NCBI GenBank assembly: GCA_963727525.1
Contig: CAVSGO010000003.1
Coordinates: 1-64,000, forward strand
DNA: 64,000 bases
From: an uncultured bacterium
Lineage (GTDB): Bacteria > Krumholzibacteriota > Krumholzibacteriia > LZORAL124-64-63
Direction of reading: 5' to 3'
The notes beneath the pieces were generated by a model. The model had not been told where the DNA came from. It was given only the letters and a program-made list of their open reading frames with translations, and ran no database searches. The translations under genes were made by a program, and so were the position numbers. Below, piece after piece: positions 1 through 64,000 of this stretch. Position 1 is the first letter of the stretch; the number at the start of each line of letters is the position of its first letter.

Positions 1-1147
1 GTGCATCGACCCGCCGCACGCCCCGCAGCTGATCAGGCCGGACAGCAGGTAGGGCGAGGTCTTGGCCTTGCCGGTCAAAAAGCCGGTCGCCCTGCGGTGA
101 TTGCCGCGCTGCTCCTGGATGCGCTGGGCGTGGTCGAAGGTGTCGCGGTCGATCAGAGCCTCGTGCGCGTTCTCAAAGACGAGCCAGTCCTGGGGATCGT
201 TCCATTTCAGGCGGCGCTTGCCGCAGCCGTCGCGCTCGACCTCGCGGCGGTCGGCGATGCGGTGGAATTTGCCCATGCGCCGCCGGTTCCAGACCACGCG
301 TCCGAGGTACACCTGGTTCATGATGATCACGCGGATCGACGACATTGCCCAGCCCTTGGCCTTGGGCGAGACGACGCCCTCGCGGTTCAGGCGGTCGGCG
401 ATGGACTTGAAGCCGAGGCCGGCGCCGCCGGTGTACCAGGCAAAGATGCGGCGGATCACCTCGACCCGATCGGGGGTGCTGGGCAACAGGCGCACGTGCT
501 CCCGGTCGGAGCCCTTCACCTTCTGCCCGCGGCGCACGGTGCGGCACCGGATTTCCCTCCGGGTCGAGGATCAGCTTGTCGCCGTCGTCGGTGTTGCGGA
601 CAATCTGGAAGAGCGTGCCGGTCTGGTCGAAGTAGCCGAGGTCGTAGCCGTAGGGCGCCATGCCGCCGGGCCACCAGCCCTGGTCGGCCAGGGAGACCAG
701 GCCGCGGATGACGGCCTTCGAAAGCGTGGCCGACTCGTCCCGGGCGGCCTCCTGCTTGAAGAAGCGCAGGAACTTGTCGGCGCTGGAGCCGGTGAATCCC
801 TCCGAAGTGTAGACGATCTCGACCCCGGCCTGCTTGAAGAGCCAGCGATAGTAGCCAACCTCGTCGCTGGACATGCGGCCGAAGCGCTTGATGTCCCAGA
901 CCAGGACGAAGTGCCACTTGCGGCCTTGCGACCGGGCCTCCTCGAGCATGGACAGGAAGCCCTGCCGGGTATCTCCCGAGGTGCCGGAGACGCCGTCGTC
1001 GACGAACTCGGCCACGACCTCGAAGCCTTGCTCGGCGGCGTAGCGGAGGATCTCATGCCGCTGGTCGGCGAGGGATTTCTCCTGGCGATCGGTGGAGCGG
1101 CGGAGGTAGATCGCCGCCGGGATTTTGCCGTTGGGTCGTGGGTTCAT
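1..1147 (-). CDS. Large serine recombinase (resolvase + recombinase + Zn-ribbon domains); frameshift near 545; 3' end lies beyond the window start
   Basis: N-terminal AIYLRRSTDRQEKS catalytic motif, D-x-G-x-SG, WDIKRFGR and GGMAPYGY. The alternate frame continues with IADRLNREG, IMNQVYLG, HEALID and LLSGLISCGACG. Confidence 0.9.
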
Positions 1148-1183
1148 AATGACATTCAGCCGATCCCGCCCGGAAACATCAAG

Positions 1184-1415
1184 TCAATTATTGTCTTCGC
1201 AAACTCTATCTCTGTCGCAAGTTACGGAATCGTCCGCGGCTGAGCAACGCTCCTGGTGCGCCCGGATGGCCCAGGTGACGAGCAGGTCGAGCACCTCGTC
1301 CAGGGCGGCCGGGTCGGCCAGTTCGGCGCCCTCGACCACGGTAAGGCGGGGCTCGGTGACGCGCGTCGTCGCGGGGCTGCGGGCCGGGCGCCGGGGTCGT
1401 TTTTGCCGCGCCCAT
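1184..1415 (-). CDS. Small hypothetical protein upstream of the recombinase (probable frameshift near the start)
   Basis: GAAGG-ATG at 1415; the frame RQKRPRR...ALDEVLDLLVTWAIRAHQE ends at 1184, just before the recombinase start. Confidence 0.35.
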
Positions 1416-1715
1416 CCTTCACGACTCCGTGGCCTCTTCGGCGGGCCCGAGCAGCGCGCTGGACCTGCCCGATGACCGCCGCCTCGAACTGGGCCGCCGT
1501 CTGGCGGTCGATGGGGTGGTGCAGCGGATGCGGGCGGCCCGAGGCGGCGAGCTTCCTGGGAAAGGTCAGGAACAGGTGGCCCGCCTGGTCCCGGCGGATG
1601 GCGATGTCGTTGAGCAGCACCCCGCCGTAGACGCAGGAGGCGAAGGCGACCAGGCCGCTGGGGCGTCGGGGGCCAGGCGGATCCGGACCTCGGTGATGGT
1701 GTGGATTTCGGGCAT
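1400..1715 (-). CDS. SpoVG-like nucleic-acid-binding protein (frameshifted; 3' end approximate)
   Basis: MPEIHTITEVRIR / GLVAFASCVYGGVLLNDIAIRRDQAGHLFLTFPRK...HHPIDRQTAAQFEAAVI follows the SpoVG pattern ITDVRI..A.ASI.F...V.DI.....GLFIAMPSRK....HPI. Confidence 0.65.
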
Positions 1716-1730
1716 CTGGTCGTCGGTCTC

Positions 1731-3458
1731 TCAGGCATTTTCGTGGTCCTCCCGGGGGGAAGCAGAAGCGGGCGCATCGGCCCCGAACCCATACACAGAA
1801 TTCACAGAATTCCGCGCCGAGGCCCCGAGCACCGAATTCTGTGAATTTTGTGAATTCTGTGTATGGAGTTTCGGGTTCACGTCGAAGGTCGGGCTGGGCG
1901 GCCGCCCGGGTCTCGAGCGCGGCGGATCCGGCCGGCGGCGGATGATCTCGTGCTCGGCGAGCAGGTCCAGGGGCGGAACCATCTCGGCGGGCGCCTTGAA
2001 CCCGGCCCGCAGCAGCTGGTAGGCGTCGCGCAGGGTGAAGCTCGATGCGCCCGTGCGGATGATCCAGGCCAGGATGTACCGCGCCTGGCCGGTGACCGGG
2101 TCGGCTCCCATCATGTCGAAGGCGATCTGGGCGTGGGTGCAGAGGAATTCGCTGATGCGCAGGGCCCGGCGCATGGGGCCCTCGCCGATGGCCAGGGGGG
2201 CGGTCGCGTCGGGCTCGAGGGCGTGGTCGGCCAGCTGCAGCAGCCCGGCCAGGCGGACGGTCTCGCCCGCGACCTTGTTCCCCCAGTCGGCGACGCTCTC
2301 GAACTCGCCGGCGAGGCCCAGCTTGGGCTCGTTCGTCGCCTTGAGCCCGACGAGCAGGTCGTAGGCCGCCGGGCTGAAGTCCATGGGCCGGGATTTGGTC
2401 TCCCCCGTCTCGTCGCGCAGGGTGGGCCGCCGCAGGAGCGAGGTGACCGCCTCCTCGTAGGCCTGGCTGACCTCCAGCGGGACGGGCGGCGCATCGGGGG
2501 CGCGGCGGCCGACGAGGCTCTCGGGGATCGCCCACAGGAAGCGGGCCAGGAGGCCTCGGCCGCGGAAGCCCTTCTTGTCCCGCAGCGAGGTGATGACGTC
2601 GGGCTGGATGGCCAGGCCGATGGTGATGGCGGGCTCCTGGATGGACCCGCCCTCGCGCCCGATGCGGTCGGTGGTGATGTGGCCGCCGCTGTGCCCCTTC
2701 AGGTAGACGTCGATGTTCGGGATGCCGTTGGAGTAGCGGCCGCCCATGAGCTCGAAGGGGCCGCCCTCGTCGGACATGATGGCGATGCGCCCGCCCTGCT
2801 GGCGCAGGACCGCCTCGAGCGACTCGGAGGTCACGTCGTCCAGGACCAGCCGCAGAGGCACCGGGACCTCGATGGCGCCCTGCTCGAGGACGGCCTCCTC
2901 GACCAGGGCCAGGGACTTGGCGTACTCCTCCGGCGCGCTGGCCTTGGCGGCGCGGGTCTTGAGGTGGTCGGTCCGCTTGGCGGCGACGTCGGCGCGGGCC
3001 ATGGCGGCGCGGATCTCCGGATCGGTGCGCTTGCGCTCCTCGGTCACGAACCGGGACACCGGCCGGATGGCGGCGGCGAAGGCGGGGCTCTTGGACTCGC
3101 CGGGCTTCAGGGCGACCGCGACGTAGAGGTTCAGGGGCTCGTCCCAGCCCTGGATCACGTGGGCCTGGTACCGCTTGGCGGCGCAGAGGGCCAGCACCGC
3201 TAGGCCGAGCATGGCCGGCAGGTCGACGGGGCACTGCAGGGCCGTGGCCAGGGCGGTGACCCAGTCGCGCAGCCAGGGGGGCAGGGTGTCCACGGGGAAG
3301 ACCGGGACGTTGGCCACGGGGCCGATGGGCAGGGGGTCGGGCCAGTCGGGGTCGTCGTCGGTGGTCGCATCCGGCGTGCCCGGGTCGAGGGGTTCGGCGT
3401 CGGCGAAGGGGTCCTGCGGGAGGGTGCCTTCGAGGAGGCGGTCGTTGTCGTCCTTCAT
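1731..3458 (-). CDS. YfjI/DUF3987 family helicase-like replication protein
   Basis: FPVDTLPPWLRDWV, EPLNLY, Walker A-like PGESKS, DVTSESL, SDEGG, DRIGR, IQP and GLLARFL. Its ATG overlaps the upstream stop (ATGA). Confidence 0.85.
   Translation of the reverse strand: MKDDNDRLLEGTLPQDPFADAEPLDPGTPDATTDDDPDWPDPLPIGPVANVPVFPVDTLPPWLRDWVTALATALQCPVDLPAMLGLAVLALCAAKRYQAHVIQGWDEPLNLYVAVALKPGESKSPAFAAAIRPVSRFVTEERKRTDPEIRAAMARADVAAKRTDHLKTRAAKASAPEEYAKSLALVEEAVLEQGAIEVPVPLRLVLDDVTSESLEAVLRQQGGRIAIMSDEGGPFELMGGRYSNGIPNIDVYLKGHSGGHITTDRIGREGGSIQEPAITIGLAIQPDVITSLRDKKGFRGRGLLARFLWAIPESLVGRRAPDAPPVPLEVSQAYEEAVTSLLRRPTLRDETGETKSRPMDFSPAAYDLLVGLKATNEPKLGLAGEFESVADWGNKVAGETVRLAGLLQLADHALEPDATAPLAIGEGPMRRALRISEFLCTHAQIAFDMMGADPVTGQARYILAWIIRTGASSFTLRDAYQLLRAGFKAPAEMVPPLDLLAEHEIIRRRPDPPRSRPGRPPSPTFDVNPKLHTQNSQNSQNSVLGASARNSVNSVYGFGADAPASASPREDHENA
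1791..1864. repeat. Converging 9-bp repeats (CACAGAATT x2 and x3 inverted); candidate replication origin
   Basis: ATACACAGAATTCACAGAATTC at 1791-1812 faces GAATTCTGTGAATTTTGTGAATTCTGTGTAT at 1834-1864. Confidence 0.75.
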
Positions 3459-4477
3459 CGGACTGCGACCTCCTCTCCCGCGCTGCTGCGGAAGATGCGG
3501 CAGCGTCCGTGGAGGGAGGCGGCGATCTGCTGGGCGTAGCGCTCGCCGGGCACGTCGTGGTGCGTGCGGATGACCACCGAGGCTCCCGTGGGGATGCGGG
3601 CGGCGATCTGCGGGGACCAGGCGCCCGACTCGATGCCGAGGACGGCGGGGCCCTGCTCGTCGGTCTCGCGCTGGCGCAGCGCCCAGAGCAGCCAGTCGGG
3701 TTCGCCTTCGGCCACGACGACCTGGCGCGGCTGCCACCAGGTGGGGCAGACGCCGCCGAGGAGTTGCTGGGCGAGCGGGTCGGCGAGGACCAGGCCCTTG
3801 ACGGAGAAGCCGGACGGGGCCAGGGATTTCGGGGCCACGGTGCTGTCGGTCGAGCGGGCGCGGAGCGAGACGGCCTGGCCCGTGTGGTCCCAGAGGCGGA
3901 AGATGATGCGGTGGCCGGTGTGGGTCCACGGGCCGCCCTGCAGAGCGGGCCCAGCGGGGCAGGCGGAGGCCTGCGGGGATCACGCGGGCGAGGTCCCACA
4001 GTTCGGCCTGCTGGATGGACCAGGCGGCGGCGGGGCCGTAGCGGTGGGCGAACCAGGCGGAGGCCTCGGGGGCGGCGCTCACGGGGAGGGACGCGGCCCA
4101 GAGCGCGGCGACTTCTTGGTGCGGCGGGCGGGCCGGTGATGGGTCCGCGTGGGTCCGGGCCGGCACGGCGGGCCTGGCAAAGCGGGGAGCCCGGAATTTG
4201 ATGTTTCGGTGGCACATGTTTCTGGAACAGTCCGCGGCGTCTTCTCCCCGCGGAGGATGCCGCGGCGGATGTGGCCGGCCGCCTCGCGCTCGGGGAGCCC
4301 GGTCTCCAGCGCCGCGGAAAGGAGGGCGCGCTCGGCAACGGATCGGTCGACCTCCCCCGCTCCCACGAACCCGCCGATGGCGGCGGCGGCCTTGAAGGCC
4401 GCGCAGGCCCGGCCGGATGAGGTGTGGCGGAGCGCCTGGATCTCGGAGTCGACCGCGGCTTCGACGTAGCGCCTCAT
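3455..4477 (-). CDS. Primase-like protein with a C-terminal Toprim domain (frameshifted)
   Basis: Helical N-terminus (AAAAIGGFVGAGEVDRSVAERALLSAA...GLPEREA), then Toprim-like VVVAEGEPD and RTHHDVPGERYA, spread over several frames and coupled to the DUF3987 gene. Confidence 0.6.
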
Positions 4478-4736
4478 CGCACACCGTCCTTTGCGCGGAC
4501 GGCAGGCCGTACCGGGATGATGGTGGCGTGGTGTTCAGGGGATCGGGGCTGGGAATGGCGGCAATACGCGGGCGAATTCATGGATCGGTCGCTCTCCTGC
4601 TTCGAAGCTCAAGTCGTGTATCTGCAATCCGGTTGTGCGGGTTCGGGGCGTTTGCCGGGCCGTGTTGGCGTCTCGGCCGTGGTGGCGGCGGGCCCCGATG
4701 AGGCACGATGGAGTTATGGCGGTTTCGAGAAGGGGC

Positions 4737-4765
4737 GACCAATCTAAATGTCATTTAGACTGGTC
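4737..4765. promoter_or_regulatory. 29-bp near-perfect palindrome upstream of the replication operon
   Basis: GACCAATCTAAATG-T-CATTTAGACTGGTC; 13 of 14 arm positions pair. Confidence 0.55.
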
Positions 4766-4954
4766 AGGTTGCGCTGGCGGCCGGCGTGGCGGCGAGGCTC
4801 CGCCTGCGGATACCGTCTTGGAGAAACGACGAACCCCTCTGCCTTCATTGGGCAAAGGGGGGATGGAAGCTGGGAATGGGGACGTCAGGCCAGGGCGGTC
4901 AGCAGGAGAAGCAGGAGAATCAGCAGCCGGCGTGCGGCAGTGCGCCCGCTTCGG

Positions 4955-7900
4955 TCAGAAGCGGCGCGGTTCCTTCCAGGGCAAGCCAAGCGGGTGCCGG
5001 CGACCCCGGTATTCGACGCGCGGAGGGTACTGAAACAAGTTACCACCTGTTCCAGTGTTCACATGCCTGATGGAAAAGGGACGCGTTCGATCTGACACCT
5101 CGTCCAACCGCCAGACAAGACGCAGAGCCTCAGGCCATCCCACAGCGGCAAAGATGTCGAGCAGCCCCAGAAGGTCGTCGAGTGGCTCGCCGTCACCAAC
5201 CTCCGCACGATGGTTCGCCAGAGTCGATTCGACCAGTTTCACATACTTCGCTCACGGCCATCGAATCGAAATGGTAACCTTCCGGCCTGTGAAATAGCCG
5301 CTAGCCGATGCGCCATGTGCAATACGCCGCGCGGATCATGCTCCAGAACCCCGTTCAGGAGTTCCATGAAATGATGGGCCGTCCGAGCGAAGAAAACGCC
5401 TCCGTTTTCTCCGTCTGACACCCTGATCACGCTGGTCGAGCAGCGGCTTGATAAAGCGGGTAGAACTCCCCCGCTCCTCACTCTCAAACCGGTTCTCCAT
5501 CCCGCGATCCCTTGAATAACCACGAGCTGAAATAGAACCGCGTTACAACCTCGTCTATTACCCCATACACATCATGGGCCGCTGATGGACATCCTCCGTG
5601 ATCTCTTCTGGAGTGAGACTTTGGATCTTTCTTCAACTCCAAAGCCGCCGCATCAATCGCACGACCCAGCCACTCACATGCCTGCTCTGCATGCACACGC
5701 TTTTCTGCGTCCTTAAGAATTGCGGGAGTCACGTACGAAAGCGCATCCAAAAGTCGAACACAAGTGCTTCGTGATGACAGTACGGATTCGTCAGAACTCG
5801 TCTGCCGTAGCCCTGCCCATTCGTTCCTACGAACGATGCTTAGCCACATTACCATATTTATGTAAGTACCAAGGAGTTCCGCTTCTTCCCCGGCCTGGAG
5901 GGTGGCGACCTCTTAGCTTTTCAAGGATTGTGACAAGTTCTTCTCCTCTATCGCGGGCAACGAGCGTACGTCAAAGTCCGGCAGAGGGCTTGTTGGACAA
6001 CCCTGTTGGCTTCATGTTCGGCGACGTGGTCTACAAGGCGCCAGAGCAGTTCTTCATAATGCCGTTTCAGTCGGAAGAGATCACTGGTCGCCAAGTGACC
6101 TGACTGATGGCTTTCGGGTCGCTTCGACAGGCCTCGACCGCCGACGCCACTTCGCGTCACCCCCAGCCCCAGACGGCGATCCAAGGGAGACCTTGCGCCG
6201 CTTCGTTCCTTGGAGCCGGCGACCAACCTGCGTGTTCGTACTTGTCGTCGTACTCAGGATCGGGCTTGGGTTCTGGATGGCCCGAGCATCCAGGAGACGC
6301 GCCTACAAAGCTGAAATTCTTCGTCTTCCTTGGTCTTCGGTTGCCTTGGCGATCGTTTCCGCGCATTCACCGGTCTTCGTCCACAGGGAATTCTCCACTC
6401 GGCTTGTCCGCGCCGCGGATCTTCATGCAGCAATGCAAATGCACCCCGAAGAGTAGGTGCGATGCTTTTGACTGCTTCTAGTGTAGGCCGTTTGTCTCTC
6501 CATTCGGACACGAAGCCATCAAGGGGAGCAAAGAAGGCATGCAGCTTTGCATTTCTCTTCCTTCTCCACATTCGCGCCTTGTTCCTCAAGCCATTCAGCT
6601 TCGGTATACGGTGTGAGATTCGCTCGTAAACTTCACAAGAGTGGTTCATTGCCAGGGATTCTGCCCGCTGCCTCGAGTTCGGCCATTACCGTCCGGAGCC
6701 TCATCGGTCTGGAGTTGGTCACTGGGAATTCGAGCCAGAAGCCGATTCCTGCGACTTTGAAGCGATTCACGAGCGTGTGTTTGTCGGCTTTGGCCGGTAA
6801 CGCGATCAACGACTCCTCCAATTCACGTAGCATATCTGAGTCATAGTGCGGCACAGCCGCCTCAACGAAACTGGCTAGTTCGTGAATTGTATCATTGCCC
6901 GTTTGAACGGGAATGCCGTGCAAAGCTCGAAGAGAGGCGTTGCGAACGGTCGGGGGTTCGAGCACCAAGATCAAGGAGCCCCGCCCAAAAATAGCCAACC
7001 ATCGAATGATCTCGGAAGATATCCAGCGCCGACGCTATGAATGCAACCTCCCTGGGTCCTTTCCTGCCTTTTCCAAGAACTCGAAGAACGTCGACGCGAT
7101 AGCCATGGGCTCATCGGGATAATTCGATTCACCCCAGATGCCACTCATATCTGCTCACTGAAGCGTGCCTGCTTCCCACGGAATGCGAACTCCTGGACGA
7201 GATCGCTCAGCTTGGCTCCTTCATTCAAGTGGGGAATGATGTGGGCCCCCAAGATGAAAGCCGTGAGGCAATGAATCGCGGTCTCCATTGCGACTTCAGG
7301 CGCAGGCTTCAATGAATGTAAGATATTGCTCTTTCAGATTGTAGTGGCACATCTGGTAATCTTGGCGTCGTGTGCTGACATCGGCAGAATCGGAGTGCCC
7401 ATCTCGGTCTTCTCATCGCTCGTTTCCGGATTCTCGAATACGGCCCTGTAGACCATGCCGACGAACTCGGGGTCCGACGACACGATGTATCTGAGTTCAT
7501 GGGTGAGGCGGTAAAGGAAATCTATGGGAACCCCTCCTCCTTTACGATCTCCAGAATCGGCTCAAGAATGCGCCGCGACTCCTGAGGCGCGGAGGAGAAT
7601 GACTGGGCGATGATGGGAAGCACCCACCCGCTGCCCAGACGGTCGAAGCGCTTCCCCTCAGCATTCCCGCGCTGTTGCCACACCCAGCCCAGTACATTTC
7701 GAGCCGCGCTGCCGCAGACAGCGATAAGTTCCGAATCTTGCGCACTCTTCGCCCTATTAAATACCTCAGAAAGGCTGGTAGCCAAATCGCCCACGAAGGA
7801 TGGACTTATGTCTTGAGACAATTTCAGCAGGACCGGAACCCACACCTCATCCCGCTTGATATTCTGCGCTCTGAACGCCTGAAGGAGACGCAAAACAGCC

Positions 7901-9144
7901 TCATCCCCAAGTTCCCTGTTGTTTCCCCGGAAATCCACGAGAGGTCGCAACTCGTCTGTTCGCCGGAGTTCACTGGCTACCACCGCAGTCGGCAGCAATC
8001 GGGCAAAAAGACGCATGTGGACTTTCTCGCTCGGTAGTATGTGCCACAGAATCGTCCAGAATGAGTCCGGCTGCGTGAACCATAGGCGCGTAAAGAAGTA
8101 ATTCAGGCTCGGCCGGAGAAAGAGAGGACGTGATGGGTCAGCGCTCAGGAATCGCTCAAAATCCGCGGGTGTATCTTCGATCAGAAGAACGCTCACTGCG
8201 AAGTCGAAAAGAATATTGTGGCTAAAACCAACTCTTTGCTTCTGCCGACCAACCTCCTCAAGAATGCTCGCGCTCAGCAGATCATGCCATGCCGCCTCGT
8301 GTGCGAACTCGAAGACCTGGTCCTTTCGGCAAGAGAGACTGTGCTCCGCTACCATCCTTTCGGCAATGCGAGAGACAAGTACGCTCCGGCCCTCAGCGTG
8401 CGTGCCCTTGTCGACGCGTTCCCGCCAGAACATGGTCAGCAATTCAATCTCTGATCGGACTGACGACAGCTCTTCGGCTAACGCGGGGTCAGATAGCAAC
8501 TGCTCAAGAAGCCAGATATTAAACGGGGTTCTCGTCAACATCCGAAAGTCACTGGACGCCTTACTGAGGAGACCGGGCATTCCCGAAATGGTCCTCGCTA
8601 CTGATTCAATTTCATCGTCAGTTAGAAGAGGCACATGGAAGTGCCGGCAGCCCACGCCGGCAAGATGGTATTCAGCTGGTGCAGTGGAAGCCTGTCCCAC
8701 CTCAGGGAACAACTTCAGTAAATCCTGAGACTTAATAGCATCGTAGGTCCGGACACTCACAATGACCCGCCATGTAGAAGCCAGCCTTTTCTCAACCTGC
8801 TGAATAAGGCCAAGTAGCTGGCGTTGGGTCTTGTCAGAACGGGCAGCATCGAAGCCATCAACTACAAAGAACCCGGGAGAATCCTCGGTCGCGCCTCTCT
8901 CGCGCGAAAGGTACGCTAGGATATCCGTCGGGATCCCCAAGCTCTGACTTAGGTCCCCCACGGTCTCGATGCCCAATTTGTCGATCGGGATATAGAGACA
9001 GGGCCGCCTCTCCTCGATAAGCTTCTTGCAAAACCCTGAGACCGTGTGTGTTTTACCGGCACCGGGATGTCCGAGCACAACCCCATTCCCGGCATGGGCG
9101 AAAGTTTGGAAAGCCGCTTGAAGCGCGCCGCGCGGTATCTTCAT
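4955..9144 (-). CDS. Large STAND/NACHT-like NTPase, Avs-like (~1400 aa; several frameshifts after 7522)
   Basis: Walker A GHPGAGKT, Walker B FFVVDGFD, VIVSVRTYD, RTPFNIWLL and FSHNILFDFA. Helical fragments continue to LLDIFAAVGWPEALRLVWRLDEV. Confidence 0.75.
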
Positions 9145-10379
9145 TACAGCATCTCCAAGGTCCGTTTGCTGATTTCGTTCACACCAAGTTCGCCCATAGA
9201 GACACCCATGCGAGCGGCAAGATCCGCTACAAGGGCGTCAAGTCCAGAATGATCGCGTGGGTTGCCAGATGGAATTTCGTAGAAGATCGGCCTCACTTGC
9301 ATCCTGTGAAGTTTTTCCATTGTCTGCAATAGATCATCGTCAGACCGAACACCGATCAGCGCGAAGTGCGGGCGCTCCATTCGACAGATCCAAATCTGCC
9401 CGCCAGACGTTCATTACGTCGACGAAGAAGTCGTCCTGTCAGGCTGAATCCCACAAATACCAGATTACGAGTAGCCAGAAGTGCCCAGATTGTGCGGCGA
9501 TGCAATGTATCTTGTGGCGTAATACTACGTCGGTTCTGCAGCGGAGTGTCCAGGGGCACCTTATCGTAGAAAAACTGGTAATCGCTTAACGCCAGTACAA
9601 TACTGGTCTGGACGGTCGTAACAGCCATGCAGATGAAGGACATGCGGGCATGGCTCCGTGCCTAGTTTTTCGTAAAATAGTCCAACACCAAGGTAGCTGC
9701 TGTTCGTATCGCAGAGATTGATTGCCCTACAACCTGAAGACGGATACGCGGTGTGGACGGAAGTCCTCCAACACTACATCATAATTTGTAGTCACCGAGT
9801 CCACCGAATCCAAGTCGGACAAGCCGCGATTGGAGCGGACCGAGAGTTTGTTTTCTTGGGGGCAAAATGAGTATCAATGAATCGGTCGAACGGCTGGAAG
9901 TCGCCGAATTTCTTCACACATTCCAACTTCACCATTTCCGCCGCAACTTTGACGTCTAAACCCTTACCGAACTGAATTGTAGGTGCAAGTTCGTCGCGCA
10001 TTGACTCGACGAGGGACCACCAGCCAGGATAGCCCAAATCGACACTGCATCCAGCTCCGGCCAACAGGATTGGCCGCCGTTCGTTCAGGAGAGAAACTAG
10101 CTCCTTGATCACTTCGTCATTGAGTTTCGGAATGTCCTGTAACCCGACCCGTTGAGAATCTGGTAGTGAAGCCGACTTGGTTTCCTCTTGGCGACTAGAT
10201 ACGGCGGGGCTCGTCGTTTCGGTTATGGGCGTATCGGGAGTTGATTCGGATTCCACAAATGGCTCGCCAGGACATGCCGGCGTTTGCAGATCATGTTGAT
10301 CGGCATTTGCTCGATCTATGACTCTTCGCAATATCGTTTTCAATTCCTGATATAGCCTCATAGATCCCATTCCATTCAT
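9144..10379 (-). CDS. SIR2-like (SIR2_2) putative NADase (frameshifted)
   Basis: ILLAGAGCS...YPGW, VTTNYD (~9775-9795), VLHLHG (~9625-9645) and LVFVGFSLT appear in order across frames. Confidence 0.8.
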
Positions 10380-10492
10380 TCTACCTCAAAGCCCTGCGAA
10401 GAGAACCTCAACGTCCGGCTACTTTCCGTGACGGTGCAAACGATCTGGCCGGACACCCCACCAGGAAGCGTAGCCTCGATCTTCAGCCCCAC

Positions 10493-11282
10493 TCATGCGG
10501 CTGGCAGAGGTAATAGCAACCCTCTCTCGATCAGCGTTCGAAAGTGAGTGGACACACTCGCCGCCAGCGCGTGGTCGCGGACCAGCAGCCCGAGTTCGAT
10601 GTTTCGGTCGAGGGCGGCCTCGGTGAGGTTCGCCGAGGTCACGAAGACCGCCTCGTCGTCGGCCACGACGGCCTTGGCGTGCAGCACGCCCGCCGGGCCC
10701 GTCCAGCTCGAGCGCGCGCGGGTCGTAGAAGACGCTGCGGCCGCGATGAGCCTGGCCAGTCCGTGTTCCAGAAGCGGTCCGCGAACTTCCGCACGAGTTG
10801 ATCCGCGGCGGTCGTGTCGCCTCGCTTGCGCTGGATGTTCAGCAGCAGCGTGACGCGCAGGTCGGGCTTGGCGTCCATGCGCTGCGCCAGCACCTCGAAG
10901 GCCCGGGGGCCGTCGAAGAAGGCATAGGTGCTCGCCCAGACCGAGCGCTCCGCGGAGCCGAGCAGCTCCTCGTAGACGCGCCGCGTGTCGCGGGCGTGCA
11001 GGCCCGGCACCTCCGGGCCCGGACCACACGAGATCCGGCCGTGGCGTCGCGCGACGTCGCCTCGTCGACGGTCCGGATCCAGGCTGCGGCAGCCGGCCCG
11101 GAGATCCCCAGTCGCTCCAGCTCGAGCAAGCGCCGCCGACGACTCCTCGCCGTCCTCGCTGCATCCCCAGGACCGACCGCAGCGGACGCGGCGGAGTACG
11201 GCGTCGCGAGAAGTCCCGACTCGAGGGCGCTCGCGAGCCGCTTGCGCAGATGCGCCGGCAGATCGAGAAGGGCGTCGATCAT
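10493..11282 (-). CDS. drmC: DISARM phospholipase D-family nuclease DrmC (frameshifted)
   Basis: MIDALLDLPAHLRKRLASAL start; HKD motif GVLHAKAVVADD...VTSANLT...NIELG; last gene of the DISARM operon. Confidence 0.85.
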
Positions 11283-13080
11283 GCGATCGCCTCGAAGAAG
11301 GCGGCGTCGGGGACGCCGAGCACCGGCACGACGAGCGCGCGGTCGAGGTAGTCGTTGCGCATCTCGCACGAGGTCTCGGCGACCAGCGCGCAGCCGTGGC
11401 AGGCCGCGCCGTGGAGCCAGCGCTCCTCCATGCTCTCGCCCGGCGCGTGCTGGGCGCAGATCGGGTCGTTCGAGCACAGCGCGCCCATCCGCAGCGCCTG
11501 CAGCGAGATGGTCCTCGATGTGCCGCGCCTCCTGCACCAGTCCGCCGAGCGTGCCCTCGGCGTCGGGGCTGCCCGTGTAGAGGAGGATCCCGAAGCGCTC
11601 CGCCTGCAGCGTCGGCGTAGATCCGCTCGCGGATGGAACTGGCCGGATAGCCGCAGCGCATCGCGAGCGACTGGATCAGCAGGTGCGAGAGCGTGTGCAG
11701 CAGCACGTACGGGCCGCCCGGGAACGGGCGCTTGGCCTTGCGGTCCTCCATCCAGCGCTTGTGCCCGGTCGCGAGGCCGTCGAGCCGCTGCTGCGACCGC
11801 CGGCCGGCCGAGCCACCTCTTCACCGCGTCGGCGCGAAGCTGGAGGAAGACGCCCTCGCCGCGATTCTCGACCGCCGGAAACCACTGCGGCTCCAGCGCG
11901 ATCTGCGCGCGCTCCACGTCGGTCTCGTACTCGCCGTTGATGTCCGGCGTCACCGCCTCGAAGCGCGTGAACCCGATCAGGGCCAGAACCTCGCGCAGCC
12001 GGTGAAGCTGGATGACCGCCTCGATCCCGTCGAAGCGCTCGGAGTGGCGCCAGGCCCGATCCGGCAGGCGGCGCGCGTGGAAGTTCGGATCGACGGGCAC
12101 GTCGTCGCCGAAGCCCTCGGGCGCGGCGAGCAGCGCGTCGAGCTCGACCTGCTTGACGGGCCGCTCGCCTTCCCGACCGCCCTTGATCTCGCGAATGGCC
12201 TCGAGGACCTCGTCGTCGCGCAAACGGCGCGAGCTTCTCCGTGATCTTCGGCTTCTTCTTGAGGAACGCGAGATCGGCGGCGTCGTCGACGATCTGCAGA
12301 TCGTCCCAGAGCTCCCGCACGGCCGTCTCCACCGCCGTCCCGCGGTCCGGGAGCGACAGCACGCTCACCACCTGCGGGAAGTAGGCGTTGGAGGCCGTGC
12401 GGATGAGCAGGCGGCTCGGCAGCTTGCAGTCCTCGTTCGAGTTCCGGCCGAGCCACGGCCGCGCGCCGCGGCAGGTGCCGAGCGGGTTCAGCTCGATGAC
12501 CGTCGCCTCGTAGAGACCGCGCGACTTGCCGCACTCGCAGCGCACGACGAGGTCGGCCAGGTCGCCGCTCGTGCCGCGCTCGTCGAGCCAGAGCTGCCGT
12601 CGGCAGTTGTCCTCGGCGCCGTGCACGAAGCGGCGCCAGTCGAGGTCGTCGACGTGCCCCTTCGGGCAGGCCCGCACGAAGCGCGTGGCGACGACCGGCC
12701 GGCCGTCGAAGCGGCCCTTGTCGTCGAGCGCCTTGCGATGGACCAGCCGCCGGGAGCGCTCGCGCTCCTCGCTGCCGCCGGCCTCCTGCACGACGAACCA
12801 CTCCGGGAAGCGCCACGCGCCGATGCCCCTTGGCCGGCTCGCGCGGATCGTTCGAATCCGGCGGCGGCGCGATACAGCCTGCGGCGCCGCGACGCCCGTC
12901 ATGATCTGGAGCTTGCGCGCGAGCCGGGGCTCGACGATCTCCTCGAGGTCGCTCGTCTTCGGCCAGGTGTCGAGGCCGCCGACGATCGCCGAATGCCTGC
13001 GGCAGGTCGATCAGCGCGCCGGGCCCGTAGGTCGTGATGACCTGGCCGCGGCGGATCTGCCCGTGCGCCTTGCGGCTCAT
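11279..13080 (-). CDS. drmB: DISARM DUF1998 protein DrmB (frameshifted)
   Basis: IRRGQVITTYGPGALIDLP, RFVRACPKGHVDD, ASNAYFPQVVS, LLHTLSHLLI, and the C-terminal CSNDPIC...GAACHGCALVAETSCE Zn site. Confidence 0.9.
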
Positions 13081-16000
13081 GCGCGATCCTCCACCTGCGA
13101 TGCCGCTCAGGTCCTTCAGGAACAGGTTCACCTCGGGCTCGACGTCGCGGAGCGAGCGGTTGGCCCGGAACTTCCGGTGGTGCTCGGACTCGAAGTCCTG
13201 GTCCAGCATCTCGCGAAGCAGCGGCTTGGGCTGCTTCAGCTCGTACTTCTGGTACTGCAGCGCGACCCCGGCAGCGTGGTAGTCGTCGAAGATCTTCCGC
13301 CAGGAGTCGAGCAGGTCCACGACCCGGTTCTGCACGCTGCGCAGGCGTTCCTCGCGCTCCGCCTCGTCCGCGAACGGCTGCTGGCGGACGCGCTCGAGGA
13401 AGGCGTCGAGGAGCCGGCGCTCGAGCGCCGCCCGGACGTCCGCGATCCGCTCGGCGCCCTGCGGCGGCGTCAGCTCGGGCTCGGCGTGCCGCGCCAGGCC
13501 CACCAGCGCCCCGGCGAAGCCGCGGTCGAGCGCGCGCGCCGAGAAGGGCGTGACGCTCGCCACCTCGACCGAGCGGTAGAAGGTCTCGTGGTAGTGCCGG
13601 AAGCGCTCGTAGTGCGAGCGGTCGCGCGGCTTGTGGATGTTGAGGAGCGTCACCACGAGCCCGGGCCGCTCGTCGTCGCGGCCGACGCGGCTCGTGGCCT
13701 GGATGTACTCGGCGTGCGTCTTGGGCTGGCCGAGCACGACCATCAGCCCGAGCCGCGGGATGTCGAGGCCCACCGAGATCATGTTGGTCGCGATGGCGCA
13801 GTCGACGCGCTGCTTGATGTCGTGGAAGCCGACCTCCAGGCGCCGGCGCGCCTCGGCCACCTTGTCCGTGGGCACGCGCGAGGTCAGCTCCACCACCTCG
13901 GAGAAGTTCTTGCGGTCCTGGAAGAGCCCGCGCTCCTCGCCGACGCGCTTGCGCGCCGCCGTAGGCCTTGATCGTGTTCTGGACCTCTTCCTCGAGGATC
14001 CGCCGCGCGCCGCCCAGCTCGCGCAGGCTGTTGAAGTAGCCGAGCACCGTCATGTAGGGGTCGGCGGGGTTCTCGTGGTTCTTGTGCCCGCCGGCGTCGC
14101 GGTAGGCAGCGCTCGGCGGCGCCCATGAGCGCGAGCCACGCCTTGCGCATCATGACCTTCGGGTTGCGTCCCTGGGCCGCGATGCCGAGGTAGAGCCGCG
14201 CGGGCACCTCCGAGGCCGGCACCGTCCTGGCGAAGAACGAGTCGCGCCGGTCGGGCCCGGGCGGCGGAAACACCTGCGTCAGCGGCCGCGCGAAGAGCGC
14301 CTGGATCTGGTCCTGCGCCCGGCGCACGGTGGCGGTCGAGGCGACGATCTTGGGCCGCACCGCGCGGCCGTCGATCTCGCGCACGCAGAGCGCCTCGATC
14401 GCCGCCTCGTAGAGCCCGGCCATCGTGCCGAGCGGCCCCGAGATCAGGTGCAGCTCGTCCTGGATCACGAGGTCGGGCGGCGGCAGCGGCGCGGCGAGGC
14501 GCGTGCCCCTGCCCGGCTCCGCGGCCCCGTAGAAGCCCGTTCGCGTCGTGCCGGTCCGCGCCGCCGAGCAGCGCCCCGGACTGCCCGACCCACGGGAGCG
14601 AGGCGAACTTGTCCACCGTCGCGATCAGGAAGGCCGGAAGCCGCCGGTAGATCGGCTCGTCCACGGCGACGATCGGCAGCGCGCGGTCGCGCGTGAAGTC
14701 GCACTCGAAGTTCGTGCAGACGATGCGCAGCTCGCGCGGCTGGTCGTCATTCGGGCAGGAGCGCGAAGGAGTCCGGCTCGAAGCGCGTGCCGCACCAGGG
14801 GCAGTTCTCGAGCGGGATCGGCGAGGGCTTGCTCTTCGGGTCGTTCTTGAACTGCCGCACCTTGGTGCGCGCCGAGTCCGAGCGCCCGTCGCCCTTGCGC
14901 CCGAGGATGTTGGGCGTCGCCGCCTTGCCGACCCAGAGGCCGATCTCGAAGGGCCACTCGCCGTAGCGCGCGACGTCCTTCTCGCGCTCGAGCTCCAGCG
15001 CGCAGACGAGCCCGGCGGCGCGGGCGAGCTGATCGAGCGTGAGCAGCCGCAGCGTGTAGCGCATGATCACGCTCACGCCGGCGCCCGCGAGCCCCTTCTC
15101 GCCCGGGTGGCGCAGCCGGCGCAGCACCATCGTGAAGGCCGCGAGGCCGAGGTAGGCCTCGGTCTTGCCGCCGCCGGTCGGGAAGAAGAGCAGGTCCACC
15201 GTCTCGCGGTTGCGGATCGCGCGGGTCGGCGAGGCCGGGCAGGTTCAGCAGGATGAAGGCGAGCTGGAAGGCGCGCCAGCGCGGCGTCTCGATGCCGAGC
15301 CGCTTGCGGAGCGCCCGCGCCACGGCGCGGTTCGCCACGCGGAAGGCGTCGAGGGCGTCGGCGTCCTGGGCGAGCACGCCGATGCCGCGCTCGATCCGGT
15401 CGGCGGCGATGCCCGCGAAGCGCAGCAGCTCCTCGGCCGTCTCGCGCCGCGCTCCCTGAAGCGCCGCGATGCCCGCTCGCTGCGCCTCGATCCAGTCGCG
15501 GTACTGCGCCACCAGCGGCCGCAGCGCCGCCTCGGCCGCGGCGCCATCGGCGAGCGCCCCGAGCGCTTCCATCGAGAGCTCGACGCCCGGCACGTCCACG
15601 GTCGCCGTCTTCTCCACCTCGGCGCTCGGGATCCACGCGGTGCGGAGCAGGCGGCACGCGCCGTCCACGATCTCCCAGTCGGCCGAGACGCCGTGGCCGG
15701 TCGCGTACTCGGGCGTGTCGGCGTAGTGGAGGTCGGCGACCTGCTCGTCCCACTCCGCGGCCCGCGCGCCGCGCAGGTCCGGCCGCGGGACGAAGGGGCG
15801 GTCGCTGCGCACCTCGAGCTCGGGCTGGAAGACGTAGGCGAGGTCGGGCTCGCCCTGTCCGGCGCGACCGGGGTGCGGTGGTTGACGAGGAAGACCGAGA
15901 CCGAGCGCGTGCCCTGCGGGATGTGCTCCTCGAGATCCTGCGCGGAGATCGGCCGCTCGACGACGTGGAGCTGGAGGCCGCCGGAGTCGGGAACGTCGTG

Positions 16001-16496
16001 CACCACCGGATCGCTCGCCCCCGTGAGCGTCACCGGGACCGTCGCCTCGCGCGGATGCCGCTGCCAGACGGAGAGCGGCTTGCCGTCCGCGCCCTCGATC
16101 TCCGTCTGCGCGTAGTCGCCCCAGCGCACGGTCACGGCGAGGGCGCGCGTCTCCTTCGGCACGAGGAAGCTCAGGCCCATCGACGAGGGGAAGAAGCCCT
16201 TCTTCGCGGCCTTGCGCTCCTCGTTCGACTCCTCGGCGAGGCCCGCCGACTCCGGGATCTCGCTCCGAGGTCGTCGTCCTCGTCGGCGTCGGCGCTCTTC
16301 TCGGGCGGCGTGCCCGACGGGATCAGGAAGCCGGTGAGGTACCAGTTCGAGGGCCGCACCCAGCCCGGCAGCCGCTCCTCGGCGAGCGCGTGTCCGGCCC
16401 AGGGGCCGACGAGGTCGAGCTTCAGGGCCTCGACCAGCCGCGTCGCGCACTTCCAGGGAGTCGGCGGGCGCAGTGCGTCTCAGCTCGCGTGGTCAT
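13077..16496 (-). CDS. drmA: DISARM helicase DrmA (frameshifted)
   Basis: WRAFQLAFILLNL, LLFFPTGGGKTEAYLG, MRYTLRLLTLDQ, IQDELHLISGPLGT, ASTAT, ATNMISVGLD and EYIQATSRVGR. Confidence 0.9.
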
Positions 16497-19400
16497 GAGA
16501 AGAGGTCCTCCGTGTCCGGTTCCTTGGGCGCGCGCTTCGCCGCCGGCTTCTTGCCGCGCTTCTTCGCTGCGGCGGCGCCGGAGCGGGCCTCCTCCTCGCG
16601 CGCGCTCGGCGTTGAGCTCGAGCAGGCGGGCGAGGACCTCGTCGCGGACCTCGTCGGGCCAGCGGTAGCGCCAGGGCTTCTTCTTGTTGCCCCACTCCTC
16701 CTCGTCGATCTCGTAGTCGAGGAGGAACTCGCAGTCGGTCGGGATGTCGCTCCAGCCGTAGGCGTCGAGCACGGCGCGGTCCATGGCGGCGTGCAGCTCG
16801 CGGAGCTTGACGATCTCCGGGTCGCGCTCGTCGGGGTCGTGGAAGCGGTTGTAGGTCTTGGTCAGGCCCTCGTCGTTCCGGACCATGAGCGCGGCGCGGA
16901 ACTCGTAGTAGGCCTTGCCGGCGGCTTCGAGCGCGGGTCGGTCTCCCAGTCCTCGGGGAACGGGAAGGTCTCGAAGCAGTCGGAGGGGGTGTAGCGGAGG
17001 TCGTCCTTCATCGACGACCGAAGAAGCGCGCCCAGATCTCGTGGGGGCGGGACTGGAGGACGCAGAAGGCGGCGTAGCTGTCGAAGCGGAAAGACGATGA
17101 GCTGTCGGCGAAGACCATGCCGCTGGCAGAAACGCGAACGCCAAGTGCGTGCTGATCTGCGCGATCGACCAAGACGCGCTCCAGCTCCGCGATAGCGTCG
17201 TGCAGAGCTCGGCTCGCGTCTCGCCAGAACTGCCACCAGCGTTCTCGAGCGCTGCTGCGCGTTCTGTAGCTTCGTCCGCTCCGGCTTCACCTTCGCTTCG
17301 ACGATCGCCATCAGGTCAGGCCAGCGTGCGCGGCACTCCTCCTCGCGTCATGTCGCCGAAGTTGATCACGTAGCGATGGTGCGCGTGCGTCGGGCTCGTG
17401 TTGACTCCTCGCCCCCGATGTACGGGAAGATCACCTCTGCGTTGCTGGGATCCTGCTCGATCAAGTCGCTGCATCTCGGCGAGCGGCGTGGCGACGCCCT
17501 TCGTGTCCGTGTCGTCGAAGGTGAAGCCCATGCCGAGGACGTATGCTGCCCATGAAAGCTCTTGCCTGCGTTCGCCGCGAGCCGCGCCGGGATCGTCGTG
17601 GCCGCCGCGATGGAAGAGGAACGCCGTGATCGTCTCGACCTCGCGTCCGTCGAGACGCGTACGGCGCCGGCGACGTCGCCCTTCGATGACGTGGACAACG
17701 CTGACCACCACCGCCGCCATGCCCGGCCACTTGACGCGCTTCGTCGCGCTGATAGATCTCGCCGCCGTGCGTGCAGATCCAGCGCAGGCCGCGTCGAGCG
17801 CGTGTCGCCTTGGCGCGATCGTGTTCGTGGCGATCAGACCGAAGCGCGCCGTCTTCGCGAAGCAGGTCGAAAGCGCGGCGGAAGAAGTGCGCGACGAGGT
17901 CGGCGTTCCCGTGGCTCTCCTCGTGGAGCTGCTTGCAGCCAGTCGAGGTAGCGCTCGCACGATTGCGCGCCGAGATCGTGTTCTTGCCCGCGAACGGCGG
18001 ATTGCCGACGATCGCATCGAAGCCCGGGTTCTCCCGCTCGAACACCTCCGGGAACTCGATCTCCCAGTGGAACGGCGCGAGCGGCGGCTCGGCGTGCCGC
18101 CACTCCTCGAGCCAGCCGCGGTAGCGCTCGGCCTCGCCGCTCACGACCGCGCTCGCGTACTCGCTCCGCTTCGCCTCGCGCTCCTTCGGCTTCTCGCCCT
18201 CGAAGAACGCCGCCAGCACGAGATCGCCGAAGAGCCGCACCTTGCCGAGCTCGACCTGCGCCTCGTCCCACAGGTCGCGCAGCTCCCAGTCGGAGACGCT
18301 CTCGTCCGCCTCGCGGATGCGCTGGCGCAGCTCGGCGACCTTCGCCACGTGCTCGCGCACCTGCATCGTCTCGAACCCGGCCTGGAAGCGCGGCGCGTCG
18401 GGATCCCAGTGGAAGGCCTCGATCTGCTTGCGCGAGAGCCCGACCAGCGAGTCGCCGTGCCGCAGCGCGTGGTCCACGAAGGTGAGCGCGTGGTCCTTCG
18501 CCAGCGTCACGAGCCAGAGCGAGACCTTGGCGAGGTCCACCGCCACGGGGTTCCGGTCCACGCCGTAGAGGCAGCGCTGCGCGATCAGCCGGCGCGCGAA
18601 GATCACCTCGTCCTCGTCGGGCGGGATCGCGGGCACCTCGCCGTGGGCGTGCCAGGCCTCGACCAGCGCGTCGCCGAGCTGGCGGCAGGCCTCGACCAGG
18701 AACGCGCCCGAGCCCATCGCCGGGTCGCAGACCTTGAGGTCGAGGATCTGCTCGGGCCGGGGCGGCCGGCCGTCGGCGCCGCGCAGGCGCGCGAGGATCG
18801 GCTCGAGCGTCGTGCGCACGATCGGCTCGGTGAGCGCGCGCGGCGTGTAGTGCGAGCCCGAGCGGCGCCGCTCCTCGCTCGGCTGGAGCACCATCGCGCC
18901 CTTCGGCACCAGGTCGGGCGTGGCGGCGAGGTCGATCACGGGCAGGAGCGCCGCGTGCAGGTCCTCGAGCGTCGCGGCCGCCGGCCGCGGCCTTCTTGAC
19001 CTTGTCGGTGAGCTTGCGGTCGGCGCGGTCCTGGAGCCACTTGTCGCGCTTGGCCGCGGGCTCGCGCGAGCAGCGCCTCGAGGTCCACCGCCGTGGGCGC
19101 GCCCTGCTTCTTCTGGGCCTTGATCGCCACCGAGCGGCCGGTCGCGGTCTCGAGCCGGAAGCCCATCATCGTCTCGTAGACCGAGCCGATCTGCTCCACG
19201 TCGAGCGCGCGGTAGGAGATGCGCTCGCCGTCGAGGACGAGGAGCTTCTCGAGCGCGCGGTAGATCGTGCCGTCGGGCACGAGCGGCGGCTCGATGCGCT
19301 CGTGGATCTGGCGCGCGCCGCCGATCGGGCGGCCTTCGAGGAACGGGAAGCGGTCGGGGTCGAAGAGCACGCCGTGGCGCTTGGGCAGCCGCATGGCGCC

Positions 19401-20495
19401 CGACTCGGCGCCGTCGTGGATCATGCGGAAGAGGACGAGGAGCTGCGCCCAGGCGCCGTAGCGCTGGTCCATCGTGTCCGGGAAGAGCGCGGCGTCCTCG
19501 CGCAGGCGCTCGTAGAGGCCCGCGAGCGAGTAGTAGCGCAGGAACGTCTCGTCCTCGGGCAGCATGTCCCGCTCCTCGGCGTAGAGCAGGAAGACGAGCC
19601 GCAGGATGACGGTGAGGAGCGCGCGGTAGACCTCGTCGGGGTGCTCGGCGAGCGGCTCGCGCAGCAGCTCGCCCTTCGAGGCGTCGTGGGCGGCCTGGAA
19701 GCCGCGCAGCAGCTCGTAGAGCGCGTGCAGCACCTGCTCGGCCAGGCGCTCGCTGACCTCGTTCTGGAACTTGCGGCTGTCCTCGAGCAGCGCGGCGAGG
19801 CGCTGCGCGCGCGGCAGGCTGAGAAGCCGCGGCTGGCCGAGGAGCAGGCGCAGCGCGGTCGAGATCGGCCGGCCCGCGGTCTGCACCATGTCCGCGACGC
19901 GGAAGTCGAGCCAGCCCGAGCTCTCGCCGCGCGGCGCGGAGACGAGGCGCAGCGCGCGGCCGTTGAAGAGGAGGCCCGCGGGCACGCCGGTCTGGCGCAG
20001 CAGCCGCTCCATGCGGCCGTGGGCCGAGGCCTCGAGCTGGCCGCCTGCCGCGCACGACGCGGTCGAAGTCCTCGCCGGGCTCGAGGACCCGCACGAGGAG
20101 CTGCCAGGGCGATGCGCCCTCCTTCGGGCTCGAGCTCGCGCACGGCGAAGTCGGGGCGCAGCGTCTCGCCGTAGTCCGGGAGCGGCACCTCGAGCTCGGG
20201 CGGGATCGGGCTCTCGGCGGTGCCGGCGTAGCCCTTGGGCGAGAAGCTCCAGCCGAGGACCGACTCGGCGAAAGCGCGGAAGTCGGGCAGGTACGGGACC
20301 GGGCCTTCCTTCGGGTCGAACGTCGCGCTCCTCGACGCAGGCGCGCAGGAGCCGCTGCCCCTCGGCGTCGCGCCGGTCGAGGATCGCGCCCGCGCGCACC
20401 AGCGCCGGCGCCGAGACGACGAGGCCCGTCGGCCGGACGAAGCCGAGCCACTCGAGGTGCGCGAGGATCTCGGGGTCGAGCTTGGCGCCGGCCAT
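16493..20495 (-). CDS. drmMI: DISARM class I N6-adenine DNA methyltransferase DrmMI (frameshifted)
   Basis: GSHYTP, motif I CDPAMGSGAFL, YGVDRNP, motif IV GNPPF, and C-terminal LTKTYNRFHD / MDRAVLDAYGW; lies between drmD and drmA. Confidence 0.85.
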
Positions 20496-23400
20496 CAGTT
20501 CGTCTCCGGCCAGAGGTAGACGAGCCCGACCGGCTCGACGCGCTGGGCGCGCACCTCGTAGAACTCGCGGATGCGCTGCGGCTCGTGCTCGAGGTCGCGG
20601 TCGAACTGCTCGAGGCGGATGCGCCAGGAGCGCATGTCGGATTCGAGCTGACGCTTCTCCTCGTCGTCGAAGTCCAAGCGTGAGCTGCTCGAACTCGCTC
20701 TCGTGCTTCGCGAGCTCCTCGCGCACGCGCTCGCGCTGCCGCTCGAGGGTCTCGCGCAGGTCCTTCTCCTCGCGCTCGCCGCGCTGTCGTGAGCTTGCTC
20801 GATCGCCAGCGCCGCCAGCTCCTCGGCCCGCGGCTCGAGCTGGGGCAGCAGCTCCTCGATGTCGCGCGGCGCCGCGTCGAGGAGCTTGTCGCTGGATCGC
20901 CTCGCTCGGGCACGTGGCGGCCGCGGTCGCCGAGCGAGCGCTCGAGAAGGTCGAGCGTCTTCGCCTCGGCCTCCCGCGCGTAGGCCGTGAGCGGCCCCTT
21001 GCGCTGCGACGGCTCGACCCAGCGCGCCGCGAGCGGCACCAGCTCCTCGTGCAGCCGCTCGGCGCCTCGGCCGTAGAGCGAGAGGCGGCCGAGCAGGATC
21101 ACGCGCGGGATCGAGTCCGCGGCCTGCGCGAGGCAGGCGCGCGAGAGGTCGTGGTGGATGAAGCCCTGCGAGCGGAAGCGGGCGAGCAGGCGCTGGGCCA
21201 CCCGCTGCTCGAGGTGCAGGTGGACGGTGTCCTCGGTGAGCACGCCGGCGTCCTCGAAGACGACCGGCCGGATCGGCGCCTCGCGGCGCCAGTCGGCGAG
21301 CTTCTGGTTCTGCTTGCGCGGCGCGCGGAGCGTGTCGAGGGTGGCGGCCCAGCTCGGGTCGGTCTCGGCGCGGCGGTCGAGCGGCGGGAAGGTCCAGACC
21401 GGGTCGGCCGTGCTCGTCCCGGGTCTCGCGCGAGCGGCTCGGCGCCGAGGAGCTCGAGCGAGCAGGAGAGCGCGTCGCGGAACGGCGCCGGCTCGAAGCC
21501 GACCCAGTCGCGCGACGCCTCGAGCAGGTTCTGGCAGCGCTCGATCTGCGCCTTCAGGTCCTCCTGGCGCTCGCGCGCGGCCTCGAGCTCCTCCTCGGTG
21601 ACGCGCTTGCTTCTCGGCGTCGAGGTCCGCCTGCCTCGATCTCGCGCGCGAGCCGCTCGGCGTCGCGGTGGCGGATGCCCTGGCCGAGCCGGCGCTCGAT
21701 GTCGTCGTCGATGACCTTCGAGAGGCTGCCGAGCTCCTTCTTGATGGTCTCGGTCTTCCTGACGAGCACCTCGAGCACGCGGTCCTCGACGCGCTGCGGC
21801 AGCACGAAGTAGTGGCAGCGGACCTCGGCGGCCGGCTGGAGCTTGCGGTCGATGCGGCCGTTGCGCTGCTCGATGCGGCCGGGGTTCCAGGGCAGGTCGA
21901 AGTGGAAGAGGTCCGCGCAGTGCGCCTGGAAGTTCAGGCCCTCGCGGGCGGCGTCGGTGGCGAGCAGGATGCGCAGCGGATCCTTCCGGATCGGTGTTGA
22001 AGCGGCGCTGGATCTCCTTGCGCCGTGCGCCGCTCGTGAGGCCGTCGATGACCTCGATGCGCTCGTCGGCGCGGTCGGTGCCCTCGATCGCCTGCTCGAG
22101 GATCGTCTTCAGGTAGCGCTTCGTGCCCTCGCGGTTCTCGGTGAAGATCAGGACGCGGCGGTCGTTCCACTTCGGAGGCGCGCCCTGTCGGCGCGCTTGC
22201 CGAAGGGCGGCAGGTCCGGGCAGAGGTTCTCGCGGATCCAGTCGATGAGCCGGCGGGTCTTGGCGTCGGGCAGGTGGCGCGTCTTCTCGGCGATCTCCTG
22301 CATCTGGTCGAGCAGCGCCTGCTCGCGCCGCCAGAGCGCTTCTGCGGCGGCGTCTCGGGGCGACTCGGCCTCGGCCGCGGCGGTGACCGCCTCGATCTGC
22401 GGCGTCCTCCTCGGCCTCGAGCTCCTCGGGCGTCCACTCGCCGCGCTCGTCGTCGGCGTCGGGCGCGGTGGTGAAGAGCTCGAGCCTGCGTCGTCGCTGT
22501 CCTCGCCGGCTCGGCGTCGGCCGCCTGCGCCTTCTCCCACTGCCGCTCGACCGTCGCGCGGTGGACCTTCAGGCTGCGCGCGAAGGCCTCGATCGACGAG
22601 AGCAGGCGCTGCTGCAGGCCGACGACGAGCAGCCCCGCGGCGGCCTGCGCTCGGCGCGAGGTGCTCGCGAAGCGCTCCTCGCGCGCCGTGCGGTACTCGT
22701 CGAGCAGGCGCGACAGCACGAGCTCGGGCGCGTCGTCGGGCAGGCCGTCGATGACGACGCGCTCGACGTCGCGCTTCGGGAAGCCGCCCTGGACCTCGCG
22801 GATGTCCTCCTTGAGCCGGCGCACCATGACGTCTTCGAGCGCCTTCTTGCCGCGCACCTTGACGCCGCGGGTGAAGCGGTAGGGGTCGAGCAGCTCGAGG
22901 AGCGTGGAGAAGCTGTTCGAGTGGCCGTTGTGCGGCGTGGCCGAGAGGAACAGCCGGTGCTCGAAGCGGCCGGCAGAGGTCGCGCACGGCGCGGGTGAAC
23001 TTGGTCTCGATGCCGTAGCGGCCGCCGCTCGACGGCGCGGCGTGGTGGGCCTCGTCGAGGATCAGGAGGCTGCCCGGGCAGCAGTCGGCCCGAGCCACTC
23101 CCGCATCGGGTCGGCGTAGGTCGGGTCGATCAGCAGGTTGTGCGAGACGAGGAAGCGGCTGTGCGTGCGCCACGGGTTCACGCCGAAGCCGCGCTCGCGG
23201 CGCATCCGCGTCAGGTAGGCGCGGTCGAGGATCTCGAAGACGAGGCCGAAGCGCTCCTCGAGCTCGGCCTTCCACTGCTCGAGCACCGAGGGCGGCGCGG
23301 CGACGACGATGGTCTTGGCCTTCTTGCGCAGCAGCAGCTCGCGGGCGATCAGGCCGGCCTCGATCGTCTTGCCGAGGCCCGTGTCGTCGGCGATGAAGAG

Positions 23401-23814
23401 GTTGACGCGCGGCAGGCGGAGCGCCTTGCGCAGCGGCTCCATCTGGTAGGCGTCGATCTTGATGCCGGCGCGGAACGGCGCCTGGAAGAGGTTCGGATCG
23501 GTGGCCGTGACGCAGTTCCAGCGCAGCGTGTGGAGGAAGGCCGCGAACTGGCGCGGGCGCGTCGAAGCCCTTGGCGGCGAGATCCTGCCAGCCCTCCTCC
23601 TCGAGGATCCGGCGGTCGAGCTCGTAGTCCCAGAAGACGTCGAGGGACTGGCCCTGGGCGTCGTCGTCGGCGCAGGCGAGGCGGACGAGGGCGGACTGCG
23701 CCGGGCATTGTCGGACTCGACGACCTCCTCGACCAGCCAGCGCCGCGAGCGGACCTGGACCAGCTCGCCGGTGGTGGGGATGCTCCGGAAGCGCGGGACT
23801 ACTCGTGAGCGCAC
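20495..23814 (-). CDS. drmD: DISARM SNF2-like helicase DrmD (frameshifted)
   Basis: LFIADDTGLGKTIEAG, ILDEAHH, LSATPHNG, ATDAAREGLN, DLPWNPGRIEQRNGRIDR; C-terminus VEPVGLVYLWPETN. Confidence 0.9.
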
Positions 23815-23941
23815 TCTTCACAGGTGTGCCTCCGAGACAATGCTGGAGAGCGCACCATTGCCGTCGAAGCTCCAGGGTCGGCCGACATGGACGACTTTAA
23901 GTTTGGTGGTCGGGCCTGAATTGGATTCAGAAAAAGGGTTG

Positions 23942-24136
23942 TTATCCATCTCGTGCTATCGTCCCCCCGGATATTCTTATGCGTCTCAAGCCATTGATCG
24001 ACATCGTTTCTTCGGAAGCGCCACTGGCTCCGACCTTGGAAGCCGGGAGCCTTCCCCCGCTCGCCATCCGGTAGACCGTATCCTTGCTCAGACGCAAATA
24101 CGCGGCTACCTCGGCCAGTGTCATGAGGTTATCCAT
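23942..24136 (-). CDS. Excisionase-like HTH_17 DNA-binding protein
   Basis: LMTLAEVAAYLRLSKDTVYRMASGGRLPASKVG; probable frameshift afterwards. Confidence 0.75.
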   Translation of the reverse strand: MDNLMTLAEVAAYLRLSKDTVYRMASGGRLPASKVGASGASEETMSINGLRRIRISGGTIARDG

Positions 24137-24349
24137 CTGGATTGCCGCTTGATCATATTTAGGAATCAGTAGAGTTGCCTAGTGTTGCAGATTGATGCTG
24201 AGGTGTCAGAGGCGGCAGGCCCAGATGATCCAGGCACGCCCGATACTTGTCGCCATGCGCTGATGTAGGCAGGATAGATACCCGGATAGCGCCATGGCGG
24301 TCAGAAATGTGGCGCTCCCCTCAGGGCAACCGGCCAATACATGGCATTT

Positions 24350-25331
24350 CTACCTGAGGGTTTCCAGCGCCTTCCCAATCGCCGCGGCCCTAGGTCTTGG
24401 CTTCCGAGCATTCAGGACCTTCCACTGGAGCGGCGGCCACTTCCCCAGACGCTCTCGCATTTCCGCATCCTCGGGGACCAGGAGGTCCAAACGCAGGTCC
24501 CCCACTTGCAGGCGGTCGACGAACTCCCGCTCGGAGTCGTCGAGGTCGAGCAACGGCGCGACGGCGCTCCAGGCGCTATCGATGAGTTCGCCCCGGTCGA
24601 TCTTCACCTGCCCGCCCAGCATCGGCACGAGCTCGGCCTCGATGTCGATAGCACGAACCCGCTCCATCCGCTCGCGTCCGTACGCGTGCAGGGGATGATC
24701 GAGGGTCCCCGTGAAGGCGACCACGAGCTTCTTGAAGGACTGGACTGCTCCAGAATGCCGAACCTGCCTGAGGCAGGCGGATCACGTCGAACAGGTCGCG
24801 TGACTTGCACCGGTCCAGCAGAGCGCAGATCTTCCCGGCGGCGATCTCAGGCAGTCCGCATAGCTGAACATCGGGTTGGCCCAGGTCCCCAGGTTGCCAC
24901 ATCGCCGCCGTCCGCAAGGGGGCCAACGGGAGACGTTGCAGGAAGTTCAGGTCGATTTCGATGCGATCAGGCGACCCGGCCGCGCTGACGTAGTTGAAAT
25001 AGAGCTTCCGACCCGCAATCTCATCCCGGGACCGCTGGATCGCGTACTTCCGCTCGCGGGCGATCGCCTCGACGGCCCGTTCCACGTCGGGGCGGGCTCG
25101 GAGCATCGCCTCCCGGTCCAGGGCCCCGATGTAGTTGAAGTCCAGATCCACGGACAGTCGCGGCGGGGGACCATCGAACAGATTGAGCGCGGTTCCGCCC
25201 TTGAGCGCCAGAACGCGCGAGAGCAGCGGGTGCCGCGCCACCGCGGCCGCGACCTCGCCGAGGCGGATGACCTTTTCCAGCGGTCCTGGCGGGAAGCCGC
25301 TCTCGGCGGACAGTGCAGCTGATCCGATCAC
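24350..25331 (-). CDS. AbiEii/AbiGii-family nucleotidyltransferase toxin (frameshift ~24750)
   Basis: LEKVIRL, LALKGGTALNL, RLSVDLDF, EIAAGKICALLDR..SRDLFD; C-terminal WPPLQWKVLN. Confidence 0.85.
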
Positions 25332-25334
25332 GGT

Positions 25335-25412
25335 CCATGATCACCGCCGTCAACAACATCATCATCACAACAACATCATCAACAGCAGCAGCAACATCAT
25401 CAACAACACCGT
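25335..25412. repeat. Low-complexity CAA/CAT/CAG tract at the AbiEi-AbiEii junction
   Basis: caacaacatcatcatcacaacaacatcatcaacagcagcagcaacatcatcaacaac inside GC-rich coding DNA. Confidence 0.7.
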
Positions 25413-26250
25413 CGCTAAGCACGCCTCTTTGCAGATGCGCGGGAACGACGAGATTCCAGTCCTTGGCCAACACCCCTCCCCGCTGGCCAGGTACCAGGTA
25501 GACCCGGGTCCGAGGCCGGTGCTTCTGGAAGTCTCCCAGGACCGACGCGTCCAGGAAGAGGTCCTCGAGCCGCCTCTGCAGGTACCACCCGACCGCCGCC
25601 CAGAGGCGCCGGTTGTCGTGGGCGCCCAGGATCTCCTTGAGCGCCTCCGGATTCAGCGTGGCGAATCCGTCCATCGACTCCACCAGCTCGTCGAGGCCTC
25701 CCACCAGGCTCAGTTCCCTGAACCCGTCCACGAGGGTCCGCTCGGGCGTCGTGACCCGCAGGGTCCTGCCCCCGCGGGAAACCTCGGTCGTCCAAGGGAC
25801 TTTGGCCCCCTCTCCCGACGAACGCGCCTTGGCTCGAGGCCGTGCGGCCTTCGGGTGCGAAAGGAACTTGATCGTGGTCCGCCCTACCACGACGGGCGAA
25901 CGAGGGCGAGCCGTGCAGACGGTGCAGGTCCACCAGACCGAGTGCCCCTGCCCGAGCAGATCGAGGGCCGAATGATAGGCGAAGACCGCATCGGGCCGGA
26001 TGGCCGCGGCGGCCAGGAAGGCATCCGGTTCGTAGCTCTCAGGGGCCACGCCCACCGGGACGGTGGCGTAGACGCCATTGGCCAGGCGTTTCAGTCGCCC
26101 CTGCTGGAGGTAGTAGCGCACGCGGTACTCGGCGAGGCTCTTCTCGCCGCCCAGGTGCCGGGCGAACTCCTCGACCGTGAAGACCCGGTTCAGATCCATG
26201 AAGTCGGTCGTCCGCTGGGCATCCTGTTGCTGTTCAGCGCGATTTCTCAT
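25410..26250 (-). CDS. AbiEi-family type IV TA antitoxin / transcriptional regulator (stop obscured by the low-complexity tract)
   Basis: RVFTVEEF, GRLKRLANGVYA, AVFAYHSALDLLG, RVTTPERTLVD and KDWNLVVP; directly upstream of abiEii. Confidence 0.8.
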
Positions 26251-26315
26251 AGATTTCTTATCGGTTTCCTTCCCCAACAACAACACCCCGATCGCCATCG
26301 TTTCTGTTGGGCGCC

Positions 26316-26342
26316 AAAAGTGATAAGATTTTTATCACTTTT
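26316..26342. promoter_or_regulatory. Palindromic operator between the divergent AbiEi genes
   Basis: AAAAGTGATAAGATTTTTATCACTTTT is a near-perfect inverted repeat; AbiEi proteins are known to autorepress through promoter inverted repeats. Confidence 0.6.
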
Positions 26343-26406
26343 TAGCCTGAACAGCAACAGTCTGCAGGCCGGGGTAAAAGCCGTCAACAGATCATTTGGC
26401 GGACCA

Positions 26407-27263
26407 GTCCCGGATAGAATCCCCAGCACTTACCCACAAACGCTCGCCGGTCGCCGTCCAGACCGCCCTGCGCAGGCTGAAGGAGCAAGGCAGGATCGTC
26501 TCCCCCCGGCGCGGCTTCTACGTCGTCGTGCCCCCCGAATATCGCGCGACGGGATCGCTCCCGGCCAGCTGGTTCATCGACGACCTCATGCGCCACCTCG
26601 ATCAGCCCTACTACGTGGGCCTGCTCAGCGCCGCGGCGATCCACGGCGCGGCCCATCAGCAGCCCATGGTCTTCCAGGTCGTGACCGACAGGCCCACCCG
26701 CGAGATGCGCGCCGGCAAGGTCACCATCCGGTTCTCGATGAGCGGCAAGGTCGAGCAGATGCCGACGACCGGAATCCAGACCGAAACGGGCACGATGCGG
26801 GTGGCCACGCCCGAGACCACCGCGTTCGACCTGGTCCGCTACCAGGCCGCGGCCGGGCACCTGGGCAATGTCGCCACCGTCCTTGGCGAGCTGGCGGAGC
26901 GCATCGACGGCCAGGCTCTGGTGAAGATGGCGCACCTGGTGAAACTTCCGGACGTCCAGCGCCTCGGCTACCTGCTCGATGCGGCTTGGAGAAAGGGAGC
27001 TCGCCGCTCCGCTGGCGGAGTGGCTCAAGACCCGGAATCCAAGGGTGGTCCCCCTGCTCCCCGGAGAGCCGGCGGCAGCCGAGATCGATGATCGCTGGCG
27101 CGTCCGTCCCCCCGTCTCGGCCGCGGCGCCTCGCACCGGCAGCCGAGGGAGAAGCCGCCCTCACGGAGCGGCCCGGAGACCCGTGGAAGGGGCTGAAACG
27201 ATGACGATCCCCGTCCTGGATAGAATCCCCAGCACTTACCAACAAACGCTGGGAATTCTATCC
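26407..27263. repeat. 38-bp direct repeat (26407-26444 and 27213-27250); the second copy extends into an inverted repeat
   Basis: GTCC(C/T)GGATAGAATCCCCAGCACTTACC(C/A)ACAAACGCT with 2 mismatches; copy 2 continues GGGAATTCTATCC, complementary to its own 5' part. Confidence 0.8.
26441..27130 (+). pseudogene. Second AbiEi-family antitoxin; N-terminally truncated, frameshift ~26985, no cognate toxin
   Basis: ALRRLKEQGRIVSPRRGFYVVVPPEY, YYVGLLSAAAIHGAAHQ, VATPETTAFDLV, QRLGYLLD; DDRWRV in another frame. Confidence 0.75.
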
Positions 27264-27390
27264 CCGAGCCGCCCGGGCCGCCTCTGCCCCCGCCCCCACC
27301 AAAACCAACCCCGTCCCCTCCCGCCGCAAACCGCAACGGAATCACCTCGATCTCCCGCGCCCGATCCGTCTGTTGGACTTCACAACGGAT

Positions 27391-27401
27391 CCCCGCTACC
27401 A
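27391..27401 (+). other. Possible displaced tRNA 3' end (att-site remnant)
   Basis: CCCCGCTACCA resembles the tRNA-Met acceptor 3' end and sits just before a terminator; the match is only 11 nt. Confidence 0.35.
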
Positions 27402-27406
27402 CCTTG

Positions 27407-27445
27407 AAAGAATCCCTGATGCTTAGCGCATCGGGGATTCTTTTT
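27407..27445 (+). terminator. Rho-independent terminator
   Basis: AAAGAATCCCTGATGC-TTAGC-GCATCGGGGATTCTTTTT: long stem with a U-tract. Confidence 0.75.
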
Positions 27446-27740
27446 GCACGTCCTCGGCAAGGTCGCGATCACAACTCAGCAGGAAAGACAAAAGCTGTTC
27501 GTCCCCCAAGATATTCTGGTGCATTGGGCTTCTTCTGTTTCTTGGTCGAAAAAGGAGAAGGCCCCCTCGGGATGCTTTAATCAAGCTCTTCGAGGGGGTT
27601 CTGTTTGAGCTCGTTGAGGGGAATCAGACGAGGACCATCACTGACCGCGACCAAGACAACAAGCGGGGACCATCAACTTCCTTGCTCAGGCTCAACCGCC
27701 GTTCTCTTTCGAGGCTAGGTGTCAGGCGAATACCGTCACA

Positions 27741-28727
27741 TTACAGATCGCCCTCGCCGAGCACCGCTGCGAGCGCATCGGCCATGCGAGGATCGAAGAC
27801 GATCCGCTCTTGCTCCAACCAAAGACCGCGTGCGGCGAGATCGCGAACTCCGGCCGGGGCGAAGCCGAGGTCGAGGTCCGATGGCCATTGTGCCCGGAGA
27901 CCGCAGGTGTCCGCCAGTTCGAACCAGAAATCCGGCAGGAACCACTTTAGGTGCGGTGCCTGTCGACGGAGGTGGAGCAGAATGCGAACGCCGTTCGGGT
28001 CGATGTCGCCGAAGTGGATGACGGGGATGTCCGCGAGGCGGTCGAACAAGTGGCTGACGGTGGCCGTATCCCAGCCGGGTACGTGAGCCAAGAGCCAGCC
28101 CGGGGGGGCTGGGAGGTCGCGCCAGGCGCCCAGGTTCTCGATGAGAAGCACGACGCGAATCGCACCCTCGAAGGTCAAGTCGTCCAGGAACGCTCGCTCG
28201 GGGATCGACACTTCTCCCAGGGCTGCGGCGGTTGCGCTGAGATTGACGGGGCCGGCCTTTGTTCGGGCCCACAGGCCGGCGGGGGGGCGTAGTCGGATCG
28301 AGCCGTCGTGCGTCGGGGCGGTGGTGCCGAGCGCATCCCGGCGCACGTCCGTGAGGTCTGCTTTCGAGTGTGGCGCCGTCAGAGCCGCGGCGGTACGCCG
28401 ATTGATGTGCCTCGGCAGGTCATGGATTCCGGCGGCCCGTAGGCGGTCGAGAAGGCGGCCGTAGCCTTCCGGAGTCGGTGGCAGTCCCGCAGTCACGAGG
28501 TCGGCGAGTACATCTCGCCAAGTCGGCCAGACGCGGTCGATCAGGCCGGCCAGTTCGCTTCGGCGCTCCTCGACCACGCCGATCTCGTCTCGGCGGCCGG
28601 TGGCTCGTGTCCAGGACAACTCGGCGAGGACGCCGTAGGCCTCGGCTTGGGCCCGCCGGCGCTTGAGCGTGCCGCGCGAGAGCAGCTCGAGTAGCGCCAA
28701 GCGCGCGTTGTCGCTGTCCCAGATCAC
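27741..28727 (-). CDS. JetD-like Toprim-domain nuclease (DUF2220/DUF2399-like)
   Basis: VLLIENLGAW, VIHFGDIDPNGVRI (Toprim E and DxD) and WLEQE. Its GTG overlaps the mukB stop. Confidence 0.8.
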   Translation of the reverse strand: MIWDSDNARLALLELLSRGTLKRRRAQAEAYGVLAELSWTRATGRRDEIGVVEERRSELAGLIDRVWPTWRDVLADLVTAGLPPTPEGYGRLLDRLRAAGIHDLPRHINRRTAAALTAPHSKADLTDVRRDALGTTAPTHDGSIRLRPPAGLWARTKAGPVNLSATAAALGEVSIPERAFLDDLTFEGAIRVVLLIENLGAWRDLPAPPGWLLAHVPGWDTATVSHLFDRLADIPVIHFGDIDPNGVRILLHLRRQAPHLKWFLPDFWFELADTCGLRAQWPSDLDLGFAPAGVRDLAARGLWLEQERIVFDPRMADALAAVLGEGDL

Positions 28728-31700
28728 GCCTCGATCCTCGTTCTGCGCCCACTGACGAGCACCTCTTCGTGTCCGTTAGCGTCGATGCGCCGCACCAGAC
28801 GATAGGTGGTGTTACCGTCTGCCCTCGCGACCTCGGGCGCGGCGATCAGGAGCTGGAGGTCGAGAGTCTGACACAGGTCGAACAGAACGCCGAGGTTGTC
28901 GTGGGAGAGCCGATTGGCCTCGTCGAGAAACAGAAAGCGCAGCGAGCCGTGGGCTCGCTTGCCGCGAAGGAGGTTCGCGTCCCGCTCCCACTCGGTGAGC
29001 ACCACCATCATCAGGGCGGCGCCCACGCCAATGGCCTCGCCGGTGGAGAGTCGCGTGGGGTTGGCGATCTCCCAATCCGAGCCGGCGTTCCGGCGGACCT
29101 CCACCTGCAGGTGGACGTATTCGCGGTAGTCCAGCAGGCGCTGCCCGCTACCTCGACCCCCACCGTAACGCCGGAAGATCTCGTCCAGTGCTTCCTCGAT
29201 GGGCATGTTCTCCTGGAAGAGCAAGCCCTGCACCGCACCCTCGCGCATGGCCCGCAGCACCTGCTCCATGCGTTCCACGGGTCGCACCTTCACCCGGATC
29301 CCCTCGATACTTCCGAAGCTGACGCCGTTGAGGTTCTTGTTCAGGCGGTTTACCTGGCCCCGCGCCTTGCGGACCTGGACCTCGATGCCCCGAGCCACAT
29401 CCTCGCTGGCGCCACGCAGATCGTCCTCCTGCCGCGCGAGACGCTCTTCGAGTCCCGTCAGCTGATCGCGTAGTCGCAGCAGCGCCTCCCGCGGGTCGTC
29501 CACCTCGGCCACCTGCGCGGGCAGGCGTCGCCGCAGCCAATCGCGTACGGCCAGCCACAGCTCGAGGTAGACATCGGCGAACCTGAGGTCGGCACCGTCG
29601 CCGTCGCGCTCGGCCATGGCGAGCAGAGTCTGCGTGCCATGTGCCGCACGAAGTCGCTCGACGAGCACCGCCCGCTGCTTGTGGGCCTCCTGCACGAGAT
29701 TGACGTGCCCGCGAATGCCGCTGACATCGCTATCGCCGATCGATAACACCGTGGTGGGCAGATTGTGGTCCTCGACCGCGGCTCGGAGGCGTTCCCAGCG
29801 TTCGAGTGCAGGCGCAGCCTCACGGCGTTCGGCGGCGACCTTTTCCGCCGCCTGCTTGCATTCGCGATCGGCCTGGGCCCATTCCGCCTCGCGGCGGCCC
29901 TTGGTCGTCTTGAGGTCATCGAGCGTCTGCGCCAGCGCCCTCATCTCGACGCGGAGTCGTTCCAGTTCTTGCTGTGCGTCTTCGACGGCCGCTTCGGTTG
30001 GATCGGCGACGTCCATTTCAGTGAAACGTTGCTCGGCGGCGCGGAGTTGCTCCACCGCCGCGCGCCGCCGGCCGTCGGCATCATGCCACGCCGTGGTCGC
30101 CTGATCGAATGCGTCATCGGCGGCCTGGGAAGCTGCCTCGGCCTTGCCGAGCGCCGCCTCGGCCCGCCGAAGCTGCTCCTCGAGCCCGGGAACGAGGGCG
30201 CGGTTCTCCTCGAGTTGTCTGGGCGCATCGTCCCAGCTCAGCGCCTCGGCGTGGGCAGAGACGTACTCCATGGCTTCAATCGCCGAATCCAAACGGCCAC
30301 GTTCGTGAGTAAGCCGCTCAAGCTCGGCCGCCAGGGTCGCGACGTCGGCTTCCGATAGGGGAAGCCGGCGGAGCACGTCGAGTTTGTCCTCCACGACGTG
30401 TGCCGCATCGGAGCAGCGCCGCACCTCGCTCTGCGCCGAAGTCGCGGCTTCATGGTCTTGCGCGAGTATGTCTCTGCGGTGGGCATGGTCCGGTGGATCG
30501 AGCAGCACGGCCATGCCAAGAAGACCGCGGAGACCCGCGATGCGGGGCCCCCGCTGACGCGCGGCTTCCCGGTGCTGCGACGATGCGGTGCGATGGATCT
30601 CCTGCTGGACCTCGACCTCCACGAGCTGACGTCGAATCGTTGCGAGCTCGGGCGCGGGATCGCCGGCTAGCCAAACGATCTGTCCTGCGAGCAGGGCCTC
30701 ACCGTCCGCGGCGAGGCGCTCGAGGCCACGCCGGTCCGCTCGCGCAACCTCGATCTGGCCATCCAGTTCGTCGGCCTCCACGCGGAGCTGCGCTGCGCGC
30801 GCTTCCCGAGCCTTCCGGCCAAGGCGCGGACGGTCCGGAATCCGCGTGACGCGCGTGCCCCGGACCTCGGGCACGACAACGTCTCCCGTTTCGGTTCCCT
30901 GACCAAGCCCAGCCCCGGCAAGCCGGGCAACGTCCTCATCGCGGCCTACGAGCCAGATGTCGCGTAGCGACTCTGGCCGGTCATGGACATCAGCCGCCGC
31001 CTTCACGGGGTCATCAACCACGAGCGCCTGTACCAGCGGGCCCAGTTGCGCCTCGAGGATGCCGGCATCTTCCAGACGAATGTCCTCGAAGGCGGTCGCG
31101 AGCAGCTCTGCGCCCAGCGCGTTCTTGATGCGCAGGAGTTCCGCGTCGAATGGCCCTCCGGCGGCCAGCAGTTCGCGGGCCTCGGCGTGCAGGCGCTCTC
31201 GCTTCTCGACGAGGGACAATTCTCGTGTTCTCGCCTCGCTCAGGCGCGCGTTCACAACCTCTCGCGCCGTTTGCAGATCTGGGAGTGAGGCGACTGGGCA
31301 GGCGAGTTCGTCCGCCAGGCGCTGGGCGCGGGTCGAGAGTTCACGCCAGGTCGGTTCGCGCGCGCTGAGCTCCTTCTGCCGCACCCGCGCCACGTCCAGC
31401 GTACGTCGACACTCATCGGCAGCCGAACGTGCGTCTCGCTCCTCATGCAGGAGCTGGTCACGTTCCTGCTCCGCGCGCTCGAGGTGTTCCGTGATCTCCT
31501 CGCGAGCGGCTCGCTGGCCCGATAGGGCCAGGCCAAGTTTGCCGAGACGTTCTCTGGCCTCGGCCTGTCGATCGGCGAATTTGCGCGCCTCGGCGAGGTC
31601 CGCCGAAATGGTGCTCAGTCGCGCCGCGAGAGCTTCGAGGTCCCGGAACCGGCGAAGCTGGTCGATCGCGGCCCCGTGAGCGCTATCCGGCGCAATGGTC

Positions 31701-33148
31701 GTGCTCGCCAGGTGCTCCAGGGCCGCAAGGGCCTTGGCATGCTCGCGACGGTGTTCGTCGGCATCAGCGATGTGCTGTCTTGCTTCCCGCCGTGCATGAT
31801 CCACCCGCTCGAGATCGGCCCTGGTCCTGGGCATGTGGGCCGCCATGGCGGCGACCGTGAGGTCCTCGGCCCCGAGCAGCCGCTCGGCCTCGCCCTTGCG
31901 ACGGATCACCTGCCTGTAGGCTCCTGCACGAAGATGCAGCTCGTCGTGACCGCGCTGAAGGTCGGCGAGCCCGGCGCCGGCGCGCTTGTGGTCGTCCTGA
32001 CAGCGGCGCAGAGTCGTTCGGCAGCCGGTTCGCACGCCTTCCCGGGCGACGCGTACATCTGCGGCGGCTTGCGCTTCGGACTCGGCAGAGGCGAGTTCTT
32101 CGCGGCGTCGGGCAACCTCACGGGTGGCCTCGAGAGCGAGCCGTAAACGACGGAGCCCGTCCTCGGCCCTATCGGCTTCCTCGACCACGGCTTCCTGTCG
32201 CGCTCCCTTGGTGCTCAATTCGTCGCAGACCCGCGTAAGCAATTCGTTGGTCTGGTCGAGTTGCTTCTGCGCCTCGCGGTGCGCATTCTCAGCTTCGGTG
32301 AGGCTGCGCCGTCGCTCGTCGGCACGCTCGCGGGTGGCCAGGAAGGCCGCGGCGAACATCGTCTGACCCGACTCGAAGACGCCACCGATCTCGCGCTCCA
32401 ATCGTTGCGATTCCTGAACCTCGGTGCGAGTACGTCGGCACGCATCGAGGTTGGCCTTCATGCGCTGGAGCGTGTCCGCGAGCCCGCTCTCCTCCTTCAG
32501 GAGGAAGGACCGCAACTCCGTGGTGAGAGCCCGGGAGATGCCGCCGGTCATGCTGGTGCGCAGCATCTCGTTGAGCTTGTTGCGCTCCTCGTCCGTACCG
32601 AGGCGTAGCGGCGTGACGCCGTGGTCGAAGAGGGCCGCGAAGTAGTCGCGCGCGGTGCCGAACACCTGCATGCGCGCGCCGACGCGAGCGGCGTTCTCAC
32701 GCAGCTCGTTCAGCTCGGGGACGGCCTCGTGGTCGCCTTGGGAGAGCAGCAGCAGGTCCTGGAGCCGCACGTCTCCGGCGAGGCCCGAGATGATGAACGG
32801 AGTGGGCTCGACGGACGGCTCGCCCTTCCGTTCGAGGTGCACGCCCGCGACCAGGCGCTTTTCGTCCGCGAGAACGAAGTCGATGGCCGAATAGGCTGGT
32901 CGGCCCGGCTCGCCGAGGCGTCCCCAGATGCCCTTGTCCCCGCCGGTCGCGCCAGTCTCGCCGAGGTTCGTGAAACGAAGCCTCGACATGTCGGGCAAGA
33001 GCACGACGTAGGCGGCGATCATCACCGTCGTCTTGCCGGCGCCATTGGCGCCCTCGAGCGCGGTCACATTGCGGTCGATGAGGTACCGTTCGTAGAAGAC
33101 GCCCTTCCAGTTGACGAGCGCGAGGGCCTGGGCGCGTGTACGGCTCAT
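28724..33148 (-). CDS. mukB: MukB-family SMC ATPase (1474 aa)
   Basis: LALVNWKG, LEGANGAGKTT, DKGIWGRL, GGISRALT..LRSFLL, long coiled coils, LLDYREYVHL, LSTGEAIG, FLFLDEANRL and QLLIAAPE..GNTTYRLVR, all co-linear with E. coli MukB motifs. Confidence 0.93.
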   Translation of the reverse strand: MSRTRAQALALVNWKGVFYERYLIDRNVTALEGANGAGKTTVMIAAYVVLLPDMSRLRFTNLGETGATGGDKGIWGRLGEPGRPAYSAIDFVLADEKRLVAGVHLERKGEPSVEPTPFIISGLAGDVRLQDLLLLSQGDHEAVPELNELRENAARVGARMQVFGTARDYFAALFDHGVTPLRLGTDEERNKLNEMLRTSMTGGISRALTTELRSFLLKEESGLADTLQRMKANLDACRRTRTEVQESQRLEREIGGVFESGQTMFAAAFLATRERADERRRSLTEAENAHREAQKQLDQTNELLTRVCDELSTKGARQEAVVEEADRAEDGLRRLRLALEATREVARRREELASAESEAQAAADVRVAREGVRTGCRTTLRRCQDDHKRAGAGLADLQRGHDELHLRAGAYRQVIRRKGEAERLLGAEDLTVAAMAAHMPRTRADLERVDHARREARQHIADADEHRREHAKALAALEHLASTTIAPDSAHGAAIDQLRRFRDLEALAARLSTISADLAEARKFADRQAEARERLGKLGLALSGQRAAREEITEHLERAEQERDQLLHEERDARSAADECRRTLDVARVRQKELSAREPTWRELSTRAQRLADELACPVASLPDLQTAREVVNARLSEARTRELSLVEKRERLHAEARELLAAGGPFDAELLRIKNALGAELLATAFEDIRLEDAGILEAQLGPLVQALVVDDPVKAAADVHDRPESLRDIWLVGRDEDVARLAGAGLGQGTETGDVVVPEVRGTRVTRIPDRPRLGRKAREARAAQLRVEADELDGQIEVARADRRGLERLAADGEALLAGQIVWLAGDPAPELATIRRQLVEVEVQQEIHRTASSQHREAARQRGPRIAGLRGLLGMAVLLDPPDHAHRRDILAQDHEAATSAQSEVRRCSDAAHVVEDKLDVLRRLPLSEADVATLAAELERLTHERGRLDSAIEAMEYVSAHAEALSWDDAPRQLEENRALVPGLEEQLRRAEAALGKAEAASQAADDAFDQATTAWHDADGRRRAAVEQLRAAEQRFTEMDVADPTEAAVEDAQQELERLRVEMRALAQTLDDLKTTKGRREAEWAQADRECKQAAEKVAAERREAAPALERWERLRAAVEDHNLPTTVLSIGDSDVSGIRGHVNLVQEAHKQRAVLVERLRAAHGTQTLLAMAERDGDGADLRFADVYLELWLAVRDWLRRRLPAQVAEVDDPREALLRLRDQLTGLEERLARQEDDLRGASEDVARGIEVQVRKARGQVNRLNKNLNGVSFGSIEGIRVKVRPVERMEQVLRAMREGAVQGLLFQENMPIEEALDEIFRRYGGGRGSGQRLLDYREYVHLQVEVRRNAGSDWEIANPTRLSTGEAIGVGAALMMVVLTEWERDANLLRGKRAHGSLRFLFLDEANRLSHDNLGVLFDLCQTLDLQLLIAAPEVARADGNTTYRLVRRIDANGHEEVLVSGRRTRIEA

Positions 33149-33837
33149 CCGCCCGCCTCCTCCTCTTCGTCGTCCGTTCCGTTGTTCTCGCCATCGGTGT
33201 CATTCTCGTCGGCTTCGCCCAGGACGACCTCACCGTCTTGAACGAGACGCTCCAGAGCCGCATGTCGATCGCTCAGGTCCCGCACCGGCTCGGCAAATCG
33301 CATCAAGGCCGGCCGCAGGCGCAGCATGCCATCGTCCACCGCGTCGATGAACCCCAGGTCGGCCAGCCGCCGGAGGGCCTCCGCGACCTTCGTGCGCACC
33401 GTCTCGGCGGCCACGCGCTCGTCGTACCTTTTCTTTCGCGGGTTCAGGGTGCGCACCAGCGTTTCCGTTCCGAGTAGCCCCGAAAGCCGCTGAAGCAGGG
33501 CGTCCCGCGGGACGACGCCGCCGTGCTGCAACGTGGCGGGGTCGAGATACATCAGCGCCAGCGTCTGGCCGACGAGCATCTCCCCTGCCGACAGGTGGCG
33601 GCGACCGAGCCGTTCCCCCGAGGGGAGAAGGTAGAAGTACCCATCCGATCGCTGCACCAGCTCGCAACCGAAGCGGCGATAGAACGATTCGAGATGGTCG
33701 AGGGCGTCGACGAGGTAATCGTAGGTCATGCCGTCATCGCGACCGATATGCCGACCGCGGCGAAGTGCGAGGTCCACTTCGGGAAAGAGCTCGTTGGCAA
33801 TGACCTCCTCGAGGGATTGGAAGCCGGAAACCGTCAC
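33145..33837 (-). CDS. mukE: MukE-family KITE subunit
   Basis: IANELFPEVDLALRRGRHIG, FYRRFGCELVQRSDGYFYLLP, LSAGEMLVGQTLALMYLDP, ALRRLADLG and an acidic tail. Confidence 0.9.
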   Translation of the reverse strand: MTVSGFQSLEEVIANELFPEVDLALRRGRHIGRDDGMTYDYLVDALDHLESFYRRFGCELVQRSDGYFYLLPSGERLGRRHLSAGEMLVGQTLALMYLDPATLQHGGVVPRDALLQRLSGLLGTETLVRTLNPRKKRYDERVAAETVRTKVAEALRRLADLGFIDAVDDGMLRLRPALMRFAEPVRDLSDRHAALERLVQDGEVVLGEADENDTDGENNGTDDEEEEAGG

Positions 33838-35135
33838 GGCGAAGTCTCCTCTCTGGGCAGATCCCAATCCTCCACCTCGAGCTGCGGTTCGATCGGCCGC
33901 CACGGGCGCTCATACGCGCTGCGAACCCGGGTCACGTGTGCCAGCGTGTCGGCCACGCGTCCGGTGATCCCGTACTGCAATTCCGCGGGAAACTCGAGCA
34001 GCACCCACTCGGTGACCTCGGCCAGGGTCGTGGCGCCCGCGGCGAGAGCCTCTGCGACCAACGTCTCGATGGCACGTCCAGTATCGACCGGCTCGACGAA
34101 CTCTGGCGCGGCCTCCCGGTCCGTTCGGAGCCTGGCCACCGGCGGGCGGTCGACTCTAGGTTCAAGGGGGCGTAGCAGCCGGATCGACGGCGTCGCCGCT
34201 ACCAGCAGGTGAAAGGGCGCCGCGGTCCACCCCGCGACCTGGTCACGAAGGCGTTGGCTCAGGGCCCGGTCAGGGTCGAGCCGAACCACGTCGCGCAGGT
34301 AGCGATGCACGTACTGATAGTATTCCGACCACGCGCGCTGCCGTGCACCACCCCAGGCTGCGATGCGGTCGACGTGCTCGATGACTCGCTGCACGGCCTC
34401 TTCGGGCTCAACCTGTTCCGCCTCACCGGCCAATGCCTGGATCTCCTGTAGCAGCGCCAAGAAGTGATGGGTATCGCGCAGCAGGACCTCGTTGAGCTCA
34501 CGCAGCGTGTCCGTGCTCGTCTCGAGCAGCGACTGGCAGCGATCCACGGCACCAAACCAGTCCGCCTGCAGGAGTTTCGCGATCTCCGCCTGGACCTCCT
34601 CCTGCTGGGAGTCGAGCCCGCGTTGCCGCCGTTCGATGCCGCCGACGAGATCTCCAACCGTCACACGCAGCGGGGCTACCACCTGCTGGTGCCAGTCTTC
34701 GTCGTCGACGGCGTGTTTCGCGGCAGCGAGGACTTCCGCGAGCTGGGCGCGCAACGTGCCGGTCAGCAGGGTCAGGCTCTCGCGGGTGAGCGCCTCGTCG
34801 GCGAGAAAATATTCGACGACGGCCGCGGCCAGCCGCGTGAGCGCATACTCGCCCGACCGGACGATGCCCGCGCCGTCGACCCGAGCCAACATGCGCTGGT
34901 CGCGCAATTTCTGGATGGTGTGGGTCGCCCGCGTGCGCGGCCGCTCCGTGCCCGGTTCGACCACGTCGCAGACCTGCTCGAACATATCGACGAGTACGTC
35001 CTCCTCGAACGACGCGAGCGCCGCGCGGTCCGCCCGAAGGTACAGGCTGGCCAGAAAACACAGGTCGATCGTCCTCAAGTCCAGATTGACCCGGTCCCGC
35101 ATGAGCGCGCCGATGAGGGGGTTCGGGTCGGGCAT
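33834..35135 (-). CDS. mukF: MukF-family kleisin
   Basis: LRDQRMLAR, YALTRLA, WHQQVVAPLRVTV, DSQQEEVQAEIAKLLQADW..A...CQSLL..STDTLREL and VRLDPDRALSQRLR. Confidence 0.9.
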   Translation of the reverse strand: MPDPNPLIGALMRDRVNLDLRTIDLCFLASLYLRADRAALASFEEDVLVDMFEQVCDVVEPGTERPRTRATHTIQKLRDQRMLARVDGAGIVRSGEYALTRLAAAVVEYFLADEALTRESLTLLTGTLRAQLAEVLAAAKHAVDDEDWHQQVVAPLRVTVGDLVGGIERRQRGLDSQQEEVQAEIAKLLQADWFGAVDRCQSLLETSTDTLRELNEVLLRDTHHFLALLQEIQALAGEAEQVEPEEAVQRVIEHVDRIAAWGGARQRAWSEYYQYVHRYLRDVVRLDPDRALSQRLRDQVAGWTAAPFHLLVAATPSIRLLRPLEPRVDRPPVARLRTDREAAPEFVEPVDTGRAIETLVAEALAAGATTLAEVTEWVLLEFPAELQYGITGRVADTLAHVTRVRSAYERPWRPIEPQLEVEDWDLPREETSP

Positions 35136-35371
35136 CAGGCCGTTCCAATCACCTGCCGACGTGGCGTGTCGAAGGGGTGGGGCCAATGGGGGGAAGCGCC
35201 CTGGCTGGTTGGCCAGCTCGAGGAGTGTAGGAGCCGGTTATCTGGCATATGTCGCAGCCCGATCTCTCGAAGCGTAGCGCCGCTGACGTGCCGACAGTCC
35301 GGACGATTCTATGGCGAAATCTGTAGGGGGACAACAAGGAAAGGCATGCAGGGGTAGACGATCATCCGGAG

Positions 35372-35425
35372 GGGTCAGCCCCGTCTCGTGGAGGATGTGC
35401 CAGAACCGATTTCGAGGATCGCGAA
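35372..35425 (-). pseudogene. Short scrap resembling mismatch-specific uracil-DNA glycosylase (Mug)
   Basis: PRNRFWHILHETGLTP matches the Mug pattern P.NRFW..L...G.TP; no flanking coding context. Confidence 0.4.
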
Positions 35426-35792
35426 GCATGAAATCTCCGATCTTGGCTCAAATTTTCGAAAACGAGATTCTCTTACAGCGTCGGATTTGGAGCGATACAA
35501 ACTCCAACAATTTGGAGCGTTTTTAAAATACGAAATCAAAATCAGCCAAAATTGAGCAATTCTAGATAGCCTGAAAGATTTGCAAGTTTAGTGGAGCTCA
35601 TTGGGGAGAGAATTAGAGTGCGTGGAATCGCTTGTCTTTAGCACAATTGAATCGATCGGGATTAGAGTGGGCTCAAGGAATTCTATTGAATCACCCCCCA
35701 ATTTGCTGTTTCTGTCTCGTCCCCTTGCAAGTTTTGCAAGATTGCCATAGAATCCGGCTCAGTGGCTTCGGAACTGAAGGAAGAAGAGCAAG

Positions 35793-37373
35793 TTGGCAGA
35801 ACTGAGGGTCAACCCCTACAACCCCGGAAACCCGGTCAAACCGGCCCATTTCGCCGGCCGGACGGCCGAGATCGCGGAACTCGGGGCGAAGCTGGCGGCA
35901 GCCAAGGAAGGGTTCCCGGCCAGCATTTTCGTTCAGGGAGAATGGGGAATCGGGAAAACCTCCCTGCTCAAGAAGATGCACTCCGAATTCAGCAAGCATG
36001 GGGTCGTGATTCGTGAGGATGTGCCGGAGGGGACGGCAGAAACCCAGATTCGCGCTCTCTATCCGGCCATTTTTCAGGACCTGAAGGCTGAAACCGGGAT
36101 TGAGATCGAGGCGAACGCTGAGATCGACTACGACCAGCCTAGAACTCTTCGGATTCTGCTCACGAAGCTGGTCTCCGCCCTTTGGGAGCAGAAGAGCCAG
36201 TTGGCGATCGTCGTCCTCGATAACCTGGAGCGGGCCCAGCCGGAGTTTCTGGCCGGGGTCAAGGATGTCTTCCAGCGAGTGGGCGAGGATGCTCCTCATT
36301 TCATGCTCGTATTCGCCGGGAAGTCATTACCTGGCGCCGGACAACACGCCTCCGACCCCATCGCCCGCTTCTTTCAGACGATCCCGGTCGGACCGATGTC
36401 GGATGCCGAAGCTCTGCAGGCGATTTCCAAGCCCATCGAACTGGACCCTGAATTTCTGATAGATGACGAGGCCGCTCAGATGATCCAGGAGCAAACGGCA
36501 GGGCACCCCTATTTTCTGAAGCAGGTCTGCTCCCACGTCTTCCAGTGCGCCGGCGGCACCGGAAGGATCGATAGGGAATGGCTGGAAAGGCACTGGAGTG
36601 ACGTCGAAGTCAGCCTAGAGGATTCTCGGTTTCGTTCAGAGTTTGTGGACCTCCCGAAGGCGGAATCGACGACTCTGATGTTCGGTAGCCTGCACGGAGT
36701 GGAGTTCCCTCGGTCCGCGGTCGCCGAGCCGAAGGGCTCAACCCTCGACTCCGCTCTCCGTCGTTTGACGAAGGAGCGAGGACTCCTCAGGTCCGCTGCG
36801 CGGGGGATTTACGCATTCTACCACCCCCTGTTCCACGCTTACGTATTGGCCAAGGCCCATGGCGAGGGTCTCGTGGAGCCCCGTGAAGTGGGCCGGTCCC
36901 TCGAGGAAGTCATTGGACAGGGCGAGAGCAGCAACCTGGAGTTCAAGGAGACACTTCAGTTCAATATTGTTACCGAGAAGAAGGACGCTAAACTTGCCAA
37001 CGCCGTATTGAAGACGATCGCGGCGTTCCACAACACCGGTGGCGGGACCCTCCTCATTGGAGTTGCGGACGACGGTTCGGTCAAAGGGCTTGACCGCGAT
37101 CTGAGCTTGCGCCCGCCAAAAAAGAGGAACGATGATCAGTACACCCTTATGCTCCAGGACCTGGTCCACGACAATCTGACGCCCAAGCGCCCCAACAGGG
37201 TTGATATCCGGATCGAGGAACTGGCTGGCGGTAAGATCTGTGTCGTCGACGTTCCCGCGCTCGCTGAAGTCACCTATCTCGGGGACAAGCTGTTCGTGCG
37301 AGATGGCCCCCGGTCTATTGAGCTCGCGGGAGAAGAGATGGAGCGATTCCTGCGGGGCCGGGGCACTGACTGA
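35793..37373 (+). CDS. P-loop ATPase (AAA_16/STAND-like) + winged helix + C-terminal Schlafen/AlbA_2 domain
   Basis: NPYNPGNPV..HFAGRTAE, GEWGIGKTS, IVVLDNLE and TAGHPYFL; C-terminal GESSNLEFKETL, KTIAAFHNTGGGTLLIGVADDG and FVRDGPRS. Confidence 0.85.
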   Translation: MAELRVNPYNPGNPVKPAHFAGRTAEIAELGAKLAAAKEGFPASIFVQGEWGIGKTSLLKKMHSEFSKHGVVIREDVPEGTAETQIRALYPAIFQDLKAETGIEIEANAEIDYDQPRTLRILLTKLVSALWEQKSQLAIVVLDNLERAQPEFLAGVKDVFQRVGEDAPHFMLVFAGKSLPGAGQHASDPIARFFQTIPVGPMSDAEALQAISKPIELDPEFLIDDEAAQMIQEQTAGHPYFLKQVCSHVFQCAGGTGRIDREWLERHWSDVEVSLEDSRFRSEFVDLPKAESTTLMFGSLHGVEFPRSAVAEPKGSTLDSALRRLTKERGLLRSAARGIYAFYHPLFHAYVLAKAHGEGLVEPREVGRSLEEVIGQGESSNLEFKETLQFNIVTEKKDAKLANAVLKTIAAFHNTGGGTLLIGVADDGSVKGLDRDLSLRPPKKRNDDQYTLMLQDLVHDNLTPKRPNRVDIRIEELAGGKICVVDVPALAEVTYLGDKLFVRDGPRSIELAGEEMERFLRGRGTD

Positions 37374-37400
37374 CCCGCTCGAGAAAGGCGGGGCTTTTTC
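37374..37400 (+). terminator. Possible intrinsic terminator
   Basis: CCCGC...GCGGG hairpin followed by CTTTTT, right after the stop codon. Confidence 0.4.
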
Positions 37401-37602
37401 AAAGACGACACGCCAGCCTGGCCTCCCAAACCCTGGCCGGCGTGGCAAGTCGTGGCCGTGTAACATTCCCTTTCTGAGTTTCCTATATCACGATCCAGGG
37501 TCCCAAACTCGATTCCATGGCGGCGGGTCCGACCACTGGTGGTGCGGTCGGCGAGCACCTCGCGAGGGTACTCCAATCGATGGCCATGGGCTGGATGCAA
37601 GC

Positions 37603-38487
37603 GTGAAGCTCTTTCGAGCATTCGCGAGCAAGATCGCCAAGCGCGGCCGGCGCTATTGGCAGCATCAGCTCCTCGAGAAGCTGAACGCCCAGCGATACGG
37701 TGCGCCCGGCTCATTCAATCAAGTCGAGAGACTCGTGTGGTCTCTCGCCGCTGCGCTCGAGAAGCCGACGGCGGCTGAGGGGCTCAGGGGTGCTCAATCG
37801 CTGACGGAGGAGGGGTATGCCACCTGGCTCGAGCGGCTGCGTGAGATCGTCTCGTTGGCCGAGCGGGCCGGCGTGCTGGTGGGACGAGTTCGGATGCTCG
37901 AACGGGAGATGGCCAACCTGCCGAAGTTGCTCGACAGGATCAAGATGGCGACTTCGGACGCCGAGGTACATACGGCCCGGGAGAGCGTGTCCATGTGGAT
38001 GCGCCACGTGAACCTCGTGTTGGCGGAGATGCGTGCGGAGGTCGAGGAGGAATTCCACGTCGATCTCATCACAGTGCTGCCCGATGCGCTCCGTGCCCAG
38101 GCCGGGGCGCTCGCCGCGAGCCGTATTGATGTGACGGTGCAGGGGGTCGGGGTGGAACCGGCGAGCTGGCGGCCCGACACTGGGCCGCGGGTCGTTTGCG
38201 ACGCCGATGATCTGCGGATCGTTCTCGACGAGGTCGTGGGCAGTGCGATCGTGGCGATGGAGGGGGCGGCCCTGCGGGTGTTGTCCATTGACTGGCTTCA
38301 GGGGGACCACGACATCGAGTTGCGCGTCAGGAGCACCGGAAGCGTCGGGACTGAGAACAAGTTTGCGTCCGAAAACGCCCGGCACGGCCTTCGCCTGTTC
38401 ATGGGGGCCACCTGGGTCGCACCGGACCCGTCGGATGGAGAACCGGCCGTCGTGGTGCGGCTTCGGACCGTGGCCGATCACGGTTGA
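37603..38487 (+). CDS. Hypothetical protein with a degenerate HATPase_c-like C-terminus (start uncertain)
   Basis: VVCDADDLRIVLDEVVGSAIVAM, IELRVRSTGSVG and HGL resemble decayed N, G1 and G2 boxes. Confidence 0.45.
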   Translation: MKLFRAFASKIAKRGRRYWQHQLLEKLNAQRYGAPGSFNQVERLVWSLAAALEKPTAAEGLRGAQSLTEEGYATWLERLREIVSLAERAGVLVGRVRMLEREMANLPKLLDRIKMATSDAEVHTARESVSMWMRHVNLVLAEMRAEVEEEFHVDLITVLPDALRAQAGALAASRIDVTVQGVGVEPASWRPDTGPRVVCDADDLRIVLDEVVGSAIVAMEGAALRVLSIDWLQGDHDIELRVRSTGSVGTENKFASENARHGLRLFMGATWVAPDPSDGEPAVVVRLRTVADHG

Positions 38488-38527
38488 TTCCTCGACGGAC
38501 GGGATCACGCGTATTCTCGCCGCCCTC

Positions 38528-41203
<2,676 letters not shown>

Positions 41204-41790
41204 GGGGGGCCTCGCAGCGATCTGGGGTGTCGGGGTTCGCGGCGGCACCGCACTGGTCACGATCGTGATAAGATATGATCAGTCTTGATTTGCGCTCTTT
41301 TTGGGGGGGCTGGAGGCTTCTCGGCAGGGGGGTTGATGGCGAACCCTGCCGTCAGGGCTACGGGACGTTGAACGAAGTCCTCGCGTCGCCGCGTGAGTGT
41401 CGTCCGGATGGTCAGACTCCACGTCTAGAGTTGGGGTGGTCGTACGCCACGCTCAACGCCATCTATGAGAATTCTTGTGTATTCGAACGCCATGACGGAC
41501 TCCTCGTCGTAAGCTACGGTTGTGCAAGTATCTAGCTCAAGTTCTTCTCTTGTATCCAATTCATAGGTGGCGGACCACTCGGATCGTCGTGATCTAGAGA
41601 ATGCTGAATCTATGTAACCCACGCGCATATATAACGATACGAGACGCCTGGCGGGCACTTGAATCGGCATGGCAAATGCCATTACATGAGTTGATGGGGA
41701 AGAAAGCGATTCTCGGCGCACACGCCGTCTCCAGTAACTGAAACGCCTTCTGCTAGACATCGAGCCCGCGTATCAGCTAGCCGGTAGTTC

Positions 41791-43290
41791 ATGAAAGGAT
41801 TTGGGATCATCGTGGATACTCCTCTCTTGAGACGAATTTCCGTTGCCGGGCAGGTCTTTCTCCTCGGTTTGTCGCTGACCTCGTGCTCCAACTTCGATCC
41901 GATCGCGCCACCTCCCGCCGAGGTGCCGCGGGTGACTACACTGGTCGTTCCGGACGCATTCACTTCCATTGGAGCAGCGCTCGCGGAAGCATCATTCGGC
42001 GACACCGTTTCTGTCCGTGCGGGCACTTACGTCGAGACCAATCTCGTACTCATCGGGGGTGTCTACCTCAAAGGCGATGGGGCCGACTCCGTCACTATAG
42101 ATGCCAGCGATCTTGGTGGTGGTGACGTGCTTACGATCGCGAAGGGCGCACATGGAAGTGCCGCTTACTTGCATGGTATCGCCATCGATGCCGACTTTGG
42201 CACGGCTATCACGGTAGAGGAAGGAGTGAGGGCGTTTATTTCCGGTTGTAGAATTTCGGATTCTTACAACGGACTCGTTGTGGCCTGCTTCAACACGATC
42301 TCATCCGTTCAGCTAGACTCGTGTGAATTCGACAACAATGGAGCTCTCGAAGATCACTTCGGATCGCCCGGGCCCAACGCAATTTTCCTCGAGGGCTTGT
42401 GTGGCTGCTACCTTTATGACAGTACATTCACGGGCAACAAGAGCGATCTCCGAGGAGCAATATTCTGCAGAGGCGACGCCAGCGTGATTGAAGCCATTCG
42501 GTGCACATTCGCTGGTAACATCTCTGCCGGCAACGGTGCGGGGGCGGCAATCAGTGCGCAAGATGCGCACTTCGTGTATGCGCAGGGTTGCCATTTCGAG
42601 AACAACCAAGCGGCAACAGGTGGTGCTGTGGCTGTGACAAACACCGACCTCGTCCGCATCGAGGATTCCGACTTCCGCCAGAATCATGCTGGGCTTGGCG
42701 GAGCCGTTCTTCTTGCACGTATACAGGAGGCCAGAATCACCAATGACTTGTTTGTGGACAATACTGGTTATCGCGGTGGGGCGTTGAATCTCATGCAGGG
42801 AGCTTTCATGGTGTCGGGGTGTTTCTTTATCGGGAATGGCGTAGAAGACGATGGGCCGTTTTCACCACAGTCGACCGGCGGAGCGATCTTGGCGGACTTT
42901 GATGCGTTACTAACGGTCGAAGATTCGACGTTTTATGGAAACTGGGCCTACGGAGAGCCGGGGTATGCCGGTAGTGGCGCTTGTATCGATTTTCGGAGCG
43001 AGGTCGGTTACCTCTATATTCAGAATAGCATTCTTGCGGGTTCTCCTATGGGCGAATCGGTCAGTGGTATCGTTGCCGTCCTTGACGTCGACACAAGCGA
43101 TGTGTACGGGAACGTTGATGGGAACTACGCAGGCCTAATTGAGGAGTTCGCGGATGTCAATGGTAATATCTCCGCTGATCCTCTCTTCTGCGATCCGGAT
43201 CTTGGCGACTTTCGCCTTTCCGCCGGTTCGCCATGCATGACGGGGAACGGAGCCGTGCGAATGGGTGCTGGGAGCTCAGGATGCGAGTGA
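41791..43290 (+). CDS. Secreted or lipoprotein right-handed beta-helix repeat protein
   Basis: LSLTSC lipobox-like motif, VPDAFTSIGAAL...GDTVSVRAGTY, FxxN/GGA repeats, C-terminal GNISADPLFCD...DFRLSAGSPC. Confidence 0.8.
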   Translation: MKGFGIIVDTPLLRRISVAGQVFLLGLSLTSCSNFDPIAPPPAEVPRVTTLVVPDAFTSIGAALAEASFGDTVSVRAGTYVETNLVLIGGVYLKGDGADSVTIDASDLGGGDVLTIAKGAHGSAAYLHGIAIDADFGTAITVEEGVRAFISGCRISDSYNGLVVACFNTISSVQLDSCEFDNNGALEDHFGSPGPNAIFLEGLCGCYLYDSTFTGNKSDLRGAIFCRGDASVIEAIRCTFAGNISAGNGAGAAISAQDAHFVYAQGCHFENNQAATGGAVAVTNTDLVRIEDSDFRQNHAGLGGAVLLARIQEARITNDLFVDNTGYRGGALNLMQGAFMVSGCFFIGNGVEDDGPFSPQSTGGAILADFDALLTVEDSTFYGNWAYGEPGYAGSGACIDFRSEVGYLYIQNSILAGSPMGESVSGIVAVLDVDTSDVYGNVDGNYAGLIEEFADVNGNISADPLFCDPDLGDFRLSAGSPCMTGNGAVRMGAGSSGCE

Positions 43291-43354
43291 TTGGTCCGTG
43301 CGGCAAGATCAGTGTGGGCTCCGCCCGGGTTCCAGCGGAGCCCCGAAATGGCGA

Positions 43355-43981
43355 CTATCTGAAGATCGACTTCACATTGCTCCATGACTGCTCGTAGGCG
43401 GCGACGGTCGGCTCGACACTCACTCCGTCGAGAATCGGTCCCCAGTAGCCGCTGGGATCTGGGCTGCTGAAGGTGACCGTCGTCTGGTCCGCGATCGCGG
43501 TGAACTCGACGGAGAACTCGCCGTACTGGAGGTCGTACTGTGGCGAGCCTGGCTGGGCGAATTGACTCGTGATATCCGCGACGTCGACCTGGACGAGTCG
43601 GGGATTCGTGAACCAATCGGAGGCTGCAAAGTGGAACGTGAGCAGGTATGTCGCGCCGACCTCGGTCGCAAACGTCTGGGAAATCGTGCCGGAACTATCG
43701 CCGTTTCTGTTGAGGTCGACGACGAGATCACCGTCGTAGGCCGGCCCGAAGTGCGCCCCCGAACCCTCGACTCCTCCGAGGTGCCAATCGACGCCGTCGC
43801 CGCCGACGGACCAGCCTGTGATCGCCGTACTGCCGGCAGGCACCGTCACGACGGCTTCGCCGGGAGCAAAGTCGCCCAGCTCGAAGGACCCGTTCATAAT
43901 GAGATCGGCGAGCGCTGCGCCCGCCCCCACGAATACCAGACCGGCAATGAAGCCCGTCGCGAGAATCATGCGCTTTGACAT
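43355..43981 (-). CDS. Secreted DUF642/choice-of-anchor-C-like protein with a SWxxVKS C-terminal motif
   Basis: Signal peptide, LIMNGSFE, ITGWSV, DLN..G.ISQTFAT..GATY, GPILDGVSV; GGAGG ribosome-binding site. Confidence 0.75.
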   Translation of the reverse strand: MSKRMILATGFIAGLVFVGAGAALADLIMNGSFELGDFAPGEAVVTVPAGSTAITGWSVGGDGVDWHLGGVEGSGAHFGPAYDGDLVVDLNRNGDSSGTISQTFATEVGATYLLTFHFAASDWFTNPRLVQVDVADITSQFAQPGSPQYDLQYGEFSVEFTAIADQTTVTFSSPDPSGYWGPILDGVSVEPTVAAYEQSWSNVKSIFR

Positions 43982-44123
43982 CGAAGTTGCGCCTCCCGTA
44001 GTCGTTGAGCCGTCAGGCCGCGTGGTGGCCCCTCCCTCCATAGGTGAATGCGATAGGTTAGGCGGATTTCGGAAGGAACAGATGCGCCTGACTGGCGTCA
44101 CCTACGTTTTCCGATAGGAGCCA

Positions 44124-44165
44124 GCCGGCTTGAGGTCGCGGTGCACGATGCCCTTCTCGTGCGCG
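44124..44165 (-). pseudogene. 42-bp scrap of a kinase catalytic loop
   Basis: Encodes AHEKGIVHRDLKP; 41/42 nt identical to 40797-40838. Confidence 0.7.
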
Positions 44166-44170
44166 ACCAA

Positions 44171-44280
44171 TTGGCTCATACCGCGCCGATTGGGATCATT
44201 TTTTGGAAATATGAGCCAAAAAACTGGACAAATGGCTCACATTGCCAGAAAATGATCCATAAACAGCGGCCGTGATCCAT
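44171..44280 (+). promoter_or_regulatory. Repeated operator-like motifs upstream of the Fic gene
   Basis: Inverted pair TTGGCTCATA...TATGAGCCAA, plus GGATCA, TGGCTCA and TGATCCAT x2. Confidence 0.45.
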
Positions 44281-44305
44281 TCCGCGATTCCGAAAGCGAG
44301 CACAC

Positions 44306-45352
44306 ATGCGCTCCCTGACACCGTCCTACCTGGACAGTCTCCAGTTCTCTGCTCGGCAGCTCGAGACGTTGAAGCGGATTGGCGAGTACCAGGGCAAGCA
44401 GGTTCTCTACGCGGAGCGGCTGCCCGAGGTGCTCAAGACGATGCGTCGCGTGGCGCAGGTCGAATCGACCGAATCGTCCAACCGCATCGAGGGGATCGAG
44501 GCGCCGCGCCGGCGCATCCAGGGTCTCGTCATCGAGGGGACGGCGCCGCAGAATCGGTCCGAGCAGGAGATCGCCGGTTACCGCGACGCGCTCGCTCTCG
44601 TCCACGAGTCTGCCGACCACATGGAGCCGTCCACGAACGTCATCCGACAGCTCCACACGATCATGTATCGCTACCTCCCGCAACCCGGGGGGCAGTGGAA
44701 GATGGTCGACAACGAGATCGTCGAACGCGACGCCGCCGGCGTCCTGCGCGTGCGGTTCAGACTCGTCCCGGCGGTGGCCACGCCGCAGGCCATGGACGAT
44801 CTGGCCATGGGACTGCGACGCGCCTTGCAGGTCGAGGAGCGTCCCGGGCTCGTGGTCGCGCCCCTGGCTGTGCTCGACTTCCTGTGCATCCACCCGTTCA
44901 CCGATGGCAACGGACGCGTGTCGCGGTTGTTGTCCTTGCTCCTGCTCTATCGCCTCGGCCACCAGGTCGGCCGCTACATCAGCCTCGAACGTATCACCGA
45001 GGAATCGAAGGAGACCTATTACGAGGCGCTCGAGGCGAGTTCGCGTGGCTGGCACGACGGCCGTCACGACGTCCACCCCTGGCTCGACTACTTCTGGGGC
45101 GTCCTGCTGCGCGGCTTTGCCGAGTTCACCGAGCGGGTCGGCGGCCTGAATCAGGGGGCCGGCAGCAAGGCGGCCGTCGTGCGCGAGGCCGTGTCGCGCC
45201 TCGTCGGTCCGTTCGCCCTGGCCGACGTCGAACACGAATGTCCGGGCGTCAGCCTGGCGACGATCAAGCGTGAACTGGCGGCCATGCGCGATGAAGGGTT
45301 GGTGCTCCTCGACGGTCGCGGACGTGGGGCGCGGTGGCGACGGGTGTCGTAA
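44306..45352 (+). CDS. Fic family protein with a C-terminal wHTH
   Basis: SNRIEG motif, HPFTDGNGRVSR, C-terminal PGVSLATIKREL...G.GRGARW. Confidence 0.92.
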   Translation: MRSLTPSYLDSLQFSARQLETLKRIGEYQGKQVLYAERLPEVLKTMRRVAQVESTESSNRIEGIEAPRRRIQGLVIEGTAPQNRSEQEIAGYRDALALVHESADHMEPSTNVIRQLHTIMYRYLPQPGGQWKMVDNEIVERDAAGVLRVRFRLVPAVATPQAMDDLAMGLRRALQVEERPGLVVAPLAVLDFLCIHPFTDGNGRVSRLLSLLLLYRLGHQVGRYISLERITEESKETYYEALEASSRGWHDGRHDVHPWLDYFWGVLLRGFAEFTERVGGLNQGAGSKAAVVREAVSRLVGPFALADVEHECPGVSLATIKRELAAMRDEGLVLLDGRGRGARWRRVS

Positions 45353-45490
45353 CGATGGCCGGACAGGTCGGGACGTCGCTGGACCTCGTCGATCGCGACC
45401 ATGAATTCGGAACGATGGAATTTCTGACTCAGCCCTCCGAGTGATTTTTGGTCGTTATCATAAACTGTTTTTTTACTTGGCTTTACGGCT

Positions 45491-45504
45491 TCCAGCCGGC
45501 TGGA
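45491..45504. repeat. Palindrome TCCAGCCGGCTGGA, copy 1
   Basis: TTTACGG-nn-TCCAGCCGGCTGGACA also occurs at 54206-54230. Confidence 0.7.
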
Positions 45505-45693
45505 CACTCCGATGGATGCTCCTAGACAGTGCTTTTACTCAGGTATTGATGAGATGGCTTCTATGGTCACTTCGCAGTGCGGGCGGCGAGACGCCCTGAC
45601 GACCAACGGCGACTTGCCATGCCGGAGCAGACCTGTATCCTTTTCTGTACGAAGTGAAGCAGCGCACCAGCCTGATCGAAGAAGGAAAACGAT

Positions 45694-45822
45694 ATGCACG
45701 GACTGTGGTCGGCCGATATGTGGGGAACGCCCGTCGGATTGGGCATCTTCTTCCTCGGCATGGGCATCGGAATGGGCATGTTCTTCTGGGGCGTGAGCAA
45801 GCTCCCCACGAAGAAGGACTAG
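45694..45822 (+). CDS. 42-aa Gly-rich single-TM microprotein, copy 1
   Basis: MHGLWSADMWGTPVGLGIFFLGMGIGMGMFFWGVSKLPTKKD; AAGGA ribosome-binding site; paralog at 53536-53664. Confidence 0.8.
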   Translation: MHGLWSADMWGTPVGLGIFFLGMGIGMGMFFWGVSKLPTKKD

Positions 45823-45879
45823 CGCCGACCCCGTAGCACGCCGCCCCCAGGCGACCCGAAAAATAATGTGACACGTTAC

Positions 45880-46078
45880 ACCAGTCAGGCCAGGTCTTCG
45901 CCATGGCTTCCTTGAGTGCCTCGCGTGTTTCGAATTTGGAGAGGTCTCCGAGCTTGGTCCAACCGATGGCGACAAAACCCTTGTCCCGCGCCTGCAGGGC
46001 GGTCTCTTGATCGTCGGCCATGTGCAGTACCCAGAGCGTCTGGCGACCCTCAAACGGATTGGCTGATTGAGTGCTCAT
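45880..46078 (-). pseudogene. N-terminal remnant of a restriction endonuclease-associated (Mrr/McrB-type) domain
   Basis: LWVLHM...GFVAIGWTKLGDLSKFETREALKEAMAKTWPD, after which the similarity ends. Confidence 0.5.
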
Positions 46079-46310
46079 GCCGGGCAGTCTTTCACGAGGG
46101 TGGCAACGGCGTCAAACCCAGTCAGGCAGTGAGCGGCCTGTCCTGGGTTGCGGTCCATCTGTCAAAAAGCCCCCCCGGTCGTCACTGTGTTGTGCCATGG
46201 GTTCAGTTTCTCGAAGTCCGAATTGTTAGTCATAGCAGGCGGACCCGGCCGGGAGCCGGTCTCGCACAAAATGTAAAAACCCGGAGGGTGCTACAGTACG
46301 GGCCGAGAGA

Positions 46311-46367
46311 CTGTATATGCAGCCGACAACCCTTGACAGAACCCGATTATATACACAGTATATACAC
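46311..46367 (+). promoter_or_regulatory. Sigma70-type promoter with YtrA-like operator
   Basis: TTGACA at 46333, 17-bp spacer, CAGTAT; TATATACAC x2 and an upstream TGTATAT; probably a leaderless transcript. Confidence 0.55.
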
Positions 46368-46369
46368 CA

Positions 46370-46774
46370 ATGATCGCCGACATAGTCATCTCCCAGGCTG
46401 ACGGACGGCCCATGTATCTGCAGATCATGGATCAGATCCGTTTGCGTATTGCGGTGGGGGATTGGGCTGCCGGACAGAAGATTCCCTCGATCCGGGATCT
46501 GGCGGTTGGGCTGAGAGTGAGCGTGATCACCGTCAAACGGGCCTATCTCGAACTGGAGCGGGAGGGGGCGCTGGTGACGCGGCAGGGGCTGGGGTCATTC
46601 GTCGCCGAGTCGGGGGCCCTGGACACGCTTCGGTTTGAGAGGGAGTTGGATCAGCACCTTCGGGGGGCGCTGGACATTGCAGGACTTCTGGGCCTCACGC
46701 TTGCGGACTTGATTTCTCGCCTGCAGACCATGCAAGGCTTTCCCATACGATCGGCAAGGGACGAACATGACTGA
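46370..46774 (+). CDS. GntR (YtrA subfamily) regulator
   Basis: PMYLQIMDQI, IPSIRDLA, VSVITVKRAYLELEREG, QGLGSFV. Confidence 0.92.
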   Translation: MIADIVISQADGRPMYLQIMDQIRLRIAVGDWAAGQKIPSIRDLAVGLRVSVITVKRAYLELEREGALVTRQGLGSFVAESGALDTLRFERELDQHLRGALDIAGLLGLTLADLISRLQTMQGFPIRSARDEHD

Positions 46775-47663
46775 ATTGGCGGTCGAGTTGAAGGGTGTGG
46801 CGAAGGCCTATCCCCACTTCGCACTCGAAGACATGCACCTGGCGCTGCCCCGTGGGCGGATCATGGGGTTTGTCGGTCCCAATGGGGCTGGCAAGTCGAC
46901 GACGCTGCGCATCATCATGGGGCTGGTGCATGCGGACCGCGGGCAGGTGCGTGTGTTGGGGCATGACATGCCCGATCAGCAGGTCGCGGCCAAGTGGGAC
47001 GTGGGATACGCGTCGGAGGATATGCGCCTCTACAAGCGGGCGACCCTGGCCTGGCATATGGACTTCATCCGCTCGATCTATCCCGGCTGGGACCAGAGGT
47101 ATGCTGATGACCTGTTGCGCCGCTTCGACCTGGTCGCTGCGCAGAAGATCAAGGGCATGTCGCATGGGCAGCAGGTCAAGGCGGGGCTGTTGCTGATCCT
47201 GGTCCGACGGCCCCGATTGCTGATCCTCGATGAGCCGACCACCGGGCTCGACCCGGTCGCCCGCCAGGAAGTCCTCGCCGAGATGATGGAGGTTCTGCGG
47301 GACGAGGATCGCACGGTGATCTTCTCGTCTCACAACACCCAGGACGTCGAGAAACTCTCGGACGTGATCACCTTCATCGACAGGGGGCGCCTCATCGATT
47401 CCCGCGACAAGGAGGATTTTCTCGACCGGTGGCGGCGTCTGCGTCTGGACGTTCCGCCGGACGTGGTGCTGCCATCCCTTCCAGGGCTCCTGGGAGTGGA
47501 AGGTAGCGGGCGCCTGAGGACGGCGATCACCGGCAACTACAGCCCGCAGCAGGTCGCGGCGGTGCAGCAAGCCGGCGCCGCAGTCCTGCAACTGGAGAAC
47601 CTGACCCTCGAAGAGATTTTTGTCGCCGAAGTGCAGCACAGCCGGAACGGGGGCGCGCGATGA
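46767..47663 (+). CDS. ABC transporter ATP-binding protein
   Basis: GPNGAGKST, MSHGQ, LILDEPTTGLD, SSH. Confidence 0.95.
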   Translation: MTELAVELKGVAKAYPHFALEDMHLALPRGRIMGFVGPNGAGKSTTLRIIMGLVHADRGQVRVLGHDMPDQQVAAKWDVGYASEDMRLYKRATLAWHMDFIRSIYPGWDQRYADDLLRRFDLVAAQKIKGMSHGQQVKAGLLLILVRRPRLLILDEPTTGLDPVARQEVLAEMMEVLRDEDRTVIFSSHNTQDVEKLSDVITFIDRGRLIDSRDKEDFLDRWRRLRLDVPPDVVLPSLPGLLGVEGSGRLRTAITGNYSPQQVAAVQQAGAAVLQLENLTLEEIFVAEVQHSRNGGAR

Positions 47664-48337
47664 CCCAGCTTTCCATGACCGGGCGCCTGATGGTGAAGGA
47701 CTGGTCGTTCAACCGGTGGCCGATTTCCCTGTTCGTGGCCGGCGGCGCCGCCTCGCTGGCGGTGGTCGCCTGGGGCGGGCTTACGGGCTTCTTCGTCGGC
47801 AGCATCCTGCTGCTGGTGGCCGTGATGTCCGTCGGCATGCAGCTGGTCTTCACCACCGTGATCTACGAACGCAAGGAACAGACCCTGCCTTTCATCATGA
47901 GTCTGCCCATCACCTCGGCCGAATACGTCACGGCCAAGATCCTGGCCAACGTCACCATCTTCCTGGGTGCCTGGATGGCCCTGGCGGCCATGACGATCCT
48001 GGTCATTCTCGGCCGGGACGCCCTGCCGAATGGTCTGATTCCTTTTGCCGTCCTGATCCTGCTGGAGCTCTTCATGGGATATGCGGTGATCCTGGCCGTG
48101 GCCCTCATGACCGAGTCAGAAGGCTGGACCATTTTCGCCATGGTGGTCTCCAACATCTTTCTCAACTTCTTCATGTACAAGGTGTCTCACATCCCGGCAA
48201 TCGCCGCCGTCATGAACGGCCCGGACACCGTCTGGCCCAGGGCGGCCGTGAGCCTGCTGGCCGGGGAAATCGGCGTCATCGTCCTGCTGGTCGTGGCCAC
48301 CTATGCCGTGCAGGTGAGGAAGAAGGACTTTCTCTAG
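47660..48337 (+). CDS. ABC-2 transporter permease
   Basis: About 6 TM segments, LSLPI-like MSLPITSAEYVTAK, C-terminal KKDF; ATGA overlap with the upstream gene. Confidence 0.85.
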   Translation: MTQLSMTGRLMVKDWSFNRWPISLFVAGGAASLAVVAWGGLTGFFVGSILLLVAVMSVGMQLVFTTVIYERKEQTLPFIMSLPITSAEYVTAKILANVTIFLGAWMALAAMTILVILGRDALPNGLIPFAVLILLELFMGYAVILAVALMTESEGWTIFAMVVSNIFLNFFMYKVSHIPAIAAVMNGPDTVWPRAAVSLLAGEIGVIVLLVVATYAVQVRKKDFL

Positions 48338-48385
48338 GCAAAGTCTCGGGCCGCGTGTCGGGGGCTGGCCGCTATTTAGTGTCTT

Positions 48386-48701
48386 GCACGCGTACGGACG
48401 CGAGCGCATGGAGCGGGTTCGTGCCATCGACATCGAGGCGGAACTCGTGCCGATGCTTGGCGGCCAAGTGAGTGTCGACCGGGTCGAACTCATTGATCGT
48501 GCCTGGAAGGCCGTCGCAGGGCTGCTTGTCCTCGACGACTCCGAAAGGCAGTTCATCGACCGCTTGCAGGTGGGGGACCTGCGCTTGGACCTCCTTGTCC
48601 CCGAGGACGCGGAAATGCGTGAACGGCTGGGAAAGTGGCCGCCCATTCAGTGGAAGGTCTTGAATGCTCGCAAGCCCAGACCGTTGCGCCGAGGAGACTG
48701 A
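48386..48701 (+). pseudogene. C-terminal fragment of an AbiEii toxin (inverted paralog of 24350-24690)
   Basis: HAYGRERMERVRAIDIEAELVPMLGGQV...WPPIQWKVLNARKPRP is nearly identical to the AbiEii C-terminus; no catalytic part. Confidence 0.8.
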
Positions 48702-48821
48702 ACTTTCGGAAAGGGCCAGGTGTGCGGCAAGGCGGTCCCATCGTGATTCGAATGCCATACCGCGCACGATGTCGGGGTCGAGTTCTTATGTGTGCTGGAC
48801 CCCTCGCCCTGGTTGGCGTGC

Positions 48822-50180
48822 TCAGTGGCGGTTGAGCCTGTCCCGAAGATCGCGAGGCGCATCGAAGACGAACGCACGACCGACCTTTCCGCTGTCGAGT
48901 AGTCCCAGTTCGGCGAGTTTCATGAGGTCTGTACGGGCTGTTTGATAGCTCACGTCGTGGGATCGACGGTGGGAGCGGAAGGTGTACGCGTGGCCGGGGT
49001 GGAGAAGGGCGTGCTGAAGAAGCGCAACCTGTCGGTGATTCAACTGGCGGCCTAGCGGGCCGGAGTGGCTGAGGAGTTGGCGGGTGTCGCGGAGTTCCTT
49101 GGCTTTTCGGCGTAGGTACGCGTGCAGGTCGTCGATGGCGCGGACGATCACGGCGAGCTGGTTCAGCAGGAAGTACGTGGCGTCGTTGTCGTCGGTCTCC
49201 GTGTAGAGGAATGCGCGTGCATAGCGGGAGGGGGCAGCGCGCAGGATGCGGGATATGGAGGTGAACTCGAGGAGCCAATAGCCCTCGCGGGCGAGACACC
49301 AGTAGAAGAGGGCTCGGGCCGTCCGTCCATTGCCGTCGACGAAGGGATGATCGTAGGCGAGCCAGAGGTGCAACAGAATGGCCCGGACGACGGGGTGCAT
49401 GAATGGCGTGTCACCGCTGCGACCGTTGGCGAACTGGCACATCCTGGTGACGCGTTCGGGCAGTTCCTTTGCATCGGGGGGTACATGTAAGACAGTTCCG
49501 GTGGCGTCCGCGACCACGACGTCGTCGGCATCGGTTCGCAGTCGCCCAGCAGCGCCCTCTTCACGCATGGTCCCGGTGACGAGGGTGTTCTGGAGGTCGA
49601 GCAGGAGCTCGAAAGTAAGGTCGACCTTGGTTCGACTTCGAATGAGCTGCATGGCCTGGTAGTTGTTGACGATCATCTGCTCGCCGCGGTCCCTTGGGCG
49701 CCGTCCTGTCTGGAGCATCTCCTTGGCGACCTGGCGAGTCGTTTCTGCCCCTTCGAGCTGGCTGGACGTGATGGCCTCTTCCATGAGCGAGCGGATCAAG
49801 TATGTGTCTCGGGTCTCGGGGTCGACGACCGGTTCGGGAGACGCAATCGTGCCGGTGGACTGCTTGTCGATCTCGTGGAGCATCGCGAATGCGATGTCGG
49901 GGAGGCCGACGCGAAACGGTAGCCCTCGTCTGTCCATCAGTGGTAGCTCGCGGGCGTTGGCCATTCTCGCGAGCTTGATACCCAGCCACCGCTCCTCGTG
50001 GCTCAAGCCGTCGGGCGGTGCGAGGTGCCTGAGCACGTCCCAGTGTCGGTACTTCCCGTCCGGGGCGGGGCCACCAGCCCTCGAGGCGATACGGGCCATG
50101 TTCTCGGGCGAGATCTCCAGGTTCGAGAAGAGGTCCTGGAGGGACGGCGGGGGTAGGGGCAGGCGCATGGTGAACCTCAT
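48822..50180 (-). CDS. Fic family protein with a C-terminal wHTH
   Basis: TSSQLEG, HPFVDGNGRTAR, YQTARTDL. Confidence 0.92.
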   Translation of the reverse strand: MRFTMRLPLPPPSLQDLFSNLEISPENMARIASRAGGPAPDGKYRHWDVLRHLAPPDGLSHEERWLGIKLARMANARELPLMDRRGLPFRVGLPDIAFAMLHEIDKQSTGTIASPEPVVDPETRDTYLIRSLMEEAITSSQLEGAETTRQVAKEMLQTGRRPRDRGEQMIVNNYQAMQLIRSRTKVDLTFELLLDLQNTLVTGTMREEGAAGRLRTDADDVVVADATGTVLHVPPDAKELPERVTRMCQFANGRSGDTPFMHPVVRAILLHLWLAYDHPFVDGNGRTARALFYWCLAREGYWLLEFTSISRILRAAPSRYARAFLYTETDDNDATYFLLNQLAVIVRAIDDLHAYLRRKAKELRDTRQLLSHSGPLGRQLNHRQVALLQHALLHPGHAYTFRSHRRSHDVSYQTARTDLMKLAELGLLDSGKVGRAFVFDAPRDLRDRLNRH

Positions 50181-50238
50181 CTACTAATTCGTGACGGATT
50201 AGTAATTCATGATAAGTCGGATCATGGGTATGTCAATG

Positions 50239-50267
50239 AACTACTAGATTGAGTGAAACTAGTAGTT
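50239..50267. promoter_or_regulatory. Inverted repeat upstream of the Fic gene
   Basis: AACTACTAG...CTAGTAGTT, with related CTACTAAT/ATTAGTA half-sites at 50181-50205. Confidence 0.5.
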
Positions 50268-50349
50268 TGGCGATGATGAATTGTTCAACTTGTTGCTAAT
50301 AAGTTGGTTATAAATAGCGGCGTCTGTCTGCAGGCCGGGATTCGCGGTT

Positions 50350-50582
50350 TCCTGGCGCGCGTCGCCGATGTCGCGGATGCGGCCCTCGAGCTTGCGGTCC
50401 AGGCAGCGGCGCAGGACGCGCACCAGGCCGAGCGGGGTCGTCGTCGGCAGCTGGTTCCAGTCGTCGTCCTGCTTGAGCGCGTTGGCGAGTACGTCGGTCA
50501 CGGTCCTGCCCTCGAAGAGCCGCTTGCCGGTGAGCATTTCCAGCAGCACGACGCTGTACGTCCAGATGTCGGCGCGCCGGGA
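50350..50582 (-). pseudogene. Ser/Thr kinase C-lobe fragment
   Basis: RRADIWTYSVVLLEMLTGKRLFEGRTVTDVLA...RRCL...RDIGD is paralogous to 40381-40604. Confidence 0.75.
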
Positions 50583-50589
50583 GTCTGGC

Positions 50590-50825
50590 CGACCGCGCTG
50601 ATGCCGCCGTACACAACGAACCCGAGGCGCAGCCGCTCGGCATCGAACTCGCGGGCCTTCCGCAGTCCGCGCACGTCGAAGAGATCCTGGCTTGCCGTAC
50701 GCCCGAAGAGGGCGGCGAACTTGCCCGCCACCAGCTCGTGGATATCCAGCACGGGACTCCAGCCCTTCGGCCCGGAACCCTGTGGCCGCCGCTTCGCGCT
50801 GCAGGTCGGCAGAGCTCAGCGTCAG
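50590..50825 (-). pseudogene. AbiEii toxin remnant with large deletions
   Basis: LSSADLQREAAATGFRAEGLE joins directly to LDIHELVAGKFAALFGRTASQDLFD...FVVYGG; the KGGT and SxDxD region is missing. Confidence 0.7.
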
Positions 50826-51465
50826 CTCACCTCGGCCCAGGAACGGGTCAGCACGCGCTCGGGCACGACCAGGTTCCAGTCCTTCACCAGCTTGCCGGGT
50901 TCGCGGCTGGGGTCCAGGTACCGCGGCTGCCCCGGAGCCAGTCCGCGGAATGCGTCGAGGTGATGCGCCTCGACCATGAGCGTGTCGCGGTGCTGCTCGA
51001 GGAAGAAGCCGACCCGGGCCGCCGTCAGCGCCGATCCCAGTACCTGCGTGTAGGCGAACACCGCGTCGAGGTCGAAGAACTCGACCATCTCCAGCGAGCG
51101 CCAGACCTCCTCCCAACCGCCGCTGCGCTCCGGTGCGTCCAGGACATCGACGAGGCTGCGCTCGATCGTCGTGACGCGGACGACGCCACCGGCATGCGGC
51201 CGCTCCACCACTCCCCCGCCCAGGCCGGGCAGGTCCCGCAGCGCGGCGGGTGCCTGGGCCGGCACGAACTCCTGGTCGCGGAAGGTGAACCGGCGCTGCC
51301 GCCCCTGGGTCAGGTAGTGGAAACGATTCCACAGGGAGTAAGCCTTGCCGTGGAACTGGAGGGCCGCGTGGTAGGCCACCACGCTGTCAGGGGCGAGCTG
51401 CGTGGCCAGCAGTTAGGGATCGAAGGGATGGCGCCCGGGATCGGCGCCCAGGGGCACGGACGCGT
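50822..51465 (-). pseudogene. Third AbiEi-family antitoxin; N-terminally truncated, in-frame stop ~51413
   Basis: VVAYHAALQFHG, RVTTIERSLVD, GGWEEVWRSL and LVKDWNLVVP. Confidence 0.75.
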
Positions 51466-51590
51466 GTTGAGATTTAACATAATGCTGAGCAATAGATTAT
51501 TTCATGTACATGGCAATTGGACATAATAGTACTGACATTGGAACGCAATAAAAGTTGCAATTGGACGCAATCCTGCCGACACTCAGACGC

Positions 51591-52835
51591 ATGGACACTG
51601 CCGACCTCTATCCCCGTCTGGTTCGGCCCCGCCTGGGCGAGGCCCTTGCCGATTCTCCGGTCGTGCTGCTGCACGGGCCGCGCCAGTGTGGCAAGACCAC
51701 GCTTGCGCAGCGCATCGGCGCGGACGACGGGCGCCGGTACCTGACCCTGGACGATCCGGCGACGTTCCTGGCGGTGCAGGCGGACCCGGCCGGATTCGTG
51801 CTCGACCTCGAGGGCCCGGTCACCATCGACGAGGTGCAGCGGGTTCCCGAGTTGTTCCTTGCCATCAAGCAGTCCGTCGATCGCGACCGTCGGTCCGGCC
51901 GCTTCCTGCTGACGGGCTCGGCGAACGCCCTCTTCGTGCCCAGCGTGGCCGATTCTCTCGCCGGCCGGATGCAGATCGTTCGCCTGCACCCCTTGAGCGA
52001 GGTGGAGATCGCCCATCGTCAGACGACGTTCCTCGACAGGATCTTCGCCGCCGATTTCACGGTGACCCGCGGCGAACGACTGGGGCCGCGGCTGGCCGAT
52101 CTCATCGTCCGGGGCGGATTTCCCGAGGCCGTGCGGCGGGACACCGCACGCGGTCGGCGGGCCTGGGTTCGCGACTATCTGAAAGCGATCATCCAGCGGG
52201 ATGTCCGTGACCTCGCGCGCATCCAGAGACTCGACATCCTGCCCCGCCTGTTGGAACTGGCAGCGGGGCAGACGGCCCACCTGGTCAACGTGAGCGAGAT
52301 CGCCGGGCCGTTCGGCGTCAGCCGCACGACCGTGCGGGACTACCTGACCTTGCTGAACCATGTCTTTCTCGTGGAAGAACTGCCGGCCTGGCACGCCAAT
52401 CGTCTGAAGCGCCTGGTCAAGACACCGAAGCTCCACATGACCGACACGGGCCTGGCGTGCGCGCTTCTCGGTGTCGAGGTCGATGACCTGAGCCGTGACC
52501 GAACACTGCTGGGGCAATTGCTCGAGACCTTCGTCGTCCAGGAACTTCGCCGCCAGGTCAGCGGCTGGGAGCATGACGTGCGCTTCTCCCACTACCGCGA
52601 CAAGGACCAGCAGGAAGTCGATATCGTCCTGGAACGTGGCCCGAACCGCATTGTCGGCATCGAGGTCAAGGCCGCAGCAACTCTCCGCGATGCGGATCGC
52701 CGCGGACTCGAGCGCCTGCGCGAAGCAACCGGCGACCGCTTTTGTTGCGGCGTGCTGCTGTACGACGGAGAGACATTGGTCCCCTTGGGTGACCGCATCT
52801 ACGCGGTTCCACTGGGTGTGGTCTGGGGTGATTAG
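51591..52835 (+). CDS. AAA_14 ATPase with a DUF4143 (PD-(D/E)xK-like) C-terminus
   Basis: GPRQCGKTT, IDEVQ, LTGS, LAGR, GGFPE, PKLHMTDTG, YRDKDQQEVD and IEVK. Confidence 0.92.
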   Translation: MDTADLYPRLVRPRLGEALADSPVVLLHGPRQCGKTTLAQRIGADDGRRYLTLDDPATFLAVQADPAGFVLDLEGPVTIDEVQRVPELFLAIKQSVDRDRRSGRFLLTGSANALFVPSVADSLAGRMQIVRLHPLSEVEIAHRQTTFLDRIFAADFTVTRGERLGPRLADLIVRGGFPEAVRRDTARGRRAWVRDYLKAIIQRDVRDLARIQRLDILPRLLELAAGQTAHLVNVSEIAGPFGVSRTTVRDYLTLLNHVFLVEELPAWHANRLKRLVKTPKLHMTDTGLACALLGVEVDDLSRDRTLLGQLLETFVVQELRRQVSGWEHDVRFSHYRDKDQQEVDIVLERGPNRIVGIEVKAAATLRDADRRGLERLREATGDRFCCGVLLYDGETLVPLGDRIYAVPLGVVWGD

Positions 52836-53014
52836 GCTTCATGGTTGATCGACAGAATCCCCAAGAGGTCTCAAGGTGGTCCGAGGAGGGGAACGTCTGG
52901 ATGTCTCGAGCTTCCACTCTTCATCTCCGTTCGCCCTCGATCTTCGCGTGTCTATCCCGACGATCGATCTACTCCGAGGAGAAACAGTGTGTCGAACAGT
53001 AGTGTATCTTCGAA

Positions 53015-53275
53015 GTGTCCGCGGATCGCGGTCAACGGGCGGTCGTCGATGGCGACACGATCACGATACAGCTCCCGGCCATGACGCTGCTGCAGCTCTT
53101 CCACGATGGCGTCGTACCGGTGGACCGGGCGCGGCCCGTGGAGGTGATCGTCGACGGTGTCGTCCAGGGTCGCTACCTGATCGAATGGCTCCGCCGCAAC
53201 GAAGAATACGGCTGGAGCGAGCGAGCCCTGTTCCGTCTGCGGAGACTCGCGACATCGGAGGACGCCACGACGTGA
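53015..53275 (+). CDS. Hypothetical protein (start uncertain)
   Basis: Short ORF with coding-like composition and a GAGGAG upstream; no recognised motif. Confidence 0.3.
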   Translation: MSADRGQRAVVDGDTITIQLPAMTLLQLFHDGVVPVDRARPVEVIVDGVVQGRYLIEWLRRNEEYGWSERALFRLRRLATSEDATT

Positions 53276-53535
53276 GCGATGCGTCTCGACTCCCGCCGGA
53301 TGGGCGCGACCTGCAAAGATTGTTGCGCGCCAGAATCGCCCGCGCGCAGGCGCGCCTGGCGGAGCTGGCCGACGACCGCGCGTCGACAAACGGCTACTTG
53401 GCGACAGGGCCCATTGGTATACATTACTGAATTGAAGATGCGGCGTGCCCCCGCGACACGGGGGTTGGCCCACATCATCTAATACTGGTCGCGAACGCTC
53501 AGCGCGCGAGCTTGAGCAGACGAAAGGAAAACAAG

Positions 53536-53664
53536 ATGGCAGGTCTGTGGTCGCCGGATATGTGGGGAACGCCCGTTGGATTGGGTATCTTCTTCCTCGG
53601 CATGGGAATCGGGATGGGAGTGTTCTTCTGGGGCGCGAGCAAGCTTCCCGGGAAAAAGGACTAG
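53536..53664 (+). CDS. 42-aa Gly-rich single-TM microprotein, copy 2
   Basis: MAGLWSPDMWGTPVGLGIFFLGMGIGMGVFFWGASKLPGKKD; AAAGGA ribosome-binding site; 37/42 aa identical to copy 1. Confidence 0.8.
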   Translation: MAGLWSPDMWGTPVGLGIFFLGMGIGMGVFFWGASKLPGKKD

Positions 53665-54213
53665 CACGGATTCGGGAGTTTGCCTCGTCCCGGGCGACCT
53701 CTACCCCGTCAAGCACCATCGCCGCCGCCGCCAGAGTCCGCGCTGCCGATGGCGGCGTCCCCGCGCTCACCCTTCCCGAGTTCAAGGCCGAACCCTACGT
53801 CAGGGAATCCGAGGGCAATCCGATCAGCGGCGTCGTGCGGGTCATCTTTCAGGACTGGCGGGTTGCTCGAGTGTGACGGGAGCGCAGTCGTCAATGTGAT
53901 GCGGAACGGGCCGTGGGAGATCGCTGACGAGCCAGGTCCGCGGACCGACTCGCTCCATTCGCTCCTCGATGTTACGCGCGGCGTGGCGATGCCCACCGCG
54001 GCGTCGCCCTCTCCACCTTCTTGACCGGATGCAACGCGGTGGCACCGGACCGCCTTGGCGGGATAGAACGAGGCTAACATGACCGTCTGGTCGCTCTCGA
54101 CGCCGGTGCCTGGATCAACGGGATGCGAGTCGCGCCGGCGGTAGCTGGTGTTTCGCTTGGCTCGGCGATTCGCGGTGATGGATGTAAGTGATTTACTAGT
54201 AGTGTTTTACGGA

Positions 54214-54229
54214 GTCCAGCCGGCTGGAC
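54214..54229. repeat. Perfect 16-bp palindrome GTCCAGCCGGCTGGAC, copy 2
   Basis: Self-complementary and shares context with 45482-45506. Confidence 0.7.
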
Positions 54230-54338
54230 ATCGGGAGGGAGGCTGCCCTCGTGACCGTCGCCGGTGGATTGGTCACCTCTGAGGTCGAGGCGCCGCGAGA
54301 GGCAGCCAGACGCCAGCGGTCTTACCCCACCCAACCCA

Positions 54339-56975
54339 TCACCGCCCGTCGCTCTCCTCGGCACCCAGCATCCCCCGCAACCGCGCAGCCTCCTCGCCAT
54401 ACCCCTTGCCTGGCTCCGCGGCGTTCCACCGCTCGAGTGTCGTGGCTGCGGTATTGATCACGTCCACGTTGTCGCAGTCGAAGAGCGGGAGTGCAGGGAG
54501 CGCTTGGTCGAGCAGCTTGACCGACTCCACCTTCTCGTCGCGCGCCATCAGGGCGAGGGCGAGGCGGACCTCGGCCAGCTCGAGTTCCTCGGCCTCGTGG
54601 TCGCGGGATTTCATGGCGTTGACGAGGGAGCGGAGTTCTTGCTCGGCCTCGCGGTGGCGGCCCAGCTTGAGCAGGATCATCGCGTGGATGCCGCGGGCGT
54701 TGTCCGTGTCGGGATGGTCGGGGCCGCGGACGCGGCGGGTGCGTTTCAGGGCGTCGACGATCAGAGTTTCCGCGGCGGCCGCGTCGCCGGTGTGGGCCAT
54801 CGCTCTCGCTTGCAGCGCGAGGGAGCTGAGGGTCAGGGGGTGGTCCTCTCCGAGCACGCGTCGTCGCAATTCGTATGTCTGGCGGTGAAGCTCCTCGGCG
54901 GCGGTCCAATCGCCGAGCATGGCGTCGACCTCGGCGACGTTGTTCATGCTGTTCAGGGTGACGGGATTCTCGGGGCCGAGTATCCGCTTCTTGGCTTCCA
55001 GGGCGCGGATCATGTACTGGCGCGCTTCTCGTAGGTGGCCCTGGTTGGCGAGGACGTTGCCCAGGTTGTTGAGGATGCGCAGGGTCTCGGGGGCGTTCTC
55101 GCCGACCGTCCGCTCCATGACCGCGAGGGCTCGCTTGTCGATGGCCTCGCATGCGTCGTAGCGTCCGGTGCGCTGGTAGATGTTGGCGAGGTTGGTCATG
55201 GTATGCACGGTGTTGAGATGATCCTCGCCGAGTGCGGTTTCCTGCCAGTGGAGGACGTCCTCGAAGATGCTCGTGGCTTCGGTCAATCGCCCGTCGTCCT
55301 GGTAGATCAAGGCCAACGTGACCTTCCATTCGGCCACGTCCTCGGCCTGGTCGGGCGGGGCGTGCTTTCCGTAGTCCAGCGCGTGGCGCAGCTCGCGTTC
55401 GGCGTCGTCCGTCCGGCCCAGGCGATACAGGGCCAGCGCCTCATCGCGATGGGCCCAGGCGGTCTGGAGGTTATCCTCGCCCTGGTGGGCCGTGCGCAGC
55501 GCGACCGCGCGCACGAGTTGCGGCAGCGCGGCTTCGTAGTCCCCGCACGACAGGTAGGTGTTGCCCAGGGTCTTACGGATCGCCGCCTCGACCAGCGGCT
55601 TGTCGGCGAAGCGGCCGCCCGGCGCGGCCGACGAGTCGAGGCGGGCTGCGGCCACGTCGAGCACGTCGCGAATCCGGACGTCGATTCCCCGGCCCTTCTG
55701 GTTCGACGGCGCGGCGGCGGAGAGCAGGTCGTTGTTTAGGAAGTCGTTGACGGCCTGCGCGATCGCGGCCTGGCGGGTGGCCTCGCGGGCCTCGATGGCG
55801 GCCCGGTGCTCCGCGCGCTTCGCCCGCCAGAGCCCCCACGAGCTCGCGGTGACGCCAAGCACGAGCACGACGAAGATCACGATCAGGGCCCGAAATGCGC
55901 CGCGGTTGCGGCGGATGAGCTTCCCCAGGCGGTACCCGGCGCTCGGCGGCCGCGCCATCACGGGCTCGTCGGCAAGAAACCTCCCGATGTCCGCGGCCAG
56001 ACCGTTCGCGGTCTCGTAGCGGCGGTTGCGGTCCTTCTCCATCGCCTTGAGCACGATCCAGTCGAGGTCGCCCTGGAGCGACCGCCTCAGGCGCTGCGGC
56101 TCGGTGGCACGGAGAGCCGCGATCGACGTGGCCTGCGGGCCGGCGAGCGATTCCAGCTTCCGGCTCGGAGTCAGCGGATCCTCGTCGCGGATGACGCGCC
56201 GCATCTCGTCGATGCCCGCGCGGCGCAACGAGTGGATGTCGAACGGCGGGCTTCCCGCGAGCAGCTCGTAGAGCATGACGCCCAGCGAGTAGATGTCCGC
56301 GCGGGTGTCGACATCCTCGGAAGTGAGGTCGGCCTGTTCGGGGCTCATGTACTCGGGAGTGCCGATGAACGACCCGATCGCCGTGAACATCGTCTGCTCG
56401 GCCAGATTCTGGGCGGTCGCCTTGGCCACGCCGAAGTCGATGATCTTGGGGACCGGCTTGCCGTCGATCTCGGTGACGAGGACGTTGGTCGGCTTCAGGT
56501 CGCGGTGGATCACGGCTTTCTGGTGGGCGTGCTGGACACCCTGGCACACGTCGGTGAAGAGCTGCAGGCGCTGGCGAGTGTCGAGCTTGTGGCAGTCGCA
56601 GAACTCGTTCAACGGCATGCCGGCCACGTATTCCATCACGAAATACGGGCTGCCGTCCGGCGCGGCTCCCGCGTCGAGGACCTTGGCGATACAGGTGTGG
56701 TTCATCAGCGCCAGCGCCTGGCGCTCCGCCTCGAAGCGGGCGATGATCGCGCGGGAATCCATGCCGCGCTTGATGATCTTGACCGCGACGTCGCGCCGCA
56801 GCGGTTCCTTCTGCTCGGCGAACCACACCTCGCCCATCCCGCCCTCGCCGATCTTGTGCAGCAACCGGTAGGGACCGAGGGTCCTGGGCACCGAGTCCGC
56901 GGAGCGCCCCGCTGCCGTGTTCGCATCGTCGCCGAAGGGGCCCCCCGGAGTCGTGGGGGCGTCGTCGTTGGCCAT
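54339..56975 (-). CDS. Ser/Thr kinase with a TM segment and TPR repeats
   Basis: IGEGGMGEV, HRDLKPTN, DFG, GTPEYMSPEQ, DIYSLG; LGEDHP/LGPENP TPR repeats. Confidence 0.95.
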   Translation of the reverse strand: MANDDAPTTPGGPFGDDANTAAGRSADSVPRTLGPYRLLHKIGEGGMGEVWFAEQKEPLRRDVAVKIIKRGMDSRAIIARFEAERQALALMNHTCIAKVLDAGAAPDGSPYFVMEYVAGMPLNEFCDCHKLDTRQRLQLFTDVCQGVQHAHQKAVIHRDLKPTNVLVTEIDGKPVPKIIDFGVAKATAQNLAEQTMFTAIGSFIGTPEYMSPEQADLTSEDVDTRADIYSLGVMLYELLAGSPPFDIHSLRRAGIDEMRRVIRDEDPLTPSRKLESLAGPQATSIAALRATEPQRLRRSLQGDLDWIVLKAMEKDRNRRYETANGLAADIGRFLADEPVMARPPSAGYRLGKLIRRNRGAFRALIVIFVVLVLGVTASSWGLWRAKRAEHRAAIEAREATRQAAIAQAVNDFLNNDLLSAAAPSNQKGRGIDVRIRDVLDVAAARLDSSAAPGGRFADKPLVEAAIRKTLGNTYLSCGDYEAALPQLVRAVALRTAHQGEDNLQTAWAHRDEALALYRLGRTDDAERELRHALDYGKHAPPDQAEDVAEWKVTLALIYQDDGRLTEATSIFEDVLHWQETALGEDHLNTVHTMTNLANIYQRTGRYDACEAIDKRALAVMERTVGENAPETLRILNNLGNVLANQGHLREARQYMIRALEAKKRILGPENPVTLNSMNNVAEVDAMLGDWTAAEELHRQTYELRRRVLGEDHPLTLSSLALQARAMAHTGDAAAAETLIVDALKRTRRVRGPDHPDTDNARGIHAMILLKLGRHREAEQELRSLVNAMKSRDHEAEELELAEVRLALALMARDEKVESVKLLDQALPALPLFDCDNVDVINTAATTLERWNAAEPGKGYGEEAARLRGMLGAEESDGR

Positions 56976-57132
56976 GGTTCGTCTCCGACATCTTCGAGTG
57001 AGGTGGCGATTCTAGACGACCAGAATCATTGACTAAAGATAGACGTCTTCAATGCCGTGGCGATCGCGATGGAGGGTGCGATGGCGAAGCCGCTGAAATT
57101 CCGGACGGTCTGGTTCCTACTGCCACGCAACC

Positions 57133-57687
57133 CTAACGATGCCAACTCTTGACCCCTCCCCAGGATATCCCCTCCACCGGCACATCCCCTGCCGGCGACC
57201 ATCTCAACACCACCTCACCGTCATAGGCCGGCCACGGGTATGCACCCAGTACCTGCACATTGAGCTCGACGCTGTACACACCAGGCGCGAGATCGAGGTC
57301 CACCTCCGACGGCGCGGGAGCGGCCGGGAAGATGGGTTCGACTGTCCCGTCGGGATGCGTCAGGGTGCGCATGTGTTGCGAGATCGGTTCCACGTCGGTG
57401 AAGGAGCGTCGGGCGTTGACGTGCGTCGGCTCGACGAGGAGCACCGTGCAGGTGAGGGTGACTTCGTAGGTGATCTCGATGAGGAAGGTGCCTTCCTCGG
57501 GGGCCCAGGTGCCGTGGAACTCGAGGCTGTCGGCGCCGCAATGGGCCGGCCAGGGGTTCACGCAATAGATGCCCGAGCCGTCGGCTTCGGTGGCGTGGAA
57601 GGAGGGGCCGTCGGCGCTGGTGACGTCGACGGCGCGGACGGAAAGCGATGTGGCGGCGACCAGTATCAGGGCGGTGATGGCTGGCAT
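57133..57687 (-). CDS. Secreted hypothetical protein with a SWxxVKS C-terminal motif
   Basis: Signal peptide; ends VPVEGISWGGVKSWHR; GAGGAGG upstream. Confidence 0.7.
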   Translation of the reverse strand: MPAITALILVAATSLSVRAVDVTSADGPSFHATEADGSGIYCVNPWPAHCGADSLEFHGTWAPEEGTFLIEITYEVTLTCTVLLVEPTHVNARRSFTDVEPISQHMRTLTHPDGTVEPIFPAAPAPSEVDLDLAPGVYSVELNVQVLGAYPWPAYDGEVVLRWSPAGDVPVEGISWGGVKSWHR

Positions 57688-58036
57688 GAGGTTCGATCAG
57701 CGCACGCGCGACCTCCTCGATGGGGGATTGTCCCACGCGTCCGAGGATACCACGACGCGGTTTGCTCCGCGACCTCACATCTGGTGATATCGTCTCCCTA
57801 TCCGTGCACGAATCCTCCCGACCCGGCTGCGAATCACGGTTGACTTTCCACTGGGCAGCCGCAGGTAAAGGGCGCGCAGACCCTGGCGACGACAACGAGA
57901 TCCGCCATGTGAGCGCAATCCCTACGGCCGCAGACCCAGGGTAAGATCGAGCGGTAGCACCGGACAATGGCGAAAGTGGCCAGGCTGCAGAACGACTAGC
58001 TGCCGGTGCGTCAGGTTTACCGGGGACTACTGGTGC

Positions 58037-58129
58037 CTACCGCCGACGCCGGCCCCAGTAGTAGCCGCCGCCGCCGCCGAACACGACCACGAGCACGACA
58101 ATGAGGATGATCAGGGTACCCGTACTCAT
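58037..58129 (-). CDS. 30-aa small membrane protein (DUF3309-like)
   Basis: MSTGTLIILIVVLVVVFGGGGGYYWGRRRR with an AAAGGA ribosome-binding site; below the ORF-track cutoff. Confidence 0.65.
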   Translation of the reverse strand: MSTGTLIILIVVLVVVFGGGGGYYWGRRRR

Positions 58130-58149
58130 GATGATTGTTCCTTTCGAAC

Positions 58150-58181
58150 GGACGAACGCGACGCGGGTGTCGCGTTCGTCC
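58150..58181. terminator. Perfect 13-bp-stem hairpin downstream of csbD
   Basis: GGACGAACGCGAC-GCGGGT-GTCGCGTTCGTCC; no clear U-tract. Confidence 0.5.
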
Positions 58182-58198
58182 TTGTGACGTTCGGAGCG

Positions 58199-58384
58199 CT
58201 ACCGCGACCCGTGCTTCTGCGACTTCCTCATATCCTTCGTCACAGCCTTGACCTCGTTGGCCGCGCCCTCGAGGTGCCCCTTGGCCTCGTCACGCTTGCC
58301 GTCGCGTTTCATCTTGTCGTTGCCGGTGGCGGCGCCGACGGCCTGCTTGACGTGGCCCTTAGCCTTGTCCGTGTGCTCACCCAT
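58199..58384 (-). CDS. CsbD family stress protein
   Basis: DKAKGHVKQAVGAATGNDKMKRDGKRDEAKG; AAGGAG ribosome-binding site. Confidence 0.85.
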   Translation of the reverse strand: MGEHTDKAKGHVKQAVGAATGNDKMKRDGKRDEAKGHLEGAANEVKAVTKDMRKSQKHGSR

Positions 58385-58450
58385 GGGATCTCTCCTTGTC
58401 AATACGCAACCACTTGATGTCGTCGGAATTGACGAGCATCACAACCGCGT

Positions 58451-58813
58451 TCAGTCTCCCCAGTATGGTCGGGAACCGTAGTACTTGTGGATCTCGCCAC
58501 CCCAGATTCGGTCCGAAAAATCAGGCCAGGGTTCATTCTTGTCGAACCCGGGAGCAGCCTTGAGTTTTTCCTTGCCCACATCGAGTATGAGCTTTTTCTC
58601 GGTGTTGGCGAATTCGAACGCACTCCAGGGTACGGCGTAATGATTACCGCTGAAGGAGAGCACCGCATAAGCCAGGTGCCCCGTATTTGCGTCGATCATC
58701 AGGTCATCGATCTTGCCCAGCTTCTCATCCTCGCGGTTGACAACCGACTCGCCCTTGATCGTCGTCGCGGAAACGACGCCGTACTTTTGCTGTGACGTCC
58801 TCGTGGTTACCAT
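58451..58813 (-). CDS. PRC-barrel domain protein
   Basis: SATTIKGESVVN..EKLGKIDDLMID..G.LAYAVLSF, AVPWSAF, KLKAAPGFD, YYGSRPYW. Confidence 0.88.
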   Translation of the reverse strand: MVTTRTSQQKYGVVSATTIKGESVVNREDEKLGKIDDLMIDANTGHLAYAVLSFSGNHYAVPWSAFEFANTEKKLILDVGKEKLKAAPGFDKNEPWPDFSDRIWGGEIHKYYGSRPYWGD

Positions 58814-59232
58814 AGGGTATTCCTTGCTTTGGACTTGCCGAACATTCCGGGTCAGTAATCCGCATGAAGCGAGATTTGTGCCGACGATGTGGTTTCATGT
58901 AAGTGGCGGTGGCCGCTGGCTTTGGACAAGGCTGGACCGCAAGTAGCAGGCCGTGGACGACGTCAGAATGATGGTGGAGGCCATCAGAATCGCTTTGATT
59001 TCTCAAGCTCCTCCTGAAATCGGACAGCGGTTACCGCCATCGCTACGGCCGCCGCCACCCTCACCTGTCGGAATTGCCAGGTCAGACCTGCCAGGATCGC
59101 GTGATATTGCTCAAGGAGTTTCAGTGTCGGACGATCTCGTGTTCCGGCGACCTTGGTAAAAGCGCCGAGTTGTCGTCCCGGGCGCTGGAGGGTACCTGGG
59201 TAGGGATTCTCTCCAGTCCCCGGAGGTGTCGG

Positions 59233-61053
59233 ATGTTCCGCAATCAGAGCATCGGTCGTCGTATCGGTCTTGGATTCGGGTTCGTTATCGGCCTATTGAC
59301 CGTCGTCGGCGTATGGTCCGTGCTTGGAGTGCGGAGCATTTCAAAGAGCACCGCAGATATTGCCGTCGGAAACGACCTCAAGGCGGAGATTCTCCAGCGA
59401 GAAGTCGACCACCTTCGATGGGCCGCGAAGATCGGCCAACTACTCGACGACCCCGCCGTGACGGAACTCAATGTGGAAACCGACGACCACAAATGCGGTT
59501 TCGGGAAATGGTACTATGGTGAAGGCCGCAAACAAGCAGAGTCCTGGCTGCCTGACCTTGCGCCGACCCTGGCGAACCTCGCCGAACCGCATCGCCAGCT
59601 CCATGAAACGGCAATCGGAATTGGCCAGGCGTTTCGGCCCGCCGACGCCGATCAGGCAATGCTCCTCCGTGACGCGAAATCCGGCCACCTGGCGTGGCTC
59701 GAGAAGGTTCTGAGGCAGATTGTTAGCGACGATAGCGTGGAGATCACGGGAGTGGAGACCGATCCCACGCTCTGCGTCCTTGGCCGTTGGCTCCAATCAG
59801 ACGATCTGCAGAAGTTTCGGGCGACAAGTCCAGAAGCGGATGCCCTGTTGGCGCAGCTCCAGAGTATGCATCAAGAGCTCCACGGAGAAGTCGCCGTGCT
59901 CAATGGCGCGCTTGCATCCGGACAGCACGGTGTAGCAAGGCAGCACTTCCGGGAAACGACACAGCCGATGGCCGATCAGACGATTGGCACGATCGACAAA
60001 CTCACGGCGCTTGTCGACGACCATCTGGACGGTGCGAAAGAAGCGACGCGAATCTACACCGAAAAGACATTGCCGATCCTGGCTCGGGTCCAGGAGCTGC
60101 TTGGCGAAGTGGCCACGACGACCGTCGTCAAGGTGTCAGAGGAAGAGAAGAACACGATTGCAGCCGCGCATCACACGCAGCAGGCTGTGATTCTCTGCAG
60201 CATACTGGCGGCGCTTCTCGGGAGTGGCCTCGCGTTCTTCCTCGGTCGCGGAATCGTACAGACGTTGCGTACGGCCATTGGGAGCCTACGTTCTGGTGCC
60301 GAGCAAGTCGCCGCGGCGGCTCAACAGGTCGCCGATTCGAGCCAGAGTCTGGCCGAAGGTGCAAGTGACCAAGCATCCAGTCTGGAACAGACAGCGGCCT
60401 CGCTCGAAGAAATGGCGGCGATGACGAGCCGCAATACCGAGGGTGCGCACCAGGCTCTCGATACGACAACCCGAGTCAGCGGTGTCTCGCAGGCGGGCCA
60501 GCACGCACTCGAACGCATGACAACGGCGATCGAGAGGATCAAGGAGTCGTCGGACGCTACGGCGCGAGTGATCAAGACGATTGATGAGATTGCTTTCCAG
60601 ACAAACCTCCTCGCGCTCAACGCCGCCGTAGAAGCCGCACGCGCCGGCGAGGCCGGCAAGGGGTTTGCGGTGGTCGCCGAGGAAGTCCGTAATCTCGCAC
60701 AACGCAGTGCGGAGTCGGCCCGAAACACCGCGACCCTGATCGAATCCGCGCAATCCAATGCCCAGGGTGGTGTCGCGGTCACGGAGGAAGTCGCCAAGCT
60801 GTTGGCCGATATCATCACGGGCGTAACCGAAGTCCAGGAAATCGTCGGAAACGTCACGTCCGCGAGCGAGGAGCAAGCTCGAGGCATATCAGAGATTACC
60901 ACGGCCACAGACCAGATGGACAAGATCACGCAGACAAACGCCGCCGGGGCTGAAGAATCGGCGTCAGCGAGCGAAGAACTGTCCGCGCAAGCGGCCGAGA
61001 TGGCGGAGATCGTCGACCAACTCAGTGTCCTGATCGGCGGCCACGTTGATTGA
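59233..61053 (+). CDS. Methyl-accepting chemotaxis protein with two CZB-like domains
   Basis: [19 protein letters not shown] and [20 protein letters not shown]; signalling domain [34 protein letters not shown]. Confidence 0.93.
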
Positions 61054-61351
61054 GGCCTGCATGTTGCGCCAGCAGATCGTTGTGCCGCAGCGGACGAGTC
61101 TCGGGGCTGTCGTTGAGCCCGGCAGTTTCTGCCGCGTCCCACGCCGGACGGCGTGAGACTGGACTGCTAATTTTCACGCAGGGTGCGGGCCGAGATCACC
61201 TTTGAGACGATTTCGTTCTGCCCGGATCGGTGACGTCCCTCCGCGCAGGACGTGGTACGCGCCTTGCAGCCGTCACCGTCGATCTCTAGCCGAGTCGACC
61301 CGAACGTTGGGCCCTCGCCATGTCACAATTCTCCATCGTGAGGGATGAACG

Positions 61352-62329
61352 ATGAACAAGATCCTGACTTACGTTCTCGTCGCGGCCGTCTGCGGCCTGG
61401 GTGCCTGCGGAAGCGACGACGACCCTGCGCAGCCGGCTGACCAGGGCGGCGGCGGCGTTCCCATGTACCAGGCCGTGAAGCAGGCCGCGCCCGCGTTCGA
61501 GCCCGCAGTCAAGGCCAGCACGGATTTCTCGGACCAGGCCATGATGGTCGCTTACCAGCTCCTGCGAGACTACACCTACCCGGATGACGAGGGTCAGGTG
61601 GATATGAGTAACATCTACAAGGTGCTCTGGGAGACGAACAACTACCTCCTGGGCGCAAGCTCGCGGGGAACGTCCACCATCGACGCGACCGACACCGCAA
61701 TATCGCCCTTCGCGTTCAGCGATTTCCTCGGCCAGTCGTACACCGCCGGCGTTGCCAACGAGGAGGGCGGCTACGGCAGCAGCATCGCGTACTCCGTGGA
61801 CGGCAACACGCAGCGGCTCCTGGTGTCCTACAAGTGGGCGCCCGACGCCGCCGAACAGATCACGATCGGCGTGATCCAGGCCCAGTACGACTCGACGAGC
61901 GGCGATGTCGCCGTGCGCTTCGCGCAGACCGTGCAGTACCCCGCCGGCAGCGCCATGGGCGGCGACAACGGCTCCGGCTTCGCCATCCGCGCCCAGATCG
62001 ACGGCAACAGCCTGACTCACACGTTCGAGCTCAAGATGGCACTCAATGAGACGTCCCTGGTCGCCAGGGGCATCTCGCGCGGCGCCGGAAATTACTTCCT
62101 GTTCCGCTGCGGTGACAACTACTACAGCGTGCCCGCGGATGCCACCGAGGCGGACCTCGCGAGCCTGACGCCCACGGACCTCGCCGGCATCGCAGCCGAG
62201 TGCGCCGCCTACGCCGACGCCGTCTCGGGGATGACTCCCTACGACGTCGAGACGGATCTGCCGGCCCTCGACCTGAGCGACTTCGACGGCGGTGTGTCCG
62301 GCACACCCGTGCACTACCTCATGTTCTGA
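61352..62329 (+). CDS. Hypothetical lipoprotein
   Basis: Signal peptide with an LGAC lipobox followed by GSDDD. Confidence 0.75.
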   Translation: MNKILTYVLVAAVCGLGACGSDDDPAQPADQGGGGVPMYQAVKQAAPAFEPAVKASTDFSDQAMMVAYQLLRDYTYPDDEGQVDMSNIYKVLWETNNYLLGASSRGTSTIDATDTAISPFAFSDFLGQSYTAGVANEEGGYGSSIAYSVDGNTQRLLVSYKWAPDAAEQITIGVIQAQYDSTSGDVAVRFAQTVQYPAGSAMGGDNGSGFAIRAQIDGNSLTHTFELKMALNETSLVARGISRGAGNYFLFRCGDNYYSVPADATEADLASLTPTDLAGIAAECAAYADAVSGMTPYDVETDLPALDLSDFDGGVSGTPVHYLMF

Positions 62330-62365
62330 TCCGGCGCGCTGGATCGCTGCGATCACAGACCACAC

Positions 62366-62393
62366 GGAGGACCCGGGGCAACTCGGGTCCTTC
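62366..62393 (+). terminator. Hairpin after the lipoprotein gene
   Basis: GGAGGACCCGGG-GCAA-CTCGGGTCCTTC with a GNRA loop. Confidence 0.55.
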
Positions 62394-62613
62394 GTATTCC
62401 CGTGTTCACGTGGAGGAGAGCGGGGGAACGCCCTCGTCGCCACATCCATCGGGACCCGTTCGATCCCGCGACCACTGCCGCAGCCACGGATATGCGCACC
62501 TTGCCGCACGACGATTTCATCAGAAATTTCGGTGTCGATAGTCACAAATCTGTGCCTGTATCGTATGATTCGCCAGCCCCAGGATGGCTGGCCACAGACG
62601 GAAGGGAGCCCCG

Positions 62614-63858
62614 ATGAATCTCACGCGTGTAGGGTTTGCAATATCGGCTCTTGTCGCCTTCGGCGCGGTGGTCGCCGCTGCCGGTGAAGTGGAACTGGTC
62701 GACGGGGTCCCCCACGTCCACGTCGGAGCCGAGCCGGATGACGGCATCCGGACGCTCCACCTGCGGGAGCTCTGGCACATCGATGCGGAGGACGAGGAAC
62801 AGCTGATCGGCGTCGTCTCCGGCGTTCTGGCCGGTCCCGAAGGCACGACATACATGGGCGACCAGCAGCTGGGCCAGATTCTGGTGTACGGGTCCGATGG
62901 CGAGTACATGCGCACCCTCAGCCGGCAAGGCGAGGGGCCGGGCGAGATCAATGCTCCGCACAACCTGGTCTGGCTGCCGGATGGCTCCCTCGGGATCATC
63001 GACCGCAAACCCGGCCAGATCACGACCCTGGACGCGGCTGGTCTGCCATTGTCCCCTATTCGTCTGCGGGGCAGCGACGGGGAGCCCATGGCATCGGCCC
63101 AGTTGATGTCGGTGCGGTGCCGCGGCGGCACCCTGGCGCTGAGCGGAACCCAGTTCGGATTCGATGATGGCCCACCGACCCAGACCCGTTTCTTCTCCAT
63201 CTTCGACGCCAAGGGTCGCGAGGTGAAACGCCTCATGGAGGCCCCATCGGGCTTCGACTTCGGCGCGCGGACCTACGACGAGAAGGCTGACTACTTCGTC
63301 AATACCGGTGTTTGGGCCATTGATGGTCGCGGCCGCGTCTATCACGCCCCGTACTACGATCGCTACCTCATCGAGGTCCACGACGCCGAGGGTCGCCTGA
63401 TCCAGGTCATCGAACGGGACTTCGTGGCCGCCAAACGCACCTCCAAGGAAAAGGAAGAAATCCGGAAGAACACGGTGATGACGATCGATGGCGAATTCAT
63501 CCCCCTCGATTGCGACCTGCAGGACCGTCACGCCGCCATCGGCGGTATCGAGGCGGGGCTCGGCGATGGGATCTGGGTCCGCAACGGACGCGACGAGCAC
63601 GACCTTCCCGCCGGGATCATTCGCTCCTACGATGTCTTCGACGGGGATGGGAATTTCCGCGAAGTGGTCCGTCTGGCCGGCGAGATGGACAAGGACGCGG
63701 ATAGGCTCTACCACCTGGCCGATGATCGCTGGATACTGCTGCGCAATATCGCGGCCGCCAGACGGGCCATGTTTGCTACCTACAACGCCAAGAAGAAGGC
63801 GACGGGAGAGGTTGAGGACATCAGGCCGCTGCAGATCGTCTGCCTGCAACCCGTCTAA
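62614..63858 (+). CDS. Secreted 6-bladed beta-propeller-like protein
   Basis: Signal peptide, RTLSRQGEGPGEI, and repeated beta-blade DxxG motifs. Confidence 0.7.
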   Translation: MNLTRVGFAISALVAFGAVVAAAGEVELVDGVPHVHVGAEPDDGIRTLHLRELWHIDAEDEEQLIGVVSGVLAGPEGTTYMGDQQLGQILVYGSDGEYMRTLSRQGEGPGEINAPHNLVWLPDGSLGIIDRKPGQITTLDAAGLPLSPIRLRGSDGEPMASAQLMSVRCRGGTLALSGTQFGFDDGPPTQTRFFSIFDAKGREVKRLMEAPSGFDFGARTYDEKADYFVNTGVWAIDGRGRVYHAPYYDRYLIEVHDAEGRLIQVIERDFVAAKRTSKEKEEIRKNTVMTIDGEFIPLDCDLQDRHAAIGGIEAGLGDGIWVRNGRDEHDLPAGIIRSYDVFDGDGNFREVVRLAGEMDKDADRLYHLADDRWILLRNIAAARRAMFATYNAKKKATGEVEDIRPLQIVCLQPV

Positions 63859-64000
63859 CGTGCCACGAAGAATGTTGACGGGTCCAGCGCTTGCCTGGGC
63901 CCGTCCTCATGAACACCAAAACCCTCACTTCATGCCCTACGCTTCCTCCCCACTGCCCCAACCCTAACTGCAAATACCACAAGCCTCAGCCGCATTCCTG

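Follow-up and report, generated by a model that had tools for sequence, protein, structure and literature searches.

The stretch of DNA considered here (64,000 nucleotides, hereafter called the window) contains a gene whose product joins an ATPase module to a Schlafen-type nuclease domain within a single polypeptide, and the question raised by this locus is what such a two-module protein does and how it would be switched on. We consider it rather probable that the protein, P0001, is a stand-alone single-gene abortive-infection protein, namely a tRNase controlled by an ATP switch. It would most likely halt protein synthesis in infected cells.

The gene had been described in the first-pass annotation as an intact 526-residue open reading frame, and this description holds. 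The coding sequence of the ATPase–winged helix–Schlafen fusion (35793..37373, + strand, 526 aa plus stop) begins with a TTG codon and remains open over 526 codons. The N-termini of the homologs share their starting point with P0001 (M-A-E/D-x-R-V/I-N-P-Y), and 13 protein clusters are full-length homologs of 42–81% identity. The GC contents at the three codon positions (0.66/0.40/0.73) are typical of a real gene and, together with the 13 clusters, place the architecture beyond chance.

The sequences flanking the gene are compatible with independent expression. A candidate sigma-70-like promoter (TTGCAA, 17 nt, TAGAAT; 35725..35753, + strand), a consensus match only, is located in the 606 AT-rich bp that lie between the gene and the divergent jetA; two promoter-like sites were found, compared to 0.5 expected from shuffled sequences. 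The purine-rich stretch GAAGGAAGAAGAG (35776..35788, + strand), situated 5–17 nt 5′ of the TTG, reads as Shine–Dalgarno-like. A hairpin of six pairs, five of them G–C, followed by a T-run (37374..37402, + strand) resembles an intrinsic terminator; it abuts the stop codon, and this position is the sole argument for it, as terminator-like sites overall number 3 against 2.9 expected from shuffles. As read from these signals, the layout is monocistronic, with a promoter-like site and a terminator-like hairpin of the gene's own, in line with the single-gene organization suggested earlier. Nothing in the AT-rich leader points to an RNA partner: over positions 35000–38600 Rfam gave no match (E up to 1), and the repeats detected around the gene are short two-copy matches only, which are probably due to chance. 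An unannotated 265-aa ORF lies downstream, for which the best score of an Atlas search (0.88) is uninformative. Regarding public sequencing runs, no RNA run is listed, and one soil-metagenome DNA run has a word share of 0.10, a result that bears on neither expression nor habitat.

The N-terminal part of P0001 consists of a nucleotide-binding domain (residues 20–200; 35850..36392, + strand), assigned from Pfam, motifs, and structural alignments, and of a helical lid with a GHP motif followed by a winged helix that ends in YHPLF (residues 201–357; 36393..36863, + strand). Pfam AAA_16 matches residues 20–163 (E 4.3e-13, 50.5 bits versus a cutoff of 32.6). The motifs are FAGRTAE (20–26), the Walker A sequence GEWGIGKT (49–56, with K55), the Walker B sequence IVVLDN (139–144), GHP (237–239), and YHPLF (343–347). 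In the nucleotide-binding domain, D143 and N144 are followed by E146, and R192 is invariant. Among the 50 ATPase-bearing rows of our alignment A2, K55 is kept in 49, D143 and P239 of GHP in all 50, and H344 of YHPLF in 39, while R23 of FAGRTAE is kept in all 48 rows that cover the position. The second Walker B position varies among these rows (22 N, 18 D, 10 E); as it is an Asn in P0001 (N144), ATP hydrolysis may be slow or absent.

Structure prediction, which had been proposed as a check, gave a confident AlphaFold2 model (pLDDT 94.2, pTM 0.73) that matches AAA+/winged-helix and AlbA_2 folds, the winged helix being composed of helices 289–299 and 315–328 and strands 304–306, 332–336, and 339–342. 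The best structural match for residues 2–361 is the archaeal protein PABY2304 (2qen; Z 21.4, rmsd 4.3, 317 residues aligned). It is accompanied by SSO1545 (2fna; Z 20.8, rmsd 4.3, 314 aligned), Orc1 (2qby; Z 19.7, rmsd 6.2, 328 aligned), an Orc1/Cdc6 protein (1w5s; Z 17.6, rmsd 6.1, 328 aligned), a wheat NLR (9h2l; Z 17.0, rmsd 5.6, 306 aligned), CED-4 (Z 14.3, rmsd 5.7, 308 aligned), and EfAvs5 (Z 12.9, rmsd 4.0, 264 aligned), the NLRs, CED-4, EfAvs5, and Avs3 spanning Z 12.4–17.0. The two archaeal proteins, which are of the Pfam ATPase_2 type, have the same nucleotide-binding domain–lid–winged-helix layout but, unlike P0001, no effector domain, and we know of no function for either of them. 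The ATPase_2 profile itself scores 17.8 bits against P0001, compared to a cutoff of 33.2. A PDB sequence search with the whole protein returned only a marginal ORC5 match (E 0.058).

The ATPase had initially been described as STAND-like, and this description holds for most of the motifs and for the fold, but not at the level of curated families. According to the definition of Leipe, Koonin and Aravind (2004), STAND proteins reportedly have an hhGRExE-type motif upstream of the P-loop, a Walker A motif, a Walker B motif with two consecutive acidic residues (hhhhDD/DE), a helical domain with GxP, then a winged helix in which a histidine is conserved, an N-terminal effector, and C-terminal sensor repeats (TPR, WD40, LRR, HEAT). 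P0001 has the GRExE-type motif, the Walker A motif, the GxP helical domain, and the winged helix with its histidine; it has no sensor repeats, and its effector is C-terminal rather than N-terminal. The Pfam STAND models remain below their cutoffs (nSTAND1 19.3 versus 27.1 bits, NACHT 15.4 versus 26.7, and NB-ARC 11.4 versus 23.5), and 2qen, 2fna, and Orc1/Cdc6 (Z 19.7–21.4) are structurally closer. KAP_NTPase (PF07693) does exceed its cutoff (35.8 bits versus 20), with a best stretch that spans only profile positions 18–78 of 293, i.e., the P-loop region. The LDNLER Walker B segment is similar to the KAP "DDLDR" motif, and AAA_16, AAA_22, and KAP_NTPase, all present among the Pfam matches of P0001, belong to the P-loop clan. 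On the evidence of the model, the ATPase can be called only AAA+/STAND-like, the archaeal ATPase_2-type proteins and Orc1/Cdc6 being structurally closest and the NLRs coming behind. PADLOC and NCBIfam gave nothing above threshold for P0001, and no Avs family is present among its nine weak PADLOC matches (E up to 1).

The C-terminal Schlafen/AlbA_2 nuclease domain (residues 373–526; 36909..37370, + strand) is identified from Pfam, motifs, and a structural match. SLFN_AlbA_2 (PF04326) covers residues 378–509 (E 7.2e-17, 62.4 bits versus a cutoff of 25.3). The Schlafen motifs are ESSNLEFK (378–385), in which E378, E383, and K385 form the Ex4ExK signature, the AAFHN box (410–414), and D426 in GVADDG (423–428). 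E378, E383, K385, and D426 are each kept in all 27 Schlafen-bearing rows of the 60-row alignment A2. In an alignment with rat Slfn13 and human SLFN11, these residues fall on the active-site stretch ("ESasiEFK" and "GVDD"); the PDB matches of the isolated domain are weak (best E 0.0044) and served for the residue alignment only. The third acidic residue, D426, corresponds to D252 of SLFN11. Residues 361–525 superimpose on 3lmm_A (DIP2311, AlbA_2) with Z 13.4 and rmsd 3.5 (143 aligned, 24% identity), 3lmm being the closest solved AlbA_2 structure, an uncharacterized structural-genomics protein. The P-loop ATPase, GxP motif, winged helix, and C-terminal AlbA_2 domain with E-x4-EFK noted originally were thus all located by motif, Pfam match, and model, and judging from conservation both catalytic modules look intact. 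Mammalian Schlafen chains are absent among the best 50 structural matches of the full-length model; ATPase matches fill this list, so that it is uninformative on this point. A predicted pair of Schlafen domains (residues 361–526, alignment A2) scored 0.01 against a mark of 0.42, which is evidence neither way.

The two modules are joined by a linker (residues 358–372; 36864..36908, + strand), delimited by conservation and pLDDT. It is the least conserved stretch among the 11 fused homologs (mean match to the query 0.43) and has the lowest pLDDT, 72, among the internal blocks of the model; the ATPase is the better conserved half. The sensor of a phage-protein receptor is usually hypervariable. 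A hypervariable sensor-like segment was sought among the 11 fused homologs, and none was found besides the linker. No Pfam repeat family matches P0001 either, and the two modules occupy residues 2–525 with the effector at the C-terminus, which bears out the inverted order and the lack of sensor repeats pointed out in the first-pass annotation.

Sister proteins whose ATPase modules are 40–43% identical carry a PLD-fold domain in place of the Schlafen domain, which Foldseek relates to PLD, Zucchini, NucT, and Nuc (E 2e-7 to 7e-6) and which is an HxRxxxxD variant of the PLD. In a tree of the ATPase module (29 rows), the 11 rows with a Schlafen domain group together as a single clade (100/99) within a PLD-bearing grade, and this nesting points to one effector swap, from PLD-fold to Schlafen. 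Such a swap, along with the demonstration that prokaryotic Schlafens are anti-phage tRNases, strengthens the defense reading.

The genomic setting argues in the same direction. The Muk/Toprim operon reported as divergent from the gene is composed of MukF, MukE, MukB, and JetD (Toprim) and represents Wadjet JetABCD, with 606 bp between the two starts. Matches to DrmMI/DrmD (DISARM-like fragments), AbiEi/AbiEii, JetABCD, and SoFic make up a defense island around the gene in the window. In a second context (L001), type I hsdM/hsdS follows the fused homolog in the same orientation after 20 nt, a gap too short for a terminator. The dense island and the L001 homolog upstream of type I restriction–modification both strengthen the defense reading. 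In a third context (L002), the fused homolog is inserted singly amid sulfate-reduction genes, with no defense gene within 14 kb. A defense system thus adjoins the fused gene in two of the three contexts read (Wadjet in the window, type I hsdM/hsdS in L001). A role as a Wadjet accessory was also considered and rejected, JetA having been found in none of 40 relatives while one of them (G013) carries the fused gene.

The fused family is rare, patchy, and compositionally foreign. A scan of 185,579 species genomes gave two fused full-length loci, the fused gene is present in one of the 40 relatives, and a metagenome scan added one further fused locus (L090), on a 2.1-kb contig without context. The closest homologs, P0003 and P0010, are encoded on contigs of 59.6 and 56.8 kb, respectively. 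The GC3 of the fused gene is 0.70 in L001, against 0.87–0.98 for its neighbors, and 0.59 in L002, against 0.84–0.93. A scan of viral contigs gave 33 pattern matches, none of which was confirmed as a relative, and tblastn against 50,697 phage records gave no match; absence from these collections with these queries bears on the targets of the protein in neither direction.

The novelty initially assumed for this architecture turns out to be lower, as the general class is already catalogued in print in the form of P-loop_NTPase.pSlfn (pSlfn15, a domain-composition class listed in PMC13056530), SLFN-NACHT fusions, and Avs9. Prokaryotic Schlafen (pSlfn) genes confer protection on E. coli and cut tRNA (Perez Taboada et al., Nat Microbiol 2026, PMC13056530), and pSlfn15 comprises 17 of 5,930 pSlfns, with a defense-associated fraction of 0.94 (Supplementary Table 2 therein). 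P0001 fits the composition of pSlfn15, in which PF04326 with its conserved Ex4(E/D)xK is combined with a domain of the P-loop NTPase clan. The bin is heterogeneous, however, and has among its members 465-aa Bacillales proteins, a 686-aa fusion with AAA_22, and one SLFN-NACHT of reversed order. None of the 17 supplementary files of PMC13056530 contains the strings AAA_16, PF13191, or KAP_NTPase, so that the P0001 family seems to lie outside the 17 pSlfn15 members.

Other known systems resemble P0001 in part. According to PMC12680541, Avs9 is toxic in E. coli through its AlbA_2 active site and SAMD9 cleaves tRNA-Phe; Avs9 and SAMD9/SAMD9L, as presented there, also place an AlbA_2/Schlafen-like nuclease and a STAND-type P-loop NTPase on one polypeptide, in the order AlbA_2–SIR2–STAND NTPase–TPR–OB, with an N-terminal effector and about 1,400–1,600 residues. 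P0001 differs in its 526 residues, its C-terminal effector, and the lack of SIR2, TPR, or OB domains in the Pfam search. With Avs1–5, bNACHT, and SLFN-NACHT it has in common the nucleotide-binding–helical–winged-helix switch, including the GRExE-like motif, Walker A, GxP, and the winged-helix histidine, along with a Walker B segment that has Asn as its second acidic-type position, and Schlafen is a known STAND-linked effector, as in the SLFN-NACHT fusions. Unlike the canonical antiviral STANDs, P0001 has a reversed order, no repeat or sensor region, and no Pfam STAND or PADLOC Avs match, and Avs systems have a large TPR-like sensor whereas P0001 has only 526 aa in total. Two further systems offer a precedent for the switching itself. 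In SLFN-pAgo (RzAgo "Schlatpase"), ATP-driven tetramerization rebuilds the two-lobed mammalian Schlafen architecture (preprint 10.64898/2026.05.29.728809), and in Cash (Schlafen-Csx15), which is activated by filament formation, cA4-induced filaments align the Schlafen domains (PMC13462974). Both share with P0001 a single-lobe prokaryotic Schlafen domain, their tRNase being gated by oligomerization. The ATPase of SLFN-pAgo is of the GHKL type rather than P-loop, and the sensors, an Argonaute core with guide RNA in SLFN-pAgo and the Csx15 cyclic-nucleotide pocket in Cash, are both missing from P0001.

With these precedents, a mechanism can be proposed for P0001, in which we infer the defense function, the tRNA substrate, the activation by oligomerization, and the identity of the trigger. 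In the resting state, the AAA+/STAND-like module (nucleotide-binding domain, lid with GxP, and winged helix) would keep the protein inactive. An infection cue would be detected by the ATPase–winged-helix module itself, since P0001 contains no other sensor. The module would then bind or exchange nucleotide and oligomerize, which would gather the single-lobe C-terminal Schlafen domains into a two-lobed form competent for catalysis. Finally, tRNA, possibly also other RNA, would be cut at the Ex4ExK/D metal site, stopping translation for host and invader alike. Counted against this reading were the L002 locus without defense neighbors, the lack of PADLOC, NCBIfam, or Pfam STAND matches above threshold for P0001 itself, the PLD-bearing sisters with a PADLOC match in only one of four loci (4–6 nearest genes scanned), N144, the lack of a hypervariable part, and the effector-less plasmid ATPases described below.

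An alternative that retains the nuclease is that P0001 acts as a back-up layer, the Orc/Cdc6-like module sensing DNA ends or products of Wadjet or type I systems and the Schlafen tRNase firing only when this first line is engaged or overwhelmed. Two of the three fused homologs read do adjoin a DNA-cleaving system (jetA in the window, hsdM/hsdS in L001), DNA-binding Orc1/Cdc6 proteins (2qby and 1w5s, Z 19.7 and 17.6) are among the strong structural matches, and an ATPase that is conserved rather than hypervariable suits a cue that is itself conserved, for instance nucleic acid. Moreover, more than half of the defense-associated Schlafen homologs are linked to restriction–modification or other nucleases, and such Schlafens have been speculated, in the paper describing Cash, to sense DNA-cleavage structures (PMC13462974). 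However, the partners vary (Wadjet, type I restriction–modification, or none), the genome with L002 has the gene but neither JetA nor a defense neighbor, the gene in the window carries a promoter-like site and a terminator-like hairpin of its own, and three contexts cannot tell functional coupling from ordinary clustering in defense islands. We consider this alternative unlikely. The same degree of doubt attaches to a reduced scheme, a minimal switch in which the Orc/Cdc6-like module would itself be the receptor, read a conserved nucleic-acid cue and, through ATP-dependent assembly, trigger tRNA cleavage, with one scaffold serving PLD-fold nucleases and Schlafen RNases alike. An example of such a cue would be DNA ends set free, or cleavage intermediates made, by the neighboring Wadjet or type I restriction systems. 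If true, the family would represent a plug-in second-layer alarm for DNA-cleaving defenses and a living example of a STAND before the acquisition of repeat sensors.

A slightly poorer prospect is given to P0001 being a nucleic-acid-binding ATPase of a mobile element or a regulator, with AlbA_2 serving for binding only, or else a nuclease acting on DNA. The Krumholzibacteria homolog P0008 is publicly named "putative DNA binding domain-containing protein" (one source), 3lmm, the nearest AlbA_2 structure, is uncharacterized, and nucleases with the PLD fold of the sister clade act mostly on DNA. In addition, tblastn against plasmids matched 45 records, none spanning at least 80% of the query, and the 15 plasmid matches listed are all effector-less ATPases of 25–29% identity. 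In the three neighborhoods inspected, these relatives stand alone, lacking a conserved partner or any obvious defense partner, near conjugation, H-NS-like, and HU genes, which indicates that the ATPase module itself is not defense-specific. Against this explanation, the E-x4-E-x-K and D residues are invariant in 27 of 27 Schlafen-bearing rows, and this full catalytic set favors catalysis over mere binding. The prokaryotic Schlafens characterized in PMC13056530, PMC13462974, and 10.64898/2026.05.29.728809, furthermore, all cleave tRNA, and the flanks of the gene in all three contexts (the window, L001, and L002) lack integrase, replication, and transfer genes. Finally, a selfish addiction or inter-element competition toxin, with a constitutively dangerous nuclease restrained by its own ATPase that would stabilize the island or exclude rival plasmids instead of protecting against phage, is suggested by the foreign composition and sporadic occurrence of the gene, its single insertion into a housekeeping operon region in L002, and its neighbors, AbiE toxin–antitoxin genes and Wadjet, which is an anti-plasmid system, but is very improbable, as no antitoxin-like small gene is conserved alongside in the three contexts and the mechanism overlaps with that of the abortive-infection tRNase, differing only in the invader acted against.

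Schlafen nucleases have recently been shown to provide tRNA-targeting immunity common to bacteria and humans, and the question addressed by the present protein is how a sensor switches such a nuclease. The P0001 family is among the smallest conceivable versions, with a 360-residue ATP switch, a 15-residue linker, a single-lobe Schlafen domain, and no repeat sensor, and the same switch driving a PLD-fold domain provides a natural control. If active, P0001 would be tractable for studying the licensing of a Schlafen active site by ATP-dependent assembly, the cues that a STAND-like core can sense alone without repeats, and a possible back-up role to DNA-cleaving defenses such as Wadjet or type I restriction. 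An inactive or non-defensive P0001 would instead be a caution against inferring function from position in a defense island. The same C-terminal Schlafen clade is also fused to MmeI-like restriction–modification enzymes, GmrSD, an SF1 helicase, a sigma-54-type AAA+ domain, and nSTAND1 and nSTAND2 ATPases.

We consider it reasonably probable, by analogy with characterised systems, that the fusion gene at 35793–37373 (+) encodes a single-gene abortive tRNase. The first-pass annotation had proposed an intact 526-aa ORF here, and the frame is indeed open for 526 codons from a TTG start. This start is credible, because the homologs begin at the same residue (M-A-E/D-x-R-V/I-N-P-Y) and a purine-rich stretch, GAAGGAAGAAGAG, is read 5–17 nt upstream of it. 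The GC content by codon position (0.66/0.40/0.73, the window being at 65%) is that of a coding frame, and the opposite-strand ORFs overlapping the gene are the usual high-GC shadows. The gene has a stand-alone layout and looks monocistronic, with a promoter-like site, TTGCAA-17-TAGAAT (35725–35753, +), and a hairpin rich in G+C that has a T-run and starts at the base after the stop (37374–37392, +); each of the two matches a consensus and no more. For this genome the 606-bp leader is remarkably rich in A+T, and the GC around the gene is 0.605–0.616 vs 0.65 window-wide.

The protein consists of two intact modules, the effector being last, and every motif named in the annotation (P-loop ATPase, GxP, winged helix, AlbA_2 with acidic motif) is found. 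The ATPase–winged-helix module contains a GRExE-type motif, FAGRTAE (residues 20–26), the Walker A GEWGIGKT (49–56), the Walker B IVVLDN (139–144, followed by E146), GHP (237–239), and YHPLF (343–347), which closes the winged helix. The Schlafen domain has ESSNLEFK (378–385), the E-x4-E-x-K of Schlafen nucleases, AAFHN (410–414), which resembles the "SAFAN" Schlafen box of the SLFN-pAgo preprint (10.64898/2026.05.29.728809), and GVADDG (423–428). In Pfam, AAA_16 (residues 20–163, E 4.3e-13) and SLFN_AlbA_2 (residues 378–509, E 7.2e-17) match above their curated cut-offs, as do KAP_NTPase and AAA_22 over the P-loop region only; nSTAND1, NACHT, NB-ARC, and ATPase_2 are all below the Pfam cut-offs, and PADLOC and NCBIfam give no significant match. 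The protein belongs to the Schlafen/AlbA_2 family and not to Avs, Avs9, or a curated STAND family. With phmmer, E378, E383, and K385 align to the "ESxxxEFK" of rat Slfn13 (5yd0) and human SLFN11 (7zel), while D426 aligns to the second Asp of their "GVDD", which we take to be the third catalytic residue. In the 60-row alignment, each of these four residues is kept in 27/27 Schlafen-bearing rows, and K55, D143, and P239 are kept in 49–50 of the 50 ATPase rows covering them. At the second Walker B position, where the subfamily of the fusion gene has N, the ATPase rows show N in 22/50, D in 18/50, and E in 10/50. With this residue an N and the other ATPase residues kept, ATP binding is very likely and fast hydrolysis uncertain.

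A structure prediction, suggested as a check in the annotation, gives a confident AlphaFold2 model (60-row alignment, pLDDT 94.2, pTM 0.73), in which the linker (about residues 358–372) is the one internal stretch of lower confidence. The structure-search matches split the model in two, at residues 2–361 and 361–525. The first part matches the archaeal AAA+ proteins 2qen (Z 21.4, rmsd 4.3, 317 aligned) and 2fna (Z 20.8, rmsd 4.3, 314 aligned), Orc1/Cdc6 2qby (Z 19.7, rmsd 6.2, 328 aligned), and the plant NLR 9h2l (Z 17.0, rmsd 5.6, 306 aligned), followed by CED-4 (Z 14.3), MalT (Z 14.0), BrxC (Z 13.4), EfAvs5 (Z 12.9), and Avs3 (Z 12.4). The second matches the AlbA_2 protein DIP2311 (3lmm; Z 13.4, rmsd 3.5, 143 aligned, 24% identity). 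Given the motifs and these matches, the earlier term "STAND-like" suits the protein's ATPase as far as its motifs and tripartite fold go, but the curated STAND models are not reached; the module is at the boundary of STAND, ATPase_2, and Orc/Cdc6. The two modules leave no residues for a repeat sensor, in line with the annotation.

Several prokaryotic Schlafen systems have been described. The survey by Perez Taboada et al. (PMC13056530) covers 5,930 Schlafen proteins, 69.6% of them ≤10 kb from a defence gene; 2/7 systems tested protect E. coli, and one cleaves tRNA upon sensing a phage protein. By domain composition the fusion protein belongs to its bin pSlfn15 ("P-loop_NTPase.pSlfn", Supplementary Table 2), a class of 17 members that scores 0.94 for defence and is untested there; AAA_16, PF13191, and KAP_NTPase have zero occurrences in all 17 supplementary files of PMC13056530. 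The Cash paper (PMC13462974) describes cA4-driven filaments that align Schlafen domains for tRNA cleavage, mentions NACHT-Schlafen proteins, and links Schlafen homologs strongly to R-M and other nucleases. According to the SLFN-pAgo preprint (10.64898/2026.05.29.728809), a GHKL domain that binds ATP brings about tetramers, in which two single-lobe Schlafen domains re-form the two-lobed nuclease known from mammals. Bacterial Avs9 (AlbA_2-SIR2-NTPase-TPR-OB) is, as defined in the SAMD9 paper (PMC12680541), toxic via its AlbA_2 site. Literature searches outside subscription-only journals turned up neither the fusion family nor any small ATPase–winged-helix scaffold that ends in a Schlafen or PLD-fold domain. 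Given the 2025–26 Schlafen papers, the family is no great surprise to a specialist; its minimal, sensor-less, effector-last layout and its swap of Schlafen and PLD-fold domains make it attractive for mechanistic work.

An off state and nucleotide-dependent assembly are established behaviour of STAND/AAA+ switches. From these and the characterised prokaryotic Schlafens, we infer that the fusion protein would work most like the oligomerisation-gated Schlafen systems. The ATPase–winged-helix module would keep it off until a cue arrives and promotes nucleotide-dependent assembly; single-lobe Schlafen domains would thereby come together in pairs and form an active site whose cleft has a basic patch, and the paired domains would cut tRNA, stopping translation. 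As the protein has no separate sensor, the cue would have to act on the ATPase–winged-helix module itself. Among the five closest homologs, this module is 81–87% identical vs 71–77% for the Schlafen domain, and it has no hypervariable patch among the fused homologs compared, which weakly favours a conserved cue (a nucleic-acid structure or nucleotide) over a fast-evolving phage protein. The interpretation in the annotation is supported in part, for the architecture and the defence context; the trigger and the RNase activity are putative.

The neighbours of the fusion gene form a defence island. The gene is divergent from jetA, as annotated for the Muk/Toprim operon, which is a complete Wadjet-type JetD/JetC/JetB/JetA operon (27741–35186, −) comprising JetA (MukF-like, 450 aa), JetB (MukE/MksE, 252 aa), JetC (MukB-like in its N-terminus and hinge, 1,474 aa), and JetD (JetD_C/Toprim, 328 aa). 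Beyond it, 24350–27091 holds AbiEi-like genes at 25021–26298 (−) and 26396–27091 (+) and a 124-aa ORF with only the last third of AbiEii; the AbiE toxin gene looks truncated and the set looks like remnants. DISARM-type DrmMI/DrmD matches fall in several overlapping ORFs of different frames (17316–23821, −). Near 19.0 kb the frame changes between the N- and C-halves of DrmMI, another piece of which lies at 17.3–18.0 kb, and DrmD pieces lie at 20.9–21.2 and 22.1–23.8 kb; either the genes are frameshifted pseudogenes or the assembly is at fault. On the other side, 37711–41260 (−) encodes a 910-aa Ser/Thr kinase with PD40 beta-propeller repeats and, 20 nt downstream on the same strand, a 265-aa ORF convergent with the fusion gene, which has no Pfam or PADLOC match and no informative Atlas match. 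Two SoFic-like Fic-domain proteins (44306–45352, +, and 48822–50180, −; PADLOC SoFic model, E 5e-31 and 6e-39) stretch the island downstream. Elsewhere, 6001–10000 has a GC of 0.53–0.56 vs 0.62–0.74 in the rest of the window and may be another foreign insert.

The Schlafen–ATPase fusion is rare, with a patchy, foreign-looking distribution. A word search of 5.8 billion proteins gives 59 matches, of which 13 clusters, nearly all metagenomic, are full-length fused homologs (42–81% identity). Exhaustive HMMER on 1.84 billion representatives gives 5,917 matches at E ≤1e-3 and only 8 at E ≤1e-30; P0011, P0016, and the fragment P0061 cover both halves, and more distant two-module proteins (P0126, P0129, P0183, P0195, and the fragment P0176) are 28–31% identical. 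A pattern scan of 185,579 species, one genome each, yields 95 relatives, 80 of them kept, and only two full-length fused genes: L001 (Krumholzibacteriia MAG, 76%) and L002 (44%). In an archaeal Methanogaster MAG (L060, 9989–11998), a Schlafen-HATPase_c_4-winged-helix gene directly follows a 198-aa AAA_16 ORF; these are two adjacent genes, not one fusion, and may be a split or degraded arrangement.

The L001 homolog is followed after 20 nt by type I hsdM and hsdS in the same orientation. The L002 homolog is a lone gene among sat/apr/qmo-type sulfate-reduction genes, with no PADLOC match on the two genes flanking it. Among 40 relatives of the window's genome, one (G013) has a full-length match, on the same contig as L002, and in none is JetA found (E up to 1e-10); therefore, the fusion gene does not travel with Wadjet, which is accessory in this lineage. 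A defence system adjoins two of the three contexts of fused homologs, which is suggestive but falls short of an enrichment test. The GC3 of the homolog is 0.70 vs 0.87–0.98 in neighbours at L001 and 0.59 vs 0.84–0.93 at L002, the gap in the window being modest (0.73 vs 0.78–0.92); values below the neighbours fit horizontal acquisition.

ATPase–winged-helix modules 40–43% identical to that of the fusion protein carry another C-terminal domain of ~150 residues (L003, 9989–11536; L005, 5298–6887; L006, 9986–11575; L007, 9995–11554; L091, L093, P0017, P0018, P0062, P0064, P0065). Pfam is faint on this domain (PLDc_2 E 0.04–0.06, DUF7931 E 0.014), while its AlphaFold2 model (6 sequences, pLDDT 81) matches the PLD superfamily, namely FAM83, PLD, TrmBL2, PLD3/4, Zucchini, NucT, Nuc, and SauUSI (Foldseek E 2.4e-7 to 1e-5). 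Its signature, H-x-R-x4-D(or E), has Arg at the Lys position of classical HKD motifs, and catalysis is putative. A maximum-likelihood tree of the ATPase module was built from 29 hand-picked rows (11 Schlafen-bearing, 9 PLD-bearing, 1 effector-less, and 8 distant effector-less outgroups). The Schlafen-bearing rows are one clade (100/99) nested in a grade of PLD-bearing rows, and the PLD label needs three changes, 0% of the bootstrap trees uniting it as one clade. Rooted on the outgroup, the tree suggests that Schlafen took the place of the PLD-fold domain once, with the caveats of midpoint/outgroup rooting, some long branches, and the choice of rows by hand.

The closest Schlafen domains (38–46% identical, 30 proteins scanned) are C-termini of unrelated partners, among them nSTAND2 with AAA_16 (P0126, P0183), nSTAND1 (P0177), AAA_16 (P0195), a sigma-54-type AAA+ (P0188), an SF1 helicase (P0123), MmeI/Eco57I-like R-M enzymes (P0119, P0137), N6_Mtase (P0114), and GmrSD (P0203). 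Defence effectors typically show this pattern: a conserved regulator with swappable nuclease-type ends, together with a nuclease domain that restriction enzymes also have. Among the rival readings, coupling of the fusion gene to neighbouring DNA-cleaving systems is unlikely, a non-RNase protein with a DNA-directed or regulatory role is about as unlikely, and an addiction or anti-plasmid toxin is highly improbable.

Among four sister loci scanned, a defence-like neighbour occurs only at L003, where a GmrSD/type IV-like gene is directly upstream. The effector-less protein of L092 (344–1435, P0019) is nested among PLD-bearing proteins on the tree; its ORF stops where the winged helix ends, the effector domain apparently having been lost, and what follows reads like a class I SAM methyltransferase. 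Distant effector-less relatives of about 390 aa (25–29% identity, L172–L174) are solitary genes on plasmids of Pseudomonas oryzihabitans, Sphingobium xenophagum, and Rhodococcus fascians, annotated only as "ATP-binding protein" or "AAA family ATPase" and located near conjugation, MvaT/H-NS-like, or HU genes.
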